IMG/VR virus record: IMGVR_UViG_3300008108_000067
Coordinates: 26,890 to 90,889 of that record
Strand: one strand, 5' to 3'
Source of the DNA: a virus
Length of the DNA stretch: 64,000 nucleotides
Shown: positions 1 through 64,000 of the stretch, one piece after another
How the letters are laid out: each line of letters starts with the position of its first letter
How positions within the stretch are numbered: the first letter of the stretch is position 1
The notes under the pieces: model-generated
What the model was told of the DNA's origin: nothing
The model's input: the letters and a program-made list of their open reading frames with translations, nothing else
The model's database searches: none
Made by a program: the position numbers and the translations under genes

Positions 1-121
1 GGTCTTTTCTGGAAATATCCACCCATTTTTGCTTCAACCACTTACCCAATTCACCTTTTGGTTTATACTTCTCATCCAAAATATCTTCGGTAAGTTCAAC
101 TAAAATATCTTGTAATTTCAT
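1..121 (-). CDS. Partial gene (runs off the left edge): small phage protein MKLQDILVELTEDILDEKYKPKGELGKWLKQKWVDISRKD..., putative internal head protein
   Basis: Manual translation; ATG at 121 overlaps the TAA of the upstream gene; N-terminus resembles that of the 1932-2090 protein. Confidence 0.75.
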   Translation of the reverse strand, partial: MKLQDILVELTEDILDEKYKPKGELGKWLKQKWVDISRKD

Positions 122-483
122 TACTTTAAGAACTTCAACTTATAAATTGTGGAATTCACCAATCCAGAAATTTCATCTACGATATTATTGAGGTCACCAT
201 CTTGTGGCAATCCCTTGCGAACACTATCAATATAGGTTGATAATCCAGTAAAATACTTTACTATTTCATCACCTTCGAAGTATTGCTTTTGTGGAGTATA
301 TCCACGAATAATACCATAACGACCTTGGCAGGTTTCTGCGTACTTATCTACCAAATCTACGATATCATCATAGTATTCATTCAATGCCTTGTGAGCGGCA
401 TATGATGAAGTTTGTAAGTGGAAGATGTGTGCTTGGTCACGACTATTGAATAGTGTGGACAAAAACTTTGCTACGGTTCCCAT
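121..483 (-). CDS. Ferritin/Dps-like four-helix protein (DUF5856-like)
   Basis: QAHIFHLQT-x-SYAAHKALNEYYD...D-x3-E resembles the Dps ferroxidase helices; C-terminal YKLKFL. Confidence 0.75.
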   Translation of the reverse strand: MGTVAKFLSTLFNSRDQAHIFHLQTSSYAAHKALNEYYDDIVDLVDKYAETCQGRYGIIRGYTPQKQYFEGDEIVKYFTGLSTYIDSVRKGLPQDGDLNNIVDEISGLVNSTIYKLKFLK

Positions 484-1130
484 TACATTGCTCCAGCGTC
501 AGAGGCTGGTTGCTCCTTTTGTCCGTATTCGTGATAACTTGTATTTGCTTGGTCCAAGTTATTTTCTGCCACTGCGATATGGTCTTGAATCCATGCTGGA
601 ATGTCCTTTTCGTCCATTCCAAGCTTACCCTTTAATTCGGTTGCGTGACGGATGATGGAGTCAAGAGTTTTAGTTGCCATTGAAACTTCGTGATCTTCAC
701 CTTCAGCACCTTCCTTCTTCATTGCCTTGCCGATTGCGTCACGACGAGCTTGTAAATACTTGTCGGAAGAGTCTTTATCTCCATCGTTATCAATGTCACC
801 ATCTTCTTTACCAACTGGATCCATTGCTTCCAGTTGTGCGATTAATTCATCAAGTTTTGCAGATTGTTCTTCGGAGAGTTCAGTTTCTTCCTTGAGCTTC
901 TTCAAGGTCATAGCTAAACGAGCACGTTGGCCTAGCTTACCACCCTTTTCGGCAGCAGCCTTTAACTTACCGGCTGGGATTGGTTCATCTGCCGATACAC
1001 CAAGTTGTTTCTTTAATGCACCTGGTTTCTTGATTGCTTGTTGAATCCACTTTTCTTCTTCGTTCATCGAACCAACTGGTTTGTTACCAATTGCTTTAAT
1101 ACCAGGTACTAATCCCATTAATTTAATCAT
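483..1130 (-). CDS. Modular putative internal head protein with an EF-hand-like DxDNDGD loop
   Basis: 215-aa ORF; modules KWIQQAIKKPGAL, DPVGKEDGDIDNDGDKD and EDHEVSMA separated by acidic linkers. Confidence 0.6.
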   Translation of the reverse strand: MIKLMGLVPGIKAIGNKPVGSMNEEEKWIQQAIKKPGALKKQLGVSADEPIPAGKLKAAAEKGGKLGQRARLAMTLKKLKEETELSEEQSAKLDELIAQLEAMDPVGKEDGDIDNDGDKDSSDKYLQARRDAIGKAMKKEGAEGEDHEVSMATKTLDSIIRHATELKGKLGMDEKDIPAWIQDHIAVAENNLDQANTSYHEYGQKEQPASDAGAM

Positions 1131-1146
1131 CGTGCTTCTCCAAATG

Positions 1147-1629
1147 TTATAGGGAGGTTTGTCCCTTCTTTTTTGCTATTAAATACCGCTTATATAAATC
1201 TCTTTTTGCTTTCATCAACTTATCTGTTAAATCTACCTTTCCATCATTGTTGATGTCTGCGTCCTCTTGACCCATTGGATCACGACGAACGTGTGGATAA
1301 TGTACTTCTTTCTTACCACTTCTCCATCCACCACCCATACTCTTGTACTTTTTTGCTGCCCATAAGTTAGCGTATGCTGATGGATAGACTTTAAACTTAC
1401 GTTTTGCAGCTGCCTTGGCTGCAGCCCACTTTGATGGATTGGTTGGAATTGACTTTTCTAATAATGCGGAAAGTTCTTCCATTTTTTGTAGTCGTGGGTC
1501 TGCAAAGTCACTTTCAGTTTCTTTATATCCACCCCACGGATAACCTTCATCTTGTTTGCAATCACAACCTTCGGTTTGCAAACAACCACAATCCTCAAAG
1601 ATATATGAATAGTAATCCTTGTAATTCAT
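1147..1629 (-). CDS. Modular basic phage protein (KFKVYPSAYAN module plus EF-hand-like module)
   Basis: Start moved to ATG 1629, just after the upstream stop at 1632; motif KWAAAKAAAKRKFKVYPSAYANLWAAKKYKSMGGGWR. Confidence 0.65.
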   Translation of the reverse strand: MNYKDYYSYIFEDCGCLQTEGCDCKQDEGYPWGGYKETESDFADPRLQKMEELSALLEKSIPTNPSKWAAAKAAAKRKFKVYPSAYANLWAAKKYKSMGGGWRSGKKEVHYPHVRRDPMGQEDADINNDGKVDLTDKLMKAKRDLYKRYLIAKKKGQTSL

Positions 1630-1631
1630 TG

Positions 1632-1928
1632 TTATTTTGCCTTCTTTTTCTTTTTGGAATCTATTGCTCTGTTGGTAGCTGTTGCATATAGGTATGACTT
1701 CCAATCGTCACCAAATTTATCTTTGAAATAACGAACCGAACGTTTGTTTTTTAGTAATTTCTTACCAATCTTATCACGACCTTGAACTTGTCCCTTGGTC
1801 ATCTTTCGTGGTGGTTCACGACTTGCAACCGTACGTTCGTCGAGTTCCTCTTCTTCTGGCTTTTGCATTTCTTGAAGAACTGCTGCCAATTCTTCACGGA
1901 TGATTTCTAAAATTTCATCTTTGGTCAT
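1632..1928 (-). CDS. Hypothetical protein (acidic N-terminus, basic C-terminus)
   Basis: 98-aa ORF packed tightly in the operon. Confidence 0.7.
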   Translation of the reverse strand: MTKDEILEIIREELAAVLQEMQKPEEEELDERTVASREPPRKMTKGQVQGRDKIGKKLLKNKRSVRYFKDKFGDDWKSYLYATATNRAIDSKKKKKAK

Positions 1929-1931
1929 ATC

Positions 1932-2090
1932 TTATACCGGTTTAGATTTGGTTACACCACCACGTTTGCGTTTTTTACGTCCTGCGCAATGTGCTTTTTG
2001 ACTGAAACCTTTGGGGTTACTACAATTTATGGACTTTTTATACTTCTTTGTCCATTTTTCAGTTAGTAAAATATCAACTAGTTTAATCAT
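1932..2090 (-). CDS. Small basic protein MIKLVDILLTEKWTKKYKKSINCSNPKGFSQKAHCAGRKKRKRGGVTKSKPV (52 aa)
   Basis: Manual translation, below the ORF-track cutoff; fills the gap exactly; first gene after the TATTTATA motif. Confidence 0.75.
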   Translation of the reverse strand: MIKLVDILLTEKWTKKYKKSINCSNPKGFSQKAHCAGRKKRKRGGVTKSKPV

Positions 2091-2116
2091 AGTTAAATCC
2101 AATAAAAACACTACAT

Positions 2117-2124
2117 TATAAATA
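2117..2124 (-). promoter_or_regulatory. Putative late promoter motif TATTTATA (coding strand)
   Basis: Same 8-mer recurs in intergenic gaps at 9637, 17373, 33801, 39823 and 59159. Confidence 0.55.
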
Positions 2125-2129
2125 GTGTA

Positions 2130-3716
2130 TTATCCTAGTAACCACGATATATTTTCCTTCTTACCACCAATTTCCATTTCATATGGATTGTGTGTAACAT
2201 GCTTATTTGTGTACACCATACCTTCTACACTATACCTTGTCTTGTCCAATGTTAACTTCGTCAGTTCTATACCCTCCTGGCGCAACCTGAGGGCGGTGTC
2301 CCGTACCCATAGACCTATACACAATGCCATCGTCAAGTCATCGTTATAACCAGATAATGCTTCTGGTCTACCGTTCTTCCAAATAAAAGTATCTAATTCG
2401 GCGCACATACGAGATGACCGAATAGTAAAACTATTTTCTAACATATATTCTTTTAATCGTGCGATAACCAACGGACGAGTTCTTTGCGAGGTGGTGAACC
2501 CAGGTACCATATTTCGTTCTTCACGATAATACTTTCCGGTCATTTGATGCTCGACATCCACATATTGTAAATCTTTGGACATATAAAAGAGATTTTTATA
2601 TCCTCGGTCTATAACTTGTTGTATTGCGTTCCATCCTATACTACTATTTTCTGGGATGAGTAGTGCATCATTGTATTCTGTTGCGATGGACACCAACATA
2701 TTACCAAACTGTTTGGTTTCTACCTTTCCTTTATATTCTGCCACTTGGGTTGACGTTTCTACATCAATCACATGAAATGCGGAATAGTCCTCACCATCTC
2801 CACGAGATACGTCAGCCGAAACAATATAGGATTTCCCGGATTGTGGGTACTCCCATATCCATAAGTTTCCATCAAACCCACCCTTACTAATAGGTTCTTT
2901 CACAAACGTGGATTTGTAGAATTCAATAATTTCTGGTGGGACAACTGTATTACCTGAGAATATAAACGAGGCATCATGTTCTTGTGCTGCCTGCATTTCA
3001 CCAAGAATTTCTGTTTGACGGTCACGCCATGCCTGGTCACGTTCTGGATGTACTTGCCAATCCAACAAGATTGGATTAAATTCGTTTGCTTGACTTTCTG
3101 CTTGTTGCCACATCTTGTGGAAGAAGTTACCCACACCGTTTGGAGTGGAAATAAGAATAGCTTTTCCACCCGTGGATAACGTACTTGATGCTGCCGTCCA
3201 GATAATGTCGGCGTTATCAATAAATGCACACTCGTCAAGAATCAATAGAGACAATGCTTCGGAACGTCCAGCGTCTTTACTACTTGCCACAGCTTTAATC
3301 TGTGACCCGTTGGTAAATTGTAATGACAGTTTATTATCTGTTAATATTTCACCACGTAACCACACAGGAAGGTTTTGATGCATAAAACGAACTTTGGTTA
3401 CTAAGTTTTTTGCAGTTTCTTGCTTGGTTGCGATAACAAGAATATTCTTGTCTTTGTGAAACAACATCAACCACAACGCATACCCCGCAACTAATGTAGA
3501 GAAACCTAACTGACGCCCTTTAAGTACAATGTTATATCGGTTTTCTTCAAACTCTCCCATCGCCTTTGCTTGGTATGGATATAAGTCAAACAACACCCGA
3601 CCACGAATCGGGTGTTGAATATACGAATATTTAGATAAAAAGTACTCAGGCTGGAGTGCGCACTTTTTATATTCTTCTTTAATACGTTCACGTAACTGTT
3701 GTGCTGTTGTATTCAT
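2130..3716 (-). CDS. terL: Terminase large subunit (T4 gp17-like)
   Basis: Walker A KGRQLGFST, Walker B LLILDECAF, coupling motif ISTPNG, RNase H nuclease SADVSRGDGEDYS and DDLTMA. Confidence 0.95.
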   Translation of the reverse strand: MNTTAQQLRERIKEEYKKCALQPEYFLSKYSYIQHPIRGRVLFDLYPYQAKAMGEFEENRYNIVLKGRQLGFSTLVAGYALWLMLFHKDKNILVIATKQETAKNLVTKVRFMHQNLPVWLRGEILTDNKLSLQFTNGSQIKAVASSKDAGRSEALSLLILDECAFIDNADIIWTAASSTLSTGGKAILISTPNGVGNFFHKMWQQAESQANEFNPILLDWQVHPERDQAWRDRQTEILGEMQAAQEHDASFIFSGNTVVPPEIIEFYKSTFVKEPISKGGFDGNLWIWEYPQSGKSYIVSADVSRGDGEDYSAFHVIDVETSTQVAEYKGKVETKQFGNMLVSIATEYNDALLIPENSSIGWNAIQQVIDRGYKNLFYMSKDLQYVDVEHQMTGKYYREERNMVPGFTTSQRTRPLVIARLKEYMLENSFTIRSSRMCAELDTFIWKNGRPEALSGYNDDLTMALCIGLWVRDTALRLRQEGIELTKLTLDKTRYSVEGMVYTNKHVTHNPYEMEIGGKKENISWLLG

Positions 3717-3724
3717 AATACCTC

Positions 3725-4360
3725 TTATTTGACTACAAGGACTCCCGATACTACACCGACTCCGATACCAACCAAAAATGACATTTTACGACTTGGTAAC
3801 TTGATACCAAACATACGGTTGGGATTTTTTGGTGCTTGTGGGATATTAATAACTACTTTTTGTAAACTATCCCGTGATGTTGTAAGTAATAAAATAGCGT
3901 TATCTTTGTTTTTTAATGCTCGTTCCAACTCAGATACTTGCGATGCTTGGGTTTCAATTGTAATTTCTTGTTGTGCAATAATAGAATCTTTCACTGGTAG
4001 TATTGCTCGTGCCAATTCCAGTGTGTCTGTTATTGTTTTCGACATTGTTGCCGCTACAGTTTTTAAATTAGTAGTGGATGTTCGAAGTTCAACAACTTGT
4101 GACCCCAGAACTTTTGCACGTGACTCCGCCGCACGAGCTTCATTTTCTTCTATTGTAATTTGTGTTTTTAAACTATCTGCAAAATGTATAGCAGAATCAG
4201 CTTGTGCTTGAAACTTTTTATATTCCGCTATATACTTGTCCATTTCATCTTGCTTAGCAGATGTTGTAACACAATACGATAATGATGCAATTACCGATAT
4301 TATTACGATAGACTTAGTTGTTTTCAGTATATGCGGGATCACCAAATTTACCCGTTTCAT
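3725..4360 (-). CDS. Membrane-anchored coiled-coil protein (N- and C-terminal hydrophobic segments; possibly spanin-like)
   Basis: Hydrophobic IVIISVIASLSY, heptad-rich middle, C-terminal FLVGIGVGVVSGVLVV. Confidence 0.55.
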   Translation of the reverse strand: MKRVNLVIPHILKTTKSIVIISVIASLSYCVTTSAKQDEMDKYIAEYKKFQAQADSAIHFADSLKTQITIEENEARAAESRAKVLGSQVVELRTSTTNLKTVAATMSKTITDTLELARAILPVKDSIIAQQEITIETQASQVSELERALKNKDNAILLLTTSRDSLQKVVINIPQAPKNPNRMFGIKLPSRKMSFLVGIGVGVVSGVLVVK

Positions 4361-4931
4361 CGAATTCTCCGGCTTCGACCTTTATTAAATGGTCTTTGAG
4401 TTTTTGTATTTCTTCTTCTAAATCTCTTCGAACAGTAGTTAAATCAACATTCCATTTTTCAATCATCAAAATCTTTTCTTGGTCTGCATGAATAAATTCT
4501 GGTTGTGATAGATTTTCGTGGTAATTTTGAAGTTCTTGTATTCTATCTTTTACCCAGGCAATATGATTTTGTTTACCTTTTTCTACAATTGTTTCTACCC
4601 ATTTACCCTGACGTTTTAATTCCATCTCTTCTCTTTCTATACAATTATAACAAACACCACGTTTTTTATAAGCTTTTAGATGAACACCATTCAAGGGAGT
4701 GTCGCACTTTGGACACCACCACGGCGTTTTAAAACCATCCAGTTTAGTGACCGATTGGATTAATCCATTTTTCCTAGTCCACTTTGTACCATTTACATCC
4801 ACCCACACTTCACCTTCTTTTCGTTCAACTTGTTTCGGTGTCCAACCAAACGTAAGTTTTTGTTCCTGCTTGTTCATTACTTCACCAATTTTTCTTCTTA
4901 CGTTCTTCATTGCATCTTCATTTGTTGCCAT
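4314..4931 (-). CDS. Hypothetical zinc-finger protein
   Basis: CPKC...CYNC; GAGG SD upstream. Confidence 0.7.
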   Translation of the reverse strand: MATNEDAMKNVRRKIGEVMNKQEQKLTFGWTPKQVERKEGEVWVDVNGTKWTRKNGLIQSVTKLDGFKTPWWCPKCDTPLNGVHLKAYKKRGVCYNCIEREEMELKRQGKWVETIVEKGKQNHIAWVKDRIQELQNYHENLSQPEFIHADQEKILMIEKWNVDLTTVRRDLEEEIQKLKDHLIKVEAGEFDETGKFGDPAYTENN

Positions 4932-4940
4932 AGTAACCTC

Positions 4941-7793
4941 TCAGTTTGATATTGCTTTTTTAACTATACTCATTGCTGCGGTATATACTGGTTCTTTTTT
5001 ATCGTATTTTAACGCGGTTCCTACAAATATATCTCTATCCGTTTTTGGATTTCTAACTTTCTGTTTTAATACCTTTGCCAAAGTTTGACGTTTTGCCGGT
5101 GGTACGTTTGATACCATATCTTTGGGTGATTTTGTCGGTGTAACTTTTGGCTTTTGTTTCATTTTTGGAGCAGTTACATCTTTACCATGTGTCTGCGTCA
5201 ACTTCAAAGCTTCCTCTGAATCTGTTGTTACTTTAACAATTTTATCAAAGATTTTTTTGTCAAATTTACCGTATACTTTGGTAAATATTTCTTGCTTTGC
5301 TCTATCTGTTATGTTTGGATTTCCCATAACAGACCGAAGTTGTGTACCACTAATATTTTTACCATCAATTTGTAGTTGCATCTCAGGAGCAACTATAAAG
5401 TATCCTTGATCTGCGTATCCTTTGAGGTCTTTTTCTGGTACTTCTTCGTATGGTTTGAAATATTTTCCTCCCAACCGGTCAGCATCTTTTTGACTGACTG
5501 CTGTAACGTACACCGCGTCTGGTGGTAATTTACTTAATACTTCCGATGGTGCGTATGGATTTTTAACTTGTATTACGTTATCGTCTGGTATTCCAAACAT
5601 ACGAGTCATAATTTCTTTTTTGTCTTTGAACCCGAACGGTGATTTGGTTGCATCGGTTTTATCGCTCGATGCGATATATACATTATCTTTACCAAATTTC
5701 TTTACCATTGCTTGATAGATACTATAATGTCCAGCATGAAATGGTTGAAATCTTCCGGTAAATATAGCAGCAATTTTACGTTCCCCAACAGGTGTGGGTT
5801 CTGTCTTTTGCGCTTCCGGTTCTTTCTTTGGTTCTTCTACTGGTGCTTCTTCGGCTTTACCCTTCGCAAACTTCAAAGTTCCTAAAATTTGATTTACTGG
5901 TGCGAATGTACCTGTAAATTTATATGGTTTGCCGTTATATATAAACACCAATCCTTCTGATGGTACGACATTATCAATACCAATATCGTCCAATCGTTCA
6001 ATTTGTGTTTGTAGTTTTGCAAGTTTATTTATATCGTCTGTATCTTGTAGAGACTTAATAGTATCTAATAATTCTTTCTTCAACGATGCAGTTAATTCTG
6101 GATTGTTTGCCGATAACGTATTGGTAACACGACGAAGTGTATCAGCTCCTACTTTCAGAAAAATACTTTCTAATGGGCGTGTAACAGCTCGTTCCGAATT
6201 CGTTAATTCAGTTGCTTCAAATTGCCTAAACCATTTTTTGGTTTCTGGATCTTCAAAGTCCTTAACTCCAATAGCTTTCTTGTCTCCCGTTGCCCATCGT
6301 TTAACCAATCCATTAAATTGTTCTTCCGATAATTCCAATCCTTGTGTTTCTACTTGTCTGGTAAGTTCTCTTTCCCACCATGCTATTTTATAATCTTCCA
6401 AGGTATTTTTATCGTCAAGATCAAATTCTTGTTGTAGTCGTGTCAATGCTGCACCATACTCTTGCATTTTTTCTTTATTACGAGCAGTATCTGCGTCGCT
6501 AAATGCAATACTACGTGGTCCAGATATACCAAACGTTTTTTGTTGCTGTGCGTTTACTTTTGTAATTTGATCAGAAAGTTTTTTACTATCCTCTATATCA
6601 CGACCAATTTCGTTTCCTTCTTCGTCGTATTTAACAGTTCCATGAAATACCAAAACACTCTTGTCGTATGGTATAACGTTCTTTGTGTCTGGAAATATTA
6701 TCTCAACGTTCATAAATTTTGAACCGTCAGCAAACATCTGATCACGTTCTTCTTGTGGTAAAGCTTGAATAGCTTTAGTGATATCATCCGCAGCACCACC
6801 AAAAGCTTTTTCAACGTTACCTCGTCCGGCAAACATCTGTCGTAAATCTGCCGCAGGTAGTGCGTTTTTTGCTTTATTTTTTACTTGGCCTTTATTACGA
6901 GCAAAAACAACTTGACCATCTCTAACAGAAAACATGATATTTTGTCCATCAAGTTTTTCTGTGACAGGTGCTTCCGCATCTAACCCACCTACCAATCCAC
7001 GTTTAATCATTTCTTTTACATCAGAAAACTTTAATGTATCATCTTCATACGGATGTGCTAAATGTCCTGCCGCACCACCCTCAGATATTAATTGCCATGG
7101 ACCATTAGGAACATTACCTTCATATAGTTCAGAAAGATAAACATATTCTAAGCCTTCATTCTTTTTATCTCGTCCGTGGTCTTTACGAGCAAGTTTCCAG
7201 TTACCATTTTTTGCACCATTGGGATGATGTACATCATGGTTTTTCATTTTTGATTTGCCGTACTTCTTAACTGCCTTTTTGCGGTCACGGTTACGGGCAA
7301 CACGGTCATCCTGAGTCTTTTTAAGGTAGTTACGAACTTTTTCGGGATGACGGCGATTGTATCTCCGCATTCGTTCCGTGCTTGATAGTGCTTCATTATT
7401 GATGAATTCATCATCATGCTCCGGTCCAATAGAGTAAGGGTATGCAAATGCATTATCTTTATTTTGTGGTTTAATTTCATCCACTCCACCTTCACCTGCA
7501 CCTGTCTCTCCACCAGTATCACCGCTGTCTGTTGGTGGTGTTGTTGGTTCTTCTGCTGGTTGTTCACCAGTTTTTATTACACGAGGATATAATGGATAGA
7601 AAAATCCATAATTTTTTATTTTTTCTTTTGCTTTTTTACGCTTCTTCTTCATCTCATCCATTGAATCTGTGTGATTAATGGTTAGTTCACCAACAAGTTC
7701 TGGTGCCAACTTCGCAACCAAAAAATTATGTTGGTCAACATATTCATTTTCATTCAATATATTTTCAAATAAATTATTTATTGGATTACTCAT
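4941..7793 (-). CDS. Multidomain protein: HNH-like insert, ligase-like KxDG domain and HIGH-type (cytidylyltransferase-like) nucleotidyltransferase
   Basis: DVHHPNG; EKLDGQN...NVEII...VFHG...SEGLVF...YKF; FTGRFQPFHAGH...ISGTQLR. Confidence 0.7.
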   Translation of the reverse strand: MSNPINNLFENILNENEYVDQHNFLVAKLAPELVGELTINHTDSMDEMKKKRKKAKEKIKNYGFFYPLYPRVIKTGEQPAEEPTTPPTDSGDTGGETGAGEGGVDEIKPQNKDNAFAYPYSIGPEHDDEFINNEALSSTERMRRYNRRHPEKVRNYLKKTQDDRVARNRDRKKAVKKYGKSKMKNHDVHHPNGAKNGNWKLARKDHGRDKKNEGLEYVYLSELYEGNVPNGPWQLISEGGAAGHLAHPYEDDTLKFSDVKEMIKRGLVGGLDAEAPVTEKLDGQNIMFSVRDGQVVFARNKGQVKNKAKNALPAADLRQMFAGRGNVEKAFGGAADDITKAIQALPQEERDQMFADGSKFMNVEIIFPDTKNVIPYDKSVLVFHGTVKYDEEGNEIGRDIEDSKKLSDQITKVNAQQQKTFGISGPRSIAFSDADTARNKEKMQEYGAALTRLQQEFDLDDKNTLEDYKIAWWERELTRQVETQGLELSEEQFNGLVKRWATGDKKAIGVKDFEDPETKKWFRQFEATELTNSERAVTRPLESIFLKVGADTLRRVTNTLSANNPELTASLKKELLDTIKSLQDTDDINKLAKLQTQIERLDDIGIDNVVPSEGLVFIYNGKPYKFTGTFAPVNQILGTLKFAKGKAEEAPVEEPKKEPEAQKTEPTPVGERKIAAIFTGRFQPFHAGHYSIYQAMVKKFGKDNVYIASSDKTDATKSPFGFKDKKEIMTRMFGIPDDNVIQVKNPYAPSEVLSKLPPDAVYVTAVSQKDADRLGGKYFKPYEEVPEKDLKGYADQGYFIVAPEMQLQIDGKNISGTQLRSVMGNPNITDRAKQEIFTKVYGKFDKKIFDKIVKVTTDSEEALKLTQTHGKDVTAPKMKQKPKVTPTKSPKDMVSNVPPAKRQTLAKVLKQKVRNPKTDRDIFVGTALKYDKKEPVYTAAMSIVKKAISN

Positions 7794-9610
7794 AGTTGTG
7801 AACCTGAGAAGAAGGTAGGTGTTGAAATTATATCCAGATTTAGTGCATTGTTGTTCAAATCAAACAACTCTGTTTTGAATACCAAACTAGATGTAATCTG
7901 TGAATTGTTTGGGATTGTAATTGTAACTTCGTCTGGACTAAATGCATATTCTTCTGCAACTTTCAAAGAAACATTTGCAAATTGCCAAAATCCGTTCGAT
8001 ACTACAAATCGTAACCCAGCACTACCACTCTGTGTAATTCTAAAATTAAATGTCTTTTGTGGAAAATATGCTACCTTTTCCGTGGTTGAGATAGAACCTA
8101 TCTTTTGTCCAAGTTTATCTCTACCAATTACCGCCGATCCTGTTAAATAAATATCTACATTGTAGTTACTTGCTGTAAAAGCGGCGGATTGTGAAGTGGT
8201 ATATACGAAACTGTCTAGTTTCAAGGTATATTCGGATGTTGGGAACAATCCAAATTCTTGTCGTGTACCGATGAAATAACTACTTGCCGTAGTCAACGCA
8301 TAGACAGCATCCAGCATATGACTGTCATCACGGGGTAAAGTAAATTGGTACGACGAAGATACCGCGTCATCGTAATAGGACGGATCAGGGATTGCTGATC
8401 CTGTCATCCGATATCCATACCAACTAGAAGATATTATTTGATTAGTACTGAATACCCCAATCGGTTGTTCTCTGTTTGCCAGTCCTGTTGAACTTGTTAT
8501 TAGTAATTCACCAACAACCGTTGGCGTATCAGCAATAAATTCAAAGTCGGTTACTATTGCAGCTTCTCTGTTTGATGCCTTAATTCTAAATATTTGTCCG
8601 CTAACTGTATCTAGATTAATTAATCGTAACTTTGCAAATGAACGTATATTTGTTGGTAATATTCTAACACTTTCACTTACATAGTAATAGTTTATAGATC
8701 CTGTTATAGATGATGCCGTACGGACATATGTAGTATTTGATGCGGTGTATAAACTTTCACCCAATTCGTACTGCCCATTATATAATGTAGGTATACTTAG
8801 AATATTTCCATCAGTTGAACTTGTAATGTTTATATCAGTAAATGATTTAGATGCATTTAAATGACTGAGTGGTAAGTTCAACGATGCCGTGTGATTTTCC
8901 AACACTGTGTACGATTCCGTAGTTGCCGGTATTGTACCCAAATATTTTCTTTTCTGTAATGTAACACTTCCTGTGATTTTTGGAGTTAGATGAAATGATC
9001 TAAATTGAAACGTGTTACAATCATTTACAACTATGTATCCCCGTTGCTTGTTGAGTACACTCTTAGGTTTTAATACTATATTAGAAACTGCTTGATTAAT
9101 TATTGACTGACTCAACAACGAACCCGTTAATAACAATTCGTTTGTTATTATCTGCGGTTGTACTTTTAATCGAATTGGCGTTATGTTTTGGTTTTTTGGT
9201 TCTATGATAATTTTCTTCTGCCAACTTACATTTGAACGACCTTTCCAATCACTTGGTATTGGATTTCCGTTTGCCAATTGTCTAGCGGTTCCCACAATAG
9301 TAAGAATTGCTGCACCACGAGCTGAGTTTTCATAAACTTCGACAACTATAACTCTAGCTCCACCTTCTGCAAAGTTTTTGATAGCTTCCACATACATACT
9401 TTTTCCATTGACATCAAGTAGTTCAATAAAAATGTTTGTATTTGGTTCTAACAATCCCGTTCCTGTTATAAGGAATGCGTTACGTCCACCAGTAAAATAA
9501 CTATTTAATTGTTTTATATTAAAATATACAGATTCCTGTGCGGTATCCTTCACCAACACAGGAATCTTGTCTAAATTTTGTTTAAATAATTCTTTTCTAG
9601 TTCTTGGCAT
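7790..9610 (-). CDS. Putative virion structural protein (S/T-rich, beta-rich)
   Basis: 606 aa with TGS/SGS/TAS motifs like the tail-module proteins; preceded by TATTTATA. Confidence 0.55.
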   Translation of the reverse strand: MPRTRKELFKQNLDKIPVLVKDTAQESVYFNIKQLNSYFTGGRNAFLITGTGLLEPNTNIFIELLDVNGKSMYVEAIKNFAEGGARVIVVEVYENSARGAAILTIVGTARQLANGNPIPSDWKGRSNVSWQKKIIIEPKNQNITPIRLKVQPQIITNELLLTGSLLSQSIINQAVSNIVLKPKSVLNKQRGYIVVNDCNTFQFRSFHLTPKITGSVTLQKRKYLGTIPATTESYTVLENHTASLNLPLSHLNASKSFTDINITSSTDGNILSIPTLYNGQYELGESLYTASNTTYVRTASSITGSINYYYVSESVRILPTNIRSFAKLRLINLDTVSGQIFRIKASNREAAIVTDFEFIADTPTVVGELLITSSTGLANREQPIGVFSTNQIISSSWYGYRMTGSAIPDPSYYDDAVSSSYQFTLPRDDSHMLDAVYALTTASSYFIGTRQEFGLFPTSEYTLKLDSFVYTTSQSAAFTASNYNVDIYLTGSAVIGRDKLGQKIGSISTTEKVAYFPQKTFNFRITQSGSAGLRFVVSNGFWQFANVSLKVAEEYAFSPDEVTITIPNNSQITSSLVFKTELFDLNNNALNLDIISTPTFFSGSQL

Positions 9611-9636
9611 AGTCTCTCAACGTGAATACTACTCAA

Positions 9637-9644
9637 TATAAATA
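9637..9644 (-). promoter_or_regulatory. Putative late promoter motif TATTTATA
   Basis: Recurrent intergenic 8-mer about 27 nt upstream of the ATG at 9610. Confidence 0.55.
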
Positions 9645-9648
9645 GTTA

Positions 9649-12600
9649 TCACGATTGGATATAGGAGAATCCGTCCTCTCTTTTTATCTCAATTAAATTG
9701 TCCACCATATCTCTAGCCGCATCCAAATGACTGATGACAATAAGGAAATCGAATTGAGTTTTGAGAATACCGAACATCGTATGCATTGAACTTAAATTTT
9801 CCGCATCAAGAGTACCCAATCCTTCATCAATAATCATAAAGTTAGACTTTGGTAAGTTTGAAGCGTTCATCAATGCCACACGGATAGCCAAACTACTGAT
9901 GAACCGTTCCATACCCGACGAGTTTTCCAACGGCCAGATACGGTCATAATCGTAGTTTAATTTACCCACGATGTTTTTTCCATCCACTTCGAGAGAAATA
10001 GTAAAGTCCACTATTTGTGACAGAATATTGTTAATTTCTGCCTCAATATTTGGTATAGCTTTACTCATCAAGTCGTACGGAATACCATCACGACCAACAG
10101 CTTCCATATAATACTTATATGCTTCGTAAGTATTCTCCAACTCTTCGGCTTCCTTAATCTGGTTCATAATATCGGTCTTGGTGGCTTCCAGTACCTTGAC
10201 CTCACCGTGAAGTTCACGGATAACCTTTTCCATATGGTCAGCCTTCTTCTTTGCCGATGCAATATCGTGTTCGACAAAAGAGATTTGCTTATCAATATCT
10301 ACATTATGTTCGATATTTTCTTTGTTCAACCGATGAAGTTCAATATCATTTTCTATTTGTTCCCGCTTACGGTCACACTTTTCGATGTTGGTAATCAACT
10401 TCTGGATTTCCAGTTCAACTCCACTTGCATTCTTTTGAAGCTGTTGGACTTCGGTTTGTAACTTTTCATAACTTACACAAAGATTGACCTTCTCGACCAA
10501 CGGTTCCATCTGCTCCTTAATTGTGGTAAGGGCATCTTCTTGGTCAAATCGGAGTCTATCCAACTGTACCAGTTCTGCGTTTACTTGGTCCTTATCAGCG
10601 ATAACTGACTTATTGTTTTCTACACACACCAAACAGTCTGAATTGTACTTGTACCCAGATAACTTCTGCTGGAACTTCTCCTTCTCAGTAATCTTGGAAA
10701 CGGTAAGTTTCAATGCAGATGACCCCTTGTTAAATAATCCAGTTAATCTCTCGTATTCACTTACCGCCTGCTTTAGTTCTGGAATATTTGCCTCTACCAC
10801 CCGATGTGTCTTTTCAGTGATGTTCTGGTTGAGCAGTTTTAGTCGTTCCTCTGCTTCCGTTTTTTGTTGTTCGTAGGTTGCAGACAATTCTATGGTCTTG
10901 TCTTTGTTTGATAAGAGTGTATCAATGTCTAGTTCAATATTTGGAACAGGACGTTTCTTATCTTGGAATTCCTTTAATTTTTCATAAAAAGTTTCTTGTT
11001 CTTGTTTGAGCCTTGTAAATATACCTTCAATCCGTTCATGCTCCTCACGAGTCGTATCCAACTTGGTCTGAGTATCCGATAAAGTTTGGGTAAAATCTAT
11101 CTTCTTAAACTTACGAAGTGCCCCAGAAATTTCCTTCATCTCATCATTTGCTGTGTCACATAACTTATCAAAGATACTTAATCCCATAAACTGAATGAGA
11201 AGGTCTTTACGTTCAGAATGTGACTTATCAATAAACAATGCGTTACTAGTTTGACCACTTAATGCAGTCAAGACGAAATCTTCATAACTACCAACATAAT
11301 TACGAATGTTGGCATTAGTATCACGACGGTCCTCACCATTGAGTGAAGTATGTGTTCCGTCCTCGTTTTCCTTCCAGAACAAGACATCTACCTTGACATC
11401 ACCATTCTTCTTACGAGTTCCAGTTCTACGGATGTAGAATATTTCATCGTTGATTTCAAACTTTAATTGACAGGTGAATTCGTTTTTACGGTTGTTCATG
11501 ATGTGGTCACCACGGAACGCACGTGGTGTCTTGTCGTAAAGACAGAAGATGAGTGCATCCATTGAAGAACTCTTTCCCGTTGCGTTCTGAGCAAACACTC
11601 CGTATATTCCCTTCATCTTCCCAAAGTTAATCACATTGTCCTCACCATAGGAGAACATATTAGAAAACTTTAATTGAATAGGACGCCAATGTACATTTCT
11701 AGAATGATCATCGTGACTAATTTGTGCATTGAGATTTTTATTAACATCCAAAATTTTTGTCATCAATGGACGGTCAATTGTATTATCATACTGACGTTCC
11801 AACCAATCTTGAATGAGTTGGTTCTGTATGTTTAGATTGTTTACATCAACAATATCTGATCCACTCTTAATTTTGTCACGATTGGTATTATCGGTTCTGG
11901 ACTTGTTAATGCTTAGTTCAATAATATTATATTGTTTGCGTAGTGTTGCTACTACCTTCTTAACACCAGAATTATCAAGAGTTCCCGTAAAAAGTCGCAT
12001 GCGAACATTTTTTGGAACATCCGTAGGGAATGGTAATTTTCCATTCTTAACTTCCAACGTATAATATCCATAATTATTTTGTAATGACTTGAATTCATGT
12101 GTGCATGCACTGACATCCCACATACACCAACCGTGATTATCTACCGTTTCTCCGTGGTTCTGCTGAATGAGTGAGGATGCGTACACTATAATTGGTTTCT
12201 TTGCGTGTACATCTCGTTCTTGTAGTATCTGGTATTTGTGGATGTCACCCAACAGTACCATATCAAATCCGTTGAACAATGATGTTTCAACGTGACGGTT
12301 AGTAATTACGTACCGTGCATCGGTTTGTGCACCGTGTACTGGTCCGTGGTATAATGCAATCTTACGGCGACCCTCACAATCCTTTACGGAAGGCCACTGT
12401 TCTCTATCATCCAAAATGGAAAATACAGCAAAATCAGTATCACCAACTTGATAGATACCAGAATGTTTTAGATAGTGTAATTGTTCGTGGTTAATACTTT
12501 TGATTAGTGGTGTCAAACTATCCAATCGGTTCATATTGGACAGATTCAAATCGTGATTACCAGCAATCACTAAGGTGGGAGCTATGTTAGCTAGGTTCTT

Positions 12601-12828
12601 TAAAAACTCCGTTGCCATCATCACCATTTCAGGACTCATGTCCGTCTTTGCGTGCAGAATATCACCAGCAACAACAATAACCGAGTCAGTCAAATCTTCT
12701 TGACGTAACTGGTTATATAGTGTTTCAAAACATTCCCGATATTCATCGTGTCGTTTAAATAGTCGTATATGAATATCCGCAAGGTGTACAATTTTATTAA
12801 GCTTGTTAATACCAGCGATATGTGTCAT
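9649..12828 (-). CDS. Fused Mre11/SbcD nuclease and Rad50/SbcC ATPase (gp47-gp46-like recombination nuclease)
   Basis: Phosphoesterase motifs DIH, GD, GNHD, HG and GDIH; Walker A NATGKSS; CxxC hook CLVC; signature SSGMERF; Walker B IIDEG; D-loop GTLD; H-loop ISH. Confidence 0.93.
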   Translation of the reverse strand: MTHIAGINKLNKIVHLADIHIRLFKRHDEYRECFETLYNQLRQEDLTDSVIVVAGDILHAKTDMSPEMVMMATEFLKNLANIAPTLVIAGNHDLNLSNMNRLDSLTPLIKSINHEQLHYLKHSGIYQVGDTDFAVFSILDDREQWPSVKDCEGRRKIALYHGPVHGAQTDARYVITNRHVETSLFNGFDMVLLGDIHKYQILQERDVHAKKPIIVYASSLIQQNHGETVDNHGWCMWDVSACTHEFKSLQNNYGYYTLEVKNGKLPFPTDVPKNVRMRLFTGTLDNSGVKKVVATLRKQYNIIELSINKSRTDNTNRDKIKSGSDIVDVNNLNIQNQLIQDWLERQYDNTIDRPLMTKILDVNKNLNAQISHDDHSRNVHWRPIQLKFSNMFSYGEDNVINFGKMKGIYGVFAQNATGKSSSMDALIFCLYDKTPRAFRGDHIMNNRKNEFTCQLKFEINDEIFYIRRTGTRKKNGDVKVDVLFWKENEDGTHTSLNGEDRRDTNANIRNYVGSYEDFVLTALSGQTSNALFIDKSHSERKDLLIQFMGLSIFDKLCDTANDEMKEISGALRKFKKIDFTQTLSDTQTKLDTTREEHERIEGIFTRLKQEQETFYEKLKEFQDKKRPVPNIELDIDTLLSNKDKTIELSATYEQQKTEAEERLKLLNQNITEKTHRVVEANIPELKQAVSEYERLTGLFNKGSSALKLTVSKITEKEKFQQKLSGYKYNSDCLVCVENNKSVIADKDQVNAELVQLDRLRFDQEDALTTIKEQMEPLVEKVNLCVSYEKLQTEVQQLQKNASGVELEIQKLITNIEKCDRKREQIENDIELHRLNKENIEHNVDIDKQISFVEHDIASAKKKADHMEKVIRELHGEVKVLEATKTDIMNQIKEAEELENTYEAYKYYMEAVGRDGIPYDLMSKAIPNIEAEINNILSQIVDFTISLEVDGKNIVGKLNYDYDRIWPLENSSGMERFISSLAIRVALMNASNLPKSNFMIIDEGLGTLDAENLSSMHTMFGILKTQFDFLIVISHLDAARDMVDNLIEIKREDGFSYIQS

Positions 12829-13739
12829 GTGTTTTGTAACCTATTTTGTATAAAGTCCTTAAATGTCGTTGCCTTTGAGTTATTTATAAACTCCCAGGTC
12901 TTTTGAAATCCAAGGTCGGCGGCGTCCCCACCACTCACCGATACTTGTGATACATTAATACCATATGATGTTAACTTTCGTTCCAGATTCAATGCTTCTG
13001 TCTTTGCATCATCGTCAAGAAGAATATACACGTTCTTGACTTTATTTTCAAGTAGTTTTACTTCTAATTTTTTCGGTAAAAACTTCCCCAACATTGGAAT
13101 TGCATTCCGTCGAACTGAGATAGCGTCAAACACTCCTTCCACTAATACAATCGGTTCGTTCCAATTAATCTGTTCTTCAAATACCACCACATTCTTTGAT
13201 ACTGGTGGGTTCTTGTACTTCATATTTGTATCGTGATATGCACGTGCGATGAAGTAATTTAGCTTTCCATCTACACCATACGAAGGGACAATAATACGAC
13301 CACCATACTGACCTGTCTCACAATATCCCATTCGATAACGGATAATATCGTATCCAGAAATGCTACGCTTCTTTAAGTAATTGATTGCGTGTTTGTATTC
13401 AAATGTATTGGTGGGTTTCCAAAGTGGTTTAAATTCGTGTGGAAGGTGAAGCTCAACAATTTCGTCCGTTGATGTATCTGTATAACTCTTAACATCTTCT
13501 TCACTCAAACACTTTTTAAGCTCTTTTATTTGTGCGGGTGACACATCCAGTTTTCTAAACAAACCAAGTAGGTGCCCACCTTTTGCACCACACACCCAAC
13601 ACTTCCATTTATTCTTTACAACATTAACTGCGAACTTCTTGTTACGATGATGGCAAAACGGGCAGGAGAAGTAGTGTTCTCCTTTGCCCATATGGTCATA
13701 ATTGCCGAGTATTTGTGATAAGAGAGAGATTAGATTCAT
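12825..13739 (-). CDS. DNA primase (zinc finger plus TOPRIM)
   Basis: CPFCHH...WKCWVC zinc-binding domain; VEGVFDA and LDDD TOPRIM motifs. Confidence 0.9.
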   Translation of the reverse strand: MNLISLLSQILGNYDHMGKGEHYFSCPFCHHRNKKFAVNVVKNKWKCWVCGAKGGHLLGLFRKLDVSPAQIKELKKCLSEEDVKSYTDTSTDEIVELHLPHEFKPLWKPTNTFEYKHAINYLKKRSISGYDIIRYRMGYCETGQYGGRIIVPSYGVDGKLNYFIARAYHDTNMKYKNPPVSKNVVVFEEQINWNEPIVLVEGVFDAISVRRNAIPMLGKFLPKKLEVKLLENKVKNVYILLDDDAKTEALNLERKLTSYGINVSQVSVSGGDAADLGFQKTWEFINNSKATTFKDFIQNRLQNT

Positions 13740-13787
13740 ATGTTAGAAATCTAACCTCTCTCCTTCAAAAAAACAAGTGTTAATTTA

Positions 13788-14138
13788 TTAATTTATATTT
13801 TTTGGTTTGGTCAATTCAAAAAAATGTTCTGCTTCTATAACAGCGTATGTTTTTGTATTATTTCTTTTAAAGAACACTACTGGGTGGGTATTTTCCTTAT
13901 TATTTTTCTCTGCTTGTTGTAGTGCTGACCAAATATTAACTTTTTCTTGGTTCTTACACTCAGGAGAATACGGAAACACTTTCCGAGCAGCGGGGCTGAG
14001 TTTTATATCAGCCCCCGAATCACCCATCAATGTAGATACTACATCGTCTGGTTCTAGCTGTGGAAAGTGTTCGAGTATAAGATCACGGATTGCGTTCTGC
14101 AATCGTTTTCCTTTGTTTTTTGCGCTGCGAGCCTTCAT
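13788..14138 (-). CDS. Holliday-junction-resolvase-like PD-(D/E)xK nuclease
   Basis: SAKNKGKRLQ...GADI...ECKNQE pattern. Confidence 0.7.
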   Translation of the reverse strand: MKARSAKNKGKRLQNAIRDLILEHFPQLEPDDVVSTLMGDSGADIKLSPAARKVFPYSPECKNQEKVNIWSALQQAEKNNKENTHPVVFFKRNNTKTYAVIEAEHFFELTKPKNIN

Positions 14139-14157
14139 ATAACCTCTTTATAATTTA

Positions 14158-14634
14158 TTATGCTGGTGTGTATCCTAGTACTACTCCAGCCGATGTTGAA
14201 TTTTTAGTTAAGTACTTTTCATTATTATCTGTTGCCAAATAACGATGTACTAACTTCGAATTATAATTTTTACGAGATGAATCTATTGCGAAACGATAAT
14301 ATGTGTCAAACGCTGAGTTTACATTTGTTCCAGGTGCACCTGTTGTTGTACCTGTAAAATCGGAATCTTGTGTGTTTACCGACTTTTGAAATCCAGCGAC
14401 ACTCAAACTTGGTTTGTCAACATTAAATCCGTTTTGGTATGTATTTGGAATAAAATCAACGGCGTTTGTTTGTCTAATTTCTTTTGTAACATCCGATTGC
14501 TTACGAACACTGAAATTTTTTGGATTTGCAGTGTTTGGTGAATGTCCAGCAATTGTATTTAATCTGCTATACACTTCTGAATTTTGTAGTAATTCAACTA
14601 ACTTTGACATGGGAATCTCCACATTAGGTATCAA
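14158..14634 (-). CDS. Hypothetical protein at the end of the tail operon
   Basis: 158-aa ORF overlapping the upstream stop. Confidence 0.6.
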   Translation of the reverse strand: MIPNVEIPMSKLVELLQNSEVYSRLNTIAGHSPNTANPKNFSVRKQSDVTKEIRQTNAVDFIPNTYQNGFNVDKPSLSVAGFQKSVNTQDSDFTGTTTGAPGTNVNSAFDTYYRFAIDSSRKNYNSKLVHRYLATDNNEKYLTKNSTSAGVVLGYTPA

Positions 14635-15559
14635 ACTTTACAATGAAAGTTTGGTCTACATTTTTTGCTCGTGGTACTGGATTTGCCAACTTAGCAATTG
14701 CAAGTAGCTCGTAATTGTTGTTATATAACCCAATTGTCGTAACATACGGAGTCAATGTACCAGAATCAAACAATCCAGTTATTGATTCACCAGATGTTGC
14801 TTTTGTAGACGATGATACATTCGGAACAAAATTATTATATGTAACCGTGGTTGACCCCGAAACGTAAGAACCTGTTACTGTTTTATAATATCCGACTGTG
14901 TGATTAAACACCGATGCGTTAAATTCTGATGGTCCCATTTTACATACGACTGTATGTTCAGTTATTTCAAACGAGGATGAGAACTTAACATCTACCGATT
15001 TAAATCTTTCCAGTCTTAATCCACTAGTTGTTATGGATTGAGTTGGTGCAGAAAGATTATTTTGTACCACTACAATTCCATGCTTATAAAATATATTACC
15101 AACTACATTCGTAGTATTATTAACATATAATCTACCATAACCGTCATCTAGTATTGGTGATGATCCAGAAACTCTTATACTAAACGTACCTGCTCCAATT
15201 CCCTCACCAACTGCATCGTTTACGATATTAAACACATACAGCGATGCAGTTGGTGTGTACTTATTTACTGCGATAGATTCTGTGCCATATTCAACAATAG
15301 ACTGCGATGAATAAAATGCATGATTTATCAAACTAAACAACGGGTACGAGTACACACCACTTGCAGAATTATATGTTCCTAAATCTGTATCACTAGTATT
15401 TTGGTATTTCCAATCACTAGGTGGTTGTTCCGCAAAGTCAATAGTTACCAAATCTGTGTTTACTGGTGATCCGGAAACTATTGTATAACTTTGCGATATG
15501 TACGCGGTATAATTGTTTCTAGTATAACCATCAGTACTGAGAGGTTTGAGAGCTCTCAT
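14624..15559 (-). CDS. Tail/baseplate structural protein (paralog of the next gene)
   Basis: C-terminal PYVTTIGLYNNNYELLAIAKLANP...FIVKFD, shared with 15578-16696. Confidence 0.65.
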   Translation of the reverse strand: MRALKPLSTDGYTRNNYTAYISQSYTIVSGSPVNTDLVTIDFAEQPPSDWKYQNTSDTDLGTYNSASGVYSYPLFSLINHAFYSSQSIVEYGTESIAVNKYTPTASLYVFNIVNDAVGEGIGAGTFSIRVSGSSPILDDGYGRLYVNNTTNVVGNIFYKHGIVVVQNNLSAPTQSITTSGLRLERFKSVDVKFSSSFEITEHTVVCKMGPSEFNASVFNHTVGYYKTVTGSYVSGSTTVTYNNFVPNVSSSTKATSGESITGLFDSGTLTPYVTTIGLYNNNYELLAIAKLANPVPRAKNVDQTFIVKFDT

Positions 15560-15577
15560 AAAACCTCCCGTAGTTCA

Positions 15578-16696
15578 TTAGAAATCAAGTCTGACGCGGA
15601 TAAGTGCTTCCTTGTCGAAACTCTTTTCTAGTGGGCGACTTAACTTTGCAACTGCTACCAACTCATTACTATTATTATATAATCCAATTGTTGTTGCGTA
15701 TACTCGTGGGTCTTGTACGAAGTCCTCATTCAAGATTTGACCATTTGTATTATTATAGAACGTTGGATTATTGGAATAGTTGAAATCTTTGTTACGTAAA
15801 CGTACGAAGAAGTGTGTTGATGCAATTGTTTCTGCCGAACGTGCTTGGAAGTCACCACCCAACTTAATTGAACGAACTAAACCGTCGTGGTTACGTTGTT
15901 CACGGATAGTTGCGCCAACCAATGATGCTGTATATGGTGCAAATGGTACTGATGTATTCGTTGTATCGTATGAATAATCTTGTTGTGTACCACAACCAAA
16001 TCCTGCTGATGCTGAACTAAATCCAACTGTTGGGATAATTGCATCTGGATTTAATACGATGATACCCAAGTCTGGGTATACAAGACCAAATCCTTTACCT
16101 GCTGCAGATTGACTGGTCAATACTGTACTTCCACTTGTACCTGTCAATGAACCTGAGCAAACATTGAACACACGACCAGATTTACTTGTCTTTGATTTTG
16201 CACTTAGTGTTTGACCACTATCATCAATAAATGTAAATTTACCAAGTGAACCAGAAAGTGTTAACAACCAGTTACCTGGGTCTAGTTGCTCACGTAGTCG
16301 TGCACGTTGAATGTTAACCACGTAAATATGGTCTGCATTTGTAGTACCAAATGTAAACAAATCGTCAGATGGATCTAACAATATGTTTTTATATTGTAAA
16401 TATGTTGTTTTTGTAGCAACAACCGATAAATCGTCTTGTGCTAATGTTGGTGAACCACCACCAGAAATGTGTCCGTATGCTACGGCAAATTGAACTTCTG
16501 CGGTAGTATCGGTTGCTGGATTCTTATCGTATGCGTCAAAATAATACTCACCACTTGCAGAAATCTGCGTAGTTGACGTAAAGAGCGTCGTTAAACTACC
16601 TGTATCACCGGACCACAGACCAGTTGTAACCGTGGTTTGACTACCACGAACGATATCTTCATCTACGTTAAATGGAACGAAAGTTCTAATTGCCAT
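15578..16696 (-). CDS. Tail/baseplate structural protein
   Basis: C-terminal VYATTIGLYNNSNELVAVAKLSRP...RVRLDF; strong GGGG SD. Confidence 0.7.
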   Translation of the reverse strand: MAIRTFVPFNVDEDIVRGSQTTVTTGLWSGDTGSLTTLFTSTTQISASGEYYFDAYDKNPATDTTAEVQFAVAYGHISGGGSPTLAQDDLSVVATKTTYLQYKNILLDPSDDLFTFGTTNADHIYVVNIQRARLREQLDPGNWLLTLSGSLGKFTFIDDSGQTLSAKSKTSKSGRVFNVCSGSLTGTSGSTVLTSQSAAGKGFGLVYPDLGIIVLNPDAIIPTVGFSSASAGFGCGTQQDYSYDTTNTSVPFAPYTASLVGATIREQRNHDGLVRSIKLGGDFQARSAETIASTHFFVRLRNKDFNYSNNPTFYNNTNGQILNEDFVQDPRVYATTIGLYNNSNELVAVAKLSRPLEKSFDKEALIRVRLDF

Positions 16697-16710
16697 ATAT
16701 TAAACCCCTA

Positions 16711-17340
16711 TTATACTGTTGGCTTCGCAGATACGGTAACCGTAACCGTCTTTGTTGCGCCCGTAAGATTGTTGATGATTGTCAACTGCGTTGTACGATC
16801 AACAGTCAATTCTTTTGCAGATAAATTGAAACTAAATCCTTGTACAACCACAGCATTTGCTGATGTTGGTTGGTTAATTGAGAAGAATGGAACTGTTGTG
16901 CCAGCTGCCAATGGTTGGTTTGTAGTTAATGTTGCTACGTTACCATCATATAGGATTGCTGTGTATCCAGCAGTTGCCAATTCTGCGGTAGTTGTTGGAC
17001 TGACCACAACCGAGTCATTGAAGTTAAGCGAGTATGCAGCAACACCCAACGAAATTGTTGGAATTTCTTTTGTTCCTTGGTCGAGAGATACTAGTTTATA
17101 TCTCATAGCTTGTGTTTCATCAGTTGATGCTTCAAGTACCGGCATGCTTTCAATTAAAGCGCCGTAGTACGATGAACCAAGTGGATGTGAAGTGGTATAA
17201 AGAGTGTAGTCTACCTCGTCATCAGCTACAGCAAATTGCGTAATTTCTGCCGCAGCTTGCTGTCCCTTGGACAAGATTTCTCTACCTTTCTTTGTTAACA
17301 CCGCATCAACTGTAATCGTTGACTTGTTTAGATATCCCAT
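16711..17340 (-). CDS. Tail/baseplate structural protein
   Basis: N-terminal DAVLTKKGREIL...ITQFAVADDEVDY (LTxxGR motif of tail-fibre/baseplate proteins). Confidence 0.7.
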   Translation of the reverse strand: MGYLNKSTITVDAVLTKKGREILSKGQQAAAEITQFAVADDEVDYTLYTTSHPLGSSYYGALIESMPVLEASTDETQAMRYKLVSLDQGTKEIPTISLGVAAYSLNFNDSVVVSPTTTAELATAGYTAILYDGNVATLTTNQPLAAGTTVPFFSINQPTSANAVVVQGFSFNLSAKELTVDRTTQLTIINNLTGATKTVTVTVSAKPTV

Positions 17341-17372
17341 AGTAAGTACCTCTCCCGACTTAAATTGTCTAA

Positions 17373-17380
17373 TATAAATA
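17373..17380 (-). promoter_or_regulatory. Putative late promoter motif TATTTATA
   Basis: Intergenic, upstream of the SD GAGG and ATG 17340. Confidence 0.55.
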
Positions 17381-17395
17381 TGTTATACATTGGTT

Positions 17396-20300
17396 TTAGT
17401 TCACATTTAGGTTAATTCCACCCAAACTTTCTTCTTCTTGTAGAATGTTTGGAGATACCGTTAACGTGGTACCTGCGGTAAATGTAACTTCTACTGGTGA
17501 ACGTCCATCTGTTGTTGTGTCTTGCGTTTGTAAACATCCCAAATAATTTCTACGTTTGGTAGCCAATGCATTATCACGATAGAATTTATAATGTCTTGGC
17601 AAGTATCCAATGGGTAATTGGATAGGTGCTTCGATAGCGAAATAATTAAATGTAACAATAAATCCGTTTGTATACGTATTACCCGCTAATTCTTCAATCG
17701 TATAATATATAACTGGACTTGAACTACTTCCTTCGTCATTATTGATAAGGGTTACCGGAGGATATAATCCTACGTTTCTACTTACGGACCCATTTTCAAC
17801 TTTCATATCCAGTAATACACCGTGATTGTCCAATGGTTCTATTCCAAAGGCTCGATTTACGTCAGCATCACGAGAAGTCGAAGTATCATATAATCTTACA
17901 CGTATTGCTGGAAGTGGTACATCCGCTACACCAACGTTTACAGAAAATAGTGTTGCTAGTGCCTGTAATCTGACCAATCCAGTAGTTCTACTATTTGCTG
18001 CGACAGATCCTAGTGTCAATTTGGTACTGTATCGTTTTGGTTCTACGATAGGACGATTAATTGATACTCTGGTAGTTGGTAATTCAAATACCGATTCGTT
18101 ACCACTAGCTTTATTAACGTCGAAAATAATACGATACGGAGTCTGGACCGCCTTCCCTCTATAAAACACAGGTACCCATCGGTTTTGATCAAGCGATGGA
18201 TAATTGTATGATACGGACGGTGCATCTTGGGCTATATATCTAAATAGTTTACCATTTGCCGTTTTTGCCGAACCGTTGGTTGCCCCGTACTGTACTACAA
18301 CATCATTTTTATTATATGTTGTTCCAAATGACCACGTTGCGGCAGCTCCCGACAAGAAATTTAATTGGTTTAATCCAATAATTTCTTTATAAACAGTTTC
18401 AAAATTATAAATACCATTATTTTTGATATAATAATTTGCTACGCTATAGTCAGTTAAATCTGTTCTTGGTGGAATTACATTAATAATGTTTGCTTGGTTA
18501 ATGTTTTCACTAACACCAATCAAGTCACCAATATCAATTATATTACCAGCTTTGTATCCGATAGCCATTTCTTCAGCTTCTCGTAACGACAATCCGGCGT
18601 ATTTACGCAAGTACTGTATGTAACTTATCTTTTCTACATCCGAATCAAATAATGCAAAGTCGGACGATACGGATTCAGAAACAATCGTACTACGCGTGGT
18701 TCCTTCATAATAATTGAAATCACCACGAACAGTTCCACCAGGAGCTTCAATGGATACCCCATTTAATAATCCTGTGAGAATTTCCCCCATAGGCATTGAT
18801 TGCGTTATATGGAGAGTATTTGCATTGTATGTCGAATACAATCCAGAACCAGTAACTTGCGTCGGGCTGAATCGTGCGTTAAAGGTTAGATTTGCATCAC
18901 CCGTTGGAACTGTATACGAATTTATATTAAATCTGGTGTTGTAATCCGTATAGAAGGCCACCTGGTTAGTGATTCCACTAGCCGATGGTATCTTTGCCTC
19001 TGTTGACAGTGTGATGTCAAAATCACGTGCGTATGTACGTTCAGTGTTAGCAAATCTACTATTTCTTCTAGTGTTCGCACCACTTAATTTTACAGGTTTT
19101 TCAGCTGTTAGTTTTTTGCGTTCGAGAATATTTGGTTCAATTACTATACCAGTAGCTAAAATAGTTTTTGCTGGTACCAATTGACTTGCTTGTTCAAATA
19201 ATGTCGGTGCTAACTCATCAAAGAAACGTACGAATTGTGGTATATTAACTGTGGCGTTATAATATTGTTTATAATAGTTTTGTAGTGCCTCTATGTCTGC
19301 GTACTTTGATTTGTAACGAGTACCATACCCAACACGACTATTAACGTCAACATTACCCAATGCACGAATTAATAAATTATTAACCGCATCGGTTGGTGAT
19401 ACGAAGAATCCTAAATAACTCTTCGATTGCTGTTGTTTTCTACGTGTTTCGTTATCAACAATACTCTTCTTTCTATGGAGTATTAGTTCACCACCAGGTG
19501 AAACCTCAGTAAATACTGGTGGTGGTGCGATGATAATTTTGTTACTTCCGTATGAGTATGCTCCCGTGTTAGTAGTGTATTGACGAATTTTTCTACTTAC
19601 ACGAGTCATGCTGTATGGATATACAGATTTATTTTCAAATCCTACTGCTATAATATTTGTGATATTTGGTAGTAGTGATAATGTAGGATCGGACACACCA
19701 TCTTTATTTCTGTATGGTGATTCATTTGGAATACTTCCTGACGATAGATTTTTTGGTGTGTGGAAGGACATACGAACCCACAAACTTTCTACCGGTGATG
19801 TGTAGTCATTACCTACAAAACTACCAGGGTCTAGTACCTGTGCCTTAAACACAGAGTCACTTATCTGTTCACCCCACACACGAACTTCGTCAATGTATCC
19901 ACCAAAATTATTTAGACTTAGTGAACCAGAACCACCCAAGTAAAAGTTTTTTGTTAATGGCCATGCATCTCGTAAGTAAGAACCCGTGGTGCTCATACTG
20001 GACGAGAATAGTATTTGTTCACCGTCTGATTGTGCAACTTGTAGATTTACACTTGATGTACTGTATCTAAGCATTACATCAAAATAATCTTCTGTATCAA
20101 ACATATCTGCGTAACTACTACTTAATAAAACTTCTCCAATATTATCAGTTACTTCGATACGCCCATATGGTGATGATGCGGATGGATGTGTTGCAAGTTT
20201 AACGATCCACGATCCTGATGGTGATGCTGTGTCACCGACACCCAACGTGGTAGTTTGTTTAATAGAATTATTAAATCTAAATTGTAATGTACCTACTGGT

Positions 20301-22333
20301 CGGTTTGAGGCAGACATTGGTAATACAAGATACGATCCTGTATTAAAATTCAATGCGTTTGTAACTTCATCAAATATTTCGAAACTACCAGTTGTAGTTG
20401 TGTCGGTTTCTCTAATACCGACAACTTGTTCATTCAATCCAAAAATACTAAGTAGTGCTTTTAATGCGTTGGCAGTACCACGGGTTTTGTTGAGGTACGG
20501 TCCATTGTGAAGAAAACGTTTCCAGAGTTCTGTTGTTGATTCACGTTTTTTCGTTATATCCGTATCTGTTGTAAAGTTGTATAGTGACGCTGCAGCGTTT
20601 GGATTAGTTAATGACAATCCAAATGATTTTGCAACATCCCATACCAAATCTTGTGACAAACCAGTAGTTGCGGTAACTTGTCTATCGTAAATTCTTGGTA
20701 AATGGTCAATGTATAGTTTTACATTATCAAAGAAATGACCAATTAAATTTGTGAACTTTATAAATTCTTGTGAATTTACATCATCGTGGAGATATAATGG
20801 TATTCCTCTGGACATTAGGTTTGCATTATTTTCATCATATCTTTGTGCAATTGCAGACTGTTCTTCGTACCAAGCAGTCGCTTGTGCACTGGTTGGAAGA
20901 TATATGGTTCCGTCAGTATCTTTCTTTGGCCACGTTCCATCTGCATGGTATTCTGTACCATTTAATTGCCAGTACACACTTGCACTGTATGCACTTCCAG
21001 ATTGATAGAAAAGATAACGTTCGTACCCATCAAATCCACGAATAATATTTTCAATTTCCAACGCTGCTGTTTTTGAACCTTCTACAAGATACAACGATGC
21101 AGATGGTATCTCATCTGGTGAGTAAATGGTAAGTATTGAACCAGTAGATACAGTTATTGATCCTGAATCGGTGACTAGTACAGGACTTGCGTATGTGGTA
21201 TTGGTATTGATAACCACATCCGTATCAATAATCGTTGCTTCACTACCAAAAATTGAACTTGATGCAAGTCCAGCAATAAATCTTGATGAATTTTCTAATT
21301 CACGTATTTTTGTTAATTTTTGTCTAAATGTTTGTAGTCTTAATTGGGCAGAACTATACGTTATAAAATTTGCATAATTCGTATAATCTACATTCAACTC
21401 TGCTGATCTATAATCATCCGTATACCATTTACGTAATATATCATCTTCAAACGTGTATCCACCGTAATTATCTGCCGACCCTGTTAGGTTAATTCCTAGG
21501 GTAGCTAATGTTTGATTTGATACCGTGTGATTATAGATGTTTAGTAATTCAGTATCCGTTATAAAACTTCTTGGTTGCGTATTCTTTGGACGTAACCACA
21601 ACGATGTATCTGGTTGTGGGAGTAATTCAAATTTAATTGTATCTGCTATTGGATTTGCAACTTCACGACTGATGAATACATTATTACCGACATCTAATTC
21701 AAAGTCGAGCGGAGATAATAATTTAACCAATAACTTACTAGGATCGTTTGGATCTAACTTCCAGTTAGTTAACAACCGTTGAGTATCTTCACCAAAATTT
21801 AATAATGTCTTTAAAAATCTATCTCTATCAAAATATTGATTTACTCTGTTAGAAACTTCATCCGTAATTACTTTTACCAACGCAGCACGTAAAGGTACTT
21901 CAACGGGGTCATATCCAGAAATATTAATATTTAACGGAATAGTTTTTTCAGAAACAATCGCATCTTCTGCAAATATTGTAACTACAACTGGTAGGGTTTT
22001 TGTTGATCCTACTAATGGTGGTAATGTTCCCAATACTGTAACAGGTGGTTGTGCTGCAACGTATTGGGCAGTTGAACTAAAATTTGATGGTGACGGTGCA
22101 GGATTTGGCATACCTCGTAGTAAAACACCACCTGGTGTTGCCTGTTCACCACCAGTTAATTCACCACTTCGATATTGTTGTATTAAATCTGTTTGATCTG
22201 CTCGTATAAATACAACACCACCAACAGCCGTAGGCACAGCTACGGCGTCTGGATAATCTCGTCCTATAAAAGAATTTGCTTCTTTTAATGATTGTATTTC
22301 CGAATTACTTAGTGGTATGTATTCGTTTGCCAT
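17396..22333 (-). CDS. Large baseplate-wedge/tail protein (1645 aa) with a LamG-like domain
   Basis: YLNKTRGTANALKALLSIFG (KGT-type wedge motif); FYLGGS...FGGYIDEVRVW LamG-like; IEPNILERKK. Confidence 0.7.
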   Translation of the reverse strand: MANEYIPLSNSEIQSLKEANSFIGRDYPDAVAVPTAVGGVVFIRADQTDLIQQYRSGELTGGEQATPGGVLLRGMPNPAPSPSNFSSTAQYVAAQPPVTVLGTLPPLVGSTKTLPVVVTIFAEDAIVSEKTIPLNINISGYDPVEVPLRAALVKVITDEVSNRVNQYFDRDRFLKTLLNFGEDTQRLLTNWKLDPNDPSKLLVKLLSPLDFELDVGNNVFISREVANPIADTIKFELLPQPDTSLWLRPKNTQPRSFITDTELLNIYNHTVSNQTLATLGINLTGSADNYGGYTFEDDILRKWYTDDYRSAELNVDYTNYANFITYSSAQLRLQTFRQKLTKIRELENSSRFIAGLASSSIFGSEATIIDTDVVINTNTTYASPVLVTDSGSITVSTGSILTIYSPDEIPSASLYLVEGSKTAALEIENIIRGFDGYERYLFYQSGSAYSASVYWQLNGTEYHADGTWPKKDTDGTIYLPTSAQATAWYEEQSAIAQRYDENNANLMSRGIPLYLHDDVNSQEFIKFTNLIGHFFDNVKLYIDHLPRIYDRQVTATTGLSQDLVWDVAKSFGLSLTNPNAAASLYNFTTDTDITKKRESTTELWKRFLHNGPYLNKTRGTANALKALLSIFGLNEQVVGIRETDTTTTGSFEIFDEVTNALNFNTGSYLVLPMSASNRPVGTLQFRFNNSIKQTTTLGVGDTASPSGSWIVKLATHPSASSPYGRIEVTDNIGEVLLSSSYADMFDTEDYFDVMLRYSTSSVNLQVAQSDGEQILFSSSMSTTGSYLRDAWPLTKNFYLGGSGSLSLNNFGGYIDEVRVWGEQISDSVFKAQVLDPGSFVGNDYTSPVESLWVRMSFHTPKNLSSGSIPNESPYRNKDGVSDPTLSLLPNITNIIAVGFENKSVYPYSMTRVSRKIRQYTTNTGAYSYGSNKIIIAPPPVFTEVSPGGELILHRKKSIVDNETRRKQQQSKSYLGFFVSPTDAVNNLLIRALGNVDVNSRVGYGTRYKSKYADIEALQNYYKQYYNATVNIPQFVRFFDELAPTLFEQASQLVPAKTILATGIVIEPNILERKKLTAEKPVKLSGANTRRNSRFANTERTYARDFDITLSTEAKIPSASGITNQVAFYTDYNTRFNINSYTVPTGDANLTFNARFSPTQVTGSGLYSTYNANTLHITQSMPMGEILTGLLNGVSIEAPGGTVRGDFNYYEGTTRSTIVSESVSSDFALFDSDVEKISYIQYLRKYAGLSLREAEEMAIGYKAGNIIDIGDLIGVSENINQANIINVIPPRTDLTDYSVANYYIKNNGIYNFETVYKEIIGLNQLNFLSGAAATWSFGTTYNKNDVVVQYGATNGSAKTANGKLFRYIAQDAPSVSYNYPSLDQNRWVPVFYRGKAVQTPYRIIFDVNKASGNESVFELPTTRVSINRPIVEPKRYSTKLTLGSVAANSRTTGLVRLQALATLFSVNVGVADVPLPAIRVRLYDTSTSRDADVNRAFGIEPLDNHGVLLDMKVENGSVSRNVGLYPPVTLINNDEGSSSSPVIYYTIEELAGNTYTNGFIVTFNYFAIEAPIQLPIGYLPRHYKFYRDNALATKRRNYLGCLQTQDTTTDGRSPVEVTFTAGTTLTVSPNILQEEESLGGINLNVN

Positions 22334-22339
22334 ATAATC

Positions 22340-23869
22340 TTAGAATTGGTTGGATGTATTTCTGTCATCACCGAAGTTTCTATTTCCATCATCATCAATG
22401 GTAATTGGACCACCACCGCCACCACGGCCTACATTACGATTGTTGAAATCATCAACGGTAGTTCTAGGCCCATCGGTACGTGGACCTGTGCGTGGTCTGA
22501 TACATACGCCCAAGTTTCCACCGACACCATCACCGTCATCACATACTAATCCTGGACAGCAGCTTCCTGAATCACATGCTTCACCTTCTTCCAAGCATCG
22601 CGTTTCATATCTACACGTTCCATTATCTCTTACAGCGTAAGGATTGTAGTTTATAGCAGATTTGTCCATACAACCAGTTACATAAATACACGAACCATCA
22701 TTTTGTGTTGCATCGGGATTATAATTGGTTGCTTGTTGATCTGTACATCCTACACGTGCAGGAGTTCCTGTGTATTCATCTGAACACGATTCACGACATC
22801 CGCCAACAAAAGTATCTTGAATTAATCGACAGACATTTGTGTATGATGGATCCTGATTGACCGGTAATCCTGTTTGTGTAATTTTACCAATTTCCAAACA
22901 CGGTTCTATTTTTTTATCATATGTACAACACGAATTATTTACACATGGTTCTATATTATCACCTTGTACGTAATTATTTGCTAGCGGATCTGTACATCCT
23001 GTAAATTTACATGTGTTATTATCTTTTTCCGCTCGTCTATCGTAATTAAACGCAAATGGATTTGTACATCCAAAAATGTATTGAATACACGTACCATTAT
23101 CTAGTACAGCACTAGGATCATAATTTTTTGCATTTCTGTCCGTACATCCTTGTATTACTGGTGGTAATGGATCAGTTCCTCTGTATTGACAGCAACCTTC
23201 ACATGAAGTATTTGCATCTGCATTGTAATTTTCTGCATTAATGTCTCTACAACCAATTACTCGTGCAATACAACTTCCATCATCTTGTGTCGCATTTTGA
23301 TTATAGTTAATAGCATTTACATTAGTACATCCGAGCACTCCTGGTAGTGGTGGTGCTACGAATTGACAGCTACCATCTTCCATATTTGCACGTGGATTAT
23401 AATTTAATGCATTAATATTTGTACAACCAAATATTTTTGGTATACATGTACCATCATTACTTGTAGCTTGCGGATTATAGTTCATTGCACTTGCATCGGT
23501 ACATCCGAATACTACCGGCGGAGCAGGTGGAGGAGGAGGCGGTGGTGGTGGGGGTGGTACCGGAATAACAACTGGAACTGCGTTAACGACGAAATTTAAT
23601 GAATTTGTCAATACACCAACAGGATATGTTTCCAATGGCGCAGTTTGAAACGTCACAGTTAGTACTGTACTTTGATTTGGTGCCAACTCAATTCTACTTG
23701 GTGAAACCGAAGCACCTTCTAAATTAGTGGATATATCTGCGGTTAAACTATAATTGGTCGCAATATTTGTAGCCGTAACATTAATCCCCGAAATAGAACG
23801 AGATCTTAACTTGTACGGTACAACTAATTGTGTCTGTGACAGTTGTAGGAAATCTGCTGCGTTTGCCAT
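22340..23869 (-). CDS. Cys-rich repeat protein (nine GC-x5-NY...C repeats, poly-Pro linker)
   Basis: Repeats such as GCTDASAMNYNPQATSNDGTC are visible in the translation. Confidence 0.8.
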   Translation of the reverse strand: MANAADFLQLSQTQLVVPYKLRSRSISGINVTATNIATNYSLTADISTNLEGASVSPSRIELAPNQSTVLTVTFQTAPLETYPVGVLTNSLNFVVNAVPVVIPVPPPPPPPPPPPAPPVVFGCTDASAMNYNPQATSNDGTCIPKIFGCTNINALNYNPRANMEDGSCQFVAPPLPGVLGCTNVNAINYNQNATQDDGSCIARVIGCRDINAENYNADANTSCEGCCQYRGTDPLPPVIQGCTDRNAKNYDPSAVLDNGTCIQYIFGCTNPFAFNYDRRAEKDNNTCKFTGCTDPLANNYVQGDNIEPCVNNSCCTYDKKIEPCLEIGKITQTGLPVNQDPSYTNVCRLIQDTFVGGCRESCSDEYTGTPARVGCTDQQATNYNPDATQNDGSCIYVTGCMDKSAINYNPYAVRDNGTCRYETRCLEEGEACDSGSCCPGLVCDDGDGVGGNLGVCIRPRTGPRTDGPRTTVDDFNNRNVGRGGGGGPITIDDDGNRNFGDDRNTSNQF

Positions 23870-23877
23870 ATGTTACC

Positions 23878-24756
23878 TCAAATATATCTAATTTGATTTT
23901 GAGTAAATAGATTAATATTGTTGTTTGTTAGAGCATTATCAATTGCTTTTTCGATAATTGCAACAATTTCGTTTTCTTGTAATCTATCAAATTGTTTTGA
24001 ACTTCTTGTAACTTCCAATAAATTTATGAACTCATCATAAATAGCTGCTGATATGAATTCTATGGTAAGATTTAGGTTATCTGGGAGTTCTGCTTCCAAA
24101 TTTGTTAACTGCGCCACTATGTCGGGATTTAAATCTTCCAAAAATTCATTTATTTTTGCTACGTATTCATTAATCTGTGCTTGTTCGTCTGGTGTCTGTG
24201 TGATTATATCGTTTTGACCGACGCCGATTGTACCACCCACCAACCCTGCAGCAAGAACTCGTGGTACACTTGGTTCCACAAATTCAAATAATTCACCTTG
24301 CTCAACCTCTGTAAATGCCGTGTTGAATCCTAAACGTAACTCCGTGCGTGATGGAGATACTTCTTCGATAGTCATTTTTCTATCGGTGTATGTACCAATT
24401 TCATCCGAAAATAAGTTGATAATAGTGGTGTATGTGCCAGGAGGAATTATTAATCCCAATTCCTTCTGTACTCGTGTCATGTTAATAATTATTTTTTCAT
24501 CTTTACTATTGTCAGGTAATAACACCGTTTTTGCACTGATTATTCCCGAACTTACTGGTATGAGTACCGACCCCACCAAATTATTCACCGAATCGTAAAA
24601 ATGCATCTCAATATTATCATCTATATCGAATCCAAATTCTGCCGGTAATCTACCTTCAATTATATCAATATCCGATTCGGATTCTGCAATACGAGAAATT
24701 GGAAATGACTGTGGTTTGTTTGGTATTACTTGTACGTAGTTTGTTTGATTTGGCAT
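23878..24756 (-). CDS. Putative virion structural protein
   Basis: IEEVSPSRTELRL motif; within the tail operon. Confidence 0.6.
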   Translation of the reverse strand: MPNQTNYVQVIPNKPQSFPISRIAESESDIDIIEGRLPAEFGFDIDDNIEMHFYDSVNNLVGSVLIPVSSGIISAKTVLLPDNSKDEKIIINMTRVQKELGLIIPPGTYTTIINLFSDEIGTYTDRKMTIEEVSPSRTELRLGFNTAFTEVEQGELFEFVEPSVPRVLAAGLVGGTIGVGQNDIITQTPDEQAQINEYVAKINEFLEDLNPDIVAQLTNLEAELPDNLNLTIEFISAAIYDEFINLLEVTRSSKQFDRLQENEIVAIIEKAIDNALTNNNINLFTQNQIRYI

Positions 24757-24759
24757 AGA

Positions 24760-25980
24760 TTAACAATCCTTCGCTAAAATATCTTCTAATTTTTTCTTTG
24801 TTTCTCTCAAACTAATTAAAATTTCATTTTTAGTCATACCAACAGTTGTTCTGCCTAGTAGTGATTCGGTTATACGACCAGGAGCTAAAGGTAAAGCCAA
24901 CACAGAACCTAGTAATTGTCCTGCAACACCTGCTTTAGATGCCACTCGTGTAATAGCGCCTGCTGCTCTAGCAAATATACCAACTTTTTGTTTTTTCTTA
25001 CCGTATCCAGGAATTGGCCCGTTTGATGCTTCTTGCTTAGCAATTTCTTCATCAATTGTTTTAAGTTTTTCTTCAATATCGGTACGTTTAACAGTACGTT
25101 GTGATTTTTTACCAATGCCCAAGAATCCTTTCTTTCCGTTAGCAACAATAATTTCTTTACATTGTCCATCTTCATTATACTTAGATTCTGCCTGGACTGT
25201 TTCTTCTACCGCTTGTATACCACTATTCAATAATGTAATTGCTTGATTAATAGTGTTGATACCACTGGCTTTTCCGGCAACTAGTGGTAATCGTTGAATT
25301 AAATCTTCTTCCAATACTTCTGGTGTAGGATCAATAATATCTTCGGCACCATCGGTTTGTCCATAATCATCAGTTAATCCAACAATGTCAAGTGCACTGA
25401 GTTCATCAAATTCTTCGGGTGACAATATTGCTTCTGGTTCTGGGTCTTGTGCATTAAGTGCTGATGCAAATCCTTCGTCAAGTGCCGTATCAATTGCTTC
25501 GTTAGCTTCATTAATTGCATCTTCATCACCAGCATCAAGTGCAGCATTTAAATCGTCAAGTGACAATGCTGCCTGTAATGCAGCATCACGTTGTTGTCGT
25601 AATGAATCAAGAGTTGTATCGTCTGGTAATGCCAAATCATCTGTAATTTCTTGAAAGAAATTATCTATTGGAACTACTTGATACATGTCACGCACAACAG
25701 AATTTGGATAATATTGTGGTGTGGTGATATCTGTTGCACCGATTGGTAGTTTCACCACTGGAACGTTATTGGCCGTACGTTCCACCATACTTTCACTTGG
25801 TAATCCCAAAACGTCTGATCTACTAGTAGCAATATATCTTGGTGTAAAAAATTGTGTTTCGGCAGTAAATGATACTACTTCACCATCACTTAGTGGAATA
25901 CGTAGTGTTAAATCAGATGACCCTGTGACGAAATCCGGAGCTTCTACAACAGTCTTATCTATTACCGTTAATATTGGCAT
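24760..25980 (-). CDS. Hypothetical protein (acidic middle, amphipathic/basic C-terminus)
   Basis: 406-aa ORF within the tail operon. Confidence 0.6.
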   Translation of the reverse strand: MPILTVIDKTVVEAPDFVTGSSDLTLRIPLSDGEVVSFTAETQFFTPRYIATSRSDVLGLPSESMVERTANNVPVVKLPIGATDITTPQYYPNSVVRDMYQVVPIDNFFQEITDDLALPDDTTLDSLRQQRDAALQAALSLDDLNAALDAGDEDAINEANEAIDTALDEGFASALNAQDPEPEAILSPEEFDELSALDIVGLTDDYGQTDGAEDIIDPTPEVLEEDLIQRLPLVAGKASGINTINQAITLLNSGIQAVEETVQAESKYNEDGQCKEIIVANGKKGFLGIGKKSQRTVKRTDIEEKLKTIDEEIAKQEASNGPIPGYGKKKQKVGIFARAAGAITRVASKAGVAGQLLGSVLALPLAPGRITESLLGRTTVGMTKNEILISLRETKKKLEDILAKDC

Positions 25981-25981
25981 A

Positions 25982-26707
25982 TTATTTTACTTCCGTAACT
26001 GAAAGTTGTTTATCTACCACCGCACTTTGTAACTTCGCTAATTTATCCATATACCCTGCTCTTCGTAATAACTTAAATGCAAGATTCTCTGTGGAAAATT
26101 CTCCACCCAATTGTAATCCAGATTGTCTAAACTTACCCAACTTGTCACGAAACTTTTCAATTTTTTTATCCAATCCGTCAAGTTGGTCAGCTTGAAATTG
26201 TTTTACTAATTGATTAAACATTCCTACAAAATATTTTACCTTAGTCATTACATCTTGTTCATCATATGCGGGTGTTTCTTTCTTTGGTTCTTTAATCCAT
26301 TTGTCCTTCATTACACTATACAATCCAGTTGCAACGTGTGGTGAACTTTCATCTTCCGCATACACTTCCACATCGTATCCCTTAATTGTAATGTCGTGTT
26401 TGTCATTCCACTTTGATTTTGCCAACAAGAAAAACTGTGCTAATAGCTCCTTATCTTTTCCAAAATCAAACAATAAGTGAAGGTCAACATCGGAGTAATC
26501 TGAGTAGTTATAGTTTGCCAAACTTCCAGTAAATACGATGTCCTTGATTTTTGGTTTGTTTTCTAACTCAATACCATCATAGAACTCTTTTGCAATTCTC
26601 AAAAGAGCTTTACGAATAGATGGAGTAAGTTTGTTTTCAGGTGTCCAAAACTCTCTATTAAGGTCTGGTTGCACCTTGAACGTTTTAATCAAGTCATCAA
26701 ACGTCAT
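25982..26707 (-). CDS. Pol-beta superfamily nucleotidyltransferase
   Basis: hGS motif FTGSLANYN, DxD motif SDVDLHL, third acidic residue in DVEVY. Confidence 0.8.
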   Translation of the reverse strand: MTFDDLIKTFKVQPDLNREFWTPENKLTPSIRKALLRIAKEFYDGIELENKPKIKDIVFTGSLANYNYSDYSDVDLHLLFDFGKDKELLAQFFLLAKSKWNDKHDITIKGYDVEVYAEDESSPHVATGLYSVMKDKWIKEPKKETPAYDEQDVMTKVKYFVGMFNQLVKQFQADQLDGLDKKIEKFRDKLGKFRQSGLQLGGEFSTENLAFKLLRRAGYMDKLAKLQSAVVDKQLSVTEVK

Positions 26708-26708
26708 T

Positions 26709-27740
26709 TTACTTTACCAAGAATGTGAATATTTCGGGAATGATGTTCGTGTCATCAGTACCATTTTCAAGATGTAAATTTACTGTATAATATCTGTTCT
26801 TATATAATGGTGTGGTATCTAACACGAAATATGAACCCGTTGCATCACAACTTAATTTAGCATATTGGTCTGCTGGGTAAATTGTGGTTCCTGCTTGTTT
26901 ATCCACGACACTAAAATATGATGAAGTCGGTAAATAATATACATTTTTATATCGTAACGTTGCATCAAAATTCTTTTGTGGATACTTATCACGAACCACA
27001 AGTCTTACCTTTTCTTTTGATCCACGAACGTAATTTTCCTTTACATTTTTTGGAACTACAGCAATGTCATACGTATTTGGAACACGTTTTAAAGATCCTG
27101 TGGTAAACGTGGAATCATCCCACGCAATTTCCAAAACAGGTGCATGTACCGTGTGTGTTTGTTTGGAGAAGAATTTAATGTTTCCTTCGTTATTATAATC
27201 CGCCTCTGATGCGCTTGGAAACTTTAATACAAGTCCAGTCCAAGATAATGATTGTGAGATAATTGGTTGAATTATTGATGATACATCAATACGTAAGTCT
27301 TGTAACGGATATTCATTAAGAATTACACTAGACGATGGTGTTGTATAATAATCACCACCAGCGTTACTCCAAGATAGCGAGGTTGTTGCTTGTCTCCACG
27401 TTGCACCATCCCCAGCGTTTACAGTTTGTTGATTAAAATATCCACTACCTTCTGCCCACGACCCAGATACCTTTTGGATAATAATTTCTTGTGAATATGG
27501 AAGTTTATTTGCGTTTGCAATTTTTAAATTTAAATAGTACGATGCTGTTGGTGATATTGATGCACTATTTGGTAAATTAAAATTTAATAACGCACGTGCT
27601 GCACTACTAGAATATGCAATTTCTATATCTTCCGGCGCTGCTACTTTACCAACTTCTAAAATTTCATCCAACCCAGCATTATTGGTTGGAAAACGTTGAT
27701 ACAAAGTTGTATCTGCGGATGCGGTTAAAAATATTCTCAT
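26709..27740 (-). CDS. Virion structural protein (DNRLRE-like beta-sandwich)
   Basis: ADTTLY...NAGLDEILEV...RALLNF...W-x-EGSG...GATW...FFSKQT...PVLEIAWDDS. Confidence 0.6.
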   Translation of the reverse strand: MRIFLTASADTTLYQRFPTNNAGLDEILEVGKVAAPEDIEIAYSSSAARALLNFNLPNSASISPTASYYLNLKIANANKLPYSQEIIIQKVSGSWAEGSGYFNQQTVNAGDGATWRQATTSLSWSNAGGDYYTTPSSSVILNEYPLQDLRIDVSSIIQPIISQSLSWTGLVLKFPSASEADYNNEGNIKFFSKQTHTVHAPVLEIAWDDSTFTTGSLKRVPNTYDIAVVPKNVKENYVRGSKEKVRLVVRDKYPQKNFDATLRYKNVYYLPTSSYFSVVDKQAGTTIYPADQYAKLSCDATGSYFVLDTTPLYKNRYYTVNLHLENGTDDTNIIPEIFTFLVK

Positions 27741-29680
27741 TGTCTTGCACTTCCTACGATGTCATCTTCTGGATATCTAATTTCGAATATACACGGATCC
27801 AATGATGGATACACAACCCCGTTTTCAGTAGCTTCGGTGATGTCGTATCTATATGGTTTATAATCTCGTCCATCCTTAAAGAAATACTTATTACTAATTT
27901 CTAACTTATTGACACTTTGTACACCGTCTTGTGCTTGAATTAACAACTGTAAGTCTCCCAAACGGATTGGTTGGTTGATGTTCCATTTATCAATATCAAA
28001 GTAGTCTTTTATAGCACCCAAGCATACAGTTAGAACATCATTCATATTATAATTTTTAAATACAGTGATATCAAAAGTGACACCTATATTAACAACGAAC
28101 GCGTCAAGAATATTAACTTGATCTGTCAACATTCTATATTGAGACAAGTACTGTTGTAAATTTTCCTTGACCAGTTCGTTCAAATTTGTAATCTTTTTAT
28201 TTTCGTTGTATCCCAATACATACAAATTAATTGAATTCTGTTTTGGATTATCCTCAACAAATTGTCTTACAGTTTGGTCAACTTGTTCTGGTGTTGTTAA
28301 CGCCTGAATTTTTGATTGAAGTGTATCGGATATAGCAAATACTTTGGCGACAGCGCCATATTTTGCTGGCATTGCCAATGACCGTGCTTCATAGTCTCGA
28401 CGAGTAACAACACGATTTTGTGCTGAGTACGATGCCAATGCTCGTTGACGAATTTCTTCAACCGTTTCACCATCTAATCCGCCGCGGGCTGGCATTTCAT
28501 TATACACCGTTACTGTACTTATGATATCATTAAACAATGCTAATTCAGTTGAATTTAGTTCCGTTGTTCTATTGATAACATTTAACTGTCCAATCTGTGT
28601 AATTGTTCCAGAAGCAACGTTGGTTTCTACACCACCACCAGTAACATATTCTACTGTCAATGTGGTATTTGCTGGTGCTATACCAAAATTATCTGTGTTT
28701 AATAAATCTGTATTACTCAACGATACACTTGCTAAGTTCGTTCCATAATCAGAATTTGCTACCTGTTGAGAATCTAGATAGACTATATCTTCCGACACAT
28801 TACCTCGTCCAGAACCAAATACTAATTGTGTATATTTTTCGGGAGTTAATCGTGTTGTAAATCTACGTGGAACAGATCTAAATTTTATGGAATATGAAGG
28901 ACTAACTGATTCACTTACACTTGCTTGGTACGCTACTTCTCTGTCATCAATTATTGTATCTTGTGCCAAGAAGTCTACTTCATACCAAGGATACCCATCC
29001 GAATCAGTTACGTTCGTAACGGTAGTTACGTTTGTATCATTAATTGTTACAGTTGAAAATTTTGCTGGATCACCAAAGGTGACAGTTTGCTGACGTACAT
29101 CACCCGCAATTACGTTTACCTTTTTTGTTACAAGATATGTGACGGGTAATAGTGTTACCGAATCTAATTGTCTTGGTACTATTGATCTGTCCGTTGGGTC
29201 ATTAAAATCCACCAAGTCCGTAGTTCTAAATGTAACTATATTCGGACCTTGTGTAGATATTGTAGAGTTTCTATCAATTTTCAAGAAATATGTTGCGTCT
29301 GGAATATATCCGTCAGTTGCACCCAATGCTGGAACTATCTGAGAAATTAAAACTTCTGCTGTTGCTGGAACAATTGTTTTTGGCTTGTACCCCAACGATT
29401 GTGCGATGGCAATTATATTTTTTTCTTCTTCTGCGTATGCTAATAAATTTTCTTTGAAAGAATTATCTACATAGAAGGATAATACGTCACCAACATATGC
29501 AGCCAATTCCAACATAATCATACCTGGATTGGCTTCGTTGAAATCTGTCCAAGTTGTTGGATAGTAATTTTTAATAAATGTAATAAGATCACCTTTGAAG
29601 TCAACGAACGACTTGTTAAGGTATCGTACTTCTTTTGGTGCTACACTTAGTTTTTTTAATACATCATTGGTTGTAGCCAT
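27737..29680 (-). CDS. Baseplate wedge subunit (T4 gp6 / baseplate J-like)
   Basis: DFNEANPGMIMLELAAYVGDVLSFY; GGLDGETVEEIRQRA...QNRVVTRRDYE. Confidence 0.9.
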   Translation of the reverse strand: MATTNDVLKKLSVAPKEVRYLNKSFVDFKGDLITFIKNYYPTTWTDFNEANPGMIMLELAAYVGDVLSFYVDNSFKENLLAYAEEEKNIIAIAQSLGYKPKTIVPATAEVLISQIVPALGATDGYIPDATYFLKIDRNSTISTQGPNIVTFRTTDLVDFNDPTDRSIVPRQLDSVTLLPVTYLVTKKVNVIAGDVRQQTVTFGDPAKFSTVTINDTNVTTVTNVTDSDGYPWYEVDFLAQDTIIDDREVAYQASVSESVSPSYSIKFRSVPRRFTTRLTPEKYTQLVFGSGRGNVSEDIVYLDSQQVANSDYGTNLASVSLSNTDLLNTDNFGIAPANTTLTVEYVTGGGVETNVASGTITQIGQLNVINRTTELNSTELALFNDIISTVTVYNEMPARGGLDGETVEEIRQRALASYSAQNRVVTRRDYEARSLAMPAKYGAVAKVFAISDTLQSKIQALTTPEQVDQTVRQFVEDNPKQNSINLYVLGYNENKKITNLNELVKENLQQYLSQYRMLTDQVNILDAFVVNIGVTFDITVFKNYNMNDVLTVCLGAIKDYFDIDKWNINQPIRLGDLQLLIQAQDGVQSVNKLEISNKYFFKDGRDYKPYRYDITEATENGVVYPSLDPCIFEIRYPEDDIVGSARQ

Positions 29681-29692
29681 TGTATATCTCTA

Positions 29693-30136
29693 TTAAAAAT
29701 TTCTTGTTGTTAATCTTCCAGAAGCTATCAATCCACCAGTTGGTGATGATCCTAATAAAACTTGGACCTCTTCTGATATCAACGGATTGTTTGCAAAACT
29801 ATAACGAACATATAAATTTATATCATTGTCGTTAACAAATGTATCTAAATTTAAGACTCGAATTTCTTGTAAGACAAGGTATGGCATAAAAGCATCTACT
29901 GCTTCTATGACATACTGTTGTGCTTTATCTTGTATCTCACCATCCTTTTGTTCAAACAATAGTCGCCACAAGTCACATCCAAAATTTGGATTTGCAACTC
30001 GTTCTCCTTTTCTAGTCAAAATTAAATTAATAAATTTTGATTTTTCGTTTGCCAACGGGTCAGGCGTAGTTTGGAAATACCCACGCCCACCACGTTGTAA
30101 AGGGAGAGTAGAACCAAGATAAACAGTTTTTGACAT
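29693..30136 (-). CDS. Baseplate wedge gp25-like protein
   Basis: NLILTRKGERVANPNFGCDLWRLLFE. Confidence 0.9.
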   Translation of the reverse strand: MSKTVYLGSTLPLQRGGRGYFQTTPDPLANEKSKFINLILTRKGERVANPNFGCDLWRLLFEQKDGEIQDKAQQYVIEAVDAFMPYLVLQEIRVLNLDTFVNDNDINLYVRYSFANNPLISEEVQVLLGSSPTGGLIASGRLTTRNF

Positions 30137-30137
30137 C

Positions 30138-30485
30138 TTACTTACTCAATCCCAACTTTTTCATTACGGCGCTGTAATCTTTCGTGATAGCTTCTACAGC
30201 CGGTTTGAACGCTGGATCATTTAAATTAACACCTTGTGGGATATTTTCTGGAAGTACCACATTATTTGTGGTTGCCATAATGGTATCTCCGTGGCGTTCC
30301 AATCCCATCATCGCAGCCAACTTTGAACGGTCAAGTTTTGGCTTACTGGACGCCGATGCAGTTTCGTTAACTTGTTGTATACCTTTAATTTGGGCTACAG
30401 CTTCTCCCAAAAGGTTGGGAAGAATTCTATTAACTTCTTCTTCGACAACGGTTCTGATGTATGCTTTTAGTAATGTTTTGTCCAT
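30138..30485 (-). CDS. Hypothetical virion-associated protein
   Basis: 115-aa ORF; C-terminal TKDYSAVMK. Confidence 0.65.
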   Translation of the reverse strand: MDKTLLKAYIRTVVEEEVNRILPNLLGEAVAQIKGIQQVNETASASSKPKLDRSKLAAMMGLERHGDTIMATTNNVVLPENIPQGVNLNDPAFKPAVEAITKDYSAVMKKLGLSK

Positions 30486-30566
30486 TTTCTTCTCCTTAAA
30501 AAAATAACCATTTTTATCACTCTATTTAAATATCAAAAGATATTGAATTTAAACGATTTAAGTGAG

Positions 30567-31880
30567 TTATTGTCCAACACTTAATTGATTTGTTAATTCG
30601 GATGCCAATTGTAATCCTAACTGTCTACTATTAAGTGTTGATGCTAAGTTTTGTGCTGAACTGATAGCGGAATCGACAGACCGTACAGTAGTAAGTCCTT
30701 GATTTATTGTACCCAATGACCGTTGCTGTACATTTGTTAAAGTTTGTCTTGCTTGTGAAACTCTATTCTGAGCTCTAGTTCTTGTGTTTTGATACTGCGT
30801 AATTGCGTTTTGTTGTTCACGTAATACCTGTGAACTAATATTTCGAGTTTGTTGTATAAGATCATTTCTTGCTCTATTAACTGCTTCGGAACGTATAGCT
30901 TGTCTAGTTTGTAAGTTTGCTCTTGCCTCACGTAACGAATTTCTTGCTTGTGTCAATCCTCGTTGAATTTTGTCTTTCTTAGGATCAACAATTTCAAATC
31001 CAGCTTGTTCTACAGCTTTTTTGTATGCTTTTTGATAAAATTCCCCATCCTTTTTCTTTAATGTTTCCAAGGCTTTCTTATATTTTGCAAAGAAATTTGC
31101 TTTGGTAAAATTAAATGTTGGTAATTTAGGAAACTTTGGAAACCGAATGATACGTGGGATTTCTCTTAATTTTAAGATTCTACCAAGAACATCAAGTCCT
31201 TTTTTCAATGTTTCCTTTGCTTTTGGTATGTCTTGAAATAATGCTTTTAAAATTGCCTTCTTGACAGCCTGAGCAGTTTTAATCACAAGTTCTAGTGCAG
31301 CTTTTGCTCGTGTATAAGCCTGTTCTAAGCTATCAAGTTTATCAATCAGTATCGTTAGAGCAGCTGATGCTGCAGCGTCTGGTAAATTTATTAGTGCATT
31401 AAATAACGAGGTAAACTTATTAATCTGATCTTCTAATTTTCTTGTTAGTTTTGTTAGTCTATTAGTTAATTCAGTTAACGCACGTAAATCGTCTAGTTGT
31501 TCGACCAATCGTTTTATTTTTGGGTCTATTCCACGTAATATTCTATCCCGAGGATTCTCTGGAACTATTACCCCGTTAATTTTTCTACGTTGTATTGCGT
31601 TTGTCGGTAGTACTTGTGGTTTATAATTTTTCAATCTATCCAATGATTGTTCACTAGAACTTATTAATTCTTGTGTTATCTTGGATTGTATTATTGGAAA
31701 ATTTTGTCCATACTTTTGTACAATACCACCAGGAATTATTTCCGGTCTAAAAGTCGCCAACGCAATAAGTGTTTCCAAGGGAACTTCCCGTGGAATGTTA
31801 CTGATTGTAGATATATTCGAGGTACTATTAGTTGCTCGTTGTAAATAAGCACCAAAATATTGTTCGGATAATGTAGTCAT
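30567..31880 (-). CDS. Helical/coiled-coil hypothetical protein
   Basis: 437-aa ORF between the hub and gp25 genes. Confidence 0.6.
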   Translation of the reverse strand: MTTLSEQYFGAYLQRATNSTSNISTISNIPREVPLETLIALATFRPEIIPGGIVQKYGQNFPIIQSKITQELISSSEQSLDRLKNYKPQVLPTNAIQRRKINGVIVPENPRDRILRGIDPKIKRLVEQLDDLRALTELTNRLTKLTRKLEDQINKFTSLFNALINLPDAAASAALTILIDKLDSLEQAYTRAKAALELVIKTAQAVKKAILKALFQDIPKAKETLKKGLDVLGRILKLREIPRIIRFPKFPKLPTFNFTKANFFAKYKKALETLKKKDGEFYQKAYKKAVEQAGFEIVDPKKDKIQRGLTQARNSLREARANLQTRQAIRSEAVNRARNDLIQQTRNISSQVLREQQNAITQYQNTRTRAQNRVSQARQTLTNVQQRSLGTINQGLTTVRSVDSAISSAQNLASTLNSRQLGLQLASELTNQLSVGQ

Positions 31881-31883
31881 AAA

Positions 31884-33383
31884 TTATAATTTCGAAGTAG
31901 TTTCATCGTCAAAGAACTTTCTAAGATTTCGTATAGAAGAATTGGTTGCAACTTCTCTACCGAAATCAATTGTAGAAACTCCCGAAGAACCTAGTCCAGT
32001 AACATTTTTTAAGCTTTCATTTGCTGGTAAATCTCCAGCCAATGTTCTCTCATTAGTTTTCATTACGAAATTATCGTTAGATGCCCATAGTGGTTGAAAT
32101 GGGTCTGGGAATACTTGGTACTTTGCGTATACCACCAACATTCTTGCGATTAACGCAGGATTCACGATACCAGAGGGTCCGAGAGTTAGTGGAGAGGTAG
32201 ACATGATTGTTCGTAGTAATTCAAACAAAAATAATTTTAATGGTTTTGCCATTGCAATAGGAGATGCATTTGAACTTCTACCACCCAAGAATATTTCGTT
32301 ACCGTGGAACGTAACATTTCTATCGGCACTAATAAGAACATCTCGTTTAGTATTCACTATGGTATCTTCTTTTGAATCTAAACTAATAGTTTTTTCTGCG
32401 AACAGATTAATTAAATTTGGTGTTCGTATAGTAACGTTTCCGGCAGAATCTAATGTAAATCCATCATCTAACGTGTTAAGATGTATGCCTTTTTTCGAAA
32501 ACATATATATGGATGTTTGTTTTGCATTAAATATTAACTTATCGGAATTTATTAATATGGATGCACCATCAAATATAGGTTTCTCAAACGTTGAACGAAG
32601 ATGGATATTTGTACCATACGTTGCAGGTACCAATGGTAATATCTGTTTTGATACCATATATATCGAACTGGCGTCTGCGTTAAGTGATTCGTTCGTCAAT
32701 CCAGCAGGTCCGTCAGCAGTTCTTATTACAGATGATTGTCCAGCACGTAAGATAATATTTGGAAATTGTTCACCATCGGACGCTTGACTTAACTGACTAC
32801 TTCCTAGTCGAATGGATTGTCCATATCGTCCTTGATAAATAATGTCTCCTTCAAATGCTTTGACAGGATTTACATTTAATTCTCTAAAATTATCACCTGC
32901 GTTGGTTTTAATTTTGGATGCTTGTGTTGTGACTCCACGAAGTGCTTGTCGTTGTCTATCAATCGCATTTTCCGTTCGTGCCGCTTCTAATATAGTTCCA
33001 ACAACAGGATGTGCGTTTTCTGATATTTTTCGTTTGGTGTTAAGTGGTCCTATATACCAATAAGTACCTAACATTTTAAACACCAATACATATTCTCCAA
33101 CTAGTGGATATGATGTTTGATATGGTATAAGCGGGTCCGCCCAAACCAAGTTTTTACTTCTGGTGTCTTGGTCTGTATTTACAAACCGTACTTTGGCACG
33201 ACCAACGTTTGCCGTTGTACTTGCTCTATTTTGATCGTATTTATTACTTGCTTCATTAACAATGATTTCTTCAACTTGCGCAGCTTCATAGATAAAAGAG
33301 TCCGTAGCTACTGTATTGGTGGGGGCACCTGGTAGTAGTGTTCTAACTCCGTTGTTACTGACGGGGACTCTAAATCCTGGCAT
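31884..33383 (-). CDS. Baseplate hub/spike (gp5-like) protein
   Basis: OB-like YPLVGEYVLV; FEGDIIYQGRYGQSIRLGS; beta-helix-like repeats INSDKLIFNAK. Confidence 0.7.
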   Translation of the reverse strand: MPGFRVPVSNNGVRTLLPGAPTNTVATDSFIYEAAQVEEIIVNEASNKYDQNRASTTANVGRAKVRFVNTDQDTRSKNLVWADPLIPYQTSYPLVGEYVLVFKMLGTYWYIGPLNTKRKISENAHPVVGTILEAARTENAIDRQRQALRGVTTQASKIKTNAGDNFRELNVNPVKAFEGDIIYQGRYGQSIRLGSSQLSQASDGEQFPNIILRAGQSSVIRTADGPAGLTNESLNADASSIYMVSKQILPLVPATYGTNIHLRSTFEKPIFDGASILINSDKLIFNAKQTSIYMFSKKGIHLNTLDDGFTLDSAGNVTIRTPNLINLFAEKTISLDSKEDTIVNTKRDVLISADRNVTFHGNEIFLGGRSSNASPIAMAKPLKLFLFELLRTIMSTSPLTLGPSGIVNPALIARMLVVYAKYQVFPDPFQPLWASNDNFVMKTNERTLAGDLPANESLKNVTGLGSSGVSTIDFGREVATNSSIRNLRKFFDDETTSKL

Positions 33384-33778
33384 TATTTAATTCTCTTTGA
33401 GATTGCAAATATATCTTCTTCGATATCTTTACCTTCATCTTCCAGTTTTTCAACTTCCATCTTTAAGTCACCTAATAATGCCTGTTTTTCTGCTTCCGAA
33501 AGTAACCCATCAATGGATTCTCCCTTGGCTGCAACACCAATAATACGTTGGGCAATTTGTGCAACACGTATTAAGTGTTCATCATTTTTGACATTTACTT
33601 CAATAAAGTCTTTTATAACAGGACCAATAACTGCTGCATCTTCTGGGGTTCTGATCAGCATAACCAACTTAGAGACAAACGTATTAATTTGTTGTCTCTT
33701 AGAGTCGGTATTCTTATAGATTTCTGAAAAGAGGTCGGAAAGTGATTTTCCCTCAAATATTTCCTTGTCTAAACTCAT
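33383..33778 (-). CDS. Hypothetical helical protein
   Basis: Start placed at ATG 33778 after the GGAGG SD; first gene after TATTTATA at 33801. Confidence 0.65.
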   Translation of the reverse strand: MSLDKEIFEGKSLSDLFSEIYKNTDSKRQQINTFVSKLVMLIRTPEDAAVIGPVIKDFIEVNVKNDEHLIRVAQIAQRIIGVAAKGESIDGLLSEAEKQALLGDLKMEVEKLEDEGKDIEEDIFAISKRIK

Positions 33779-33800
33779 AATAACCTCCAAGTTACTACAA

Positions 33801-33808
33801 TATAAATA
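33801..33808 (-). promoter_or_regulatory. Putative late promoter motif TATTTATA
   Basis: Intergenic, heads the baseplate operon. Confidence 0.55.
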
Positions 33809-33816
33809 GTTAGAGG

Positions 33817-34554
33817 CTATTTTTTATACGTAAAATATGCAGATGGGTCGGAAATATGTCCTGTTCGTCTAAATTCTTGCATTTGGACTAAAACGTGTCC
33901 TCGCATCTTGTTGATTACCTTAGTAATATGCGAAGTTTTGTGGTTAGTCATTTCCCTAATCATTAGGTAGAGAGCTTTTTTATTGAAATTATCAATGTTA
34001 TCCACTCGGCGGAGTAGTTCAACAACAGCGGTGGCGATATCTAAATCTCTCTTTTTCTTGAAAATCTTCGTGGTGTTAAAATCCCAATACTGAACAAGTA
34101 GTTGGATGAAATCACGCATATCACTCTTTACTTCGTGTTCTTCTGGCTCCGCAACTAGAATTTCTTCTAACGAAAATGTTTCATCGGTCTTGTCCGCCAA
34201 GTATACAGACCGCTTCTCTTCCTTATATGCGTTGTTATTATGTAATATAAGATAATTTTTTGCGATTACACTAAAATATGAAAACGCTTTACCTTTACCA
34301 GATGTAAATTTGTGTAAGTTTATAACCAAAAAGGAAACAACTTCCGACTTTACATCTTCAAAGCTACCTTCCATATAAGGAAACTTGAATCTATTAATTA
34401 CATTTTCGGCCAATTTATCGAATGGTGCCCAAATGTACTCCCGATAGATGTATTCTCGTTCATCTTGGTCAGTACTTTGGTTATACTTTATAATTGCATC
34501 TTCGGTTTCTTGTGTAAAATAGACCTTGCCCAACTTAGTTTTCTTTCGACCCAT
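33817..34554 (-). CDS. Phage sigma-factor-like protein (T4 gp55-like late sigma)
   Basis: YF...; DVKSEVVSFLVINLHKF-x4-GKAFSYFSVIAKNYLI resembles sigma region 2. Confidence 0.7.
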   Translation of the reverse strand: MGRKKTKLGKVYFTQETEDAIIKYNQSTDQDEREYIYREYIWAPFDKLAENVINRFKFPYMEGSFEDVKSEVVSFLVINLHKFTSGKGKAFSYFSVIAKNYLILHNNNAYKEEKRSVYLADKTDETFSLEEILVAEPEEHEVKSDMRDFIQLLVQYWDFNTTKIFKKKRDLDIATAVVELLRRVDNIDNFNKKALYLMIREMTNHKTSHITKVINKMRGHVLVQMQEFRRTGHISDPSAYFTYKK

Positions 34555-34813
34555 CGTTTGAATCACTCCCATAAATTAGCGGACGTAAATCATTTATGAT
34601 GTCCGTAATTTGAGAAAAGACTTCACCAACCTCATCATCTTTCTCAAACATTTGTCGTTCATCAATTATCCGCATTGTGTGTAATGTTATGCTCAGACGG
34701 GAATAAAAATTGTTGACGGCATCTTCCATTATTTCAACTTTACGTAACGTATTCCATGTTGCGTAACAAAGTAGAATATTAAACAATAGACTAATAACAA
34801 CAATTACTATCAT
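34535..34813 (-). CDS. Single-pass membrane protein
   Basis: N-terminal TM segment; FEKDDEVG. Confidence 0.65.
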   Translation of the reverse strand: MIVIVVISLLFNILLCYATWNTLRKVEIMEDAVNNFYSRLSITLHTMRIIDERQMFEKDDEVGEVFSQITDIINDLRPLIYGSDSNDGSKEN

Positions 34814-35334
34814 ATCTTTACCAAGTTGTAGATTGAAAAGGTTTGCATGTACTCACGAATACTTGTTCCGTTCGCGTCAGTTCTACCTTTAAAATCTGAA
34901 TTATTGAAAAAGTTGATAACATTCTGTGGTCCTGCCAAATGTGCTGCTGCCAAGATGCCAGAACGTGTAACTTTTATTCCCTTTACTACCTTACCGCTAT
35001 ATTTTATAATAATATTATGTAATTCTTTATTGTTTAGTCGCATATTTGCAACCATTACAGAGTCTTGAAGTTCTGAGTTCTGTAAGAATTGCTTCTGTGT
35101 AACTCTAAATCCTAGCATTCTAACCGTACGAGGATCAAACTGATACTTTCCCATCATTCCGAATCTGTTCACCACATGCAAAGTATTATCACTTTCCCGT
35201 TCTGCCATATGGTTAAGAAACTTTTCAAGTTCCGTTGGTTCCGACCGAACAATACGATTCGGTACATAAACCTCATTTATTTTCAACATCAAAAGAACCA
35301 TTAATGTCGAAAAGACAGTTATTACCTGTTTCAT
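34810..35334 (-). CDS. Lysozyme-like/lytic transglycosylase with an N-terminal signal anchor
   Basis: Catalytic ES motif, GKYQF, AAAHLAG; start at ATG 35334 after the AGGAG SD. Confidence 0.7.
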   Translation of the reverse strand: MKQVITVFSTLMVLLMLKINEVYVPNRIVRSEPTELEKFLNHMAERESDNTLHVVNRFGMMGKYQFDPRTVRMLGFRVTQKQFLQNSELQDSVMVANMRLNNKELHNIIIKYSGKVVKGIKVTRSGILAAAHLAGPQNVINFFNNSDFKGRTDANGTSIREYMQTFSIYNLVKI

Positions 35335-35347
35335 AATTTCTCCTGTG

Positions 35348-36422
35348 TTAGAGAAGGTGCGGTCTTGCCTCACTAATTCCAGCGTTAGTGACTACAACAT
35401 ACGAGGGACAAAATTCATCAATACTCATTGCTCCTGCGTATGATAAGGCCGACCGTAATCCATCAGTTAATCCATCCACGATAAACTTTGCTTTACCCTT
35501 GAATGGAACAATGGTGGATTCACCCTCAACATTACGAGTTTTTTGACCGTGTATACTCTTTGTTTCCAAAGAAGCTGCTCCACGATATCTTTTATATAAA
35601 CCATTTTGTTTTTCAATAATAGCCCCAGGCGCTTCCTTTGTTCCTGCCAAAAGCGACCCAAGAATTACCGAACTTGCTCCAACCGCCAACGCTTTAGCAA
35701 TATCACCACTATTACGAATACCACCACATGCAATAATAGGAACAGTTACTGCGTTTGACGTTTCCAACAATGACGTAACATTTGGTACACCAAAACCAGT
35801 TTTAATACGAGTAGTACACAATGAACCACCACCGATACCTACTCGAATTGCATCTGCTCCCCAGAATTCTAATTCTTCTGCTGCTTCTGCGGTTGCTACA
35901 TTTCCTGCAATAACGTCAATATGAGGAAAGTTATCTTTAATTTTGATGATAGCTTCACGGACAAACGAATGATGACCGTGGGCTACATCAATCAATATAA
36001 CATTTGCACCAGCATTAATCAAGGCTTCTGTTCGTTGGAAATAATCTCCATTGGCTCCAACCGCTGCCATAATCTCCATTGGCTCCAACCGCTGCCATAA
36101 CAGGAGTTGTTTTTCCTTCCCAAGTTCTATATATAGGCCCGTCCCATATAGCCATTTTTACATTTTGTACTTGTTCTGCTTGTTCTTCAATTGACATAAA
36201 ACGATGAATACATCCTACACCACCCAATTCTGCCATTGCAATAGCCATTTCAGACTCACATACCGTGTCCATAGGTGATGCAATGAGAGGAACTCTAATA
36301 CTATAATTAGTTGTTAATCTAGTAGTAAGGTCAATTTGTGACCGTGATTCAATATCCGAATACTGTGGTATCAGCTGGATATCATCATAGGTTAGTGCTT
36401 GTTTACCGTGTAATGGTATCAT
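35348..36422 (-). pseudogene. IMP dehydrogenase/GMP reductase family (no CBS domain), split by a 28-bp tandem duplication
   Basis: LTYDDIQLIP, SPMDTV and GGVGCIHRF in the 5' ORF; IDVAHGH, GIGGGSLCTT and YRGAAS in the 3' ORF; removing one repeat gives a single 348-aa ORF. Confidence 0.85.
36041..36096. repeat. Perfect 28-bp tandem duplication
   Basis: ataatctccattggctccaaccgctgcc twice, followed by ataa microhomology. Confidence 0.97.
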
Positions 36423-37029
36423 AATATGCGTTTTGCTCCCGTTGTCTCTTGATGTCCTTGATGTGATAAAGTGACCACTCTTCTTCTGCTGGAAGTGGTG
36501 CGTGTGTTTGATATCCTACGATTCGTTCATGCACCTTACCTTCCCATCTAATACGTTCTGTATTTTTATACAGTCTAGTTTGGTAGTCAGGAAACATTAC
36601 CCATCCCTTGTCGTTCAGTGTCCATCCCCAACTACGAATATCATCTTCCGTTAATCCGTTTACCACATTTACTCGTGGAATTAAGAACATATCTACATTG
36701 GTATTATTATACACTATATCATGCAAATATGTCAAAAGATTATTATTAAATTTTTCATCAGCATCAACTTGGAAAATGTAATCACCTTCACACAAAGAAT
36801 TAAGATAATTTTTATGTGCAGCAAAATCATTATTTAATGCATGTGAAAATAGACGAATTTTGTCCTGTTGTTCATATCCATATAAAATTTGGGATGTAAA
36901 TGCATCAGTAGAATGATCGTCCACAACAATAATTTCGTCACCGGTTTTTTCGCAGTGAGGAACCAACTGGTCAAGTAGTTGTTGAATATAATGACCTTCG
37001 TTGTGGGTTGTAATTGCAAAACTAATCAT
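36403..37029 (-). CDS. Glycosyltransferase family 2
   Basis: ISFAITTHNE, VVDDHSTD, DADE, PDYQTRLY, VHERI. Confidence 0.9.
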   Translation of the reverse strand: MISFAITTHNEGHYIQQLLDQLVPHCEKTGDEIIVVDDHSTDAFTSQILYGYEQQDKIRLFSHALNNDFAAHKNYLNSLCEGDYIFQVDADEKFNNNLLTYLHDIVYNNTNVDMFLIPRVNVVNGLTEDDIRSWGWTLNDKGWVMFPDYQTRLYKNTERIRWEGKVHERIVGYQTHAPLPAEEEWSLYHIKDIKRQREQNAYYDTITR

Positions 37030-37919
37030 AGTAACTCCCAATATTTAAATAAAGCTTTTTCTTTGGCTTTTGCTTCTAGATCAATGTCAATATCTAAACC
37101 GTAGTCATCAATACGTTGAAACACATAGTCAGCGTGTGCACGAGGATTGCCACGAACATTTTCATTAATATTTTTACTTTCACTATAATGGAATAGTGGT
37201 TTGGTGTCCCAAGTAGATGCAGCGAGATGTGCAGCGTCTATTGAAGATATTCCATCTTGATGAAATGTATGATGAAAGTAATCAAATGTCAAGGGAACAC
37301 CGACACGAGAAGTAATCTCACGATGTAACTGCTTGATGGAGAATGCGTTTTGCTTGTCATCATTCTCAACCACCAAACGCTTTTTACAGTTGTCGGAGAG
37401 TCGGTCAAATGCACGAAGCCAACGGTCAATAGTATCGTCGGCGTAATTCATACCAACGTGAATATTAAGACAATTATAATGTGATGCTTCCAACCCCATC
37501 AAATCAAAGACTTCGGAGTGATGTTCTAGGTCGTGAATAGCGTTGTCTACAACTGTTGGTTTAGCAGAACCCAACTTCACAAAATGGTCTGGGTGTGCTG
37601 TGATTCGCTGCCCACTGTTATAAGCCATAGCACCGGCGGCAAGTAGGTATTGACTAATTTTGTCGTAGTGTGGTAGGTCAGTCAGTTTATATTTGGAGTT
37701 CCACGGAAACAAATCCGATGACAACCGAAATACCTTGACGTTATTCTCTACGTTCCATTTAATAATTTTTACTAGATCTTGTGCGTTTTGTAGTGCGAGT
37801 TCTGATGCGTACTTAACACCACGTTCCAAGAAGGTGCGTTGAATCATACCACGATTGGTGGTAATTTTTTGTTTTTGTAGTGTGGTATTGATACAACAGT
37901 AACCGACTTGATGTGGCAT
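37026..37919 (-). CDS. uvsE: UV-damage endonuclease
   Basis: GYCCIN, FRLSSDLFPW, HPDHF, ENDD, FDYFHH, HYSES, AHADY, EAKAKE. Confidence 0.93.
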   Translation of the reverse strand: MPHQVGYCCINTTLQKQKITTNRGMIQRTFLERGVKYASELALQNAQDLVKIIKWNVENNVKVFRLSSDLFPWNSKYKLTDLPHYDKISQYLLAAGAMAYNSGQRITAHPDHFVKLGSAKPTVVDNAIHDLEHHSEVFDLMGLEASHYNCLNIHVGMNYADDTIDRWLRAFDRLSDNCKKRLVVENDDKQNAFSIKQLHREITSRVGVPLTFDYFHHTFHQDGISSIDAAHLAASTWDTKPLFHYSESKNINENVRGNPRAHADYVFQRIDDYGLDIDIDLEAKAKEKALFKYWELL

Positions 37920-37972
37920 ATAAGTAACCTTAACCTAGTTAATGTATTACATATGTAACATAACATATATCT

Positions 37973-38001
37973 AATATACTACACAACACCGGTATTGTCA
38001 A
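37973..38001 (-). promoter_or_regulatory. Sigma70-type promoter TTGACA-N17-TATATT
   Basis: Consensus -35 and exact 17-nt spacer upstream of uvsE. Confidence 0.8.
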
Positions 38002-38004
38002 GTC

Positions 38005-39066
38005 TTATTTTATAACACCATTTCTTTTTGCCCACCACTTTTCCATAACTTCTTCTGTTTCAGCTTTTGTCATATACTGTGGAAATGGGTCATTTTCATC
38101 CCAATCACCATTATTAAATGGTATTATTTCACGCTCTTCTTCCACGGGTTCCTCGTCACGTTTTATCATCGTTTCCTCTTGCACAATTGACTCAGGAACG
38201 ACTTTCTCTTCGCTGGTGAACACTGTTGTTGGGTTGCTTACTTCTGTGGGTGGGTTCTCATTAAAAATAGTTAATTGTTTAGGTTCCTCTATTACTTCAC
38301 CACGCTTTTCCAAGAAATTATAAGCTAATACTAGACAAATAGAGAGTGGATCAAATACCAATACAATTATTAATATAAACCATTTAACTACTGTATCTAG
38401 TGGTACTCCGATTGCTTTGGAGATATATACGAACGTACCAATATCAGAATTAGTATTGATTTCAACTTCCTTTGTTAAACTACGTGCTTTCAAACTATCT
38501 CGTTGAAGAGAGGTTTGATTAATTTCTTTTTGTAGTGCTGTTGCGGTTCTATTCAATTCTGTTAATGAATTCTGTGCTGCTCGAATTGCTGTATTGGAAC
38601 CCGTGGTACTTTTACCGATGAGGTTGTCTATACGATTTTCTTGCTGACCACGAAGTGCAATAATTTGATCTAATCGTGCAGTCTTTCGTTTAATTTCTTC
38701 ATCCAATGTTTGTGCTTGTGAATTATAAATTTGGATATCAGCATTCATCTTTAATGGTTCTGCCGCAACTTTAGCGTACGCAGAGGATAGATAACCGTAA
38801 ATACCCGCTGATGTGATACCAATTAAAACTACACTAGCAACTAACATATAACTCTTTAATACTTTTGGTACTTCCGTCCAATATCTGTATAGAAAGGAGA
38901 TACCAACCAATTTACCCAATTCCAAAGCACTGGCCATTACCATAGCAGACACCGCTGCTCCTGCGAACAAGGTACCAATACCTGTCACAGAGAACAATGC
39001 AGCACATCCTGCGATTGCTAATGCAGTAAATGAAACTAGTGTTTTGAAATTAAAAATTTTATTCAT
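38005..39066 (-). CDS. Multi-pass membrane protein with a periplasmic coiled coil
   Basis: Three N-terminal TM segments (LELGKLV, SAGIYGYLS), coiled coil, TM segment ending VFDPL. Confidence 0.75.
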   Translation of the reverse strand: MNKIFNFKTLVSFTALAIAGCAALFSVTGIGTLFAGAAVSAMVMASALELGKLVGISFLYRYWTEVPKVLKSYMLVASVVLIGITSAGIYGYLSSAYAKVAAEPLKMNADIQIYNSQAQTLDEEIKRKTARLDQIIALRGQQENRIDNLIGKSTTGSNTAIRAAQNSLTELNRTATALQKEINQTSLQRDSLKARSLTKEVEINTNSDIGTFVYISKAIGVPLDTVVKWFILIIVLVFDPLSICLVLAYNFLEKRGEVIEEPKQLTIFNENPPTEVSNPTTVFTSEEKVVPESIVQEETMIKRDEEPVEEEREIIPFNNGDWDENDPFPQYMTKAETEEVMEKWWAKRNGVIK

Positions 39067-39079
39067 AGTTTACTCCAAG

Positions 39080-39114
39080 AAAAAACGGGTCGGACTTTTA
39101 GTGACCGACCCGTT
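39080..39114 (-). terminator. Intrinsic terminator
   Basis: AACGGGTCGG-loop-CCGACCCGTT followed by a T run. Confidence 0.8.
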
Positions 39115-39186
39115 ATATTTTCATTTTATCTCCCAAAGGCTAGAGGTTTTTGAGCCTATACATAACCGATAAGGATCACCCCCTGG

Positions 39187-39237
39187 TTAATCGGTTATAT
39201 GTGAATGACAAGTACAAATTAAGCAACTGCACATCAT
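39187..39237 (-). CDS. Possible 16-aa Cys/His-rich peptide MMCSCLICTCHSHITD
   Basis: Strong SD AGGAGGT just upstream of the ATG. Confidence 0.4.
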   Translation of the reverse strand: MMCSCLICTCHSHITD

Positions 39238-39265
39238 TCTGACCTCCTGTTTTTTGTAACGGTGA

Positions 39266-39745
39266 TTATTTAATCGTAACCTTTTTTGTTTCTGGCTCCT
39301 TTGTCAACTTTTGGATTGTAATTATAAGTAAACCATTATTGAACTTCGCATCTACATCTGAGACATCCAATTGGTCACCAACTTTAAACGACCGGCTGAA
39401 AGCGCTTCGCTTCAACTCGCGGAGGAGATAAACTGCTTTATCAGTTTGTTCAGTGGATTGCGATGCCTTACCAGATATAGTGAGAACTCCATCCTGCACT
39501 GAGATATCAATTTCATCTTTTTTATATCCTGCTAATTCTGCTTCAATTAACACAGAATCATCATTTGAAATAACATTGACCTTTGGATATGATGCCTTTC
39601 CAAACGGTTCAACACCTAAATGTTCAAATAATTCGGGAAAACTATTTCGTGTCATATCATCAAACATCTTATCAAACGTGCTGATAAAATTGTCACGACT
39701 ATTTAACACATTGGTACTAAACGGACGAAAAACTAAACGAGTCAT
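39266..39745 (-). CDS. Small heat-shock protein (Hsp20/alpha-crystallin)
   Basis: YPKVNV, ELAGYKKDEIDI, GVLTISG, FSRSF, AKFNNGLLII. Confidence 0.95.
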   Translation of the reverse strand: MTRLVFRPFSTNVLNSRDNFISTFDKMFDDMTRNSFPELFEHLGVEPFGKASYPKVNVISNDDSVLIEAELAGYKKDEIDISVQDGVLTISGKASQSTEQTDKAVYLLRELKRSAFSRSFKVGDQLDVSDVDAKFNNGLLIITIQKLTKEPETKKVTIK

Positions 39746-39822
39746 AAAATGACCTCCTATGTTATGTGATCCCGATAGGGCATCACGGTAAAAAGGACTC
39801 CACCACAGCGGTGCGAGTCCTA

Positions 39823-39830
39823 TATAAATA
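39823..39830 (-). promoter_or_regulatory. Putative late promoter motif TATTTATA before the structured hsp20 leader
   Basis: Recurrent 8-mer followed by two hairpins. Confidence 0.5.
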
Positions 39831-39863
39831 TAAAGTTTATGTAGTTTTAAATTAGTTTATAAG

Positions 39864-39936
39864 AGCCACGAATCGGGTTTGAACCGATGCGCTCCCGCTT
39901 ACAAGGCGGGTGCTCTACCAGCTGAGCTATCGTGGC
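39864..39936 (-). tRNA. tRNA-Thr(TGT)
   Basis: Cloverleaf; anticodon arm CCCGC-CTTGTAA-GCGGG. Confidence 0.93.
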
Positions 39937-39941
39937 GTTTA

Positions 39942-40026
39942 CGGACAGGGAGGGATTCGAACTCTCGGAACCTTTCGGTTCGACGGTTTTCAAGACCGTT
40001 GCAATAGACCACTCTGCCACCTGTCC
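39942..40026 (-). tRNA. tRNA-Ser(TGA)
   Basis: ACGGT-CTTGAAA-ACCGT; long variable arm; G73. Confidence 0.93.
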
Positions 40027-40034
40027 CGAAATAA

Positions 40035-40119
40035 AATAAGAACGCTCCCTATCAAACAGTTACCTGTTCTTCCTGCCACCACAACAAGTGCGCCACACTA
40101 CGCACGGGATGTTCTTATT
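40035..40119 (-). ncRNA. Candidate structured RNA between tRNA-Gly and tRNA-Ser
   Basis: Terminal stem AATAAGAAC..TCCC/GGGA..GTTCTTATT; GTGCG/CGCAC hairpin; AACAG-GTAA-CTGTT GNRA hairpin. Confidence 0.5.
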
Positions 40120-40123
40120 AAAA

Positions 40124-40196
40124 TGGAGCGGTCTGCCAGAGTTGAACTGCTCTTGTAAGCTGGAAGCTTACCGTGCTGACGTTACACTAAGACCGC
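40124..40196 (-). tRNA. tRNA-Gly(TCC), imperfect T-stem, encoded CCA
   Basis: GTAAG-CTTCCAG-CTTAC; acceptor GCGGTCT/AGACCGC; only 3 clean T-stem pairs. Confidence 0.7.
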
Positions 40197-40202
40197 GTGT
40201 TG

Positions 40203-40391
40203 TTACTTGGCTGCTGGACCTTCCTTTGGGGTGACCACGGTTGTGTCTGCTGCCTTGATTGAATCGGTGTTCAACTTAGTTGAATCAACTACCACTACGG
40301 TACTATCAGTGGTAACTTCACCCTGAACTTCTTCTGTCTTGGCACATGCCGTCAAACCAACTACTGCTACTGTAAGGATAAACTTGTACAT
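40203..40391 (-). CDS. Small lipoprotein
   Basis: Signal peptide with lipobox LTAC; GGAG SD before ATG 40391. Confidence 0.75.
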   Translation of the reverse strand: MYKFILTVAVVGLTACAKTEEVQGEVTTDSTVVVVDSTKLNTDSIKAADTTVVTPKEGPAAK

Positions 40392-40452
40392 TATGTACGC
40401 TCCATAAAATGAATAATGAAACAACCATTTAAAAATACTACGATACTACAAG

Positions 40453-40523
40453 TTGCCCTCCATGGAATCGAACCACGATTCGCTGATCCAAAGTCAGCTG
40501 TATTGCCATTATACGAGAGGGCA
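40453..40523 (-). tRNA. tRNA-Gln(TTG)
   Basis: GCTGA-CTTTGGA-TCAGC; U1-A72. Confidence 0.92.
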
Positions 40524-40524
40524 A

Positions 40525-40609
40525 TGGTGGGAAGGGGATTGATAGATTCCACTCTATCCAGCACCCCACGGACTAGAACCGTTTCCCATGCTGTTGCAAC
40601 ATTCCACCA
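40525..40609 (-). ncRNA. Candidate tRNA-like RNA with rearranged arms, ending in ACCA
   Basis: T-loop-like hairpin ACGG-TTCTAGT-CCGT precedes D-loop-like GATAGA-GTGGAA-TCTATC; 3' end TTCCCACCA. Confidence 0.5.
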
Positions 40610-40700
40610 AGTTGCCAAGCGTGTACACCCGCGTTGTATACACAAAACGGTAGAGTTCATTAATTAACGTCAGACCACTCTACCAAGCTGACGGGATCAA

Positions 40701-40793
40701 TTAGTGATTACGCTTACGATTCTTCCAACGATTTCTTCGTTTTTTCGAACCGACCTTTCTCCGACCTTTACCGCACTTTTTAGGATGTGGCAT
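40701..40793 (-). CDS. 30-aa highly basic peptide MPHPKKCGKGRRKVGSKKRRNRWKNRKRNH
   Basis: Manual translation; GGAG SD upstream. Confidence 0.65.
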   Translation of the reverse strand: MPHPKKCGKGRRKVGSKKRRNRWKNRKRNH

Positions 40794-40808
40794 CTCGTTC
40801 TCCAAAAA

Positions 40809-40882
40809 TGGTCCCTGAGGGACTTGAACCCCCGCACTTCGAATTATGAGTTCGCTGCTCTAACCGACTGAGCTAAGGGACC
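40809..40882 (-). tRNA. tRNA(CAT), probably Ile2 (lysidine type)
   Basis: Loop CTCATAA; body GGTCCCTTAGCTCAG resembles bacterial tRNA-Ile2. Confidence 0.8.
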
Positions 40883-40927
40883 GATAACTTCTATACAAGA
40901 GTTACTATTGAAAATTTACATAACCAG

Positions 40928-41001
40928 TCCGCCCCGCAGGACTTGAACCTGCACATCTTCGGTATATAAGACCGCTGCTGTCACCATTTAGCTAGAGGCG
41001 G
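40928..41001 (-). tRNA. tRNA-Ile(TAT)
   Basis: Anticodon arm GCGGT-CTTATAT-ACCGA; acceptor CCGCCTC/GGGGCGG; A73. Confidence 0.85.
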
Positions 41002-41016
41002 ATAATTCTATTTTAG

Positions 41017-41088
41017 TACCGCGTACGGGAATCGAACCCGTCTTACCAGAGTGAAAGTCTAGCGTCCTAGCCGATAGACGAACGCGGC
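41017..41088 (-). tRNA. tRNA-Glu(TTC)
   Basis: CTAGA-CTTTCAC-TCTGG. Confidence 0.93.
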
Positions 41089-41105
41089 ATCACATCAACA
41101 TTAAA

Positions 41106-41134
41106 AATATACATAGTCTGTTACTGTTTGTCAA
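41106..41134 (-). promoter_or_regulatory. Sigma70-type promoter TTGACA-N17-TATATT
   Basis: Immediately upstream of tRNA-Glu. Confidence 0.8.
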
Positions 41135-41147
41135 GCCTTGAATGATA

Positions 41148-41660
41148 TCAAAATCCCCGATATGCCATAATATTAGTTATTTTTTCACCAACTACACTAA
41201 TACTATCTACTACCTTTACTTTTTTATCATCCAAATATACTGTAATTTCATTTACCGATGTTCTGTTATTTTCACCGGAATTATTTACAACAATTCGAAT
41301 TGATTTAAATTGTTCAAATAATTTTCGGTTTTCTTCCAATACAGCTACTTTACCAGTAAATACATTTTCGTTCCATTCCGACAGTACTACATCATCTGCG
41401 TATAGTGTACTTAATCGTTTTAAATCTTTTGCAGAAAATGCATCGAAGTATTCTTTTACTATGTTTCCAATAGGTTTTTCTCTACTTAGTGGAAACAACA
41501 ACCACGCAACTAAATACACAGTAACAATTGGAAGTGGTGAAAAGAAAGAACAAATAAATACAAATCGGATGAATACAGGATCTATATTTAATTGCTCACC
41601 AATTCCTCCGCAAAATCCAGCAAGTCTTTTATTGGTTGCACTACGATAAAATTTTCTCAT
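41148..41660 (-). CDS. PspC-domain and NTF2/SnoaL-like fusion protein
   Basis: FYRSATNKRLAGFCGGIGEQLNIDPVFIR (PspC); YFDAFSAKDL...LYADDV (SnoaL-like). Confidence 0.8.
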   Translation of the reverse strand: MRKFYRSATNKRLAGFCGGIGEQLNIDPVFIRFVFICSFFSPLPIVTVYLVAWLLFPLSREKPIGNIVKEYFDAFSAKDLKRLSTLYADDVVLSEWNENVFTGKVAVLEENRKLFEQFKSIRIVVNNSGENNRTSVNEITVYLDDKKVKVVDSISVVGEKITNIMAYRGF

Positions 41661-41676
41661 ATATTCTCCTAGTTAG

Positions 41677-41750
41677 TCGGGGCGGAGGGATTTGAACCCC
41701 CGACCTCCTGCTCCCAAAGCAGGCGCGATACCAGGCTACGCTACGCCCCG
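41677..41750 (-). tRNA. tRNA-Pro(TGG)
   Basis: CCTGC-TTTGGGA-GCAGG. Confidence 0.95.
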
Positions 41751-41753
41751 AAG

Positions 41754-41834
41754 TGCTCTCGGTGAGACTCGAACTCACAAGCCTTGCGGCAGCAGTTTTT
41801 GAGACTGCCATGTATACCATTCCATCACAAGAGC
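41754..41834 (-). tRNA. tRNA-Leu(CAA)
   Basis: GCAGT-CTCAAAA-ACTGC; long variable arm. Confidence 0.93.
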
Positions 41835-41871
41835 GTTCATTACTTCCATTCATTCATTAACATTTTAAATG

Positions 41872-42098
41872 TGTAGTACAGCGGGAAAGGTGTTGTCCTG
41901 CAATCGGGTGATGAGTAGTTGCAACTCTTATCTGTGTATCGTCGTTATTCATCCTCAACTCAATGGAGTTGTTATCGGATATTTTTCTGCACGACCACCC
42001 CTATACATCGTCGTTATTCATCCTAACCCCAGGGGGTTTTCATCAGACGCCTTTCCATACGACCACTAACCGGCTAAGAGCCGTCCTGCTGTACTACA
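41872..42098 (-). ncRNA. Candidate 227-nt structured RNA with two tandem homologous domains
   Basis: 15-bp terminal stem; 18-nt direct repeat at 41938 and 42007; covarying internal hairpins. Confidence 0.65.
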
Positions 42099-42169
42099 TG
42101 GCTCGCTTGGGAGTCGAACCCAACTTTCTAGGTTATGATCCTAGCGTGACACCAGTTCACTTGCCAGCT
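42099..42169 (-). tRNA. Atypical or degenerate tRNA(CAT)
   Basis: CTAGG-ATCATAA-CCTAG; canonical T-arm; acceptor has A1-C72 and G5-G68 mismatches. Confidence 0.6.
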
Positions 42170-42217
42170 ACTGAAATTCTACACCTTGCCATATATTCAA
42201 TGATTTCCTTATTTTCA

Positions 42218-42246
42218 AGTATAATCAATGCTTCTTCTAATGTCAA
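42218..42246 (-). promoter_or_regulatory. Sigma70-type promoter TTGACA-N17-TATACT
   Basis: Upstream of the atypical tRNA(CAT) and the 227-nt RNA. Confidence 0.7.
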
Positions 42247-42366
42247 GTATTTAATTACCATAATATTCTCGTGTTGTAAAACATAACGACAGGACTTACG
42301 ACATAAGACATTCCATTCTTTCTGTTCGCCTACTACCAGTGGGTTGGTGGTTATCGTTATGTTTAG

Positions 42367-42438
42367 AGCACGTGGCGGGAATCGAACCCGCGTCTCTAGC
42401 TTGGAAGGCTAGGATAATAGCCATTATATGACACGTGC
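42367..42438 (-). tRNA. tRNA-Gly(TCC)
   Basis: CTAGC-CTTCCAA-GCTAG. Confidence 0.92.
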
Positions 42439-42537
42439 GGCGAGGTCTTTTTCACGCAGTTCCTCATCTTCGGTCTGGCACGATTCCAGACGAGTTGCGC
42501 TTGCTTTTAAGCTGCTTTCAACCCCCACAACTATTTT

Positions 42538-42747
42538 TTATTCAGAAAAATACTTATTCAAAGTTTCTAACTTATCATCGGCATCAACAAGCATCTGTAA
42601 TGCTTCTTCTGCATTCTTATAAAAATCACCAGTAGAATGGTCACCAATCCCAACAGGAACATTCATCAACAAGTCCAGTGAGAGAAGTGCCTTCTGTCGT
42701 TCTGCTTCTGCTTGCGTTCGTAACATTTCAACTACACGTGCTTTCAT
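42538..42747 (-). CDS. Small hypothetical protein (PVGIGDHS motif)
   Basis: GGAGG SD before ATG 42747. Confidence 0.75.
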   Translation of the reverse strand: MKARVVEMLRTQAEAERQKALLSLDLLMNVPVGIGDHSTGDFYKNAEEALQMLVDADDKLETLNKYFSE

Positions 42748-42767
42748 AATAACCTCCATTAGTAAAA

Positions 42768-42841
42768 TGGACGCTGAGGGATTCGAACCCCCGACATTTT
42801 GCGTGTAAAGCAAACACTCTAACCAGCTGAGTTAAGCGTCC
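42768..42841 (-). tRNA. tRNA-Val(TAC)
   Basis: TTTGC-TTTACAC-GCAAA. Confidence 0.93.
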
Positions 42842-42938
42842 GTTGTTGTCTATGAAGCCCTTTCACAAAATGTCGGACAACGCGACTACCGAGCGCAAGT
42901 ATACGCGTATCAAGCTGGGCCGCCCTCGGAATTAAAAA

Positions 42939-43011
42939 TGGATCCAGTCGGGATCGAACCGACGACCTTTCGCTTGCAAAGCGGATGCTCTCCCAGCTGA
43001 GCTATGGACCC
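42939..43011 (-). tRNA. tRNA-Ala(TGC)
   Basis: G3-U70; loop TTTGCAA. Confidence 0.94.
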
Positions 43012-43577
43012 GTGTTGTACGGAATTAAATTTAACAAGTATTCCTGATTTGTCAAGAACCATTCATACGTTAAATTTTCTGGTATTTCTATTAATTGGTT
43101 TTGACCACGTTCTAAAATGGTTAATCCCAACTCTATGTTAAATGTTTTAACAGAAAAATCTGTACGTTGACTTCTGAATTTTGCTACTGCTTTCCACACA
43201 TCTCCTGTCCACAATCCACGTTCACATAATTCTGTGTGGTGTGGCATTGGTGAACGTTGCATCAATTCGGTATGTGGTTTTGTATCGTGAACAAATATGA
43301 TACCATTATCATTTAGATGTCGAATGCTGTTATCTATATCTCTTAGGACTTGATTACATTCGTGGTCACCATCAATGAAAATAATATCATACATTTCGGT
43401 ACAGTTTTCAAAAAACTCATCAGATGTCATAGGGTATAACATATCTTTGTTATATGGATCTACCCCGTGCTTGATTGCACATTCTACATTGTAAAATGTA
43501 CCACCGTTACTAACACCGATTTCTAAGTATCTTGTATAATTTCGTTCAGCAATTACAGAATTAAATAATTCAAACAT
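43002..43577 (-). CDS. Class I SAM-dependent methyltransferase (Methyltransf_24-like)
   Basis: YLEIGV, DIIFIDGDH, GIIFVHD, WTGDVWK; start at 43577 after the GGAG SD. Confidence 0.85.
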   Translation of the reverse strand: MFELFNSVIAERNYTRYLEIGVSNGGTFYNVECAIKHGVDPYNKDMLYPMTSDEFFENCTEMYDIIFIDGDHECNQVLRDIDNSIRHLNDNGIIFVHDTKPHTELMQRSPMPHHTELCERGLWTGDVWKAVAKFRSQRTDFSVKTFNIELGLTILERGQNQLIEIPENLTYEWFLTNQEYLLNLIPYNTGP

Positions 43578-43589
43578 ATTTTCTCCAAG

Positions 43590-43661
43590 AGCGAGAGATG
43601 GGATTCGAACCCACGACAACGTGCTTGGCAAGCACGGACTCTACCACTGAGCTACTCTCGC
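43590..43661 (-). tRNA. tRNA-Gly(GCC)
   Basis: CGTGC-TTGCCAA-GCACG. Confidence 0.93.
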
Positions 43662-43666
43662 ATTTA

Positions 43667-43831
43667 CTACACAGGACCAACTTCATAATGCGTCAATACT
43701 TTTCCTTTTAATGCTGCTTGTGCATCAACATCATTACGAAACATCGTAATAGCTGCCGTTGCTTCAGGTGCCATATATGTAAAATCCATACTACCACCAT
43801 CAAAATATATTTTTACTAAATATTTACTCAT
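43667..43831 (-). CDS. 54-aa hypothetical protein MSKYLVKIYFDGGSMDFTY...
   Basis: Manual translation; fills the gap between two tRNAs. Confidence 0.6.
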   Translation of the reverse strand: MSKYLVKIYFDGGSMDFTYMAPEATAAITMFRNDVDAQAALKGKVLTHYEVGPV

Positions 43832-43839
43832 ATAGTTAG

Positions 43840-43922
43840 TGCTCCTGGTCGGACTCGAACCGACAAGCCTTGTGAGCGAGAGATTTTAAGTCTCTTGTGT
43901 TTACCGATTTCACCACAGGAGC
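43840..43922 (-). tRNA. tRNA-Leu(TAA)
   Basis: AGAGA-CTTAAAA-TCTCT; long variable arm. Confidence 0.93.
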
Positions 43923-43937
43923 AAAATTGGATGAGTT

Positions 43938-44133
43938 GTTGTAGTATCCTCTCATTTTATAGAGAAGAATTTACCTATCATCATTAGTGCCATCCTCACT
44001 AATGTTTATCCATACACGTTGATTTCTACTTACGGACTCTTCCCCTGCACCGTTGTAGTGGTGTCTCGACGTAAGGATCATAGAGAAGTCGTGTGGCGCG
44101 GGTTTAAACCATACCGCGGGTAAATTCTACAAC
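43938..44133 (-). ncRNA. Candidate ~200-nt multibranched structured RNA
   Basis: Nested stems GTTGTAG/CTACAAC, AATTTACC/GGTAAATT, CGCGG/CCGCG, CACG/CGTG, CTTACG/CGTAAG, CATTAGTG/CACTAATG. Confidence 0.55.
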
Positions 44134-44158
44134 CACCTTTACATTTTTTAATCAGCAG

Positions 44159-44232
44159 TGCCCCCACTAGGACTCGAACCTAGAACTTACTGGTTAAAAG
44201 CCAGCTACTCTGACCAATTGAGTTATGGAGGC
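44159..44232 (-). tRNA. tRNA-Lys(TTT)
   Basis: GCTGG-CTTTTAA-CCAGT. Confidence 0.93.
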
Positions 44233-44249
44233 GTTTAACTTACACAAGT

Positions 44250-44278
44250 AATATATATTACCCACGTACAAATGTCAA
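44250..44278 (-). promoter_or_regulatory. Sigma70-type promoter TTGACA-N17-TATATT
   Basis: Immediately upstream of tRNA-Lys. Confidence 0.8.
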
Positions 44279-44305
44279 GCCCCCAATCTAAATAAATAGT
44301 AAATA

Positions 44306-44419
44306 TTATTTTTTTCGTTTTTTTGGAGTCTTTTTTACGGTTGTAGATTTTACTTTTATTCTAGCTTGCCACGATTTCTTTGGTTTTCTCGTGTGTGACT
44401 TTCTTCGTGTCCATGCCAT
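44306..44419 (-). CDS. 37-aa highly basic peptide MAWTRRKSHTRKPKKSWQARIKVKSTTVKKTPKKRKK
   Basis: Manual translation; AGGAG SD upstream. Confidence 0.6.
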   Translation of the reverse strand: MAWTRRKSHTRKPKKSWQARIKVKSTTVKKTPKKRKK

Positions 44420-44439
44420 ATATACATTTCTCCTATTAA

Positions 44440-44526
44440 CGGAAGAGGTGGGATTCGAACCCACGGTAGGAATTACCCTACGGCTGTTTAGTAGACAGCT
44501 GCCTTAAACCACTCGGCCACCCTTCC
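44440..44526 (-). tRNA. tRNA-Ser(ACT), unusual A34 anticodon
   Basis: GCTGT-CTACTAA-ACAGC; Ser-type body with long variable arm and G73. Confidence 0.88.
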
Positions 44527-44531
44527 AACAC

Positions 44532-45557
44532 TCACTGATAATCAGCTCTCCAAACATTGCTTGTTTCTGAGTAACTTTCATTCAATATTTTTAACGAGTA
44601 TTCTACGTAATTATCACCATCAAACCAACCAGAACCCTTATGCTTAACCATATCTACATATCCACGAAGTTGAATTTTTGTGATATTATGGTTACCTGCT
44701 TGTAGAAAATATTGTACAGTTCCACCTTTATCGTGACTAATAGTTAATTGTAACTTATCACTTCCAAATTCTTTCCACAATTGTTCCAAATCTTCATGTT
44801 GTCCTTTATGTGCTTTAAATTCATTTGGATAATGACAAGAAATCCAATTAAATTTATGTAGATTAGCACATTCTCGTGACAATCCCACAAAATCATTTCT
44901 AACCTTTTGTTGTTGCAAATTAAAAACTAGTCGTGGATTGTTTATATAATGTTTATCCGATAATCGTTCGTTTACTGTTAATTTCCGTATCATATAATCG
45001 TATGTTAATGAATTTTCATCATATATGTCCATACGCACAGGTTCATCAAAGATATATTCTTTTTCTTTGTATCTGAAATTATACGGATACGCATCTCCAG
45101 CCAACGAAACAAATACAGAACGATTAACCGTTGTTAATCCTTGAATTGAGTCCAAATGATTTTTAAAATTTGGAAGAAACTCAATGTCGGTGTCGGTATG
45201 AAAAATCCAATCGGCATCAAAGAAATTATATTTTTTGGAATAGTCAAACATCATATTCATGTTTAACCCAATCTTTGCAAACCAATGTTGGCTTTTCATA
45301 AACTCTACTGATTTTTCTGGAAGTTCCATTTCATTAACATTACGAACTTCTACGATATCTTCCAATCCAAAATCTTTAACACGTTGCCACGTTAAACTAT
45401 CTTCTGATTTTTCTGGATTTGCATTGTTAAAAAGTATAACCTTAGTTTCAAAATGTGGAACTACGTTAACTTTTAAAGAAGCCAAATAAAGATTTATGTA
45501 TCGTAAATCTTCTTCTTCATTTGTTTTTCCACAAGTTGATAGTATCAAAATTTTCAT
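44532..45557 (-). CDS. Putative GT-A fold glycosyltransferase-like protein
   Basis: WIFHTDTDIEF DxD motif; start at 45557 after the GGAG SD. Confidence 0.5.
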   Translation of the reverse strand: MKILILSTCGKTNEEEDLRYINLYLASLKVNVVPHFETKVILFNNANPEKSEDSLTWQRVKDFGLEDIVEVRNVNEMELPEKSVEFMKSQHWFAKIGLNMNMMFDYSKKYNFFDADWIFHTDTDIEFLPNFKNHLDSIQGLTTVNRSVFVSLAGDAYPYNFRYKEKEYIFDEPVRMDIYDENSLTYDYMIRKLTVNERLSDKHYINNPRLVFNLQQQKVRNDFVGLSRECANLHKFNWISCHYPNEFKAHKGQHEDLEQLWKEFGSDKLQLTISHDKGGTVQYFLQAGNHNITKIQLRGYVDMVKHKGSGWFDGDNYVEYSLKILNESYSETSNVWRADYQ

Positions 45558-45572
45558 AATTTCTCCAAAATA

Positions 45573-45646
45573 CGGAATGGACGGGACTCGAACCCGCAAC
45601 CCCCGCAGTGACAGTGCGGTGCGCTAACCGATTGCGCCACCACTCC
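45573..45646 (-). tRNA. tRNA-Asp(GTC)
   Basis: CCGCA-CTGTCAC-TGCGG. Confidence 0.94.
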
Positions 45647-45655
45647 CAGCAACAA

Positions 45656-45913
45656 TTATTTAATTTTACTCTGCGTTACTGTTTCGTAAAGTTTTTCAAA
45701 CTCTTGATGCGTTGCTACTTCGTCATCAAAATTCTGCTTGTGATACGTCTTTGCTAACTTACGAAAAACTTTCTTGTTAAGTTGAAGTTCTTCACAGATA
45801 TCATTGATAATGTTTTTCTGTAAGTCTCGTTCTGCGGAAATTCGTGTCATAGATACACTCATATCCTTTAATGCACCTTCCAACTTCAACTTGTCATTCG
45901 GTGTTAAATTCAT
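45656..45913 (-). CDS. Double-stranded DNA-binding protein (T4 DsbA / GapR-like)
   Basis: SMTRISAERDLQKNI...KKVFRKLAKTYHKQNF...FEKLYE. Confidence 0.75.
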   Translation of the reverse strand: MNLTPNDKLKLEGALKDMSVSMTRISAERDLQKNIINDICEELQLNKKVFRKLAKTYHKQNFDDEVATHQEFEKLYETVTQSKIK

Positions 45914-45955
45914 AATAACCTCGTTGTTGTGATGTTGTAAATAAAATGTTTTTCG

Positions 45956-46051
45956 TTATGAATCTTCTTTTTCTAAGAATCTAGCAATGTATACAGTTCC
46001 ACCCACTGCACACATCATAACCACTAAAAATATTAGAATTGCGGATAACAT
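45956..46051 (-). CDS. 31-aa membrane peptide MLSAILIFLVVMMCAVGGTVYIARFLEKEDS
   Basis: AGGAG SD; one TM segment. Confidence 0.55.
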   Translation of the reverse strand: MLSAILIFLVVMMCAVGGTVYIARFLEKEDS

Positions 46052-46069
46052 ATTTTCTCCTATGGTAAG

Positions 46070-46142
46070 CTCCCAGAGAGGGACTCGAACCCCCGACCCG
46101 GTGATTAACAGTCACCTGCTCTACCGACTGAGCTATCTGGGA
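46070..46142 (-). tRNA. tRNA-Asn(GTT)
   Basis: GGTGA-CTGTTAA-TCACC. Confidence 0.94.
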
Positions 46143-46264
46143 ATATTGTGAGATTCGCACTCACTTGGGGTCATTCAGCAACATCTACATATCAGCAGTT
46201 GCCACCGATATGTCTCTGGTATCAGCCTTCACCCCTAGCTTACCAAATTAAAACTTATCTTCCT

Positions 46265-47389
46265 TTATGGTACTATAACTACCTTTGCATTATCCGAAAC
46301 TGTTCCAATTGATGCCGAAACAAATGTGGTTCCTGGCGCGATACCCAACAAAAGACCAATATTCGACACTCGTGCTGTTGCATTGTTAGTGGTGGTCCAC
46401 TCAAACGGACGACCATTCAGTGCTGCGACACTCAAAGGAACACTATCAGCATCAAATGCTGTGGCTGTGTATTGACGGGTAGCACCCACCTTCAGGTCTG
46501 AACTATCAGGTGAAACCACAATGTAATCAATACCCACTTCTGTTACATTCACCACCAATGTACCCACTCTGTTTTCAACAACACAAGTAATAATCGTGGT
46601 ACCGTAGGTAAGGCCTGTGATTACACCCGTTGCAGAAACGGTAGCAATGGATTCATCACTACTATGCCAACCAAATGTGCGTTGTGCAGCGGTCAGTGCT
46701 GTACCTGAACTGTTACGCAAATCTGCGACAACTGTTGCAGGGCGTCCAACATGAGCTGGCTTAGGCAATGTGAGAAGTACACGAGCGACAGGAACCAAAG
46801 ATACCGTGACGTTCAACGTACCTGTTTTTCCACCCGAAGTTGCGGTAATAGTAGTTGTACCTGCCGACAATGCAGTAATCAATCCTGTTGCGGACACTGA
46901 GGCGACGGCTGGCGTGCTTGATGTCCAAGTAGTGGTGAATGATGTCAGTGTATTATTTCCACTGTCCCGTGCAACAGAGGTTGCCTGTAATGTCTGACCA
47001 ACAAAAAACGTAGGCGGTACAGTTGCCGTTACTGTGACAGTAGCTACTGTTGGGTCTGTTACGAAAATCGTAGCAGTTGCGAATTTACCACCCACTGCCG
47101 CTGTAATTGTAGCTTGACCCTTGGATACTCCTGTTACTAACCCATTAACAACTGTTGCGACCGATGTATTATTTGATGACCATGCAACTGTTTGATCTCT
47201 CATAACAGAATCACGTTGATCTTTAACAGTGGGCGTGATGTTAATTGTACGTCCAATTTCAAGTTGTGTAGCAGTAACATTTAATGATACTGTTGTTACC
47301 GCCGGTGTTACTGGAGCCGTAACAACGGCTTCTTCCGTGCACGCGGTAATACTCAATGCCAACAATGTTCCATACAAAATACGCTTCAT
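46265..47389 (-). CDS. Lipoprotein with four bacterial Ig-like (Big_2) domains
   Basis: Lipobox ITAC; four repeats of W-x-S/T...VA-x-V...G-x-V/I/L...G-x-T/A. Confidence 0.88.
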   Translation of the reverse strand: MKRILYGTLLALSITACTEEAVVTAPVTPAVTTVSLNVTATQLEIGRTINITPTVKDQRDSVMRDQTVAWSSNNTSVATVVNGLVTGVSKGQATITAAVGGKFATATIFVTDPTVATVTVTATVPPTFFVGQTLQATSVARDSGNNTLTSFTTTWTSSTPAVASVSATGLITALSAGTTTITATSGGKTGTLNVTVSLVPVARVLLTLPKPAHVGRPATVVADLRNSSGTALTAAQRTFGWHSSDESIATVSATGVITGLTYGTTIITCVVENRVGTLVVNVTEVGIDYIVVSPDSSDLKVGATRQYTATAFDADSVPLSVAALNGRPFEWTTTNNATARVSNIGLLLGIAPGTTFVSASIGTVSDNAKVVIVP

Positions 47390-47457
47390 TTTTTTCTCCT
47401 ACTAAGGTAATCCGACACAACCGAGTGTTGTGCCTTCTAAGCCGGGATATCCCGACA

Positions 47458-47529
47458 CAGGCCCACTAGGACTCGAACCTAGACAAACGCTTTTGGAGAG
47501 CGTTGTGCTGCCAATTACACCATGAACCC
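47458..47529 (-). tRNA. tRNA-Trp(CCA)
   Basis: ACGCT-CTCCAAA-AGCGT. Confidence 0.92.
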
Positions 47530-47533
47530 AGAG

Positions 47534-47607
47534 TACACCAGGCTAGAGTTGAACTAGCGACCTTTCGTGTATCAGACGAATGCTCTAACCAACTGAGCTA
47601 CTGGTGT
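47534..47607 (-). tRNA. tRNA-Ile(GAT)
   Basis: TTCGT-CTGATAC-ACGAA. Confidence 0.92.
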
Positions 47608-47620
47608 GCATCTTACAAAA

Positions 47621-47703
47621 TGGGAGTGGTTGGACTCGAACCAACGTAGATTATTAATCGGCAGATTTACAGTCTGCTGCCATTGCCGCTAGGCGACACT
47701 CCC
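47621..47703 (-). tRNA. tRNA-Tyr(GTA)
   Basis: GCAGA-CTGTAAA-TCTGC; long variable arm. Confidence 0.93.
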
Positions 47704-47709
47704 AAACTA

Positions 47710-48291
47710 CTATTTTTTCAAATCGTTTTTGATGTCTCGTTTGACCTTTTTAAGATAACCAATTCGCGTTTCATTGTCAACGAATGGTACACTCCAAAAC
47801 TGTCGTGTATTTGTCTTAAACCACCCAAATACAAATGAATATACTCCTAATACTAACCGTAATTTTACGGCATTGAAATATAACATATATACAGGAAGTG
47901 CGGGTGCTCCGTGTGTTAAGTATGTACGAACCTTTTTGTGTGACAATAATGGTTTTGGATAACCATATTTTGGAATTAACGGAACAAACTTATATGCGAA
48001 TCCTGGTGTGAATACCACATCAAAGAATTCTTCCATTAGTGGTGTACACCGAAACCACCACACAGGTGATATAATGTAAATTCTATCTGCCCATGTCACC
48101 AACTCTTGATAATGTTTAATAACTTCTTTCTTTTTGATGGAAAGATCATCTTTATAGAGGTCAATGACTTCTATGGTTTGTGTAGATTCATAGCTTGCGT
48201 TATTAGTTAATTCGTCTTTAATGGTTTTAAAAATACCATTATAACAAAAACTTTTCTTATCAGGATGTCCGATGACTATTAAATTGTTCAT
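47710..48291 (-). CDS. Flavodoxin-like NAD(P)H-dependent oxidoreductase
   Basis: IGHPDKKSF, IDLYKD, SPVWWF, VFTPGFAY. Confidence 0.88.
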   Translation of the reverse strand: MNNLIVIGHPDKKSFCYNGIFKTIKDELTNNASYESTQTIEVIDLYKDDLSIKKKEVIKHYQELVTWADRIYIISPVWWFRCTPLMEEFFDVVFTPGFAYKFVPLIPKYGYPKPLLSHKKVRTYLTHGAPALPVYMLYFNAVKLRLVLGVYSFVFGWFKTNTRQFWSVPFVDNETRIGYLKKVKRDIKNDLKK

Positions 48292-48319
48292 TTCACTCCT
48301 TGTAAAAGTTATAAAACAA

Positions 48320-48393
48320 TAGCGGGGGAGGGATTCGAACCCTCGACCTCACGATTATGAGTCGTGCGCTCTCACCAACTGAGCTACCCTGCC
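48320..48393 (-). tRNA. tRNA-Met(CAT), elongator type
   Basis: CACGA-CTCATAA-TCGTG. Confidence 0.9.
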
Positions 48394-48545
48394 ACTTTTC
48401 GAATGTATACTTTAAACCAAATAAATATTTTATCTAAATTGGAAAACGTTCTCCAATTCTTAACTTCGTTAATTGTACGATAACATCCTACACAACGTGT
48501 ACCTTCAAGTTTACATATTTTTTTACACGGAGAATTTATAACCAC
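48384..48545 (-). CDS. DUF1289-like small Cys protein (53 aa, GTG start)
   Basis: SPCKKICKL...CVGCYRTINEVKNW; manual translation. Confidence 0.75.
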   Translation of the reverse strand: MVINSPCKKICKLEGTRCVGCYRTINEVKNWRTFSNLDKIFIWFKVYIRKVAG

Positions 48546-48814
48546 CGAAATATTCCTGTTATGTCAATTAGTATCCATACCGCATTGACAATAACCATTG
48601 GATAATCTTTCTTATTAAAGAAACTGTGTAACATTCCACCGTGTCCAAAAAAGAAAAGTAAATATGGTATCCACATAGGAATGTTAGGAATTCTACCAGC
48701 TAATATAATTCCACCCACAATTAAAATTAATACAGCCCACCATTTACGTTTAACAATAATGTGCTCTTCTGTTTCTGTTAAAGTTACTGGTTTCGCAAAT
48801 AAAATATTTTTCAT
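48536..48814 (-). CDS. Small multi-pass membrane protein
   Basis: Three hydrophobic segments. Confidence 0.7.
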   Translation of the reverse strand: MKNILFAKPVTLTETEEHIIVKRKWWAVLILIVGGIILAGRIPNIPMWIPYLLFFFGHGGMLHSFFNKKDYPMVIVNAVWILIDITGIFRWL

Positions 48815-48966
48815 TTATATTGACCAGTATCTATTGAATTCTGGATATCACCACCTTGTAACACTTCTGGTTCGGTATCCCCTATAAACATAATAACACC
48901 AAAAAATATCATTACAACAATAACCAAAGTAGTTGCGATTACTTTTTTAACTTGTTTAGTATCCAT
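48811..48966 (-). CDS. Small single-pass membrane protein
   Basis: Start moved to ATG 48966 (AGGAG SD); the longer ORF reads through tRNAs. Confidence 0.6.
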   Translation of the reverse strand: MDTKQVKKVIATTLVIVVMIFFGVIMFIGDTEPEVLQGGDIQNSIDTGQYK

Positions 48967-48985
48967 AATATAATCTCCTATAAAA

Positions 48986-49068
48986 AGGTGCGAGCCAGAT
49001 TCGAACTGGCGTGGGATTTCTCCAAAGGTTTTGCAGACCCGTGCCTTCAGCCACTCGGCCATCGCACC
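48986..49068 (-). tRNA. tRNA-Cys(GCA) with a long variable arm
   Basis: Loop CTGCAAA; U73; extra arm TGGAGAAATCCCAC. Confidence 0.85.
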
Positions 49069-49071
49069 GTA

Positions 49072-49145
49072 TGCTCCTGGAGGGACTCGAACCCCCAACC
49101 CACTGAGTAGAAATCAGTTGCGCTATCCAATTACGCCACAGAAGC
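49072..49145 (-). tRNA. tRNA-Arg(TCT)
   Basis: ACTGA-TTTCTAC-TCAGT. Confidence 0.92.
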
Positions 49146-49179
49146 AGTTAATGTATTTGACCAAATTACAAAATATATT

Positions 49180-49539
49180 TTATTTACCTAAACTATGTCG
49201 AATAGGTTTTCCTGTTTCATCAACACACACAAATACCATCTCATCAATATCAACAATAACTTTTTGTGTAGTTAAATCTCGTACTTGCACTTCCAAAGTA
49301 ATAGAAGTTTTTCCAACGGTTTTTAACGCCACTCCGATTTCAACAACATCCCCTTGATATGCAGGTGCAACAAAGTTAATAGCAGACATACTTTTTGTCA
49401 CAACTTTTTTATGTCGGGTTTCAATTGCCGCATAAATTGATGCTTCTTCGTCAACCCAAGCCAAACACCGGCCCCCGAACAATGTGCCGTTTATATTTAA
49501 ATCACCTGGTTGCACCAATTTTCTAGTTAAGAATCTCAT
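49180..49539 (-). CDS. Acyl-CoA thioesterase (hotdog fold)
   Basis: PGDLNINGTLFGGRCLAWVDE, INFVAP, VGKTSI. Confidence 0.9.
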   Translation of the reverse strand: MRFLTRKLVQPGDLNINGTLFGGRCLAWVDEEASIYAAIETRHKKVVTKSMSAINFVAPAYQGDVVEIGVALKTVGKTSITLEVQVRDLTTQKVIVDIDEMVFVCVDETGKPIRHSLGK

Positions 49540-49560
49540 AAAATTTTTGTTTAAATGTTA

Positions 49561-49634
49561 TGCCCCAAGCAGGAGTCGAACCCACAACCCTCTGATCCGA
49601 AGTCAGATGCTCTATCCAATTGAGCTATTGAGGC
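49561..49634 (-). tRNA. tRNA-Arg(TCG)
   Basis: TCTGA-CTTCGGA-TCAGA; A20 in the D-loop. Confidence 0.9.
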
Positions 49635-49637
49635 GTA

Positions 49638-49706
49638 TCAGGTAGGAGGGAGTCTCTCCCCCCGTTCCACAGGCGGGTGCCCCTACCATCTGGGCCGCAT
49701 ACCTGA
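49638..49706 (-). ncRNA. tRNA-His(GTG)-like element lacking a canonical T-loop
   Basis: D-arm GCCC-AGATGGTAG-GGGC; anticodon loop CTGTGGA; T-arm replaced by GGGAG-AGA-CTCCC. Confidence 0.5.
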
Positions 49707-49738
49707 ATTATGTTTTCATATAATACCATTGGGAATAA

Positions 49739-50116
49739 TTATATTTTTCTTACGCTGCCATCTTCGTTTTCGGTACACTTTCGAAACCAAATTACGCCTG
49801 CTTCATTTCTATGTTTTCCGAAACACAATACCGCGGTGATACCAAAATTCCACGGATCATTAGGGTTAACCTTCTTGCCATTCACTCGTAACTGCGTGGG
49901 ATTCTTTTTGAACTGTCCTTTACTCTTGACGAATCCAGCCGATTCAAAGACATCCAGTATGGTTTGTTTTTCTGGTAATTCAATAAATCGTAAACCAACT
50001 GCGAACACACAATCTGCCACACTATTTCTATCCAGCTTCGTACATGTCATCACATCTTCTAATGAGGTGATATCATTAAAATCTTCGGGAGTTAAAAACG
50101 GCTTTTCATCATCCAT
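49739..50116 (-). CDS. Hypothetical protein with an S4-like RNA-binding motif
   Basis: ILDVFESAGFVKSKGQF...LRVNGKKV resembles the TyrRS C-terminal S4 domain. Confidence 0.55.
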   Translation of the reverse strand: MDDEKPFLTPEDFNDITSLEDVMTCTKLDRNSVADCVFAVGLRFIELPEKQTILDVFESAGFVKSKGQFKKNPTQLRVNGKKVNPNDPWNFGITAVLCFGKHRNEAGVIWFRKCTENEDGSVRKI

Positions 50117-50119
50117 GTA

Positions 50120-50527
50120 TTAATCCCATAATCCTTCGTAATATTTTCCAAACAATCGAAGTCCATTAATGATACGTACTTGGTTTACATATTTTTCCGT
50201 CCAAGTGCAATTTTGTTTACTTTCAAAGGCAAAAATCATTTCATCCATGACCCAATCCCATCGCTTAAAATAATTGTCATCCGTATCCCAATCATTTTCA
50301 GTCGGTGGAGCTGCTGATTTGCGAAGGTGTTCGGGAACATCTTCGTCATCAACATGTGGTGCGCCGTGTTTTGTTTCTTTCAATTGCTTAAGCATAGGAA
50401 GAATGATATGCGCTAATGTCACATCCATGCTCCATGTATCCCATGGATCAATTTTCACAGAAATCTTCTGTTCTTTGTTTGAATCTTTTGGATAGCGACC
50501 AATGGAAACTTTCATATTAATATTCAA
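50120..50527 (-). CDS. Phage hypothetical protein
   Basis: DPWDTWSMD...RWDWVMDEMIFAF...GLRLFGKYYEGLWD. Confidence 0.75.
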   Translation of the reverse strand: MNINMKVSIGRYPKDSNKEQKISVKIDPWDTWSMDVTLAHIILPMLKQLKETKHGAPHVDDEDVPEHLRKSAAPPTENDWDTDDNYFKRWDWVMDEMIFAFESKQNCTWTEKYVNQVRIINGLRLFGKYYEGLWD

Positions 50528-50810
50528 CCTTGATATAATGTTCTGTTGTGAGATGCATCTTTTTACGATAGAAATGTTTCATCTTGTAAGCCAACATTAC
50601 AACTACAACTATAAAATTGAAAATATAATTCATCATCAATGGAATATTCCACAACATAATAGCATACGTTGTCATGAATATTTCACCAATAAACCAAAGT
50701 AACAACATAGGCCAACCGATATGACATCGTTTATCCGTAATGGTTCTAAACAACTCCGGAATAGCATTAATCGTGAGAAAAATACTCCCTATATATCCAA
50801 TCGTTTCCAT
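50517..50810 (-). CDS. PQ-loop/SemiSWEET-like membrane protein
   Basis: IGYIGSIFLTINAIPEL; three TM segments; PLMMNY. Confidence 0.7.
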   Translation of the reverse strand: METIGYIGSIFLTINAIPELFRTITDKRCHIGWPMLLLWFIGEIFMTTYAIMLWNIPLMMNYIFNFIVVVVMLAYKMKHFYRKKMHLTTEHYIKVEY

Positions 50811-50832
50811 ATTATTTACCCAAATGTTTTTA

Positions 50833-50916
50833 TGCACTCGGAGGGACTCGAACCCCCAATCCATTTCTGGAACTTGCTCCTAAGGCAAGCGCGTAGACCA
50901 ATTCCGCCACGAGTGC
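50833..50916 (-). tRNA. tRNA-Leu(TAG)
   Basis: CTTGC-CTTAGGA-GCAAG; long variable arm. Confidence 0.93.
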
Positions 50917-50925
50917 AACAACTAC

Positions 50926-51549
50926 TTAAAACTTCGTCTGGTCACGTTCCGCAGAACACGCCATATGGTCAGCCCAATGAATAATATACGGAAGATTTGT
51001 TTTCATTGGATATACCGAATGATTCTTCAAATAAGCCTTGTTACTATCATCATACATACCATCAGACAACTTGATTGCAATAAATTCCTTTTCCGTAACA
51101 GGAATCTCAAACTTTTGTAGAAGGTACAATGCACGGTCAGTAACAGTCATATACTGAATGTTATCATTGTACTTGTACATCTCCCCACGTTTACGATGCC
51201 AATCACTGTCTTGGTCAAGATAATAAGCACCTTGCTCATTACCCAACTTACCCAAGTCGTGATGTAATGCTGCGAAAATCATTTCTTGCTTGGTAAAATC
51301 AATATCACCACCGATTGCTTTGTATACGGTAGCGACCTTCATAGATGCCTCTGCAACGTGAACTACGTGGTCAAGGTATCCGCCAGGAAATGCATTATGA
51401 TAGTGAACCTTTCCCGATGCAGGTGCTGAAATAAGCTGCTCTCCAAACACTTCATACATCTGATTTAGCTTTTCTAGACGAGAATCTTCGGCAAGAAATG
51501 CATTGAACTTCTCTAAGTTTTTCTTAGCTTTCTCTTCGTAGTCAAACAT
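50926..51549 (-). CDS. HD-domain phosphohydrolase
   Basis: APAS...HNAFPGGYLDHV...ALHHDLGK...HWAD. Confidence 0.88.
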   Translation of the reverse strand: MFDYEEKAKKNLEKFNAFLAEDSRLEKLNQMYEVFGEQLISAPASGKVHYHNAFPGGYLDHVVHVAEASMKVATVYKAIGGDIDFTKQEMIFAALHHDLGKLGNEQGAYYLDQDSDWHRKRGEMYKYNDNIQYMTVTDRALYLLQKFEIPVTEKEFIAIKLSDGMYDDSNKAYLKNHSVYPMKTNLPYIIHWADHMACSAERDQTKF

Positions 51550-51559
51550 AACCGTTTCC

Positions 51560-52246
51560 TTAGTAATTAAAGTTTTGGAAATCCTCTGTATACAACTCCC
51601 TTAACAAATATAACAGTGTGGGGTCCGAAAAGTCAACCCCCAAATTATTAGGATATCTTCTATATAAAGTATTATCTAAATTATACCCTAATTTATTTTT
51701 TATGAAATTCGATAAATTTTCTCTATTTTCGTATTTAAAAATAGTTAATTTTTGTTGTGGTCCTTCCAATAAAAAAGTTTGTGATACAATAAACGGTACT
51801 CGTAAACAATTATCTGTATAACTTGTTATAGATTTACCAAATCTATCTTTAATACTATCGGCCACGTTGGTCCAATAATCACTTTCACCATTTTTATATA
51901 CTGCTCTAAAAAAATCTTTACGTTGACTTTTTAATATCAACATATCTTTTATAAAGAGTATTGTATCTAGTGTAGTAGGTAATTTATCAACGTGTACTTT
52001 ACACTTACCACACATACATACACTAAAAATGTGATTTAATCCAGACCGAAATCTATTCACAGGATGACGAACAGTTGTAAATGAATCAAGTATTCCATAC
52101 TGAGATATTAATTCTTCGTATGAACTATGCGTCTGTTCATTTACATCCATATAAGGGAAAAATGTTCTCATCACTGCCGTAGATGCAGTTTTGGGAACAT
52201 TTACCCATAACCATTGTTTATCTTCAATTTTAGATTGAATTAACAT
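51560..52246 (-). CDS. Sulfotransferase family 2-like protein
   Basis: VPKTASTA (5'-PSB loop), VRHPVNRFRS (3'-PB motif), YTEDFQNFNY. Confidence 0.8.
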   Translation of the reverse strand: MLIQSKIEDKQWLWVNVPKTASTAVMRTFFPYMDVNEQTHSSYEELISQYGILDSFTTVRHPVNRFRSGLNHIFSVCMCGKCKVHVDKLPTTLDTILFIKDMLILKSQRKDFFRAVYKNGESDYWTNVADSIKDRFGKSITSYTDNCLRVPFIVSQTFLLEGPQQKLTIFKYENRENLSNFIKNKLGYNLDNTLYRRYPNNLGVDFSDPTLLYLLRELYTEDFQNFNY

Positions 52247-52247
52247 T

Positions 52248-52775
52248 TTATACTATTAAGGTCACCCTATTTGTTCTAGATTGCTGTCTGGTCCATAGTT
52301 CAAAGATTGTAGGAACCGTTGGTACTTTTAGTAATACCATATTTACATCATCCAATAGCTTGTCTGCTTTTTTATTATTACACGTACTACAACTTGTAAC
52401 TACATTTGTCCACTCATCCTTACCACCCTTTGCTACTGGATGTATGTGGTCACGAGTAAGAAACTCATGTGATTTCATCTGATTACGTGTACGTCCGCAA
52501 TACTGACAAGTGTATGCGTCACGGACAAATAGATTTTTTTGTGTAAGTAATGCTGGCGTCCTAAATACCCGACGACCCTTGATATAGTGTTTCAGAGCAA
52601 TCATCAGTGGTATAGGAAACGTTTGCCTTGGTGACCGTACCACCAAATTCGGATGTTCCTCAACTATGATAGCCTTTCCTTCCAAAAACATCAACAATGC
52701 TCGTTTGGAAGATACCACTGTAATGGGTTCGTACGTGGCATTTAGAACAACACACTTTGTTGTTTCCAACGCCAT
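52248..52775 (-). CDS. HNH endonuclease (McrA-like)
   Basis: LNATYEP, RDAYTCQYCG, TRDHIHP, NVVTSCSTCNNKK. Confidence 0.93.
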   Translation of the reverse strand: MALETTKCVVLNATYEPITVVSSKRALLMFLEGKAIIVEEHPNLVVRSPRQTFPIPLMIALKHYIKGRRVFRTPALLTQKNLFVRDAYTCQYCGRTRNQMKSHEFLTRDHIHPVAKGGKDEWTNVVTSCSTCNNKKADKLLDDVNMVLLKVPTVPTIFELWTRQQSRTNRVTLIV

Positions 52776-52779
52776 AAAT

Positions 52780-53115
52780 TTACTCCTGAGGTTTGATATC
52801 GTTTAGTAATTGATTGATACTCTTGTCCGTTAACATTTGTAATATGTCACGTGCCTTTGCTGCTGTTTCGTAATCTTCTTCCTCAATAGAATATTTCATA
52901 GCATCCTTCAAAACAATTTCGTACTCAGATTGTCGTACAACAGCAACGTGAGTATGTTTGTTGTTTATAGGATTTATCTGGAATAGTTCTACCTTATCTA
53001 AATTTTCCCGAATACCTTTTTTAATTTGTTTTATTAAATATTTGTATACTACTAATCTATTTTCATTCAGAAATTTCTGAATTATATAGAAAGGTTTCGG
53101 TGGTAGGTTTAACAT
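52780..53115 (-). CDS. Hypothetical protein with a UVR (UvrB/C) motif
   Basis: IEEEDYETAAKARD. Confidence 0.7.
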   Translation of the reverse strand: MLNLPPKPFYIIQKFLNENRLVVYKYLIKQIKKGIRENLDKVELFQINPINNKHTHVAVVRQSEYEIVLKDAMKYSIEEEDYETAAKARDILQMLTDKSINQLLNDIKPQE

Positions 53116-53483
53116 TACTTATCCTTCTTTTTAATATTCTTTTTCTTAGTTACTTTCTTAATTACTTTCTTCTTTGCCGCAGTTTTTGTAGGAGTGTCGG
53201 TTTCACCCGTTTCTACTCCTTTACAAAATACTCGTCCATCGGTATGAACATATCTGGTTTTGAAATGCCACCCACGAGGAAATTTTTCACCTTCTGGTTT
53301 TTTCTGTGTACTGGGTGGTGGTGCAATCATTCGTTGTACGCAGTATGCGCAGGTCACTCGACCAATATCCGCTGCAACTTCTACTTCTTCATTATTACAT
53401 TCACCACAAGTCAAATACCTACGACCAGTAACCCGAAGTGCTTCCGTCTTTGTCAACCGCTTAATTCTACGCTTCAATGCCAT
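53115..53483 (-). CDS. Zinc-binding basic hypothetical protein
   Basis: CGEC...CAYC; PRGWHF; Lys-rich tail. Confidence 0.7.
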   Translation of the reverse strand: MALKRRIKRLTKTEALRVTGRRYLTCGECNNEEVEVAADIGRVTCAYCVQRMIAPPPSTQKKPEGEKFPRGWHFKTRYVHTDGRVFCKGVETGETDTPTKTAAKKKVIKKVTKKKNIKKKDK

Positions 53484-53484
53484 G

Positions 53485-53748
53485 TTAACCTCGTGCTTTC
53501 CAAAGTCTGTATTGTTTATTCCACCGAGCTTCGAGAAACTTCACTTTGTTTTTTGCCCAACTAGGAGAGTTTAGTTCTTTAACTATGTCGTTTAATTCAA
53601 GTATGCGAATTCTTGCGTTAAACAACTGTGCTAAAGTTTTTGCTTCGACAATCAACGACATCACCTTCATATATTCGGATTCAATATACTCTTTTTTTGA
53701 GTCTGTTCCAAATATACTGTTAAGGTAGTGTTTAATTTCTTCATACAT
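53485..53748 (-). CDS. Hypothetical protein
   Basis: 87-aa ORF with GGAG SD. Confidence 0.65.
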   Translation of the reverse strand: MYEEIKHYLNSIFGTDSKKEYIESEYMKVMSLIVEAKTLAQLFNARIRILELNDIVKELNSPSWAKNKVKFLEARWNKQYRLWKARG

Positions 53749-53785
53749 TGTTTACTCCAACAAAATGTAAACACTAACCGTTAAG

Positions 53786-54124
53786 TGGACCTGAGGGGAA
53801 TCGAACCCCTGTCCGAGATTGCTTCCTACTAAATGTTTATGTGTGTAGTCAGTTATTTGAATTCATTCAGTTCTCATTAACTAACAAACGTAAACTGAAT
53901 ATAGAACCGAAGTATCACCTTGAATACGGTTCCTATCAAGGCTATACCACATAAATGAACAAATTAACCCTATGCGGTAATCTCAGATTAATTCGTCAGG
54001 CTGCAATTAAGCAGCGAGGGCTAAAGTATAGTTGCCAGTTAGATTTTTTGGTCTGTTTTACTCGTCTTACCAAACGAGACACAAAACTTAATCATCCACA
54101 CCCCGTCGAAACCAGGACAGGCCC
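53786..54124 (-). ncRNA. ssrA: tmRNA; tag reading frame GNYTLALAA* at 54036-54007
   Basis: 5' GGGCCTG..GGTTTCGAC, 3' GGTTCGATTCCCCTCAGGTCCA; G3-U70; TAACT before the resume codon; tag ends ALAA. Confidence 0.93.
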
Positions 54125-54150
54125 GTATCTACTATACATAGATATACTGT

Positions 54151-54179
54151 AATATAAAAAGACCAACTTGATTTGTCAA
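54151..54179 (-). promoter_or_regulatory. Sigma70-type promoter TTGACA-N17-TATATT for tmRNA
   Basis: Consensus -35 and 17-nt spacer. Confidence 0.8.
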
Positions 54180-54189
54180 GTCGGTCTTA
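54156..54189 (-). terminator. Intrinsic terminator overlapping the tmRNA promoter
   Basis: AAGACCGACTTGA-CAAA-TCAAGTTGGTCTT followed by more Ts. Confidence 0.75.
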
Positions 54190-54212
54190 ATATATAGTAC
54201 CAAATAATAAAT

Positions 54213-55058
54213 TTATACCACAGCTCTACCTTTATCTTGTTCCCAATCACGTTCTGGTCTTACTTCAATGTTCTTTTCCCATACCGCTTTCAGTAGCGGT
54301 GCAGAATGACCATTTTGTTCACTATATCGAATCAGTGCATTTAAGTCTTTTGGAAAACACGTTCCACCGAATCCAAAACGCCCATCGTGTCCAGGTACTT
54401 GCCAATGACTTGTACCCAATCGTGGATCTAAACTTAATATTTTTTTAATGTGATCATATTTAATGTCAACTTTTTGACATATTTGGTAAATTTCATTAAG
54501 AAATGCGACTTTCGTAGATAACATTGTATTTGCCACATACTTAATCATTTCCGCTTCTTTTGCTTTTGATATCCATACTTGTGACTGCGGAAATCTTTCG
54601 TAATATAATGTTGATACTGGCTTTATGTCTAATCCAGTGTCTCTTTCGGAATATCCTAATGTAATATTAATCTGTGATACGAAGTCGTTGATATAATTTC
54701 GTTCTGTTAAAAATTCTGGATTGAAACATACCGTGATATTTGGAAATTCTTCTGCCAGTTTATCGGTTGTTCCTGGTTCTACCGTAGATTTTAGTACGCA
54801 TATTGGTTTGTGACCAACCTCTACGCTTGCAATATCTCGAAATACGTTACGAACAATATCAATATTACAGGTACCATCGCTATTCATAGGTGTAGGAACA
54901 CAAATAAAAATTATTTGTGCTTTGGTAACTACATCTTGTATAGAACTTTCTGTACAGTTCTTATTGATGTCGTATGTAACTACTTTATTTATGGATTTGA
55001 AACCTTCGTTTACTGCCGTACCTACATAACCAAGTCCTATAACACCTATGGTATTCAT
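54213..55058 (-). CDS. UDP-glucose/GDP-mannose dehydrogenase family (short, no C-terminal domain)
   Basis: GLGYVG, CVPTP, KSTVEPGT, NPEFL, GFGGTCFPKD. Confidence 0.92.
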   Translation of the reverse strand: MNTIGVIGLGYVGTAVNEGFKSINKVVTYDINKNCTESSIQDVVTKAQIIFICVPTPMNSDGTCNIDIVRNVFRDIASVEVGHKPICVLKSTVEPGTTDKLAEEFPNITVCFNPEFLTERNYINDFVSQINITLGYSERDTGLDIKPVSTLYYERFPQSQVWISKAKEAEMIKYVANTMLSTKVAFLNEIYQICQKVDIKYDHIKKILSLDPRLGTSHWQVPGHDGRFGFGGTCFPKDLNALIRYSEQNGHSAPLLKAVWEKNIEVRPERDWEQDKGRAVV

Positions 55059-56191
55059 GTTGCCCTCGTAATTGGACCTATATTAGATCTTTTACTATAC
55101 CAACCATCATTTGTTGATATATCGTGAATTTGTTTAAATGCCGCATCGTACTTGTGTGCCAACTTGTACATATCATAATTTTCAACTGCAAAATTTCTAA
55201 CATATTCTCTGGAAATTTCACCGTTTTCTATACGTTCCAGTCCAGCTAAATAATCTCCCAACGTTCTACACTGAAATCCTGTTTTACCGTGTTCAATTGT
55301 TTCTGTAAAACTTCCATATGACGAACCAAGAACAGGAGTACCACACAATTCTGCTTCTACGGTTACTCCACCAAATGGTTCAACATAACGAGTTGGCATA
55401 AATACAGCCATTGCATTACCTAAAAATTCAGAACGAGATTTACCGTGAATTGGTGGAACATATGTTATATTTGGAGCAACTAAATATGGAGTTGGATCTC
55501 CTTGACCACAAATTTTAAATTCCAAGTCTGGTCGTTTTAGTGCTATTTCTTTTACTATATGCACACCTTTTATATCGGATAATCTGCCAAAATATGCAAC
55601 ATATTTTTCTGGATTTGGATTGAAGTCCCAATCATCCACTTTAAAGTAATTTGCTATTACCCAATTGTAATCATGTCCACTCTTACCTTCTCTACCAATT
55701 TCATAATGGTACCATGCATTACTCTCAAAAATACGGAAACTTTGATATGAATTGGGATAACCAATTCCAGTTTCTACTTTTGGATTAGTAAAATCAGAGA
55801 TTGCCGATTCGTGTGCATATCCGAAAGGTAAGCAAATAATATCGTGTGTGTCAAGGTTTCGTGCAAGTTGAATTTTCAATCGTTCATTAAATATTCTGTA
55901 AAGTTCATTTCCGGTATTTGCCAAATCACCAATAAAATCTGTCGGCATAACGTCCCGATTTCCATACAATTCTTTAAATAATTTTGTACGAATACCGGTC
56001 CATTCGTCAAATGACATTAGATTGACATCATACACCGCACCACTGTGTGCACCCTCAACACCGTAATGTATAACGTCATATCCAACCGATTGCATCATTG
56101 GAGCAAAACGTTTTACCTTACCAGTAAAGGCACAGTGACTAAATTCATATGTTGTTTGGGTATGTGGAATACCTAGTAAATGTAACCGCAT
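55055..56191 (-). CDS. Glycosyltransferase family 4 (GT-B)
   Basis: YFGRLSDIKG; EPFGGVTVEA (EX7E). Confidence 0.9.
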   Translation of the reverse strand: MRLHLLGIPHTQTTYEFSHCAFTGKVKRFAPMMQSVGYDVIHYGVEGAHSGAVYDVNLMSFDEWTGIRTKLFKELYGNRDVMPTDFIGDLANTGNELYRIFNERLKIQLARNLDTHDIICLPFGYAHESAISDFTNPKVETGIGYPNSYQSFRIFESNAWYHYEIGREGKSGHDYNWVIANYFKVDDWDFNPNPEKYVAYFGRLSDIKGVHIVKEIALKRPDLEFKICGQGDPTPYLVAPNITYVPPIHGKSRSEFLGNAMAVFMPTRYVEPFGGVTVEAELCGTPVLGSSYGSFTETIEHGKTGFQCRTLGDYLAGLERIENGEISREYVRNFAVENYDMYKLAHKYDAAFKQIHDISTNDGWYSKRSNIGPITRAT

Positions 56192-56196
56192 AAAAA

Positions 56197-56352
56197 TTAG
56201 AATTTAATTTCTAAACGAGTTAACTGGTCTTTTAATGCTTCCACATATTTTTGTGGGGAATCTGGTAGTTGCGCTTCTAGTATTAACGCTTCAATTTCTT
56301 CTACCGACAATTTTGTAATAAACTGTTCATTTGGATGAATCTTTGATGCCAT
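56197..56352 (-). CDS. 51-aa hypothetical protein MASKIHPNEQFITKLSVEEIEAL...
   Basis: Manual translation; AAGGAG SD. Confidence 0.6.
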   Translation of the reverse strand: MASKIHPNEQFITKLSVEEIEALILEAQLPDSPQKYVEALKDQLTRLEIKF

Positions 56353-56413
56353 AACCTAACTCCTTGTGAATAACCGTACTCATATAAGTACAAACTTCAA
56401 TGTACCAAAAAAC

Positions 56414-56444
56414 AAAAATGGGAGAGTTTTTCACTCTCCCATTT
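56414..56444 (-). terminator. Intrinsic terminator
   Basis: AAATGGGAGAG-loop-CTCTCCCATTT followed by a T-rich tail. Confidence 0.85.
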
Positions 56445-56453
56445 AAGTTCTAC

Positions 56454-56681
56454 TTAGAGCGTTTGCGTATTACGCGAGCGTCCAAGCGGAGATGTAACGA
56501 CCCTTAGCCTGCGGCGGGTAAGATAGGTGTGAACGTCATCCGCCGTTACAACGCCATCCGTGCGACGGCTGGCCAGACTACGGAGGTACGAAGAAATGCG
56601 ACGGGTCGTAGCCTCACGCTCCTGCGTGTTGTAGGTCTTGACCGTGAAACGGGTGTTGCGATTGCGATTTGCCATAAACAT
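56454..56681 (-). CDS. Small basic GC-rich putative early protein, probably frameshifted near the 3' end
   Basis: GAGG SD; own promoter and terminator; an alternative frame gives PQAKGRYISAWTLA*. Confidence 0.6.
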   Translation of the reverse strand: MFMANRNRNTRFTVKTYNTQEREATTRRISSYLRSLASRRTDGVVTADDVHTYLTRRRLRVVTSPLGRSRNTQTL

Positions 56682-56788
56682 AACCTCTTTATAAAAAGTT
56701 TGATGCTATGAGATATCCGATATTTGTACGAGCGTCACCACATTGGCGGGTGGGCTTCGGAACTGTCTCGTTCAGTACCAACACATTT

Positions 56789-56817
56789 AATATATGTCGT
56801 AGTGTTTACTTTGTCAA
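56789..56817 (-). promoter_or_regulatory. Sigma70-type promoter TTGACA-N17-TATATT
   Basis: Consensus -35 and 17-nt spacer. Confidence 0.8.
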
Positions 56818-56853
56818 TACCCCTAAAAAATCTGGACAATTACTAAATTAGAT

Positions 56854-57120
56854 TTATTTATTAGAAGTTAAAATTGGTGTATTGAAATCAAAGCTTTCGT
56901 CCAAAACAAATACTTTCTGATTGATAGCGGCGCTGATATTGTTAAGAATTGCAACGACATCAGTACTTTCGATATCACCATACCACAACTTACCAAACTC
57001 ACGAGTTGCGATTGATACATTGTGTAACGCATGCTTGCTGAACGAAACGTTACCTACCTTTCCACATAGCTTCGAAGCTACGTCAACTGCTGGTTGTACA
57101 TCTTCTGCTTGCCAGAACAT
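56854..57120 (-). CDS. Hypothetical protein
   Basis: 88-aa ORF with GAGG SD. Confidence 0.65.
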   Translation of the reverse strand: MFWQAEDVQPAVDVASKLCGKVGNVSFSKHALHNVSIATREFGKLWYGDIESTDVVAILNNISAAINQKVFVLDESFDFNTPILTSNK

Positions 57121-57127
57121 AATTGCC

Positions 57128-57490
57128 TCATGATTGAGGTTCTTGATTCGTCACCTGTGGTGACACGGATTCCATCATTTCATTATACTGAATAGTATAA
57201 CACGTTGTACATAAACAGGGTGATTGTGGTATATTCTTTCTTCTGATACCATTTAAACCACATTCTTGACACACCTTTGCCGATTCCCTTTCTATCTTGT
57301 ACGAGATACAATCTAACACATACTCTTGGTCTTTGTCAAGTACTGGCGTAAATATAACATTTAGCATAGAATGGCGTATACTAATATTATCTATATTAGC
57401 AAATGATAATTTACTAGCTATAGCGTACGCTTTCTCTATTAACGTATGCCATCCTGGCTTTGTTATTGCTTTAGCTTGATCTATTTTCAT
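57128..57490 (-). CDS. Hypothetical zinc-finger protein
   Basis: PGWHTLI...ERESAKVCQECG...LCTTC. Confidence 0.7.
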   Translation of the reverse strand: MKIDQAKAITKPGWHTLIEKAYAIASKLSFANIDNISIRHSMLNVIFTPVLDKDQEYVLDCISYKIERESAKVCQECGLNGIRRKNIPQSPCLCTTCYTIQYNEMMESVSPQVTNQEPQS

Positions 57491-57651
57491 ATTTTGTTTT
57501 TTCTTTTCTTTTCTTTTTGCTTCTTTTTCTTTTCTTTTATAGGCTTATGTCTTGGGCATGACAAAGCCCCTAAAAACTTAGTATATAGTTTTTAAATTAT
57601 TTTGATTTACCGCACGTGCACGTACGGGTTGTGTTTTATATGTAGTGACTG

Positions 57652-57822
57652 TTAGCCGGTAAACGGCAACTTTTTCATTTCACGAAAAATTTCGTCGGCA
57701 GAAGCTCTAGAAATTTCTGTATCATGTTGTTCCTGTTCAAATTTAATTTTCTTTGACTTCTGAGGAACTTTTCCACTTAATTTCTTTACTAACTGAGCAA
57801 TTTGCTTATCTGACGGTATCAT
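57652..57822 (-). CDS. 56-aa hypothetical protein MIPSDKQIAQLVKKLSGK...
   Basis: Manual translation; GAGGT SD. Confidence 0.6.
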   Translation of the reverse strand: MIPSDKQIAQLVKKLSGKVPQKSKKIKFEQEQHDTEISRASADEIFREMKKLPFTG

Positions 57823-57831
57823 TTGACCTCT

Positions 57832-58272
57832 TTATTTCCAGGGTTCTTTGTTTTCATTATCATCTTCTTCATCATCATCCGAATTATCTTCAAACAACTG
57901 CCGAAGTTCTTCAACATCTTTTTCTGTCATTTTACTATATGTAGGATCATTTTTCATCTTTTCGATAAGTCCTTCGAACGACGGGGATGAATGCCTACCA
58001 TCTTCTGTTTTGAACACTTGAAGCATCGAGCGTGGGTGCATGTTTTGACTGTCAAATTCCTTTGTTGCTGCTCCCAATGCATCTACGAAGTTCTCAGATG
58101 CTTCCATTGTAGCCTGTGTCATCTGTTGTATTTTATTAATTTCTATATACGTGGTTTTTGCTATCGTAAGTATTTCCGTTACAGTAGCTACCATCTTTGA
58201 TACTAATATAACTAATACAATTGTACCAACAAGAAATCCACCTGCTAACAAACCTAATATAAAATTTTCCAC
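57832..58272 (-). CDS. Single-pass membrane protein with an acidic tail
   Basis: N-terminal TM segment; GAGGT SD. Confidence 0.7.
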   Translation of the reverse strand: MENFILGLLAGGFLVGTIVLVILVSKMVATVTEILTIAKTTYIEINKIQQMTQATMEASENFVDALGAATKEFDSQNMHPRSMLQVFKTEDGRHSSPSFEGLIEKMKNDPTYSKMTEKDVEELRQLFEDNSDDDEEDDNENKEPWK

Positions 58273-58286
58273 TCTAACCTCACTTG

Positions 58287-58604
58287 TTATCCTATACCAA
58301 ACCCTGTTTGATTACGAAATACGATTGGCATCTCGCATGGTTCAAACTCGTCTATAACTGAGTTGTATTTATACCACAATTTCATACTATTCGTTTCTAT
58401 ATTAGGTCGAATAATATTAACCATGCTTTTTTCGATTACTGCGTACTGATATGTAGAACCATCTGCTAAATCACGAAGATTATTTTTAACTGCGTAGATA
58501 GCATCTTCAAGTTCCGTACATATCAACGGTGTTCTTCTTATTCCCAATGGAATGAGATTTCTAATATCAATTACCGTAACGGTATATACTGTATTAGAAA
58601 TCAT
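58287..58604 (-). CDS. Hypothetical protein
   Basis: ORF overlapping the upstream stop; start uncertain. Confidence 0.6.
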   Translation of the reverse strand: MISNTVYTVTVIDIRNLIPLGIRRTPLICTELEDAIYAVKNNLRDLADGSTYQYAVIEKSMVNIIRPNIETNSMKLWYKYNSVIDEFEPCEMPIVFRNQTGFGIG

Positions 58605-58923
58605 CGTGCGAAAACTCACCTGAGTCCGATTCGTATTTACGTAGACGAGTTTTTAACACACTAACTTCAAATAATAATTCGTTTGTGGTTTCTACTTGAC
58701 TGTAATACTTTTCACGCCACTCATCTACTTCTTCACGAAGAGATGCGATTTCTTCTTTCACCGCGTCTAATTCTTCACGTAATTCTCTTCGAAGTACTGC
58801 ATGTTCATCAACTACGGTTTTACTCAACCATAGTTTTTCAATGAGTTTTAGGAATACACCACCAATTATGGCAGCCCCACCTGCGGTAGCCGCTTCGGTT
58901 GAAAATATATTCAATTCTGGCAT
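58594..58923 (-). CDS. TM plus coiled-coil protein (holin-associated-like)
   Basis: AGGAAIIGGVFL TM segment; LREEVDEWREKYY coiled coil. Confidence 0.6.
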   Translation of the reverse strand: MPELNIFSTEAATAGGAAIIGGVFLKLIEKLWLSKTVVDEHAVLRRELREELDAVKEEIASLREEVDEWREKYYSQVETTNELLFEVSVLKTRLRKYESDSGEFSHDDF

Positions 58924-59153
58924 TATTTAGTTATGTTAAATTTAACCAGAACCTTTTTCATAAGTAATCGAAACTGTGTCAACCTTGTTAAGCTAAATAA
59001 AACACCGGCGCCTAAAGCATTTAGTACATCGTGCCAGTGAATACGTCCATGCATTAGTATTCCCACTAACACACCAAATACAAATACCATAGTGCATAAC
59101 ATGTTTACTTCTGTGTTGTTTCTCATGACATATGAAATTATTAGTATACACAA
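58923..59153 (-). CDS. Small two-TM membrane protein
   Basis: Two hydrophobic segments; start uncertain. Confidence 0.5.
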   Translation of the reverse strand: MCILIISYVMRNNTEVNMLCTMVFVFGVLVGILMHGRIHWHDVLNALGAGVLFSLTRLTQFRLLMKKVLVKFNITK

Positions 59154-59173
59154 CCAATTATAAATATATCAAT

Positions 59174-59377
59174 TTATTTTATCAATTCCAAATCTTTTGC
59201 TGGTGCTGAAAATCTAACATATTTATCAAATTCCATCGCTACCCAAACACGAGGTTCACTGTCAATCAGCTCATCAATGTGAGGGCTGGATAGTAATATA
59301 ACGTTATACCCAGAAGTTTTTAATCTAGCGGTTGCACCGGTGATTAATCCCGACTGTTCATATGAGAGTGAATTCAT
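59174..59377 (-). CDS. Hypothetical protein
   Basis: 67-aa ORF with GAGG SD. Confidence 0.6.
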   Translation of the reverse strand: MNSLSYEQSGLITGATARLKTSGYNVILLSSPHIDELIDSEPRVWVAMEFDKYVRFSAPAKDLELIK

Positions 59378-59387
59378 AAATTCAACC

Positions 59388-59648
59388 TCACTTCAAACTA
59401 TCTAGTACGTACGAATTGCAGAGTGGTTCAACCTTCATAACAATTAATGTATCACGAGAGGAACGTGCGATACTCAACAACGAAGGGCACGACACCCGTG
59501 TCCATTCGTCTTGTTGTGCCTGCTGATCTTTATCAGAGGTGTACCCAAAATACAGCAGTGAACAAATACATGCAACAGTGAATGCCCAAAATCTTACATT
59601 AGACCAATTAATCTTCCTCGTCGTCGTATTCTCGTTCGTCATCATCAT
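59388..59648 (-). CDS. Single-pass membrane protein
   Basis: TM segment FWAFTVACICSLLYFGY; start moved to ATG 59648. Confidence 0.6.
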   Translation of the reverse strand: MMMTNENTTTRKINWSNVRFWAFTVACICSLLYFGYTSDKDQQAQQDEWTRVSCPSLLSIARSSRDTLIVMKVEPLCNSYVLDSLK

Positions 59649-59823
59649 AACCCTCTTCAAAAAGTTCAGTGTCATCTGCCAAAACTTCGGCGCCAATAAT
59701 ACCATCTTCTGTAATAAAAGATGAGCTGTCCAACGCTTCTTCTACATAAGTTACGGCGTCCAATGCATCCTCACCATAACAGACAATATTTACAGGAACA
59801 ACAAACTTCTGCATCTTCTTCAT
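59608..59823 (-). CDS. Small acidic hypothetical protein
   Basis: 71-aa ORF with GAGGT SD. Confidence 0.65.
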   Translation of the reverse strand: MKKMQKFVVPVNIVCYGEDALDAVTYVEEALDSSSFITEDGIIGAEVLADDTELFEEGYDDDEREYDDEED

Positions 59824-59873
59824 ATTTAATACCTCATTACAATTTTGTCAAGCTACTATTATTTAAATAGTGA

Positions 59874-60920
59874 TTAAATTCCGTTAGGTGTCATTGACCA
59901 TGTAATATCTTCTACATCAGTTTCATTCAATATAATTGAATTAACGTCTTTTTGAAAATCGTTTAAATTATCCAACTCAAATAATGTTTTCTTATAAACA
60001 TATTTAAAAACACCAACCTGTGCCAACACATCTGCTTTGTTAATGATTAAATCTGTAACGCCGTTGATGTTCGTTGCTTGAATTACACCATCCAAATCCA
60101 ACCATCTAATTTTTCTCTTACGTCCCGTGGTTGCGCCAAACTCACCACCAATCTCTTGAATCTTTTGTAAAATAGAATCATTTTCATCTTGAAAGGTAGT
60201 TTTAAATCCTGAATAGGTTTCATACGCTTTCATTATACCAAAAATGTGTCTAAGTTTTTTTGGTGGAATACCATTTAAACAAGCTGCGCCTACGGTGCAA
60301 TGGGACGATGTTACGTATGGGTAATCTCCCCAATCAATATCAATTTGAAATCCTTGTGCACCCTCACACAAAATTCGTAATGGGGTAGAATTTACATGTA
60401 AAAAGTTGTACAATGGGGTAGAATTTACATGTAAAAAGTTGTACAAATCAATAATTTCATATGGTAAATCCGTACTGTTATATTTGACTAATTCGGAAAT
60501 CCGGGTACCAGTACGGGCATACTTATCACGATATGTTGGTCCAATACCTTGTCTAGTAGTTCCAATCTTGGTATCTGTACCATCTTCTTCGATGTGTTTA
60601 TTGGTGGTAACGTGTACACGTTTATCTATATAAACTTTACCGGTAAATCCCAAACTCCGCAACATATCTAGTTCTTCATATAGTTTCTGTATGTTTACGA
60701 CACAACCAGGACCAATGATACTAGGAATTCCATATAAAATTCCAATCGGAACTTGGTGCGTAACAACTTTCTGACCATTGTGATAAACGGTATGTCCTGC
60801 GTTTGCTCCACCATTGTATCGCAAAACAACATCATAATTTTTTGCAAGATGATGTGCAACTTTACCCTTACCCGTGTCACCTGCTTGTAAATCTACAATT
60901 ACGTCTGCGTAACCAATCAT
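59874..60920 (-). CDS. purA: Adenylosuccinate synthetase
   Basis: GDTGKGK, GGANAGHT, GTTRQGIGPTY, EGAQG, YPYVTSS, EFGATTGRKR. Confidence 0.93.
   Translation of the reverse strand: MIGYADVIVDLQAGDTGKGKVAHHLAKNYDVVLRYNGGANAGHTVYHNGQKVVTHQVPIGILYGIPSIIGPGCVVNIQKLYEELDMLRSLGFTGKVYIDKRVHVTTNKHIEEDGTDTKIGTTRQGIGPTYRDKYARTGTRISELVKYNSTDLPYEIIDLYNFLHVNSTPLYNFLHVNSTPLRILCEGAQGFQIDIDWGDYPYVTSSHCTVGAACLNGIPPKKLRHIFGIMKAYETYSGFKTTFQDENDSILQKIQEIGGEFGATTGRKRKIRWLDLDGVIQATNINGVTDLIINKADVLAQVGVFKYVYKKTLFELDNLNDFQKDVNSIILNETDVEDITWSMTPNGI
60379..60444. repeat. Perfect 33-bp in-frame tandem duplication in purA
   Basis: aatggggtagaatttacatgtaaaaagttgtac twice (LYNFLHVNSTP x2). Confidence 0.97.
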
Positions 60921-60934
60921 ATTTATATCCTCAT

Positions 60935-61435
60935 TTAAATACTATCAAATTTTATTTTTTCAATAACAAAAGTATCACCTGGATCTGTTTTACGACCCCA
61001 CGGGAACGCAACTTCTGAATGTGTCAAAATATTTTTTTCTTTTGCGTCTGGGTATCGTTTGTATAAACTTGACAACAGTACACCCAAACTTTTATACTGC
61101 TCTTCACTGTACGGGGTTCCGTTTTTTCCCTGCAAACAAATTCCAATACTAAAACTATTCCACATAGTAAATCCGTTGTGTAAGGAAATCCCAGCATGCT
61201 TTGCTGTATATTTTGGATTCACAAACTCATATATCTTACCATTTTTTGATATGAAATAATGATAAGATAACTTACGTTTACGGAGAACTTTATGAGTGGT
61301 GGCAGCATTAGAGTTAGCCCCATCGTTATGTATAATAACATAATTTTTGGTGCTATCTCTTATATTACCTTTTGGTAGTGGCATTTTTATCAATTGCAAT
61401 TGGAACAGCGTTGCAATCGTTAATAATTTTAGCAT
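60935..61435 (-). CDS. N-acetylmuramoyl-L-alanine amidase (Amidase_2)
   Basis: VIIHND, SYHYFI, AKHAG, NSFSIGI, THSEVA, KTDPG. Confidence 0.9.
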   Translation of the reverse strand: MLKLLTIATLFQLQLIKMPLPKGNIRDSTKNYVIIHNDGANSNAATTHKVLRKRKLSYHYFISKNGKIYEFVNPKYTAKHAGISLHNGFTMWNSFSIGICLQGKNGTPYSEEQYKSLGVLLSSLYKRYPDAKEKNILTHSEVAFPWGRKTDPGDTFVIEKIKFDSI

Positions 61436-61500
61436 ATAACCTCCAATTCATAAAATAATATGGAGATTAACAAAAGTCAACCCCTAGGATGATTACGTAT

Positions 61501-62268
61501 TCAACTACACATTATGGGGAACTTTTCTGCGAGAGCAAGATAATTTCGATATAAATCGGAACTGTGGTCCTGAGTATCTTGCCATAACATACGAAACACA
61601 CCGCGACTCTTAATCACACGCATAATTCGATATCCCAGTGATGCTTTTTCATAGAAGGGCGTGACATATCCTTCGGAGTCAATATGATGCATTGTACCAC
61701 AGTGGTAGAACCACGGAGCAAAGGGAATCTTCGTGACAATATCACCATCATTTACCCACCGATGATGTGGGAAGGGTAGTGTATTGAAGTAATTAATGAA
61801 TGTACGATTTCCCACACGAGGACTACCATAGGTGAATAATCCTGCTGGGGTTGGAAGTGTATCATCCGTGGCAAACCGATAGGCCATAATAGTAGCCATT
61901 GCTGCACCTAAGCTATGTCCTGTAAACCAAACTTTTTTCTGTGTATGTTGTGCTTGTAATATGATGGGCTTCCAAACTTTATCAACATAATGGTTGAAGC
62001 CAATATGCAGTTTACCATGCTTCACGGTGGTTTTAGAAATACTTAAATCAGCTTTTATATCGGAGAATTGTTTTACTTCTGTACCACGGCATGCAATAAT
62101 GAAATTGTTATCATCTTCCAATGTGAAAGCGTCGGCACCTTTATGTCCGTAATACACTACTTTAAAACCTTCAAAGTTCACACGCATAAATGCCAAATCT
62201 TTATATACGCAATTACTAAGGTTTGCAAAAAATGCACTTTGTTCTATTAATGTTTTTTCAGAAATCAT
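61501..62268 (-). CDS. Lipase class 3
   Basis: CRGTE, HIGF, TGHSLGAA, TYGSPRVG, DIVTKIP. Confidence 0.92.
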   Translation of the reverse strand: MISEKTLIEQSAFFANLSNCVYKDLAFMRVNFEGFKVVYYGHKGADAFTLEDDNNFIIACRGTEVKQFSDIKADLSISKTTVKHGKLHIGFNHYVDKVWKPIILQAQHTQKKVWFTGHSLGAAMATIMAYRFATDDTLPTPAGLFTYGSPRVGNRTFINYFNTLPFPHHRWVNDGDIVTKIPFAPWFYHCGTMHHIDSEGYVTPFYEKASLGYRIMRVIKSRGVFRMLWQDTQDHSSDLYRNYLALAEKFPIMCS

Positions 62269-63818
62269 AACGTTACCCGTGAGCCAATCAGTAAGAAGTT
62301 TAAAGGTTTTTGTTGCGGTGTAATCATAACACGATGTGCTGCTGTCACGCCAAAACGGCGTGTTAATTTATAATCCCATCCACTACCTAACATCATGCTA
62401 ACGCTTGTGTTTGTTGTGAGTCCCGTCATGGAATTATATGCCACAGGACTACCCATTAAAAATACTTGGGGAGTTACTGTTACCCGAGGATTTATGATGA
62501 TGGGTGGGTGCATCCAGAATGCCACTGCTGATGTTGCCCAACTTGTATTGTACCCGTGAGTTTCTACAACTAAACTATCAGGCATATATGTTAGTGGAAT
62601 CTGGTACTTATCAAAAAATATACGACGAATTTCTGCACTGTCCGTAACGACATTACGCTGTCCATTCGGCATGAACAATCCAATAGCACCTAAACTGACA
62701 CCGTATACACCATATTTAGGATTGGGTTTTACCCAAGTATATCCGGTCATTTGCATCAATGTACCTTTTAAATAGGCACTGGTGCTACCAAATGAGTGGA
62801 TAGTGGTTAATTTTCCTTTTTTGAAACTCATCTTGGTATAGGATAATGACAAAGCACCTTGGTCTAATGTAGACCACAACATAGTGGTCGCGCCATAACT
62901 CTTGTCCCCTGCCAATGAGGATTGTGAAACACCCACAGTAATGATTTGTGACACACCACCAGCAGGATCTTGTCCTGTTGTTAAGTCGGATGCCACCATA
63001 AGAGGATTTACCCGTGCCTCATTTTTTTTCTTTTCATCTTTTTTATCTTCTTTCTTTTCTTCTTTTTTCTCTTCGGATTTTTCCTCTGATTTACTTTCTG
63101 ATTTGCTTTCTTCGGATTTACTTTCAGATTTACTCTCAGATTTACTTTCCGAACTACTTTCTGACTTTGCTTCTGCTTTGGCTTCCGTCTTGGTTTCACC
63201 GCTTGAACTACTGGAACTACCTGATGATGAACTACTTGACGAAGAACCGCCTGATGAGGATGATGAGCTACTAGGTGCAGGAGCGTCAGGCTTAGGTGCC
63301 GCCGGAGTTGGGGGTGGTGCTGTAGGTGCTGCTGAGGTGGCGGCACTTGATGCGGCGCCGGATGCAGCAGAACTAGCGGAGCTACTTGCCGCTCCTGATG
63401 CCGCACTTGATGCTGCACTAGATGCTGCCGATGACGCTGCGCTAGATGCGGCACTTGAAGCTGCCGATGACGCCGCACTAGATGCCGCAGCACTTGCCGC
63501 TGCTGTAGCGGCTGCCGCGGCGGCTTGTGTTGCTGCCTGTGTGGCGGCTTGTTGTACAACAGGATTGTTTGTAACAGGACATGGAGTACTCATAATTAAT
63601 TGATTAATCCATGTCATTAATTCACCAGCAGCTGCCTGCTGTGCCGTGAATACTTTTGCCTGATTTCGAAATACCACTGTTACGCCAACATTACCTAATG
63701 GGAACGTTGCGGTTTGTGCTACACCCGTACAAGGATCCAACCAAGTTTGTACAACAACTTGGGCATCAACCTTGACGGGTAATAGACATAATAATGCTAT
63801 TAAAAAAAATTTTTTCAT
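62265..63818 (-). CDS. Secreted protein with an Ala/Ser and Glu/Lys low-complexity linker and a beta-rich C-terminal domain
   Basis: Signal peptide; (SSAA)n, poly-Ser, (ESKS)n; alternating-strand C-terminus. Confidence 0.75.
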   Translation of the reverse strand: MKKFFLIALLCLLPVKVDAQVVVQTWLDPCTGVAQTATFPLGNVGVTVVFRNQAKVFTAQQAAAGELMTWINQLIMSTPCPVTNNPVVQQAATQAATQAAAAAATAAASAAASSAASSAASSAASSAASSAASSAASSAASGAASSSASSAASGAASSAATSAAPTAPPPTPAAPKPDAPAPSSSSSSSGGSSSSSSSSGSSSSSSGETKTEAKAEAKSESSSESKSESKSESKSEESKSESKSEEKSEEKKEEKKEDKKDEKKKNEARVNPLMVASDLTTGQDPAGGVSQIITVGVSQSSLAGDKSYGATTMLWSTLDQGALSLSYTKMSFKKGKLTTIHSFGSTSAYLKGTLMQMTGYTWVKPNPKYGVYGVSLGAIGLFMPNGQRNVVTDSAEIRRIFFDKYQIPLTYMPDSLVVETHGYNTSWATSAVAFWMHPPIIINPRVTVTPQVFLMGSPVAYNSMTGLTTNTSVSMMLGSGWDYKLTRRFGVTAAHRVMITPQQKPLNFLLIGSRVTL

Positions 63819-64000
63819 TTTCTAATTTTCATCACACTATCTTTGGAAACAATATGTGATGTAATGGATTGAGTTTTTATAGGAATATTTTCAAACACAT
63901 AGGCGGTGACTTCTTTTGTGGCACGAACTTCCACAATTTTCCAGCAATGTGTGGGAACAGCAACACGTTTAATTTGTTGACGAACACCCACACATCCTGC
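63815..64000 (-). CDS. Partial gene (5' end outside the window): DNA/RNA non-specific endonuclease
   Basis: Manual translation ...VAVPTHCWKIV...AYVFEN, like NucA-family C-termini. Confidence 0.7.
   Translation of the reverse strand, partial: AGCVGVRQQIKRVAVPTHCWKIVEVRATKEVTAYVFENIPIKTQSITSHIVSKDSVMKIRK

Follow-up and report, generated by a model that had tools for sequence, protein, structure and literature searches.

We observed that a single open reading frame of a large, T4-like phage joins an RNA-ligase-type enzyme and an NMNAT-type enzyme in one chain of 950 aa. The frame lies at 4941-7793 on the minus strand of the window (the whole stretch of DNA that was analysed, 64,000 nucleotides), exactly where the first-pass annotation had placed it. 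We take the product to be a multi-enzyme phage protein that serves as an RNA (most likely tRNA) repair kit and is possibly carried in the capsid, a reading that we place slightly on the probable side. No description of this ligase-like and NMNAT-like fusion was found in the literature. Searches of Pfam, PHROGs and NCBIfam gave nothing for residues 1-672, and the gene had no megablast match among 50,697 phage records. The features are as follows:

4941..7793, minus strand: whole ORF, 950 aa (stop included in coordinates); a near-identical cluster, P0002, is in the protein collection
7749..7793, minus strand: N-terminal leader, residues 1-15 (MSNPINNLFENILNE); LFE at residues 8-10 is kept in 36/41 close homologues
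7419..7611, minus strand: low-complexity G/P/E/T-rich linker, residues 61-125, from composition; poorly conserved
7149..7391, minus strand: conserved basic module, residues 135-215; at least 90% conservation, model pLDDT 80
7080..7088, minus strand: ISE, residues 236-238, an (L/I)xE directly before GGAAGH; candidate prohead-protease site, from conservation
5859..7079, minus strand: RNA-ligase-like covalent nucleotidyltransferase domain, residues 239-645, from motifs, model and fold searches
6939..6959, minus strand: motif I, EKLDGQN, residues 279-285; conservation of K, D and G is at least 90% across 31 diverse relatives
5982..6494, minus strand: helical insert of ~170 aa between motifs IIIa and IV, residues ~434-604; helices at model residues ~210-380
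5910..5957, minus strand: motifs IV (EGLVF, 613-617) and V (GKPYKFTG, 621-628, K625); E, G and K invariant or nearly so; model strands E390-395 and E398-402
5778..5858, minus strand: E/K/P-rich linker, residues 646-672 (643-672 by composition); xxE sites not conserved
5223..5777, minus strand: HIGH-signature (HxGH ... ISGTxxR) nucleotidyltransferase, NMNAT-like, residues 673-857, from PF01467 and the family profile
5094..5222, minus strand: K/P/T-rich basic linker, residues 858-900, from composition
4944..5093, minus strand: C-terminal module of ~45 aa (…KVRNPKTDRDIFVGTALKYD…), also carried by this phage's HAD phosphatase; in relatives it recurs between domains

The ligase-like domain opens with the family signature GGAxGHxxHP(F/Y)(E/D)D, and K280 of motif I is the predicted AMP-accepting lysine. 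Motif III (NVEII) lies around E364 and motif IIIa (LVFHG) around H384; these two residues, E613-G614 and K625 vary little or not at all among the 31 diverse relatives. In the AF2 model of the domain (pLDDT 89.4, pTM 0.85), the motif positions lie, in order, on the strands where a covalent nucleotidyltransferase should have them. The motifs I, III, IIIa, IV and V that the first-pass annotation had read are therefore present, co-linear, and invariant or at least 90% conserved in the 31 relatives, and the long helical insert that it had proposed is also seen in the model, as ~170 aa between IIIa and IV. In the structural search, the insert itself matched short helical bundles only.

The earlier claim of a ligase fold, which a predicted structure lacking that fold would have overturned, was upheld by the AlphaFold model and by two independent fold searches. 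The 12 best matches in an all-against-PDB structural search were RNA ligases (Z 9.3-7.1), among them Trl1-LIG (9.3), NgrRnl (9.1), T4 Rnl1 (8.4), REL1 (8.0) and Rnl2 (8.0), with the alignments at Z 8-9 spanning just ~185-214 residues of the core. DNA ligases scored Z 5.5-7.7 in the same search, and the capping enzyme 1p16 scored 5.4. The top Foldseek matches were nearly all ligases or capping enzyme, and against BFVD the family's own members came first, followed by named RNA ligases. At the sequence level, a Pfam/PHROG search with the central domain (residues 239-645) found no match. The RNA_ligase model PF09414 reached 15.1 bits against a 27-bit gathering threshold, exactly on motif I only, and was not listed for the whole protein at E up to 1. 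The ligase-domain profile gave only chance matches among PDB sequences (e.g. eS6, TetR), and hhalign and HMM searches found no significant link to any named ligase family. Neither the model nor the sequence has an OB-fold or C-terminal domain after the nucleotidyltransferase core; the domain stops ~20 residues past motif V, where a linker follows here and a stop codon in stand-alone members. The modelled structure thus shows an RNA-ligase-type fold, of a clade not catalogued among Rnl1-Rnl6.

The gene sits between SbcCD/primase genes and terminase, all on the same strand, and overlaps the upstream ORF by ATGA. The 'late operon' of the first-pass annotation was not borne out. In 74/80 loci, the gene is found upstream of TerL at a distance of 1-3 kb, a synteny that may be no more than a sign of shared ancestry in a single phage lineage (TerL 54-89% identical). 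This position would suit a phage DNA ligase that seals nicks in replication, recombination or before packaging, as would the core fold common to DNA ligases; moreover, neither this record nor the complete genome of the related, cultured Microcystis phage Mel-JY01 (family member WWT39297.1) yielded a DNA ligase (PF01068/PF01653). However, RNA ligases rank above DNA ligases in every fold search, the OB domain is absent, and the fusions seen in relatives are to a CCA-adding enzyme and a PNK-like kinase. The related phage immuto has neither the ligase-like family nor any DNA ligase (again PF01068/PF01653), and phages of this lineage can thus make do with the ligase of the host. We therefore regard a DNA ligase as rather improbable.

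The C-terminal nucleotidyltransferase proposed earlier from RFQPFHAGH was confirmed, with the motif (residues 681-689, H686-A-G-H689) lying in a PF01467 CTP_transf_like domain (37.2 bits against a cut-off of 21, E 4e-9) and ISGTQLR following at 814. The final His of HxGH and the S..T..R residues are invariant in 24 relatives; many marine relatives have G(P/K)HH in place of HxGH. The family profile of this domain matched NMNAT 1f9a (E 5.5e-10) and NadM 2qjt (2.5e-7), with NadD and PPAT behind, and its nearest cultured-phage relatives are the KVP40 NatV-type NMNATs. Scores for the NMNAT equivalogs fell below their cut-offs (NF002243, 28.1 bits against 127; TIGR01527, 25.9 against 181). By these profile comparisons, the domain is a HIGH-signature adenylyltransferase most like archaeal/NadM NMNAT, and it is this homology to NMNAT, and nothing else, that may suggest a NAD role.

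We observed that the two domains travel together, in either order, in the majority of a very large family restricted to phages. The ligase-like domain forms 1822 clusters at 50% identity, all from phages, and occurs in at least 597 IMG/VR loci; the only bacterial homologues, on 9 short MAG contigs, are probably phage DNA. Among 150 representative clusters (the best 150 of the 1822), both domains were in the same protein in 115 (77%). The nucleotidyltransferase comes first in 99 of these and the ligase-like domain, as in the present protein, in 16, with at least 3 changes of order on the tree.

This near-obligate pairing, seen in both orders, suggests that the two are linked chemically and not merely delivered together, and could be explained by an NAD-centred pair. 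The ligase-type domain would use NAD+ and release NMN, from which the NMNAT-like domain would remake NAD+ with ATP; or the protein would mainly rebuild NAD+ against NAD-depleting host defences. The closeness of the nucleotidyltransferase to NMNAT/NadM agrees with this. Searches for Nampt/NadV came up empty in Mel-JY01 and in this record, which would leave the ligase itself as a local source of NMN, and the His, aromatic and acidic residues of the N-terminal GHxxHP(F/Y)(E/D)D could conceivably bind the NMN moiety. However, we know of no NAD+-dependent RNA ligase, the nucleotidyltransferase scores far under the NMNAT equivalog cut-offs (28 bits vs 127), and the G(P/K)HH of many marine relatives departs from HxGH. 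NADase defences leave nicotinamide and ADP-ribose, from which NMNAT alone cannot rebuild NAD+. Overall, an NAD-centred pair seems unlikely.

The partners of the pair point to RNA. In some relatives, the core is fused to a CCA-adding tRNA nucleotidyltransferase (PF01743, E 5.7e-29; phrog_2244, 3.7e-58), and three others (L076, L038 and L044) carry a fused AAA_33/Zeta P-loop kinase with a weak phrog_505 PNK match (E about 1e-4). A search of this kinase domain against PDB sequences gave no informative match. Longer relatives also carry metallopeptidase domains. The present phage itself encodes an HAD protein, a PNK-type phosphatase (phrog_415 'polynucleotide kinase', E 8e-7), which carries the same 45-aa C-terminal module without the N-terminal leader. 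The fused kinase or CCA-adding enzyme, together with the HAD phosphatase and its common module, therefore indicates RNA/tRNA end repair, and gives indirect support to the RNA repair proposed earlier. The 64-kb window also holds 27 tRNA genes and a tmRNA. No PNK kinase AAA_33, NadV, KptA/Tpt1 or RtcB was found in the record, which is 47% complete, so that such genome-wide negatives for repair genes cover about half a genome; NadV (Nampt) is also absent from the complete Mel-JY01. HIGH nucleotidyltransferases are not known to take part in RNA repair.

We also evaluated a modifier of RNA 5' ends, which would cap, 5'-adenylylate or NAD-cap phage or host RNA and not join ends. The fold is common to capping enzymes such as 1p16, and in principle NMN could be attached to a 5'-triphosphate adenosine end by an enzyme of the NMNAT type. 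However, capping enzymes rank far under RNA ligases, the OB domain is missing here also, and a kinase, a phosphatase and a CCA-adding enzyme are partners that one would expect in end repair, not in capping. This makes such a modifier very improbable.

The N-terminal part gave a less definite picture. The model of the basic module shows a helical hairpin, then a His-rich beta-hairpin and a short helix with an H..N..H pattern; the pattern HDVHHPNG..NG.W.LA.KDH at residues 186-207 shows conservation of at least 90% across 107 relatives. The pattern behind the HNH-like module of the first-pass annotation is thus real and conserved. However, none of the Pfam HNH models matched the module even at E up to 5, and a fold search with the N-terminal-part model matched no solved fold (best Z 4.0, unrelated chains). 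Since neither an HMM nor a fold match was obtained, the assignment was not adopted. The module also has no Zn-binding cysteines.

The same annotation had described acidic linkers ending in xxE. The linkers exist and the ISE238 site is conserved, but the 858-900 linker is basic, and the xxE sites before the nucleotidyltransferase are kept in only 1-2/41 close homologues. Cleavage between the ligase and nucleotidyltransferase domains was rejected because those sites are not conserved.

ISE238/GGAAGH, by comparison, is kept in 41/41 close homologues. Family-wide, P3 of (L/I)xE is L or I in 295/301 and P1 is E in 269/301, with ~10% of members having M or C for E. A gp21-type protease is encoded in the same genome (Peptidase_S77, 91.8 bits), and T4 gp21 sites have P3 and P1 fixed and P2 free. 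The near-invariant (L/I)xE before the ligase domain, together with this T4 gp21-type protease, makes capsid delivery plausible, and protease maturation likewise, on circumstantial evidence from sequence. The N-terminal leader, itself conserved, may also be likened to T4 capsid-targeting leaders, and the steady place of the gene just upstream of TerL may point the same way. A cytidylyltransferase, conceivably a homologue of the present protein, is reported from the virion proteome of cyanophage S-CREM2 (PMC10665884).

There is, on the other hand, an almost even chance that the protein is an ordinary cytoplasmic enzyme, neither cut nor packaged, in which (L/I)xE would serve the structure or the catalysis of the domain; it could indeed be a structural part. 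The motif is equally conserved in nucleotidyltransferase-first relatives, in which a cut would split the two enzymes that it would leave joined in the present protein. The members with M or C for E and the HAD partner without a leader fit a cytoplasmic enzyme as well, and the authors of the S-CREM2 study caution that abundant proteins may co-purify with virions (PMC10665884). What speaks for processing is that the stretch has low pLDDT in the model although conserved, that its fixed P3 and P1 and free P2 are those of gp21 sites, that the protease is present, and that the leaders of stand-alone members, 7-38 aa long, end exactly at (L/I)xE.

In the RNA repair that we favour, K280 would take AMP, and the ligase domain would seal RNA breaks, most likely those that host nucleases make in tRNA. 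The ends would be healed by the PNK-type HAD phosphatase, for which the common C-terminal module would serve in docking, and in relatives by the fused P-loop kinase or CCA-adding enzyme. The NMNAT-like domain would supply or recycle a nucleotide cofactor, of which NAD+ from NMN and ATP is closest to its homology; alternatively, it may adenylylate a terminal phosphate. More speculatively, a T4-type prohead protease may cut after ISE238 and free the basic N-terminal part from the core, and the head may carry the protein and deliver it along with the DNA.

A bolder proposal, which we consider quite doubtful, is that of a seventh structural RNA-ligase class, with catalysis dependent on the fused NMNAT-type partner. 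Freed by the prohead protease, the enzyme would be injected together with the phage DNA, so that tRNA repair could start before phage gene expression. Such a class could take two forms, an NAD+-dependent ligase with built-in recycling of NMN to NAD+, or a ligase for ends pre-adenylylated by the HIGH domain.

If RNA repair is correct, its toolkit would gain a new branch in this pair of enzymes, which is very abundant in aquatic T4-like phages and so far unannotated; the ligase would be of unusual architecture, and its partner would be an enzyme not previously linked to RNA ligation. The family has relatives in cultured cyanophages, and two long-standing 'core but unknown' cyanophage clusters, T4-GC71 (DUF6267) and T4-GC190, would gain a function. 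It would also add a concrete case of capsid-delivered enzymes, and new RNA ligases have practical value as reagents.

We compared the domain with T4 Rnl1, T4 Rnl2/REL1, archaeal Rnl3, NgrRnl (Rnl5) and fungal Trl1-LIG (Rnl6). It is like the Rnl1-Rnl6 ligases in its predicted core fold and in the order of motifs I (KxDG), III, IIIa, IV (EGxV) and V, and the His of motif IIIa is also found in Trl1-LIG (PMC6379707). The Rnl families are defined by an appended N- or C-terminal domain (PMC6379707), whereas the present protein has the internal helical insert; the C-domain of Rnl1/Rnl2/Rnl4/Rnl6, the dimerisation domain of Rnl3 and the N-domain of Rnl5 are not present. The GGAxGHxxHP(F/Y)(E/D)D signature is unique to the present family, and motif V is KxxK in place of the KxK of Rnl1-Rnl6.

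T4 Pnkp with Rnl1, Trl1 (LIG-KIN-CPD) and Clostridium thermocellum Pnkp-Hen1 likewise combine a ligase with a P-loop kinase, here fused in relatives, and a phosphatase, here the HAD protein of a separate gene; the setting, a tRNA-rich phage, is a further likeness. In contrast to these systems, the present protein has no kinase (and the PNK identity of the relatives' kinase is weak), and the HIGH nucleotidyltransferase, absent from all three, is the constant partner. With NadM and archaeal NMNAT, including KVP40 NatV, this domain shares the GRFQPFHxGH, NPF-like and ISGTxxR motifs; unlike NadM, it is without a Nudix domain, no Nampt partner was found, and it is far below the equivalog thresholds.

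The same pairing occurs in cyanophages as T4-GC71 (DUF6267) and T4-GC190 ('cytitidyltransferase'), adjacent genes in P-SSM4. DUF6267 has HLEHPED, KWDG, HEGxV and YKLV motifs in the same order as the present domain, in proteins that are ~100 aa shorter. In the Foldseek search of BFVD, the model matched a metaG-MbCM1 protein (E 3e-4, prob 1.0), under whose gene the DUF6267 match lies, and a 591-aa cytidyltransferase-like protein of S-PM2 (E 2.4e-6, prob 1.0); the nucleotidyltransferase profile aligned with T4-GC190 (hhalign 87%). Membership in DUF6267, a lead from the ESM Atlas, was rejected, as its HMM did not match the protein at E up to 1, and hhalign of the ligase part with one or six cyanophage DUF6267 sequences was not significant; we keep it as a relative in structure and motifs only.

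Lastly, phage polyvalent proteins also carry several unrelated enzymatic domains per chain (Iyer et al. 2017, PMC5512222), and the metallopeptidases of the longer relatives recall them. A ligase-like and NMNAT-like pair is not described among these proteins (PMC5512222). The present gene adjoins virion/packaging genes as theirs do, but its two core domains form a constant pair, whereas the domains of polyvalent proteins assort freely.

The fusion protein is encoded by a single open frame of 950 codons, whose ATG overlaps the stop of an upstream 606-aa ORF (ATGA); a 205-aa ORF begins 9 bases past its end. All genes of this region are on the minus strand, in the order primase, fused Mre11/Rad50-like SbcCD, 606-aa ORF, fusion gene, two small ORFs and terminase large subunit (TerL). 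The features discussed here are:

Window 9649-12828, minus strand: 1059-aa single ORF, a fused SbcCD, with a calcineurin-like phosphoesterase (Mre11/SbcD-like) and an SMC/Rad50 (SbcC-like) ATPase
Window 4941-7793, minus strand: fusion gene, from ORF reading
Window 4314-4931, minus strand: 205-aa protein containing CPKC...CYNC (zinc-ribbon-like), encoded immediately after the fusion gene; family match not found
Window 3725-4360, minus strand: 211-aa protein whose two ends bear hydrophobic segments and whose middle is a coiled coil, just upstream of TerL; no family match
Window 39863-54124, minus strand: one 14-kb stretch holding 27 tRNA genes together with a tmRNA (tag GNYTLALAA)

The parent phage record, from IMG/VR, is 90.9 kb long (completeness estimate 47%). 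Its terminase shares 54% identity with the homologue in Flavobacterium phage immuto and 52% with the one in Microcystis phage Mel-JY01, both distant T4-like myoviruses. In 74 of the 80 related loci that we examined, the fusion gene precedes TerL by 1-3 kb, and in 57 the next gene downstream of it is homologous to the 205-aa ORF. As TerL is 54-89% identical across the loci compared, the kept position may be simple inheritance. The 205-aa protein may partner the enzyme, or may be a candidate small terminase. The 211-aa protein is kept in closer relatives only (17 of the 80 loci).

The central domain (residues 239-645) had no match in Pfam, PHROG or NCBIfam; sub-threshold PF09414 RNA_ligase matches fell exactly on motif I in the fusion protein and its relatives. 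In a diverse alignment of 31 members, the elements that were invariant or at least 90% conserved were GGAxGHxxHP at the start, E-K-x-D-G-Q-N, A-R-N-K, F-x-G-R-G, the Glu in FMNxE, N-V-I-P-Y, F-H-G, P-x-E-G-x-V-F and K-x-T-G. The AlphaFold2 model built from this alignment (pLDDT 89.4, pTM 0.85) places the motif residues on successive strands, and some 170 residues form a helical module between motifs IIIa and IV. Foldseek against the PDB ranked RNA ligases on top (Rnl3 8ucg, E 7e-4, prob 0.97), and nearly all of the top 40 were ligases or capping enzyme. In a second structural search, independent of Foldseek and run against 48,161 PDB representatives, the best 12 were all RNA ligases. Among them, Trl1-LIG gave Z 9.3 over 214 aligned residues (rmsd 5.3), NgrRnl 9.1, T4 Rnl1 8.4, REL1 8.0 and T4 Rnl2 8.0; DNA ligases reached 7.7 at most and capping enzyme 5.4. 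The ligase-like fold, which the first-pass annotation had proposed from the motif order, was thus recovered, and the refuting outcome named there, a predicted structure that lacks it, did not arise; RNA ligases led both searches.

We also evaluated a role as a DNA ligase. The gene position gives this some support, and canonical DNA ligases were not found in the record or in Mel-JY01. However, the OB domain is missing, the fold matches rank RNA ligases above DNA ligases, and the fusion partners are of the RNA type, so that we regard this role as quite improbable. An appended C-terminal domain is also absent from the ligase-like domain, and stand-alone members stop about 20 residues past motif V. 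Since it is appended domains that set the RNA ligase families apart (PMC6379707), the topology, with none appended, fits none of Rnl1-Rnl6.

The C-terminal domain (residues 673-857) matched Pfam CTP_transf_like (37.2 bits, cut-off 21) and phrog_395, and carries the HIGH-type signatures H686-A-G-H689 and ISGTQLR from 814. The last His of HxGH and the S..T..R residues were invariant across 24 relatives. Many marine relatives with the NTase first (L073, L033, L046 and others) have GRFQPFG(P/K)HH in place of GRFQPFHxGH, losing the first HIGH His and keeping SGTxxR. The profile of 24 NTase domains matched archaeal NMN adenylyltransferases best in the PDB (1f9a, 5.5e-10; 1ej2, 6.4e-10), followed by NadM (2.5e-7), NadD and PPAT. 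Outside the family, the closest proteins from cultured phages are NMNAT/Nudix enzymes of the KVP40 NatV type (about 30% identity). As the domain scores far below the NCBIfam equivalog cut-offs, we call it NMNAT-like by sequence; NMNAT as such is a prediction at most.

An exhaustive HMMER search gave 1822 representative clusters of the ligase-like domain at 50% identity (587 at E < 1e-30). Among the best 150 of these, the NTase preceded the ligase in 99 and followed it in 16, as in the fusion protein; 35 had the ligase alone, 12 being true stand-alone proteins. In the tree of ligase domains, the order switches at least three times. The two domains belong together, and the fusion reported in the first-pass annotation is correct and more than chance. 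This tight pairing, along with the failure to find Nampt in the complete Mel-JY01 genome, would favour a function of the pair centred on NAD, which we nevertheless consider unlikely.

The enzyme system is widespread, its activity being predicted, and the family is restricted to phages. At least 597 IMG/VR loci carry it, as do only three of 50,697 deposited phage genomes, including Mel-JY01, where the copy bears the label 'cytidylyltransferase like protein'. Among 185,579 species genomes it occurred in only nine short MAG contigs (L089-L097), binned as Pelagibacter, Flavobacteriales, Methanobacteriota and others, which are probably mis-binned phage contigs. The Lake Baikal copy, L089, is 73% identical, a likeness that hints at a freshwater origin for the source phage.

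An ESM Atlas lead pointed to Pfam DUF6267, with homologues in 469 phage records, mostly of cyanomyoviruses. In the Prochlorococcus phage P-SSM4, a 'cytitidyltransferase' gene (T4-GC190) comes directly after a DUF6267 gene (T4-GC71) and overlaps it. HLEHPED, KWDG, HEGxV and YKLV follow the same order in DUF6267 as in our family, and the NTase profile matched T4-GC190 by hhalign (87%). In BFVD, the Foldseek matches of the model included a cytidyltransferase-like S-PM2 protein of 591 aa (E 2.4e-6, prob 1.0) and a metaG-MbCM1 protein of 728 aa (E 3e-4, prob 1.0), whose gene also holds that genome's DUF6267 match. The latter protein (JN371769.1, H77; UniProt H8ZNG8) is annotated 'NrdB ribonucleotide reductase A subunit', which looks like a mis-annotation. 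We rejected membership of the cyanophage pair in the same family: the DUF6267 HMM had no match to the fusion protein and the profile-profile comparison of the ligase parts was not significant. The pair is therefore treated as the closest catalogued relative.

Residues 135-215, earlier described as HNH-like, are very well conserved across 107 close relatives, with the pattern HDVHHPNG..NG.W.LA.KDH. The model of the N-terminal part (pLDDT 80) is made up of a basic helical hairpin, a beta-hairpin and a short helix; neither an HNH model nor a solved structure matched. 'HNH-like' stays an unverified, putative label for this pattern.

Acidic linkers ending in xxE had been proposed as maturation sites. 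Across 41 close homologues, LFE10, LSE222 and ISE238 were conserved. The linker that precedes the NTase domain also has xxE sites, and these were not conserved. Directly before GGAxGH, P3 was L or I in 295 and P1 was Glu in 269 of 301 sequences, with P2 free; this stretch is conserved yet of low confidence in the model. The leaders of stand-alone members (7-38 residues) end directly before GGAxGH. The phage encodes a prohead protease of the T4 gp21 type (Peptidase_S77, 91.8 bits); the T4 enzyme cuts after (L/I)xE. Virion packaging of the fusion protein is plausible. A protein named cytidylyltransferase is reported from purified virions of cyanophage S-CREM2 in a paper that describes such detections as frequent and warns of possible contamination (PMC10665884).

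Relatives L076, L038 and L044 join the pair to a P-loop kinase of the AAA_33/Zeta type in one protein, and this kinase weakly matched phrog_505 'polynucleotide kinase'. In L034 the fusion partner is a CCA-adding tRNA nucleotidyltransferase (PF01743, 5.7e-29; phrog_2244, 3.7e-58). Further relatives bear zincin-type peptidase or PGDYG domains, additions in the same style as polyvalent phage proteins (PMC5512222). Outside the window, the following lie among the head genes of the record:

G000:C1:19627-20310 (L002:1489-2172), minus strand: 227-aa HAD phosphatase with a DFDDT motif, PNK-phosphatase-like (phrog_415 'polynucleotide kinase', E 8e-7)
L002:2177-2743, minus strand: small head-module protein with DUF3008 (E 9e-6)
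L002:2661-3041, minus strand: small head-module protein with an IrrE/M78-like zincin (E 5e-5); zincin modules akin to it also occur as fused parts of longer family members

The phosphatase ends in the same 45-residue module (KxKNPxTGRDIxVxxALxY) as the fusion protein, and within the record only these two proteins carry it. The module, which had no Pfam or PHROG match, is repeated up to four times between domains in relatives, e.g. P0141 (1441 aa), and this recurrence marks it as an adaptor or binding module that is used repeatedly, and not as a terminal signal. The earlier interpretation is partly supported: the ligase fold is recovered in the predicted structure, and the repair-type partners support RNA repair indirectly. 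We prefer RNA repair as the probable function of the fusion protein mainly because the kinase, phosphatase, ligase and CCA-adding enzyme seen across this phage and its relatives make up a tRNA repair parts list, as in T4 Pnkp/Rnl1 and Trl1.

Follow-up and report, generated by a model that had tools for sequence, protein, structure and literature searches.

The usual view of phage tRNA clusters is that they supply tRNAs that serve codon usage or counter host defence. GOLLD and ROOL RNAs are several hundred nucleotides in length, and theta ribozymes occur next to phage tRNAs. To our knowledge, nobody knows the role of structured RNAs of the kind described here, half a century after RNAC and RNAD of bacteriophage T4 were found in an equivalent place. 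The T4 genes rnaC (species 1, 139 nt) and rnaD (species 2, 119 nt) encode stable RNAs of the tRNA region whose roles are unknown (PMC3014915, PMC9697503); on the T4 map, a gap of 1 nt separates tRNA-Arg from rnaD, and rnaC follows after another 6 nt. Structured-RNA candidates have also been predicted en masse from IMG/VR, giving 8,495 IMG/VR candidates, tRNA-like ones included (PMC10690425).

Here, we focus on the gaps of one phage tRNA array. The IMG/VR phage record that contains the window (the whole stretch of 64,000 nucleotides analysed) is 90.9 kb in length, has 38% G+C and carries 27 tRNA genes and one tmRNA gene, all on the minus strand. A sequence-only reading had flagged nine spacers in this array as self-complementary modules rather than AT-rich filler, mostly closed by a terminal stem and abutting a tRNA, and had proposed that they are unrecognised structured RNAs, which tRNA processing would release as decoys, protein sponges or anti-defence RNAs. 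Each of the nine (EL1–EL9) sits between minus-strand tRNA genes, 0–20 nt away:

EL1, 40035..40119, minus strand: RNA of ~85 nt with a long closing stem around three hairpins and an invariant purine-rich segment.
EL2, 40524..40697, minus strand: RNA of ~174 nt, its 3′ limit being the 5′ end of tRNA-Gln(UUG).
EL3, 41872..42098, minus strand: multibranched RNA of ~227 nt with an 11–14-bp closing stem, from the 3′ end of a low-scoring tRNA-Met.
EL4, 42279..42364, minus strand: 86-nt spacer with a 13-bp closing stem, 1 nt after tRNA-Gly(UCC).
EL5, 42440..42528, minus strand: spacer of ~89 nt, 3 nt before tRNA-Gly(UCC).
EL6, 42845..42929, minus strand: insert of ~85 nt between tRNA-Ala and tRNA-Val.
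EL7, 43938..44133, minus strand: RNA of ~195 nt between tRNA-Lys(UUU) and tRNA-Leu(UAA).
EL8, 46148..46237, minus strand: 90-nt spacer with a 12-bp hairpin, 5 nt before tRNA-Asn.
EL9, 49638..49706, minus strand: tRNA-His(GUG) remnant, 3 nt before tRNA-Arg(UCG).

All nine spacers exist and are richer in G+C (41–65%) than the neighbouring ORFs (~30–37%). Terminal stems are present in EL1, EL3, EL4, EL8 and EL9 and, by MFE, also in EL2 and EL7. When folding is compared with dinucleotide shuffles, the most negative z-scores belong to EL1 (−4.2 to −4.4), EL8 (−3.0 to −3.1) and EL4 (−2.7 to −2.9); EL3 (−2.6), EL7 (−2.2), the 3′ part of EL2 (−1.8) and EL9 (−1.4) follow, and coding 90-nt windows, used as a control, give −0.4 ± 1.2. 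EL5 and EL6 fold no better than chance, since their z-scores are ~−0.2 (−0.25) and ~0 (+0.13). Single-sequence folding provides only a modest gain over shuffles, is unremarkable for several elements and does not separate the strands by energy.

Homologues of EL1, EL2, EL3 and EL7 recur at fixed tRNA-array positions in related uncultured phages, always on the tRNA strand, and the compensatory changes that preserve their helices far exceed those in shuffled and slid controls. Few distinct sequences represent EL1–EL3 (8, 11 and 9, respectively); the EL7 set holds 33. Variable columns lack a 3-nt periodicity and 1-nt indels fall within conserved cores; the elements are therefore not coding. Every family is single-copy in the genome; no two spacers are paralogous, and they contain no repeat family. 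Related arrays differ in content, some having a given element and others lacking it. On this comparative evidence, EL1, EL2, EL3 and EL7 are real, conserved, covarying RNA families, and the array gaps hold at least four conserved, intricately folded RNA genes.

EL1 is flanked by tRNA-Gly(UCC), 4 nt upstream, and tRNA-Ser(UGA), 8 nt downstream. Its alignment comprises 31 pairs, 98% paired, and contains nine double-change pairs against 3.2 ± 1.3 in shuffled and 0–2 in slid controls; the excess of G-U over A-C (31 versus 5) fits an RNA made from the tRNA strand. EL3 has a highly conserved core and an arm that is internally duplicated in the window and its nearest relative. The 56 pairs of its alignment are 97% paired, double-change pairs number 17 (7.0 ± 1.8 shuffled, 0–3 slid), and the excess of G-U over A-C (54 versus 2) again fits the tRNA-sense strand. 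A scan of 185,579 species genomes with an EL3 19-mer returned one chance match, inside a long ORF that is Mur ligase-like by eye.

EL2 begins with an H-type pseudoknot at its 5′ end, in which stem 1 pairs 40693–40688 with 40673–40668 and stem 2 pairs 40683–40677 with 40656–40650. Two variable hairpins follow, then a 3′ three-way junction. The stretch originally flagged (40525–40609) is indeed structured, but constitutes only this 3′ domain and not the whole RNA. The EL2 alignment contains 43 pairs, 88.5% paired, with 27 double-change pairs against 14.7 ± 2.2 shuffled and 6–10 slid; both pseudoknot stems covary, and the G-U versus A-C strand signal is weak. The order Glu–EL2–Gln is retained even in rearranged arrays.

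EL7 folds as a four-way junction with a pseudoknot between the 5′ heptamer GUUGUAG (44133–44127) and the inner-hairpin loop ACUACAAC, while a hairpin loop, AGGAUGR, is invariant. Comparative data favour the pseudoknot rather than the MFE closing stem. The alignment, drawn from IMG/VR and metagenomes, comprises 49 pairs, 90.7% paired, with 139 double-change cells against 48.7 ± 7.4 shuffled; pairing in the pseudoknot reaches 98.3%, and two of its pairs covary. Much of this covariation, both pseudoknot changes included, is contributed by one divergent clade and therefore represents few events. A pattern scan brought in the divergent L100 clade. G-U and A-C counts (44 versus 39) are uninformative on strand. 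EL7 always precedes tRNA-Leu(UAA), at a distance of 8–16 nt. Between the window and one relative (L005), EL7 shares 79% nucleotide identity, whereas a 341-aa ORF ~300 nt upstream shares only 42% protein identity. The EL7 covariance model found no significant match in Flavobacterium phage immuto, Microcystis phage Mel-JY01, three larger IMG/VR relatives or 75 more distant loci.

The remaining spacers have fewer informative relatives. EL4 has only two homologues, near-identical (L005 and L021), and its stem shows one G-U to A-U change. For EL5 there are three homologues with a few compensatory changes, judged by eye. A single, divergent homologue of EL6 shows two compensatory changes, which fall in two hairpins, and the tRNA-Ala and tRNA-Val that flank EL6 are adjacent in some relatives. 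These few homologues offer hints of structured RNAs, and EL4–EL6 are possibly also genes for structured non-coding RNAs. EL8 homologues are identical copies in near-identical contigs, which are uninformative for covariation. At the EL9 position the nearest relative (L009) carries an intact tRNA-His(GUG) (ARAGORN; 41.3 bits with the Rfam tRNA model RF00005), and a profile built from EL9 homologues matches tRNAs. The window copy receives no tRNA call from ARAGORN or RF00005, and its T arm is short by 6 nt (GGGTTC). Set against its relative, EL9 is thus a decayed tRNA-His gene, inactivated by a 6-nt deletion, and not the new structured RNA that had been suggested.

In searches of the window against Rfam 15, only tRNA and tmRNA pass at gathering thresholds, and none of the nine spacers receives a credible match at E ≤ 10; divergent EL2, EL3 and EL7 homologues have no match at E ≤ 5. 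The sequence-only reading could not match the spacers by eye to GOLLD, ROOL, Y-like RNAs or theta ribozymes, and for EL1, EL2, EL3 and EL7 this is borne out even at the permissive threshold. Its wider proposal of unrecognised structured RNAs thus stands for these four, but not for all nine spacers: EL9 is a decayed tRNA, EL8 lacks comparative support and EL4–EL6 have little. GenBank phages searched with megablast and blastn gave tRNA matches only, or none. With nhmmer, profiles of the four families gave nothing in the T4 tRNA region for EL3 and EL7, and matches elsewhere than rnaC/rnaD for EL1 (E = 0.36) and EL2 (E = 1.4). CsrB/Rsm-type sponges display many GGA motifs in hairpin loops; here, as a lead only, such motifs occur one to three times per RNA (the EL7 AGGAUGR loop and GAGGAUG in EL3), which is about chance, and no Csr/Rsm family matched in Rfam. 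An array of RT-templating non-coding RNAs (retron, DRT or UG27-like) was also considered and rejected, as this record and four related records, all of them fragments, contain no RVT_1 match.

Three near-consensus sigma-70-type promoters, predicted from sequence and each matching 11 of 12 positions, head units of tRNAs plus elements, in agreement with the promoter type first proposed:

44250..44278, minus strand: promoter-like site (TTGACA, 17 nt, TATATT) heading tRNA-Lys–EL7–tRNA-Leu.
42218..42246, minus strand: promoter-like site (TTGACA, 17 nt, TATACT) heading tRNA-Met–EL3–tRNA-Leu(CAA)–tRNA-Pro.
41106..41134, minus strand: promoter-like site (TTGACA, 17 nt, TATATT) heading tRNA-Glu/Ile/Met–micro-ORF–EL2–tRNA-Gln and on to EL1.

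Terminator-like sites are not enriched (7 versus 7.7 in shuffles). Conserved Arg/Lys-rich micro-proteins are encoded just upstream of two elements, one of 30 aa before EL2 and one of 37 aa before EL7; neither micro-ORF has a Pfam or PHROGs match.

By analogy with T4 RNAC and RNAD, the likeliest reading is that the elements are stable RNAs cut out of tRNA precursors. EL1, EL2, EL3 and EL7, and possibly EL4–EL6, are probably uncatalogued structured non-coding RNA genes in polycistronic tRNA operons, with EL9 as a dead tRNA-His gene. The tRNAs and elements would be transcribed together from the sigma-70-type promoters. The elements abut tRNAs so closely that the enzymes of tRNA processing could set their ends, and most likely do: RNase P would cut where the downstream tRNA begins, and 3′-end maturation of the upstream tRNA would free the other side. 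The products would be stable RNAs of 85–230 nt with a function in trans, probably that of a scaffold for protein or RNA.

A role confined to the precursor would yield an identical comparative signal. The elements might act in cis, insulating tRNAs from misfolding or guiding or timing cleavage, with RNase III or RNase E sites as one example, and then be degraded with no function in trans. Their proximity to tRNAs, their fixed partners (EL2 with Gln, EL7 with Leu(UAA), EL1 with Ser(UGA)) and the long closing helices of several elements suit such a role. We nevertheless consider it unlikely: the long invariant unpaired segments, multi-way junctions and covarying pseudoknots go far beyond the needs of a processing stem, and many related arrays hold the same tRNAs only 1–5 nt apart without a spacer RNA.

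Much less probable is self-cleavage by the elements, for instance as HDV-like theta ribozymes releasing the upstream tRNA at its 3′ end. Such ribozymes are known from this setting, five elements start 0–4 nt after a tRNA 3′ end (EL1, EL3, EL4, EL6 and, in Glu–EL2–Gln arrays, EL2), and EL2 and EL7 contain pseudoknots. No Rfam ribozyme family matches even at E ≤ 10, however, and the nested double pseudoknot (P1-P2-P3-P1.1-P4) has no counterpart in EL2, whose pseudoknot leaves ~3 nt where an HDV fold needs the P3/L3 hairpin. The string CUGAUGA in the window copy of EL3 is not conserved, and RNAs of 175–230 nt are larger than small self-cleavers.

Decay or rearrangement of tRNAs accounts for EL9; as an origin for the other elements, alone or as tRNA mimics including Y-RNA-like partners of Ro60, it is more improbable still. 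Two hairpins in the 3′ domain of EL2 carry loops that loosely resemble T and D loops, and the window copy of this domain has an ACCA end. This end is found only in the nearest relatives of the window and is not kept across homologues, no acceptor stem with an NCCA end is conserved, and the other elements match neither tRNA nor YrlA models at E ≤ 10. ARAGORN with relaxed, intron and mitochondrial settings gave only noise in the spacers. Matches to YrlA (RF02553) are sub-threshold (20–26 bits versus 69) and all fall on true tRNAs; a TROVE (Ro60/Rsr) gene was not found in this record and four related ones (fragments 47–89% complete), nor RtcB in this record. Least plausible of all are DNA-level features, either MITE-like insertions or recombination hairpins: EL1, EL3 and EL4 have terminal inverted repeats and elements come and go among related arrays, but the families are single-copy, and the terminal stems covary rather than hold a fixed sequence, with strand-specific G-U in EL1 and EL3.

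Operons usually seen as sources of tRNAs here also house several RNAs that are unrelated to one another, strongly conserved and elaborate in fold; two contain pseudoknots. With dozens of natural variants, such families allow covariation-based structures and offer clear constructs for biochemistry, and the arrangement suggests small-RNA delivery via tRNA processing as a general phage strategy. More tentatively, the tRNA arrays of this lake-phage lineage could carry a set of functional, pseudoknotted RNAs from four or more new classes, some forming phage RNPs with the upstream basic micro-proteins and directed against host translation, tRNA metabolism or tRNA-directed defence.

Compared with known systems, the present RNAs are small and structured, as are Y RNAs, but differ from these in the points given above. 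They share with theta ribozymes a pseudoknotted structure directly 3′ of phage tRNA genes, but not the HDV topology. The IMG/VR catalogue (PMC10690425) has the same source and a covariation-type of evidence; its text describes no tRNA-array spacer RNAs, and EL1, EL2, EL3 and EL7 may be among its candidates. Like GOLLD and ROOL, the present RNAs are orphan, highly structured phage non-coding RNAs beside tRNA genes, but at 85–230 nt they belong to no Rfam family. The closest parallel is T4 rnaC/rnaD: small structured RNAs encoded on the tRNA strand, 1–6 nt from a tRNA at the end of the T4 cluster and cotranscribed with it. The present elements have the same tRNA-abutting position inside a phage tRNA cluster, on the tRNA strand. 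They differ in lacking nhmmer similarity at meaningful E-values and the T-arm-like hairpin in which rnaC ends, and in that a single array holds four or more families that are unrelated to each other, of which two have pseudoknots.

Nine non-coding spacers in the tRNA cluster (EL1–EL9) had been interpreted, in a sequence-only reading, as unrecognised structured RNAs that are released by tRNA processing from sigma70-type promoters. That observation holds for the most part, and its interpretation finds partial support: four of the nine are well-supported new RNA families, three are weak candidates, one is a spacer without comparative support and one is a broken tRNA.

Spacers flagged in the tRNA cluster
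EL1: 40035–40119, minus strand, new RNA family
EL2: 40524–40697 (flagged as 40525–40609), minus strand, new RNA family
EL3: 41872–42098, minus strand, new RNA family
EL4: 42279–42364, minus strand, spacer
EL5: 42440–42528, minus strand, spacer
EL6: 42845–42929, minus strand, spacer
EL7: 43938–44133, minus strand, new RNA family
EL8: 46148–46237, minus strand, spacer
EL9: 49638–49706, minus strand, broken tRNA

The source record, a virus in IMG/VR, comprises 90.9 kb at 37.8% G+C, with a completeness of ~47% (CheckV); the window covers its bases 26890–90889. It encodes a T4-type large terminase, most similar among cultured phages to those of Flavobacterium phage immuto (54% identity) and Microcystis phage Mel-JY01 (52%). 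By both ARAGORN and Rfam, the minus strand carries 27 tRNA genes (39863–50917) and a tmRNA (53785–54124); tRNA-His and tRNA-Phe are not among the calls. Dispersed among the tRNAs are accessory ORFs for a methyltransferase, a Big_2 protein, a flavodoxin-like protein, a 4HBT thioesterase and a PspC-SnoaL protein. A tRNA-Ser with anticodon ACU (A34; 44439–44527, minus strand) is called in nearly all mapped related arrays, which marks it as conserved rather than erroneous. Two tRNAs score lowest in the array: Met(CAU) (38 bits; 42098–42170, minus strand), which lies directly 5′ of EL3 and has a poor-looking acceptor stem by eye, and Gly(UCC) (42 bits; 40124–40196, minus strand), directly 5′ of EL1. 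Elsewhere in the window, a 950-aa protein (4941–7793, minus strand) has a cytidylyltransferase-like domain at residues 677–820 as its sole Pfam domain.

All nine stretches sit between minus-strand tRNAs at a distance of 0–20 nt, and their G+C content (41–65%) is above that of neighbouring coding DNA. No Rfam 15 family matches any of them, even at E ≤ 10, and none is related to another. The structure ascribed to all nine is reflected in folding beyond dinucleotide-shuffled controls for EL1 (z = −4.2), EL8 (~−3), EL4 (−2.7), EL3 (−2.6) and EL7 (−2.2), less so for EL2 and EL9, and not for EL5 and EL6 (~0); coding 90-nt windows give −0.4 ± 1.2. The opposite strand folds about equally well, and folding energy by itself is weak evidence for spacer RNAs. 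A further, unflagged spacer of 67 nt with two hairpins (47390–47456, minus strand; z ~ −2.9) lies between tRNA-Trp, directly 5′, and the Big_2 ORF, and is kept only in the two closest relatives.

Related loci (185) were collected from IMG/VR and JGI/ENA metagenomes with two ORFs of the array and conserved short motifs as queries; elements were placed by iterated nhmmer and their tRNA context was taken from ARAGORN maps. EL1, EL2, EL3 and EL7 recur in these phages at fixed places in the array and always on the tRNA strand. EL7 lies 8–16 nt 5′ of tRNA-Leu(UAA), usually behind tRNA-Lys(UUU) (33 distinct full-length sequences), while EL1 lies 5–13 nt 5′ of tRNA-Ser(UGA) (8 sequences). The 3′ end of EL2 is the start of tRNA-Gln(UUG) (11 sequences), and in many arrays the element begins 1–3 nt past tRNA-Glu, even where the remaining array is reshuffled. 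EL3 is preceded by tRNA-Gly(UCC) or tRNA-Met and followed by tRNA-Leu(CAA) or tRNA-Thr (9 sequences). Between the window and a related contig, L005, EL7 retains 79% nucleotide identity, whereas a 341-aa ORF ~300 nt upstream has only 42% protein identity. A blastn search of 50,697 GenBank phage records gives no match to EL2, EL3 or EL7, the EL7 covariance model has none in the nearest cultured phages or more distant arrays, and the 19-mer of the EL3 core has a single chance match, inside an ORF, in 185,579 species genomes.

Covariation in the four families (RNAalifold models, pseudoknots added by hand, scored against shuffled and slid controls; double changes are pairs altered on both sides with pairing retained)
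EL7: 12 sequences, 49 pairs, 96.2% paired; double changes in 19 pairs (shuffled 8.4 ± 1.7, slid 1–5)
EL7: 33 sequences, 49 pairs, 90.7% paired; double changes in 139 cells (shuffled 48.7 ± 7.4)
EL2: 11 sequences, 43 pairs, 88.5% paired; double changes in 27 pairs (shuffled 14.7 ± 2.2, slid 6–10)
EL3: 9 sequences, 56 pairs, 97% paired; double changes in 17 pairs (shuffled 7.0 ± 1.8, slid 0–3)
EL1: 8 sequences, 31 pairs, 98% paired; double changes in 9 pairs (shuffled 3.2 ± 1.3, slid 0–2)

EL7 is modelled as a four-way junction with a pseudoknot, in which the 5′ heptamer GUUGUAG pairs with the inner-hairpin loop ACUACAAC; in a divergent clade GUUAUGG pairs with ACCAUAAC, giving two compensatory pairs that probably represent one evolutionary event. 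EL2 is indeed structured, as had been proposed, but the stretch flagged (40525–40609) is only the 3′ three-way junction of a larger RNA, whose 5′ part is modelled as an H-type pseudoknot with covariation in both stems; the terminal ACCA of the 3′ domain is not kept among homologues, and a reading of this domain as a tRNA mimic is thus not upheld. Duplication of an arm in EL3 is confined to the window and its nearest relative, and other members have a different second arm. The excess of G-U over A-C in EL3 (54 versus 2) and EL1 (31 versus 5) indicates that the tRNA strand is the one read into RNA; the same comparison is weak for EL2 (28 versus 16) and uninformative for EL7 (44 versus 39). Variable columns lack codon periodicity and single-base indels occur within conserved cores, thus the elements are not coding. 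Long invariant unpaired blocks (for example the AGGAUGR loop of EL7, ~20 purine-rich nt in EL1, three blocks in EL3) point to tertiary or intermolecular contacts and not to mere stems. The heptamer GAGGAUG is invariant in a hairpin loop of EL7 and also present in the conserved EL3 core; it is similar to the loop-borne GGA motif to which CsrA binds, a likeness short enough to be coincidence.

Among the remaining spacers, EL4 has two near-identical homologues, and EL8 is found only in near-identical contigs. EL5 (three homologues) and EL6 (two) each display a few compensatory changes by eye, but no energy signal. EL9 is not a new structured RNA and is instead a damaged tRNA-His: the nearest relative has a tRNA-His(GUG) at the same site (41.3 bits), 3 nt 5′ of tRNA-Arg, while in the window the T arm is short of GGGTTC and the copy gives no tRNA match. 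The missing bases may be an assembly error.

The best-supported mechanism, we infer, is one in which the elements would be transcribed together with the tRNAs, freed as stable RNAs by RNase P and tRNA 3′-end processing, and would then act in trans. The main rival is action in cis, on folding or cleavage of the tRNA precursor, which fits the tight tRNA linkage but does not fit the pseudoknots, junctions and invariant loops, or the many related arrays without elements. Co-transcription would start from predicted promoters; the top three sigma-70-type matches in the region, consensus matches only, are all on the minus strand, and the frequency of terminator-like sites does not exceed that in shuffled sequence.

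Predicted sigma-70-type promoters
Minus strand, 11/12, heads Lys-EL7-Leu
Minus strand, 11/12, heads Met-EL3-Leu-Pro
Minus strand, 11/12, heads Glu-Ile-Met-microORF-EL2-Gln, onward to EL1

The micro-ORF of the third unit (40701–40793, minus strand) encodes 30 extremely basic residues (MPHPKKCGKGRRK...) and stops 3–5 nt before EL2. It is 90–100% conserved in five relatives, and differences fall nearly all at third codon positions (e.g. 15/16 synonymous), which marks it as a genuine gene. Neither Pfam nor PHROG gives a match, and the gene is missing in arrays of Glu-EL2-Gln type; its product is a candidate RNA-binding, Arg-rich partner for EL2. A second basic micro-ORF (44306–44419, minus strand; 37 aa, MAWTRRKSHTRKPKK...) lies 140–170 nt 5′ of EL7 and has no family match; recognisable homologues occur upstream of EL7 at about one-third of its loci, those of the divergent L100/L160 clade among them (51% identity).

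Among known RNAs, the spacers match no self-cleaving ribozyme class in Rfam, and the EL2 pseudoknot differs from HDV-like folds in lacking their P3 element. Identity with Y RNA is unlikely, as RF02553 matches fall only on true tRNAs; no TROVE gene is present in five lineage records (47–89% complete), and no reverse transcriptase was found in the records searched. The closest analogy is with rnaC and rnaD of T4, two stable RNAs whose role is unknown (PMC3014915; PMC9697503). No sequence relation to the spacer RNAs was found, but the T4 RNAs likewise adjoin tRNAs, with rnaD 1 nt past tRNA-Arg and rnaC another 6 nt on.

Follow-up and report, generated by a model that had tools for sequence, protein, structure and literature searches.

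A conserved structured RNA family upstream of tRNA-Gln in the tRNA arrays of freshwater tailed phages

Results and discussion

The hairpins first noted at 40525-40609 on the minus strand of the window (the whole 64,000-nucleotide stretch of viral DNA analyzed here) are the 3' part of a conserved structured non-coding RNA of about 175 bases. In our preferred reading, which we hold with a probability of about 0.55, this RNA ('type A') is one of a family of non-coding RNAs of 174-187 nt, compact and with two pseudoknots each, that are present once per genome and released from a tRNA array; the family is undescribed in the sense that Rfam has no match to it. The family, its fold, its strand, and its position are established by comparison of homologous sequences. 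Its members sit in the tRNA arrays of uncultured tailed phages from freshwater, which form one clade, and tRNA-Gln always follows immediately downstream. In the long tRNA arrays of large phages the spacers are usually taken as filler; here one of them is a conserved RNA whose fold matches that of a riboswitch or ribozyme in intricacy, with presumed tRNA-processing sites at its bounds.

Genomic setting

The window comes from an IMG/VR virus record that is 90.9 kb long and about 47% complete; the G+C content is about 37%. The phage is a tailed one, having a T4-type large terminase and baseplate wedge proteins. ARAGORN and Rfam locate 27 tRNA genes and a tmRNA gene, all on the minus strand, between 39.8 and 54.1 kb. 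(The exact span is 39863-54124, minus strand; the tmRNA tag is GNYTLALAA, and tRNA-Ile(UAU) and tRNA-Ser(ACU) are among the set.) The preliminary description held that most tRNAs here lack an encoded CCA, and the case proves stronger than that: none of the 27 has an encoded 3' CCA, nor has the tmRNA, so that the phage would be fully dependent on a CCA-adding enzyme. The features that frame the element are these:

40524-40697, minus strand: whole conserved type A element, 174 nt, from an alignment (A3) of 8 homologues, plus L075
40452-40523, minus strand: tRNA-Gln(UUG), lying 3' of the element in all members; its 5' end is the presumed RNase P site
41106-41134, minus strand: promoter-like site TTGACA-17-TATATT, with 11 of 12 consensus matches in a consensus scan alone

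The promoter-like site, read from 41134 to 41106, is the closest found upstream on the strand of the element and lies upstream of tRNA-Glu. Past it the order is tRNA-Glu, tRNA-Ile(UAU), tRNA-Met, a 30-codon ORF, the element, tRNA-Gln, and a lipoprotein-like ORF. In the window, the element starts 3 nt past the stop codon of the 30-codon ORF and ends with the base preceding tRNA-Gln; in record coordinates it is G000:67413-67586. Every genome searched has a single copy.

Homologues

Pattern scans and a neighbor-protein search of IMG/VR and JGI metagenomes gave nine distinct sequences from about 16 viral or metagenome contigs (the window, L063, L009, L018, L040, L041, L048, L054, and L075), of which L063 differs from the window by 1 nt. 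All members are from phages with large tRNA arrays; several of the homologue contigs, 92-192 kb long, carry such an array. The members come from about five lineages in lake metagenomes, and because the family is this narrow, few independent events lie behind the covariation described below. Elsewhere the searches were negative. A blastn search of 50,697 phage records matched the tRNA-Gln part only; an exact 17-mer of the element had no matches, and a 16-mer found L009 and 12 chance matches; a scan of 185,579 prokaryote species genomes gave one chance match and no element. A metagenome scan returned the known lineages again, with one near-identical copy and three chance matches. The Rfam collection, searched with all models at E <= 10, had no match to the type A element.

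The three-way junction

The minus-strand segments originally quoted (GGGAA, ACGG-UUCUAGU-CCGU, GGGG, GAUAGA-GUGGAA-UCUAUC, CCCC, UUCCC, and ACCA) are exact. They form a three-way junction with a short tail:

40529-40587, minus strand: three-way junction, from covariation and RNAalifold
40587-40584 with 40532-40529, minus strand: stem 1 of the junction
40582-40579 with 40571-40568, minus strand: stem of hairpin A, with loop A at 40578-40572 (N-UCUAG-N)
40567-40564 with 40536-40533, minus strand: stem C of the junction
40558-40553 with 40546-40541, minus strand: stem D of the junction, with loop D at 40552-40547 (UGGAA)
40524-40528, minus strand: single-stranded 3' tail, ACCAU in the window; its length of 5-7 nt is kept and its sequence is variable

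ACCA itself is 40528-40525, with a single base between it and tRNA-Gln; in the window, RNAalifold has the A of ACCA paired as well, to the U preceding stem 1.

The minimum-energy fold that RNAfold gives for the window copy (-24.2 kcal/mol) is the three-way junction described. As a single-sequence fold it is unremarkable: z is -1.75, and 12 of 200 shuffles fold equally well. Comparison of homologues is more telling. Homologues that preserve the stems were found, all four helices being kept across 8 distinct sequences, with standard pairs in 96.5% of cells. Changes on both sides occur in 11 of the 18 pairs, and sliding the partners by 1-3 columns in the same 8 sequences reduces this number to 0-2. 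RNAalifold, run independently, yields the identical four helices, and they also appear when the sequences are parsed by segment length. A covariance model (R1) built from L018, L040, L041, L048, and L054 only, leaving out the window lineage, picks out the window copy (37.9 bits, E about 5e-9) and no other site in the window. The two strands of stem 1 read GGGA/UCCC or GGGG/CCCC; stem C occurs as GGGG/CCCU, AGGU/ACCU, and GACA/UGUC, and stem D as GAUAGA/UCUAUC, GGGUG/CACCC, and GGGUAU/AUACCU. G-U pairs occur, among them the outer one of stem D in 4 sequences; on the opposite strand they would be C-A, and so the structure is read on the tRNA strand. On this covariation the hairpins are a real conserved structure, beyond a chance fold.

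In all 8 sequences a run of 5-6 nt in loop A is complementary to loop D, in a register that differs by lineage (UUCUA with UGGAA, or UCUAG with CUGGA). Shuffled loops reach a complementary run of the same length in 2.5-20% of trials, so a contact between the two loops is no more than a possibility. A UCUAGA palindrome is present in five members.

The 5' part of the element

The element is larger than first noted, and consists of a 5' pseudoknot, two hairpins, a probable second pseudoknot, and the three-way junction; conservation starts at 40697. Two further hairpins (40668-40693 and 40621-40643) had been proposed as possible parts of the same transcript. Both exist, as stem S1 of the first pseudoknot (PK1) and hairpin HP2, and both belong to the same conserved unit:

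40668-40693, minus strand: PK1 stem S1 (CGUCAG/CUGACG), 40693-40688 with 40673-40668; 95.8% of cells paired
40649-40684, minus strand: PK1 stem S2, the S1 loop (40684-40677) with 40656-40649; 4 of 8 pairs changed on both sides
40621-40643, minus strand: HP2, from per-sequence folds and L075
40596-40615, minus strand: HP3 (GCAAC/GUUGC), near-invariant, with another hairpin in its place in L041
40589-40593, minus strand: 5' strand (CAGCA) of the probable second pseudoknot, PK2, pairing with 40563-40559 (UGCUG)

PK1 is an H-type pseudoknot within the first 50 nt of the element. Overall 91.9% of its cells are paired and 5 pairs are changed on both sides, as against 32-47% paired in slid controls. 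The closing pair of S1 goes from G-C to A-U in 3 sequences, and an invariant GUUAA follows S1; in S2, L041 has AAUGG/UCAUU replacing UAGAG/CUCUA. The stem of HP2 has a distinct sequence in each lineage, and in the lineages examined other than L041 its loop of 7-8 nt carries a similar G/C-rich motif.

In PK2, the linker from HP3 to stem 1 would pair with the internal loop that separates stems C and D, on its 5' side, and the two strands vary in concert. The PK2 variants are CAGCA/UGCUG in the window, AAGGUU/AACCUU in L018, AAGGA/UCCUU in L040, and AAGG/CCUU in the others, and at pair 116-155 there are 5 sequences with A-U and 3 with C-G. We grade this second pseudoknot as probable because about two independent events lie behind it. 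A competing extension of HP3 (GCU/AGC) varies on one strand only, and PK2 is preferred for that reason. Two other candidate pairings were rejected: in the window loop D could pair with the T arm of tRNA-Gln, and the HP3 loop with the ACCA tail, but these pairings are lost in L009 or L018. In all, sequence comparison finds compensatory changes in six helices of the element.

Is the element a tRNA mimic, a ribozyme, or a chance structure?

The preliminary description interpreted the 3' part as a permuted tRNA-like module, in which a T-like arm precedes a D-like arm. It was right that there is a genuine structured minus-strand RNA that includes the upstream hairpins; the mimicry of a tRNA or of YrlA did not hold. 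In such a mimic, YrlA-like or aminoacylatable, stem 1 and ACCA would be the acceptor end and the T- and D-like loops an elbow for tRNA-binding factors. The idea draws on the invariant UC of loop A and GG of loop D, on the complementarity of these loops, on the single continuous 5' strand shared by stem 1 and hairpin A, and on the presence of ACCA in the window lineage although the phage tRNAs encode no CCA. The ACCA end is, however, restricted to the window, L009, and L063 (with ACC in L018); tails across the family are ACCAU, ACCUAU, UUCUAC, UCUGA, UCUAC, UCUAU, and CUGCUUC, so that CCA is missing in 5 of the 9 members, and the supposed 5-bp acceptor is a stem of 4-5 bp, as against the 7-bp acceptor helix of a tRNA. 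Loop A retains the closing G-C pair and U55, C56, and A58 of the T-loop consensus (U54-U55-C56-R57-A58), but among the 8 distinct 3' domains position 54 (loop position 1) is G in 4, and all 8 have U in place of a purine at position 57. As for the D-loop-like hairpin, its UGGAA is indeed invariant and complementary to loop A, but the arm lengths misfit a tRNA elbow: the 'D-like arm' is the tip of a long arm whose internal loop would pair with the 5' flank in PK2, which is un-tRNA-like, giving about 15 stacked pairs on the loop D side against the 4 bp of hairpin A. Neither tRNA models (ARAGORN and Rfam RF00005) nor the YrlA model (RF02553) has a match at 40524-40697, even at E <= 10. On G000 the YrlA model gives sub-threshold matches at other places in the tRNA array (on annotated tRNAs in three cases), and none at 67413-67586. 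The element does resemble YrlA in having a 7-nt UUC-containing loop followed by a GG-containing loop inside a closed stem; unlike YrlA, it is missing the closed acceptor-like hairpin between the arms and does not keep the T-loop consensus. A Ro60/TROVE gene (PF05731), whose presence had been suggested as a check, is absent from the four related phage records searched (G000, G002, G004, and G005, with G004 89% complete), and control genomes were positive. Nor does the suggestion that the 7-nt loop is a CUA anticodon fare better: G would frequently occupy position 32, TAG is simply a rare stop codon (3 of 57 long frames end in it), and nothing points to read-through, with no fusion arising when these stops are read through. 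We consider a tRNA mimic improbable.

A new self-cleaving ribozyme that trims the neighboring tRNA end, as do the HDV-like 'theta' ribozymes downstream of phage tRNAs, appears to us to be similarly far-fetched. The compact, doubly pseudoknotted fold with invariant single-stranded bases would suit one, as would the abutment of the element to tRNAs on both sides in two lineages, and PK1 is superficially like the P1-plus-pseudoknot of pistol. In the pistol layout the loop of a hairpin joins a downstream strand in a pseudoknot of 6-8 bp, and a hairpin follows (PMC4604425). PK1 likewise is a hairpin whose loop is pseudoknotted to a downstream strand and which is followed by a hairpin; unlike pistol, the element has no identified P2 helix or fixed 2-nt cleavage junction, and no ribozyme family, the Pistol model RF02679 included, matches it at E <= 10. 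The strands of S2 and S1 leave no room between them for an HDV-type P3, three-way-junction linkers of 0-2 nt exclude a hammerhead core, and the bases at both boundaries of the element are variable. A protein-coding explanation was also rejected, as an 89-codon frame at 40391-40660 crosses tRNA-Gln and the homologues have indels that are not multiples of three. That the spacer is a decayed tRNA gene or a functionless chance inverted repeat is hardly credible. The unremarkable single-sequence fold given above would agree with such an origin, and tRNA pseudogenes would be plausible within a tRNA array; the covariation already contradicts it, with compensatory changes in six helices, the tRNA model detects no residual similarity, and the window and L009 share 96% identity in the spacer as against 83% in tRNA-Gln.

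The tRNA-Gln site, the peptide ORF, and a second RNA

The 3' boundary of the element is constant, lying 5-7 nt before tRNA-Gln(UUG) in every member. What lies on the 5' side varies. In the window, L009, L018, L040, and L054 the element begins 3-8 nt past the ORF stop codon. In the L048 group and L075 it exactly fills the gap between tRNA-Glu and tRNA-Gln, and in L041 it also lies between these two tRNAs, with 65 extra bases. (In L041, a 166.6-kb relative, these 65 nt from tRNA-Glu to the element, 1249-1313 on the plus strand, hold a Shine-Dalgarno-like site and a 19-codon frame that terminates within stem S1 of the element.) L041, L048, and L075 thus have the element without the peptide ORF, and L028, L021, and L039 have the ORF without the element, which makes element and ORF independent modules. 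In L028 the ORF and tRNA-Gln are present while both type A and the second RNA described below are absent, which indicates that the element is dispensable for tRNA-Gln.

The 30-codon ORF (40701-40793, minus strand) has a Shine-Dalgarno site and encodes a very basic peptide (MPHPKKCGKGRRK...). More than 20 viral contigs carry the peptide almost without change, and where the window and L018 differ the changes are synonymous. It has no match in Pfam or NCBIfam; in a protein atlas it finds unnamed small basic peptides only, plus a weak eL41-like lead (0.88).

In about 12 contigs an unrelated structured RNA of about 237 nt ('type B') lies between the peptide ORF and tRNA-Gln. It is represented by L022:7780-8020 (minus strand), with matching stretches in L020, L023, L024, L026, L029-L033, and L038, and its hairpins include one with UUCG and another whose loop is CUGAUAY. 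Type B folds with an alifold energy of -50 kcal/mol, and its compensatory changes are clear and many. Type B is matched neither by R1 nor by Rfam. Type A was not found in the type B genomes G005 and G006, and the two types never occur together in the genomes searched. The use of one position by type A and an unrelated type B suggests that tRNA arrays also produce other phage RNAs.

Proposed release from the array and possible roles

The tRNA region of phage T4 yields a pair of small RNAs, named RNAC and RNAD, whose role is unknown (PMC3014915). Like these (the species 1 and 2 RNAs), the element is a small non-tRNA RNA within a phage tRNA cluster, on the tRNA strand and bounded by presumed tRNA-processing sites. 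It differs from them in having no sequence similarity (blastn against the 50,697 phage records), and its fold of two pseudoknots and a three-way junction is known from sequence comparison alone. Its exact fit into the gap between tRNA-Glu and tRNA-Gln in two lineages gives it the look of an RNA of its own that tRNA-processing enzymes excise, as has been proposed for RNAC and RNAD. This small family, with its well-defined fold, could serve the study of what RNAs of this kind do.

RNase P acting at a downstream tRNA or tRNA-like structure is known to form the 3' end of upstream RNAs, as in tRNA punctuation and in the MALAT1-mascRNA pair. The 3' end of the element would likewise come from RNase P acting at a tRNA 5-7 nt downstream and be protected by local structure; unlike at MALAT1, the downstream structure is a genuine phage tRNA-Gln, protection would be by a stem and pseudoknot with no triple helix, and the processing is our proposal. 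We infer processing, stability, and action in trans, as follows. The element and the neighboring tRNAs would be transcribed as a single precursor, which RNase P would cut at the 5' end of tRNA-Gln to leave a tail of 5-7 nt after a G-C-rich stem. In the lineages in which tRNA-Glu is the direct neighbor, the 5' end of the element would be set a few bases before PK1 by the 3' processing of this tRNA; in the window type, the element would either remain joined to the mRNA of the 30-codon ORF or be cut from it. Structure reaching both ends would make the released RNA stable, and the invariant single-stranded motifs (GUUAA, the HP2 and HP3 loops, UCUAG, UGGAA, and AAU) could serve tertiary folding and partner recognition.

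The main rival to release as a separate RNA is a purely cis role, the tRNA mimic, the new ribozyme, and an oligomerizing RNA being minor possibilities. Here the element would be a spacer or leader that insulates the adjacent tRNAs during folding and processing and, after the RNase P cut, a barrier to 3' exonucleases that stabilizes the mRNA of the 30-aa peptide. The placement just after the ORF stop in five of the sequences, the stable stem 5-7 nt before the RNase P site, and the different structured RNA that other contigs hold at the same ORF-to-tRNA-Gln place all speak for this. Against it, no ORF lies upstream of the element in the L041, L048, and L075 lineages, the element is missing from L028 despite its ORF and tRNA-Gln, and two pseudoknots with several invariant loops exceed what an exonuclease block needs. 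We regard a cis role as possible, at well below the standing of a released RNA.

More speculatively still, the element may stand for a new functional class of RNA that host tRNA-processing enzymes free from phage tRNA arrays. The phi29 packaging RNA, GOLLD, and ROOL are phage RNAs built on junctions, with complementary loops able to pair between molecules, and GOLLD and ROOL often lie beside phage tRNAs. The element shares with them the complementary loops A and D and, in five members, the palindromic UCUAGA; it differs from GOLLD and ROOL in being much smaller and in having no Rfam match, and its loop contact could equally be within one molecule. From the double-pseudoknot core and the complementary loops (UCUAG with UGGA) one could envisage an RNA that assembles with itself head to tail or as a dimer, as those RNAs do, or a decoy for a host factor that reads tRNA elbows or anticodon loops, for instance a tRNA-targeting defense nuclease. 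We find either role rather doubtful. If it were true, type B in the sister phages would be a functional alternative at the same site.

Other genes of the window phage

Directly downstream of the tRNA array lies a gene for a small heat-shock protein of the Hsp20 family (39266-39745, minus strand; phrog_432, E 6e-26). Further away, a 348-aa protein (59874-60920, minus strand) matches phrog_1211, '2-aminooxy adenylosuccinate synthetase' (E 7e-68), and presumably resembles PurZ. If it is PurZ-like, 2-aminoadenine may stand in for adenine in the DNA of this phage.

Follow-up and report, generated by a model that had tools for sequence, protein, structure and literature searches.

A covarying structured RNA in the tRNA operons of uncultured lake phages

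Introduction

That phage tRNA clusters can encode additional stable RNAs has been clear since T4; the role of these RNAs is still unexplained. In T4 itself, rnaC (species 1, 139 nt) and rnaD (species 2, 119 nt) are small stable RNAs that are co-transcribed and processed with the tRNAs, and we know of no established function for either. The element described here resembles them in lying within a phage tRNA cluster, on the same strand as 27 tRNAs and abutting one of them; rnaD starts 1 nt after tRNA-Arg (NC_000866), and the element likewise adjoins a tRNA. Differences are also evident: rnaC ends in a tRNA-like T-arm, which the element lacks, and the two systems differ in host range and phage group. 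A covariance model of the element's family, run on the T4 tRNA region with filters off, scored at most 2.8 bits over rnaC and rnaD, which is no homology.

GOLLD and ROOL, the latter about 600 nt, are large, ornate RNAs encoded by phages or prophages, often located near tRNA islands and not known to have a function or a protein partner, and they show that RNAs of tRNA clusters can be elaborate machines. Both self-assemble by kissing loops and A-minor contacts, and GOLLD, with many examples of >800 nt, is far larger than the element (bioRxiv 10.1101/2024.12.08.627333). The element has a palindromic hairpin tip that could, in principle, kiss in the manner of their loops; the GOLLD and ROOL models gave no match to it at E<=10. 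In essence, the element is of the same kind as T4 rnaC/rnaD and GOLLD/ROOL, and homologous to none of them.

Two further systems invite comparison. HDV-like theta ribozymes adjoin phage and viral tRNAs, placed where they could define the tRNA 3' end (PMC10879173). The window—our term for the whole 64-kb stretch of DNA analysed—shows the same tRNA adjacency, but in the element's family this adjacency is not conserved; moreover, the element's 5' and 3' ends pair mutually, and no HDV-family model matches it. Tandem aptamers are the second precedent: as in the glycine riboswitch, the window has two similar domains in one RNA, and the NAD+-I riboswitch is another such tandem. Here, too, the element departs from the known examples, in that its tandem form is not conserved, its two sites are unequal, and it has neither an expression platform nor an Rfam match.

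The family to which the element belongs offers a compact example, of roughly 200 nt, of a tRNA-cluster RNA with a covariation-supported fold, a defined operon slot, and RNA-library evidence from lakes and rivers. Natural domain-swap and insertion variants mark its core and peripheral parts, and its size suits chemical probing, cryo-EM, and pull-downs, making it a tractable way into the roles of tRNA-cluster RNAs. The analysis also corrects an attractive but unsupported reading of the element as a tandem aptamer.

The element and its surroundings

The window comes from a 90.9-kb IMG/VR phage record, about 47% complete, and the 27 tRNAs and one tmRNA of the window all lie on its minus strand. 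For the phage's large terminase, identity to the proteins of Flavobacterium phage immuto and Microcystis phage Mel-JY01 is about 53%. Within the phage's tRNA operon, the gene for the whole RNA spans 227 nt on the minus strand. Its parts and neighbors are as follows.

41872..42098, minus strand: whole RNA gene, 227 nt; a covariance model from seven variants matches once per genome, at 220.7 bits
42084..42098, minus strand: P1 5' strand, UGUAGUACAGCAGGA, with the first copy of a GCAGGAC heptamer; pairs with 41872-41886
42071..42083, minus strand: P2 hairpin, CGGCU-CUU-AGCCG; two pairs occur as 3-4 standard pair types, and the CUU loop is invariant in the seven variants
42007..42066, minus strand: unit 1, the arm P3-P4-P5, with the invariant internal loop AUGGAAAGGC and the 18-mer AGGAUGAAUAACGACGAU; in 7/7 variants
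42050..42056, minus strand: GGAAAGG within unit 1's internal loop; as the 5' half it could form a candidate pseudoknot with its complement CCUUUCC, 41884-41890
41938..41998, minus strand: unit 2, a lineage-specific copy of the arm in place of the family's P7 hairpin; only in the window and variant L001
41910..41932, minus strand: P8 hairpin, GAUAAG-AGUUGCAACUA-CUCAUC; its tip is a 10-nt perfect palindrome, 41917-41926
41887..41909, minus strand: P6 3' strand (CCC, UGC) and conserved 3' tail GAUUGCAGGACAACACCUU, with the second GCAGGAC copy; near-invariant in the seven variants
41872..41886, minus strand: P1 3' strand, UCCCGCUGUACUACA; pairs with 42084-42098
42099..42170, minus strand: tRNA(CAU)-like gene directly upstream; ARAGORN and Rfam, 38.2 bits; its discriminator adjoins P1
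42218..42246, minus strand: sigma-70-like promoter site, TTGACA-17-TATACT; 11/12 in a consensus scan, a pattern match only
41753..41834, minus strand: tRNA-Leu(CAA), 37 nt downstream; likely the RNase P cut site that frees the element's 3' side

The sequence features listed in an earlier note, made from the letters of this DNA alone, are all found at the positions it gave. The outer stem, described there as 15 bp with one mismatch, is formed by arms of 15 nt each (41872-41886 and 42084-42098) that are 93% complementary, with a single A·C mismatch. The two tandem units said to share an identical 18-mer occupy 42066-42007 (60 nt) and 41998-41938 (61 nt) of the minus strand and adopt a like fold. 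Exactly two copies of the 18-mer, AGGATGAATAACGACGAT, occur on the minus strand of the 64-kb window (41938-41955 and 42007-42024, a start-to-start spacing of 69 nt), where chance predicts 0.11 even with up to three mismatches allowed. The inner hairpins do differ between units while each still pairs (AACCC/GGGUU versus CAACUC/GAGUUG), and GUCU/GGAU in one unit stands opposite AUCC/GGAU in the other. The element's first base is, as claimed, the next one after an atypical tRNA(CAT): the discriminator A is at 42099, and this tRNA, written tRNA(CAU) at the RNA level, scores low at 38.2 bits and has two non-standard acceptor pairs. The promoter that the note assigned to it is visible at 11/12 positions as a pattern match, and this promoter-like site precedes a unit made up of tRNA(CAU), the element, tRNA-Leu, and tRNA-Pro. 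The 227-nt RNA has a fold z-score of -2.16. We place these features above chance because seven distinct homologues retain the same helices via compensatory changes.

Coding alternatives were considered and rejected. A small ORF beginning MYRGG, of 12-30 aa among the variants, diverges after residue 4-5, changes with hairpin covariation, and was judged non-coding; on the plus strand, length differences of 31 and 76 nt between variants break any frame in the ORFs at 41869-42069 and 41963-42286.

A phage-only family in a fixed slot

Exact-pattern scans of IMG/VR and JGI lake metagenomes returned eight viral and seven lake contigs, some of them identical, which reduce to seven distinct variants of 197-273 nt: the window and loci L002, L028, L001, L005, L008, and L006. 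Their cores are 86-96% identical. Other pattern matches (L004, L007, and L012-L024) were chance occurrences in coding DNA and were discarded. A covariance model built from the seven variants, R1, finds one copy in each of two genomes, G000 and G001.

Beyond these contigs the element was not found. R1 had no match in 24 IMG/VR relatives with a large terminase 75-89% identical, a set with many fragments in which absence is firm only where the slot itself is visible, nor in LR756508 or the two phages nearest among cultured ones by large terminase, Flavobacterium phage immuto and Microcystis phage Mel-JY01. In bacterial genomes, a 27-base pattern gave 0 matches and a 17-base pattern gave 43, none of which matched R1. 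A blastn search against 50,697 phage records matched only the neighboring tRNA-Pro, and neither the conserved 17-mer nor the conserved 14-mer was found in the papers searched.

The earlier note had staked its reading on the lack of a known Rfam family, and here it held up: at gathering threshold, Rfam 15 reports only the 27 tRNAs and the tmRNA over the whole window, and a search of 41600-42400 at E<=10 places no family on the element proper. The extra rows at the looser threshold are a Tymo_tRNA-like match (42081-42163), most of which covers the upstream tRNA, and an lncRNA match on the opposite strand that is due to chance. The element is therefore best described as belonging to a new, phage-only family of structured non-coding RNAs, about 197-273 nt long, in a small group of uncultured lake phages.

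Its position in the genome is fixed. At every locus the element follows tRNA-Gly(UCC) and precedes tRNA-Leu(CAA) or tRNA-Thr(UGU). In L002 and L028 it directly adjoins tRNA-Gly(UCC), starting 1 nt after its discriminator. Elsewhere additional sequence is wedged between the two: L001 and L008-L010 have a 79-aa Zn-ribbon ORF there, L005 and L006 a different ORF, and the window the promoter with the tRNA(CAU)-like gene. The ends of P1 are precisely where homology between variants stops. The Zn-ribbon ORF was rejected as a candidate partner, being confined to L001 and L008-L010. A Pfam scan of 30 window proteins revealed no RNA-binding or RNA-processing protein, and neither a terminator-like site after the element nor a conserved regulated ORF downstream was found.

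Relatives illustrate that the slot may be empty or otherwise used. In G002, whose large terminase is 89% identical, Gly(UCC) and Leu(CAA) lie 2 nt apart with no element between them, and in G016, a 90%-complete relative, the slot is filled by other non-coding modules. Patchy presence among relatives indicates that the RNA is dispensable, and the combination of one copy per genome, a fixed slot, and an empty slot marks a syntenic dispensable cassette rather than a mobile repeat. Where present, the RNA is conserved more strongly than the phage backbone: a comparison of the window with L005 gives 87% nucleotide identity for the RNA core and only 74% amino-acid identity for the large terminase.

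A fold supported by covariation

The structure was derived from the seven-variant alignment with RNAalifold, and pair counts were made on the structure as we state it. P1 closes a junction from which emerge the P2 hairpin, the arm P3-P4-P5 (unit 1), and P6, which forks into P7 and P8. Across 58 pairs, 97% of cells are paired, and nine pairs are changed on both sides. Shuffled alignments were as good on either value in 0 of 500 cases, a figure to be read with the caveat that among seven close variants (86-96% core identity) kinship alone can beat shuffles without structure; slid controls pair only 26-54% of cells. Of the consensus pairs, 98% recur in the MFE structure of the minimal variant. 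Fold z-scores lie between -1.7 and -3.2. Taken together, covariation supports the predicted four-way junction, on the thin base of seven related variants, and the claim of a discrete structured RNA is supported.

Stems covary while loops and junctions are near-invariant in the seven variants. P1 changes from G-C to A-U at one pair and from A-U to G-U or C-G to U-G elsewhere, with its A·C mismatch invariant. One position in P2 has four pair types. P5 covaries as AACCC/GGGUU, AAUCC/GGAUU, and CAACUC/GAGUUG; P7 shows a compensatory C-G to U-A change in L028; and P8 changes from A-U to G-C in L005 and L008. P3, P4, and P6 vary through wobble pairs only, the GGG/CCC of P6 only to G·U. G·U pairs also favor one strand: 97.0% of cells are paired when the minus strand is read as RNA, against 88.2% for the opposite strand, and the 40 G·U cells therefore point to the minus strand as the RNA strand in the window, as had been argued earlier from G-U pairs between the copies.

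Unit 2 as a lineage-specific swap

The description of the element as two tandem, covarying domains survives in part. Covariation is real, but the two-domain design is not conserved: a second unit is present in just two of the seven variants, the window and L001, and the loops are unequal. At the position of unit 2, the other five (L002, L028, L005, L008, and L006) have a short hairpin of the form GGUCAU-stem-CGAUU loop-stem-GUGAUAC. The two sites are not equivalent: the AUGGAAAGGC loop of unit 1, invariant in 7/7 variants, has GCAGAAAAAU as its counterpart in unit 2. Given this replacement and the restricted distribution, a two-aptamer design is not the conserved feature of the family. Furthermore, the inner hairpin of unit 2, CAACUC/GAGUUG, is the form found in the L005 lineage; covariation between the copies accordingly reflects ancestry by swap or duplication rather than selection on two sites.

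The motifs GUGGUC(G/A)U and GAU flank unit 1 and the P7 hairpin alike. Unit 2 is a copy of unit 1 that has replaced the P7 hairpin in this lineage, and recombination between these flanking motifs is the likely route. Natural variation of another sort is seen at the P4-P5 junction of unit 1, where L005, L008, and L006 carry insertions of 39, 45, and 76 nt; in one metatranscriptome contig, 84 other bases occupy this position. Swaps and insertions thus assign P5, the insertion site, and P7 to the periphery; the core consists of the internal loops, the 18-mer strand, and the 3' tail.

The element in RNA libraries

Six metatranscriptome runs from five studies contain 38-53% of the words of a 501-nt query. 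Contigs from four runs (four studies) were mapped onto 41650-42350. Three studies yielded contigs confined to the element, all at 100% identity: 41883-42074 (192 nt), 41882-42079 (198 nt), and 41880-42040 (161 nt). A 103-nt RNA contig (42049-42151) joins the element to tRNA(CAU), and a 208-nt RNA contig (41807-42014), from the fourth study, joins it to tRNA-Leu. The promoter and spacer, 42171-42350, are uncovered in 4/4 runs. The samples in which element RNA was found come from lakes and rivers. These contigs fit a polycistronic precursor together with an accumulating processed RNA, with the reservation that assembled contigs carry no strand, true ends, or abundance and that DNA carry-over in RNA libraries is possible. 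Expression, on which the earlier note had also made its case depend, is in this sense indicated by contigs that cover the element in the RNA libraries of four studies, which do not give strand, ends, or level.

How the RNA may be made and act

The explanation we prefer, and consider probable if well short of assured, is that the element is a stable structured RNA of a new phage family, co-transcribed with tRNAs, freed by tRNA processing, and predicted to act in trans. Transcription would proceed together with the tRNAs, in the window from the promoter ahead of the tRNA(CAU)-like gene; two RNA contigs link the element physically to its neighboring tRNAs. The 5' end would be generated by a cut after the discriminator of the upstream tRNA, leaving the first base of P1. 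Such a cut would be of RNase Z type, given that the tRNA gene encodes no CCA; P1 begins immediately after the discriminator. Four variants follow a protein gene, not a tRNA, so RNase Z is not a general route to the 5' end. On the other side, RNase P may cut at the downstream tRNA, after which the 3' end would be trimmed as far as P1, leaving both RNA ends shielded by P1. Action in trans would be exerted through unpaired surfaces that do not vary, namely the AUGGAAAGGC and CGAUU loops, the 18-mer strand, and the tail that contains GCAGGAC. The mature RNA probably binds or sequesters a host or phage factor.

The main rival to this explanation is a purely cis role, in which the element is a module that separates or protects neighboring tRNAs in the precursor, perhaps as a guide for RNase Z or RNase P or as a block to exonucleases, and the excised RNA is a by-product without function in trans. 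We regard this as unlikely. It accords with the placement of P1 in the window, L002, and L028, where its first base directly follows the tRNA discriminator, with the invariable location inside a tRNA operon, and with the ability of relatives to manage without the element. Yet about 100 unpaired invariant positions and a four-way junction exceed what a spacer needs, the element follows an ORF rather than a tRNA in L001, L005, L006, and L008, and the element-only contigs in RNA libraries suggest that the RNA accumulates.

Catalysis is a further prospect. A self-cleaving ribozyme, theta-like or tandem hammerhead-like, could trim the 3' end of the upstream tRNA, and three lines of evidence lend this some appeal: the coincidence of the element's 5' end with the tRNA discriminator in three variants, a CUGAUGA string in unit 1 of the window, and the precedent of theta ribozymes beside viral tRNAs (PMC10879173). 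We nonetheless consider it very unlikely. Models of the hammerhead, HDV, hatchet, twister, and pistol ribozymes found no match at E<=10, and CUGAUGA gives way to CCGAUGA, CUGAAAA, or CCGAUAA in other units. A hammerhead would have GAAA after stem II, where the element has AGGAU, and the pairing of nt 1-15 with the last 15 is unlike the nested double pseudoknot of HDV-like ribozymes. An upstream tRNA is absent from four variants, and the RNA contigs run unbroken through both units, one of them across the junction between tRNA and element. The suggestion of a tandem ribozyme, one of two functions offered by the earlier note, accordingly finds no footing in ribozyme families at E<=10 or in conservation of the string.

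The other function offered there, a two-site RNA that binds a ligand or protein, fares little better. Read as a pair of riboswitch-like tandem aptamers, it draws support from the like-folded units, the identical 18-mer, and the inner hairpins that differ in sequence and remain paired. Against it stand the lack of a second unit in 5/7 variants, and of the invariant AUGGAAAGGC loop in unit 2 where that unit exists. Riboswitch context is missing as well: there is no expression platform or terminator, what lies downstream is tRNA-Leu, tRNA-Thr, or unrelated genes, and no riboswitch family was matched at E<=10. We judge this reading highly improbable.

At the DNA level, terminal inverted repeats of 15 bp, a size of 200-270 bp, homology that breaks sharply at the repeat ends, and an empty site in one relative could suggest a MITE-like mobile element inserted into the tRNA cluster. 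A transposing element would hardly be expected to keep to a single copy per genome in the same slot, always after tRNA-Gly(UCC), with no target-site duplication visible in the flanks. Differences between the arms are, moreover, G·U wobbles on one strand only, the internal hairpins covary, and the sequence is found in RNA libraries, all of which leaves mobility a scarcely credible account.

Least credible of all is a miniature RNase P-like catalytic RNA serving the phage's 27 tRNAs: GGAAAG, AGGAUGAAU, and GACAACA-CCUUUCC follow what we take to be the order of conserved regions I, IV, and V of RNase P RNA, and GGAAAGG/CCUUUCC could form a P4-like pseudoknot, but RF00010 and RF02357 have no match at E<=10 in the 90.9-kb record while matching control genomes, an 801-nt search with all of Rfam finds no RNase P family at E<=10, the order of hairpins and stems is unlike RNase P P2/P3, a long insert lies between the 3' strands of 'P2' and 'P4', and close relatives dispense with the gene.

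Some passing resemblances were also set aside. A sponge for CsrA-type proteins was rejected by reasoning alone: the 227 nt contain 5 GGA where about 3.5 are expected, and the best of them are base-paired. Likenesses to 5S rRNA, the T-box, and the glycine riboswitch were dropped, no family being placed on the element at E<=10.

Candidate long-range and intermolecular contacts

Returning to the preferred reading of a trans-acting RNA, the element contains sequences that might make contacts beyond the secondary structure. GGAAAGG (42056-42050) and CCUUUCC (41890-41884) could form a 7-bp pairing, both sides being invariant in the seven variants, and a repeat finder reports at these sites a 10-nt arm at 90%. 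The resulting pseudoknot is speculative, and it would come at the cost of three P1 pairs, those on the inner side of the invariant A·C mismatch. Equally speculative is an alternative hairpin that would use the second GCAGGAC copy, in the tail.

A bolder possibility, which we rate as improbable, is that the RNA is an active agent on tRNAs or the translation machinery rather than a passive stable RNA, either self-assembling via the tip of P8, as an RNA-only dimer or larger complex, to capture a host factor or acting as a compact catalyst in the maturation of the phage's CCA-less tRNAs. Were it an active agent, the window's extra arm would supply a second copy of the surface that bears the 18-mer; were it self-assembling, the element would be a small counterpart of the GOLLD and ROOL cages. 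Dimerization or kissing of two molecules through the palindromic tip of P8 is likewise speculative. In L028 the palindrome AGUUGCAACU is changed to AGUUCGAACU, GC to CG, and is still a perfect palindrome, a single event for which the chance expectation is about one in three.

Variants and neighbors of the element

Variation within the element is also seen in RNA libraries. A 144-nt metatranscriptome contig from run X15 (window 42011-42078) matches both flanks of the P4/P5 junction in unit 1, the P3-P4-P5 arm of the element, with 84 other bases separating the two matching flanks; an insertion-bearing variant of the element RNA therefore occurs there too.

At some loci a small ORF separates tRNA-Gly(UCC) from the element, as in the example listed here.

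L009:9033-9272, +, 79-aa ORF with two CxxC pairs, Zn-ribbon-like

This ORF occurs at four loci (L009, L001 at 4593-4835, L008 and L010), and its stop codon lies within P1, the closing stem of the element. It was not found at the loci of the other element variants examined, and is therefore no general partner of the element. The P1 sequence itself has no further copy in the window, where only weak matches with three mismatches occur.

The position after tRNA-Gly(UCC)

Two features precede the element in the window.

42099-42170, -, tRNA(CAT), scoring only 38.2 bits, with two non-standard acceptor-stem pairs
42218-42246, -, promoter-like site ahead of tRNA(CAT)

This tRNA(CAT) may function chiefly in processing, as a handle for the RNA that follows it. 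Neither the tRNA(CAT) nor the promoter-like site is present in G002, a terminase relative without the element, in which the gap from tRNA-Gly(UCC) to tRNA-Leu(CAA) is 2 nt. The same slot is occupied in G016, another element-free relative.

L120:1573-1973, non-coding stretch of ~400 nt in the slot after tRNA-Gly(UCC)

The slot after tRNA-Gly(UCC) seems to be a hotspot of small RNA modules. Within the G016 stretch, a module of ~115 nt closed by UGUGGU/ACCACA directly follows the tRNA, and a TTGACA site comes next; the tail of the stretch is homologous to the downstream flank of the element in L006, an element variant.

Other features of the window

40030-49710, -, tRNA cluster with spacers
41148-41660, -, PspC domain fused to a SnoaL/NTF2-like domain
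53783-54124, -, phage-encoded tmRNA (138 bits; tag GNYTLALAA)

Going downstream from the tRNA-Leu/tRNA-Pro pair, the PspC fusion is the first gene that codes for a protein. The tmRNA lies outside the tRNA cluster, ~4 kb past its far end.
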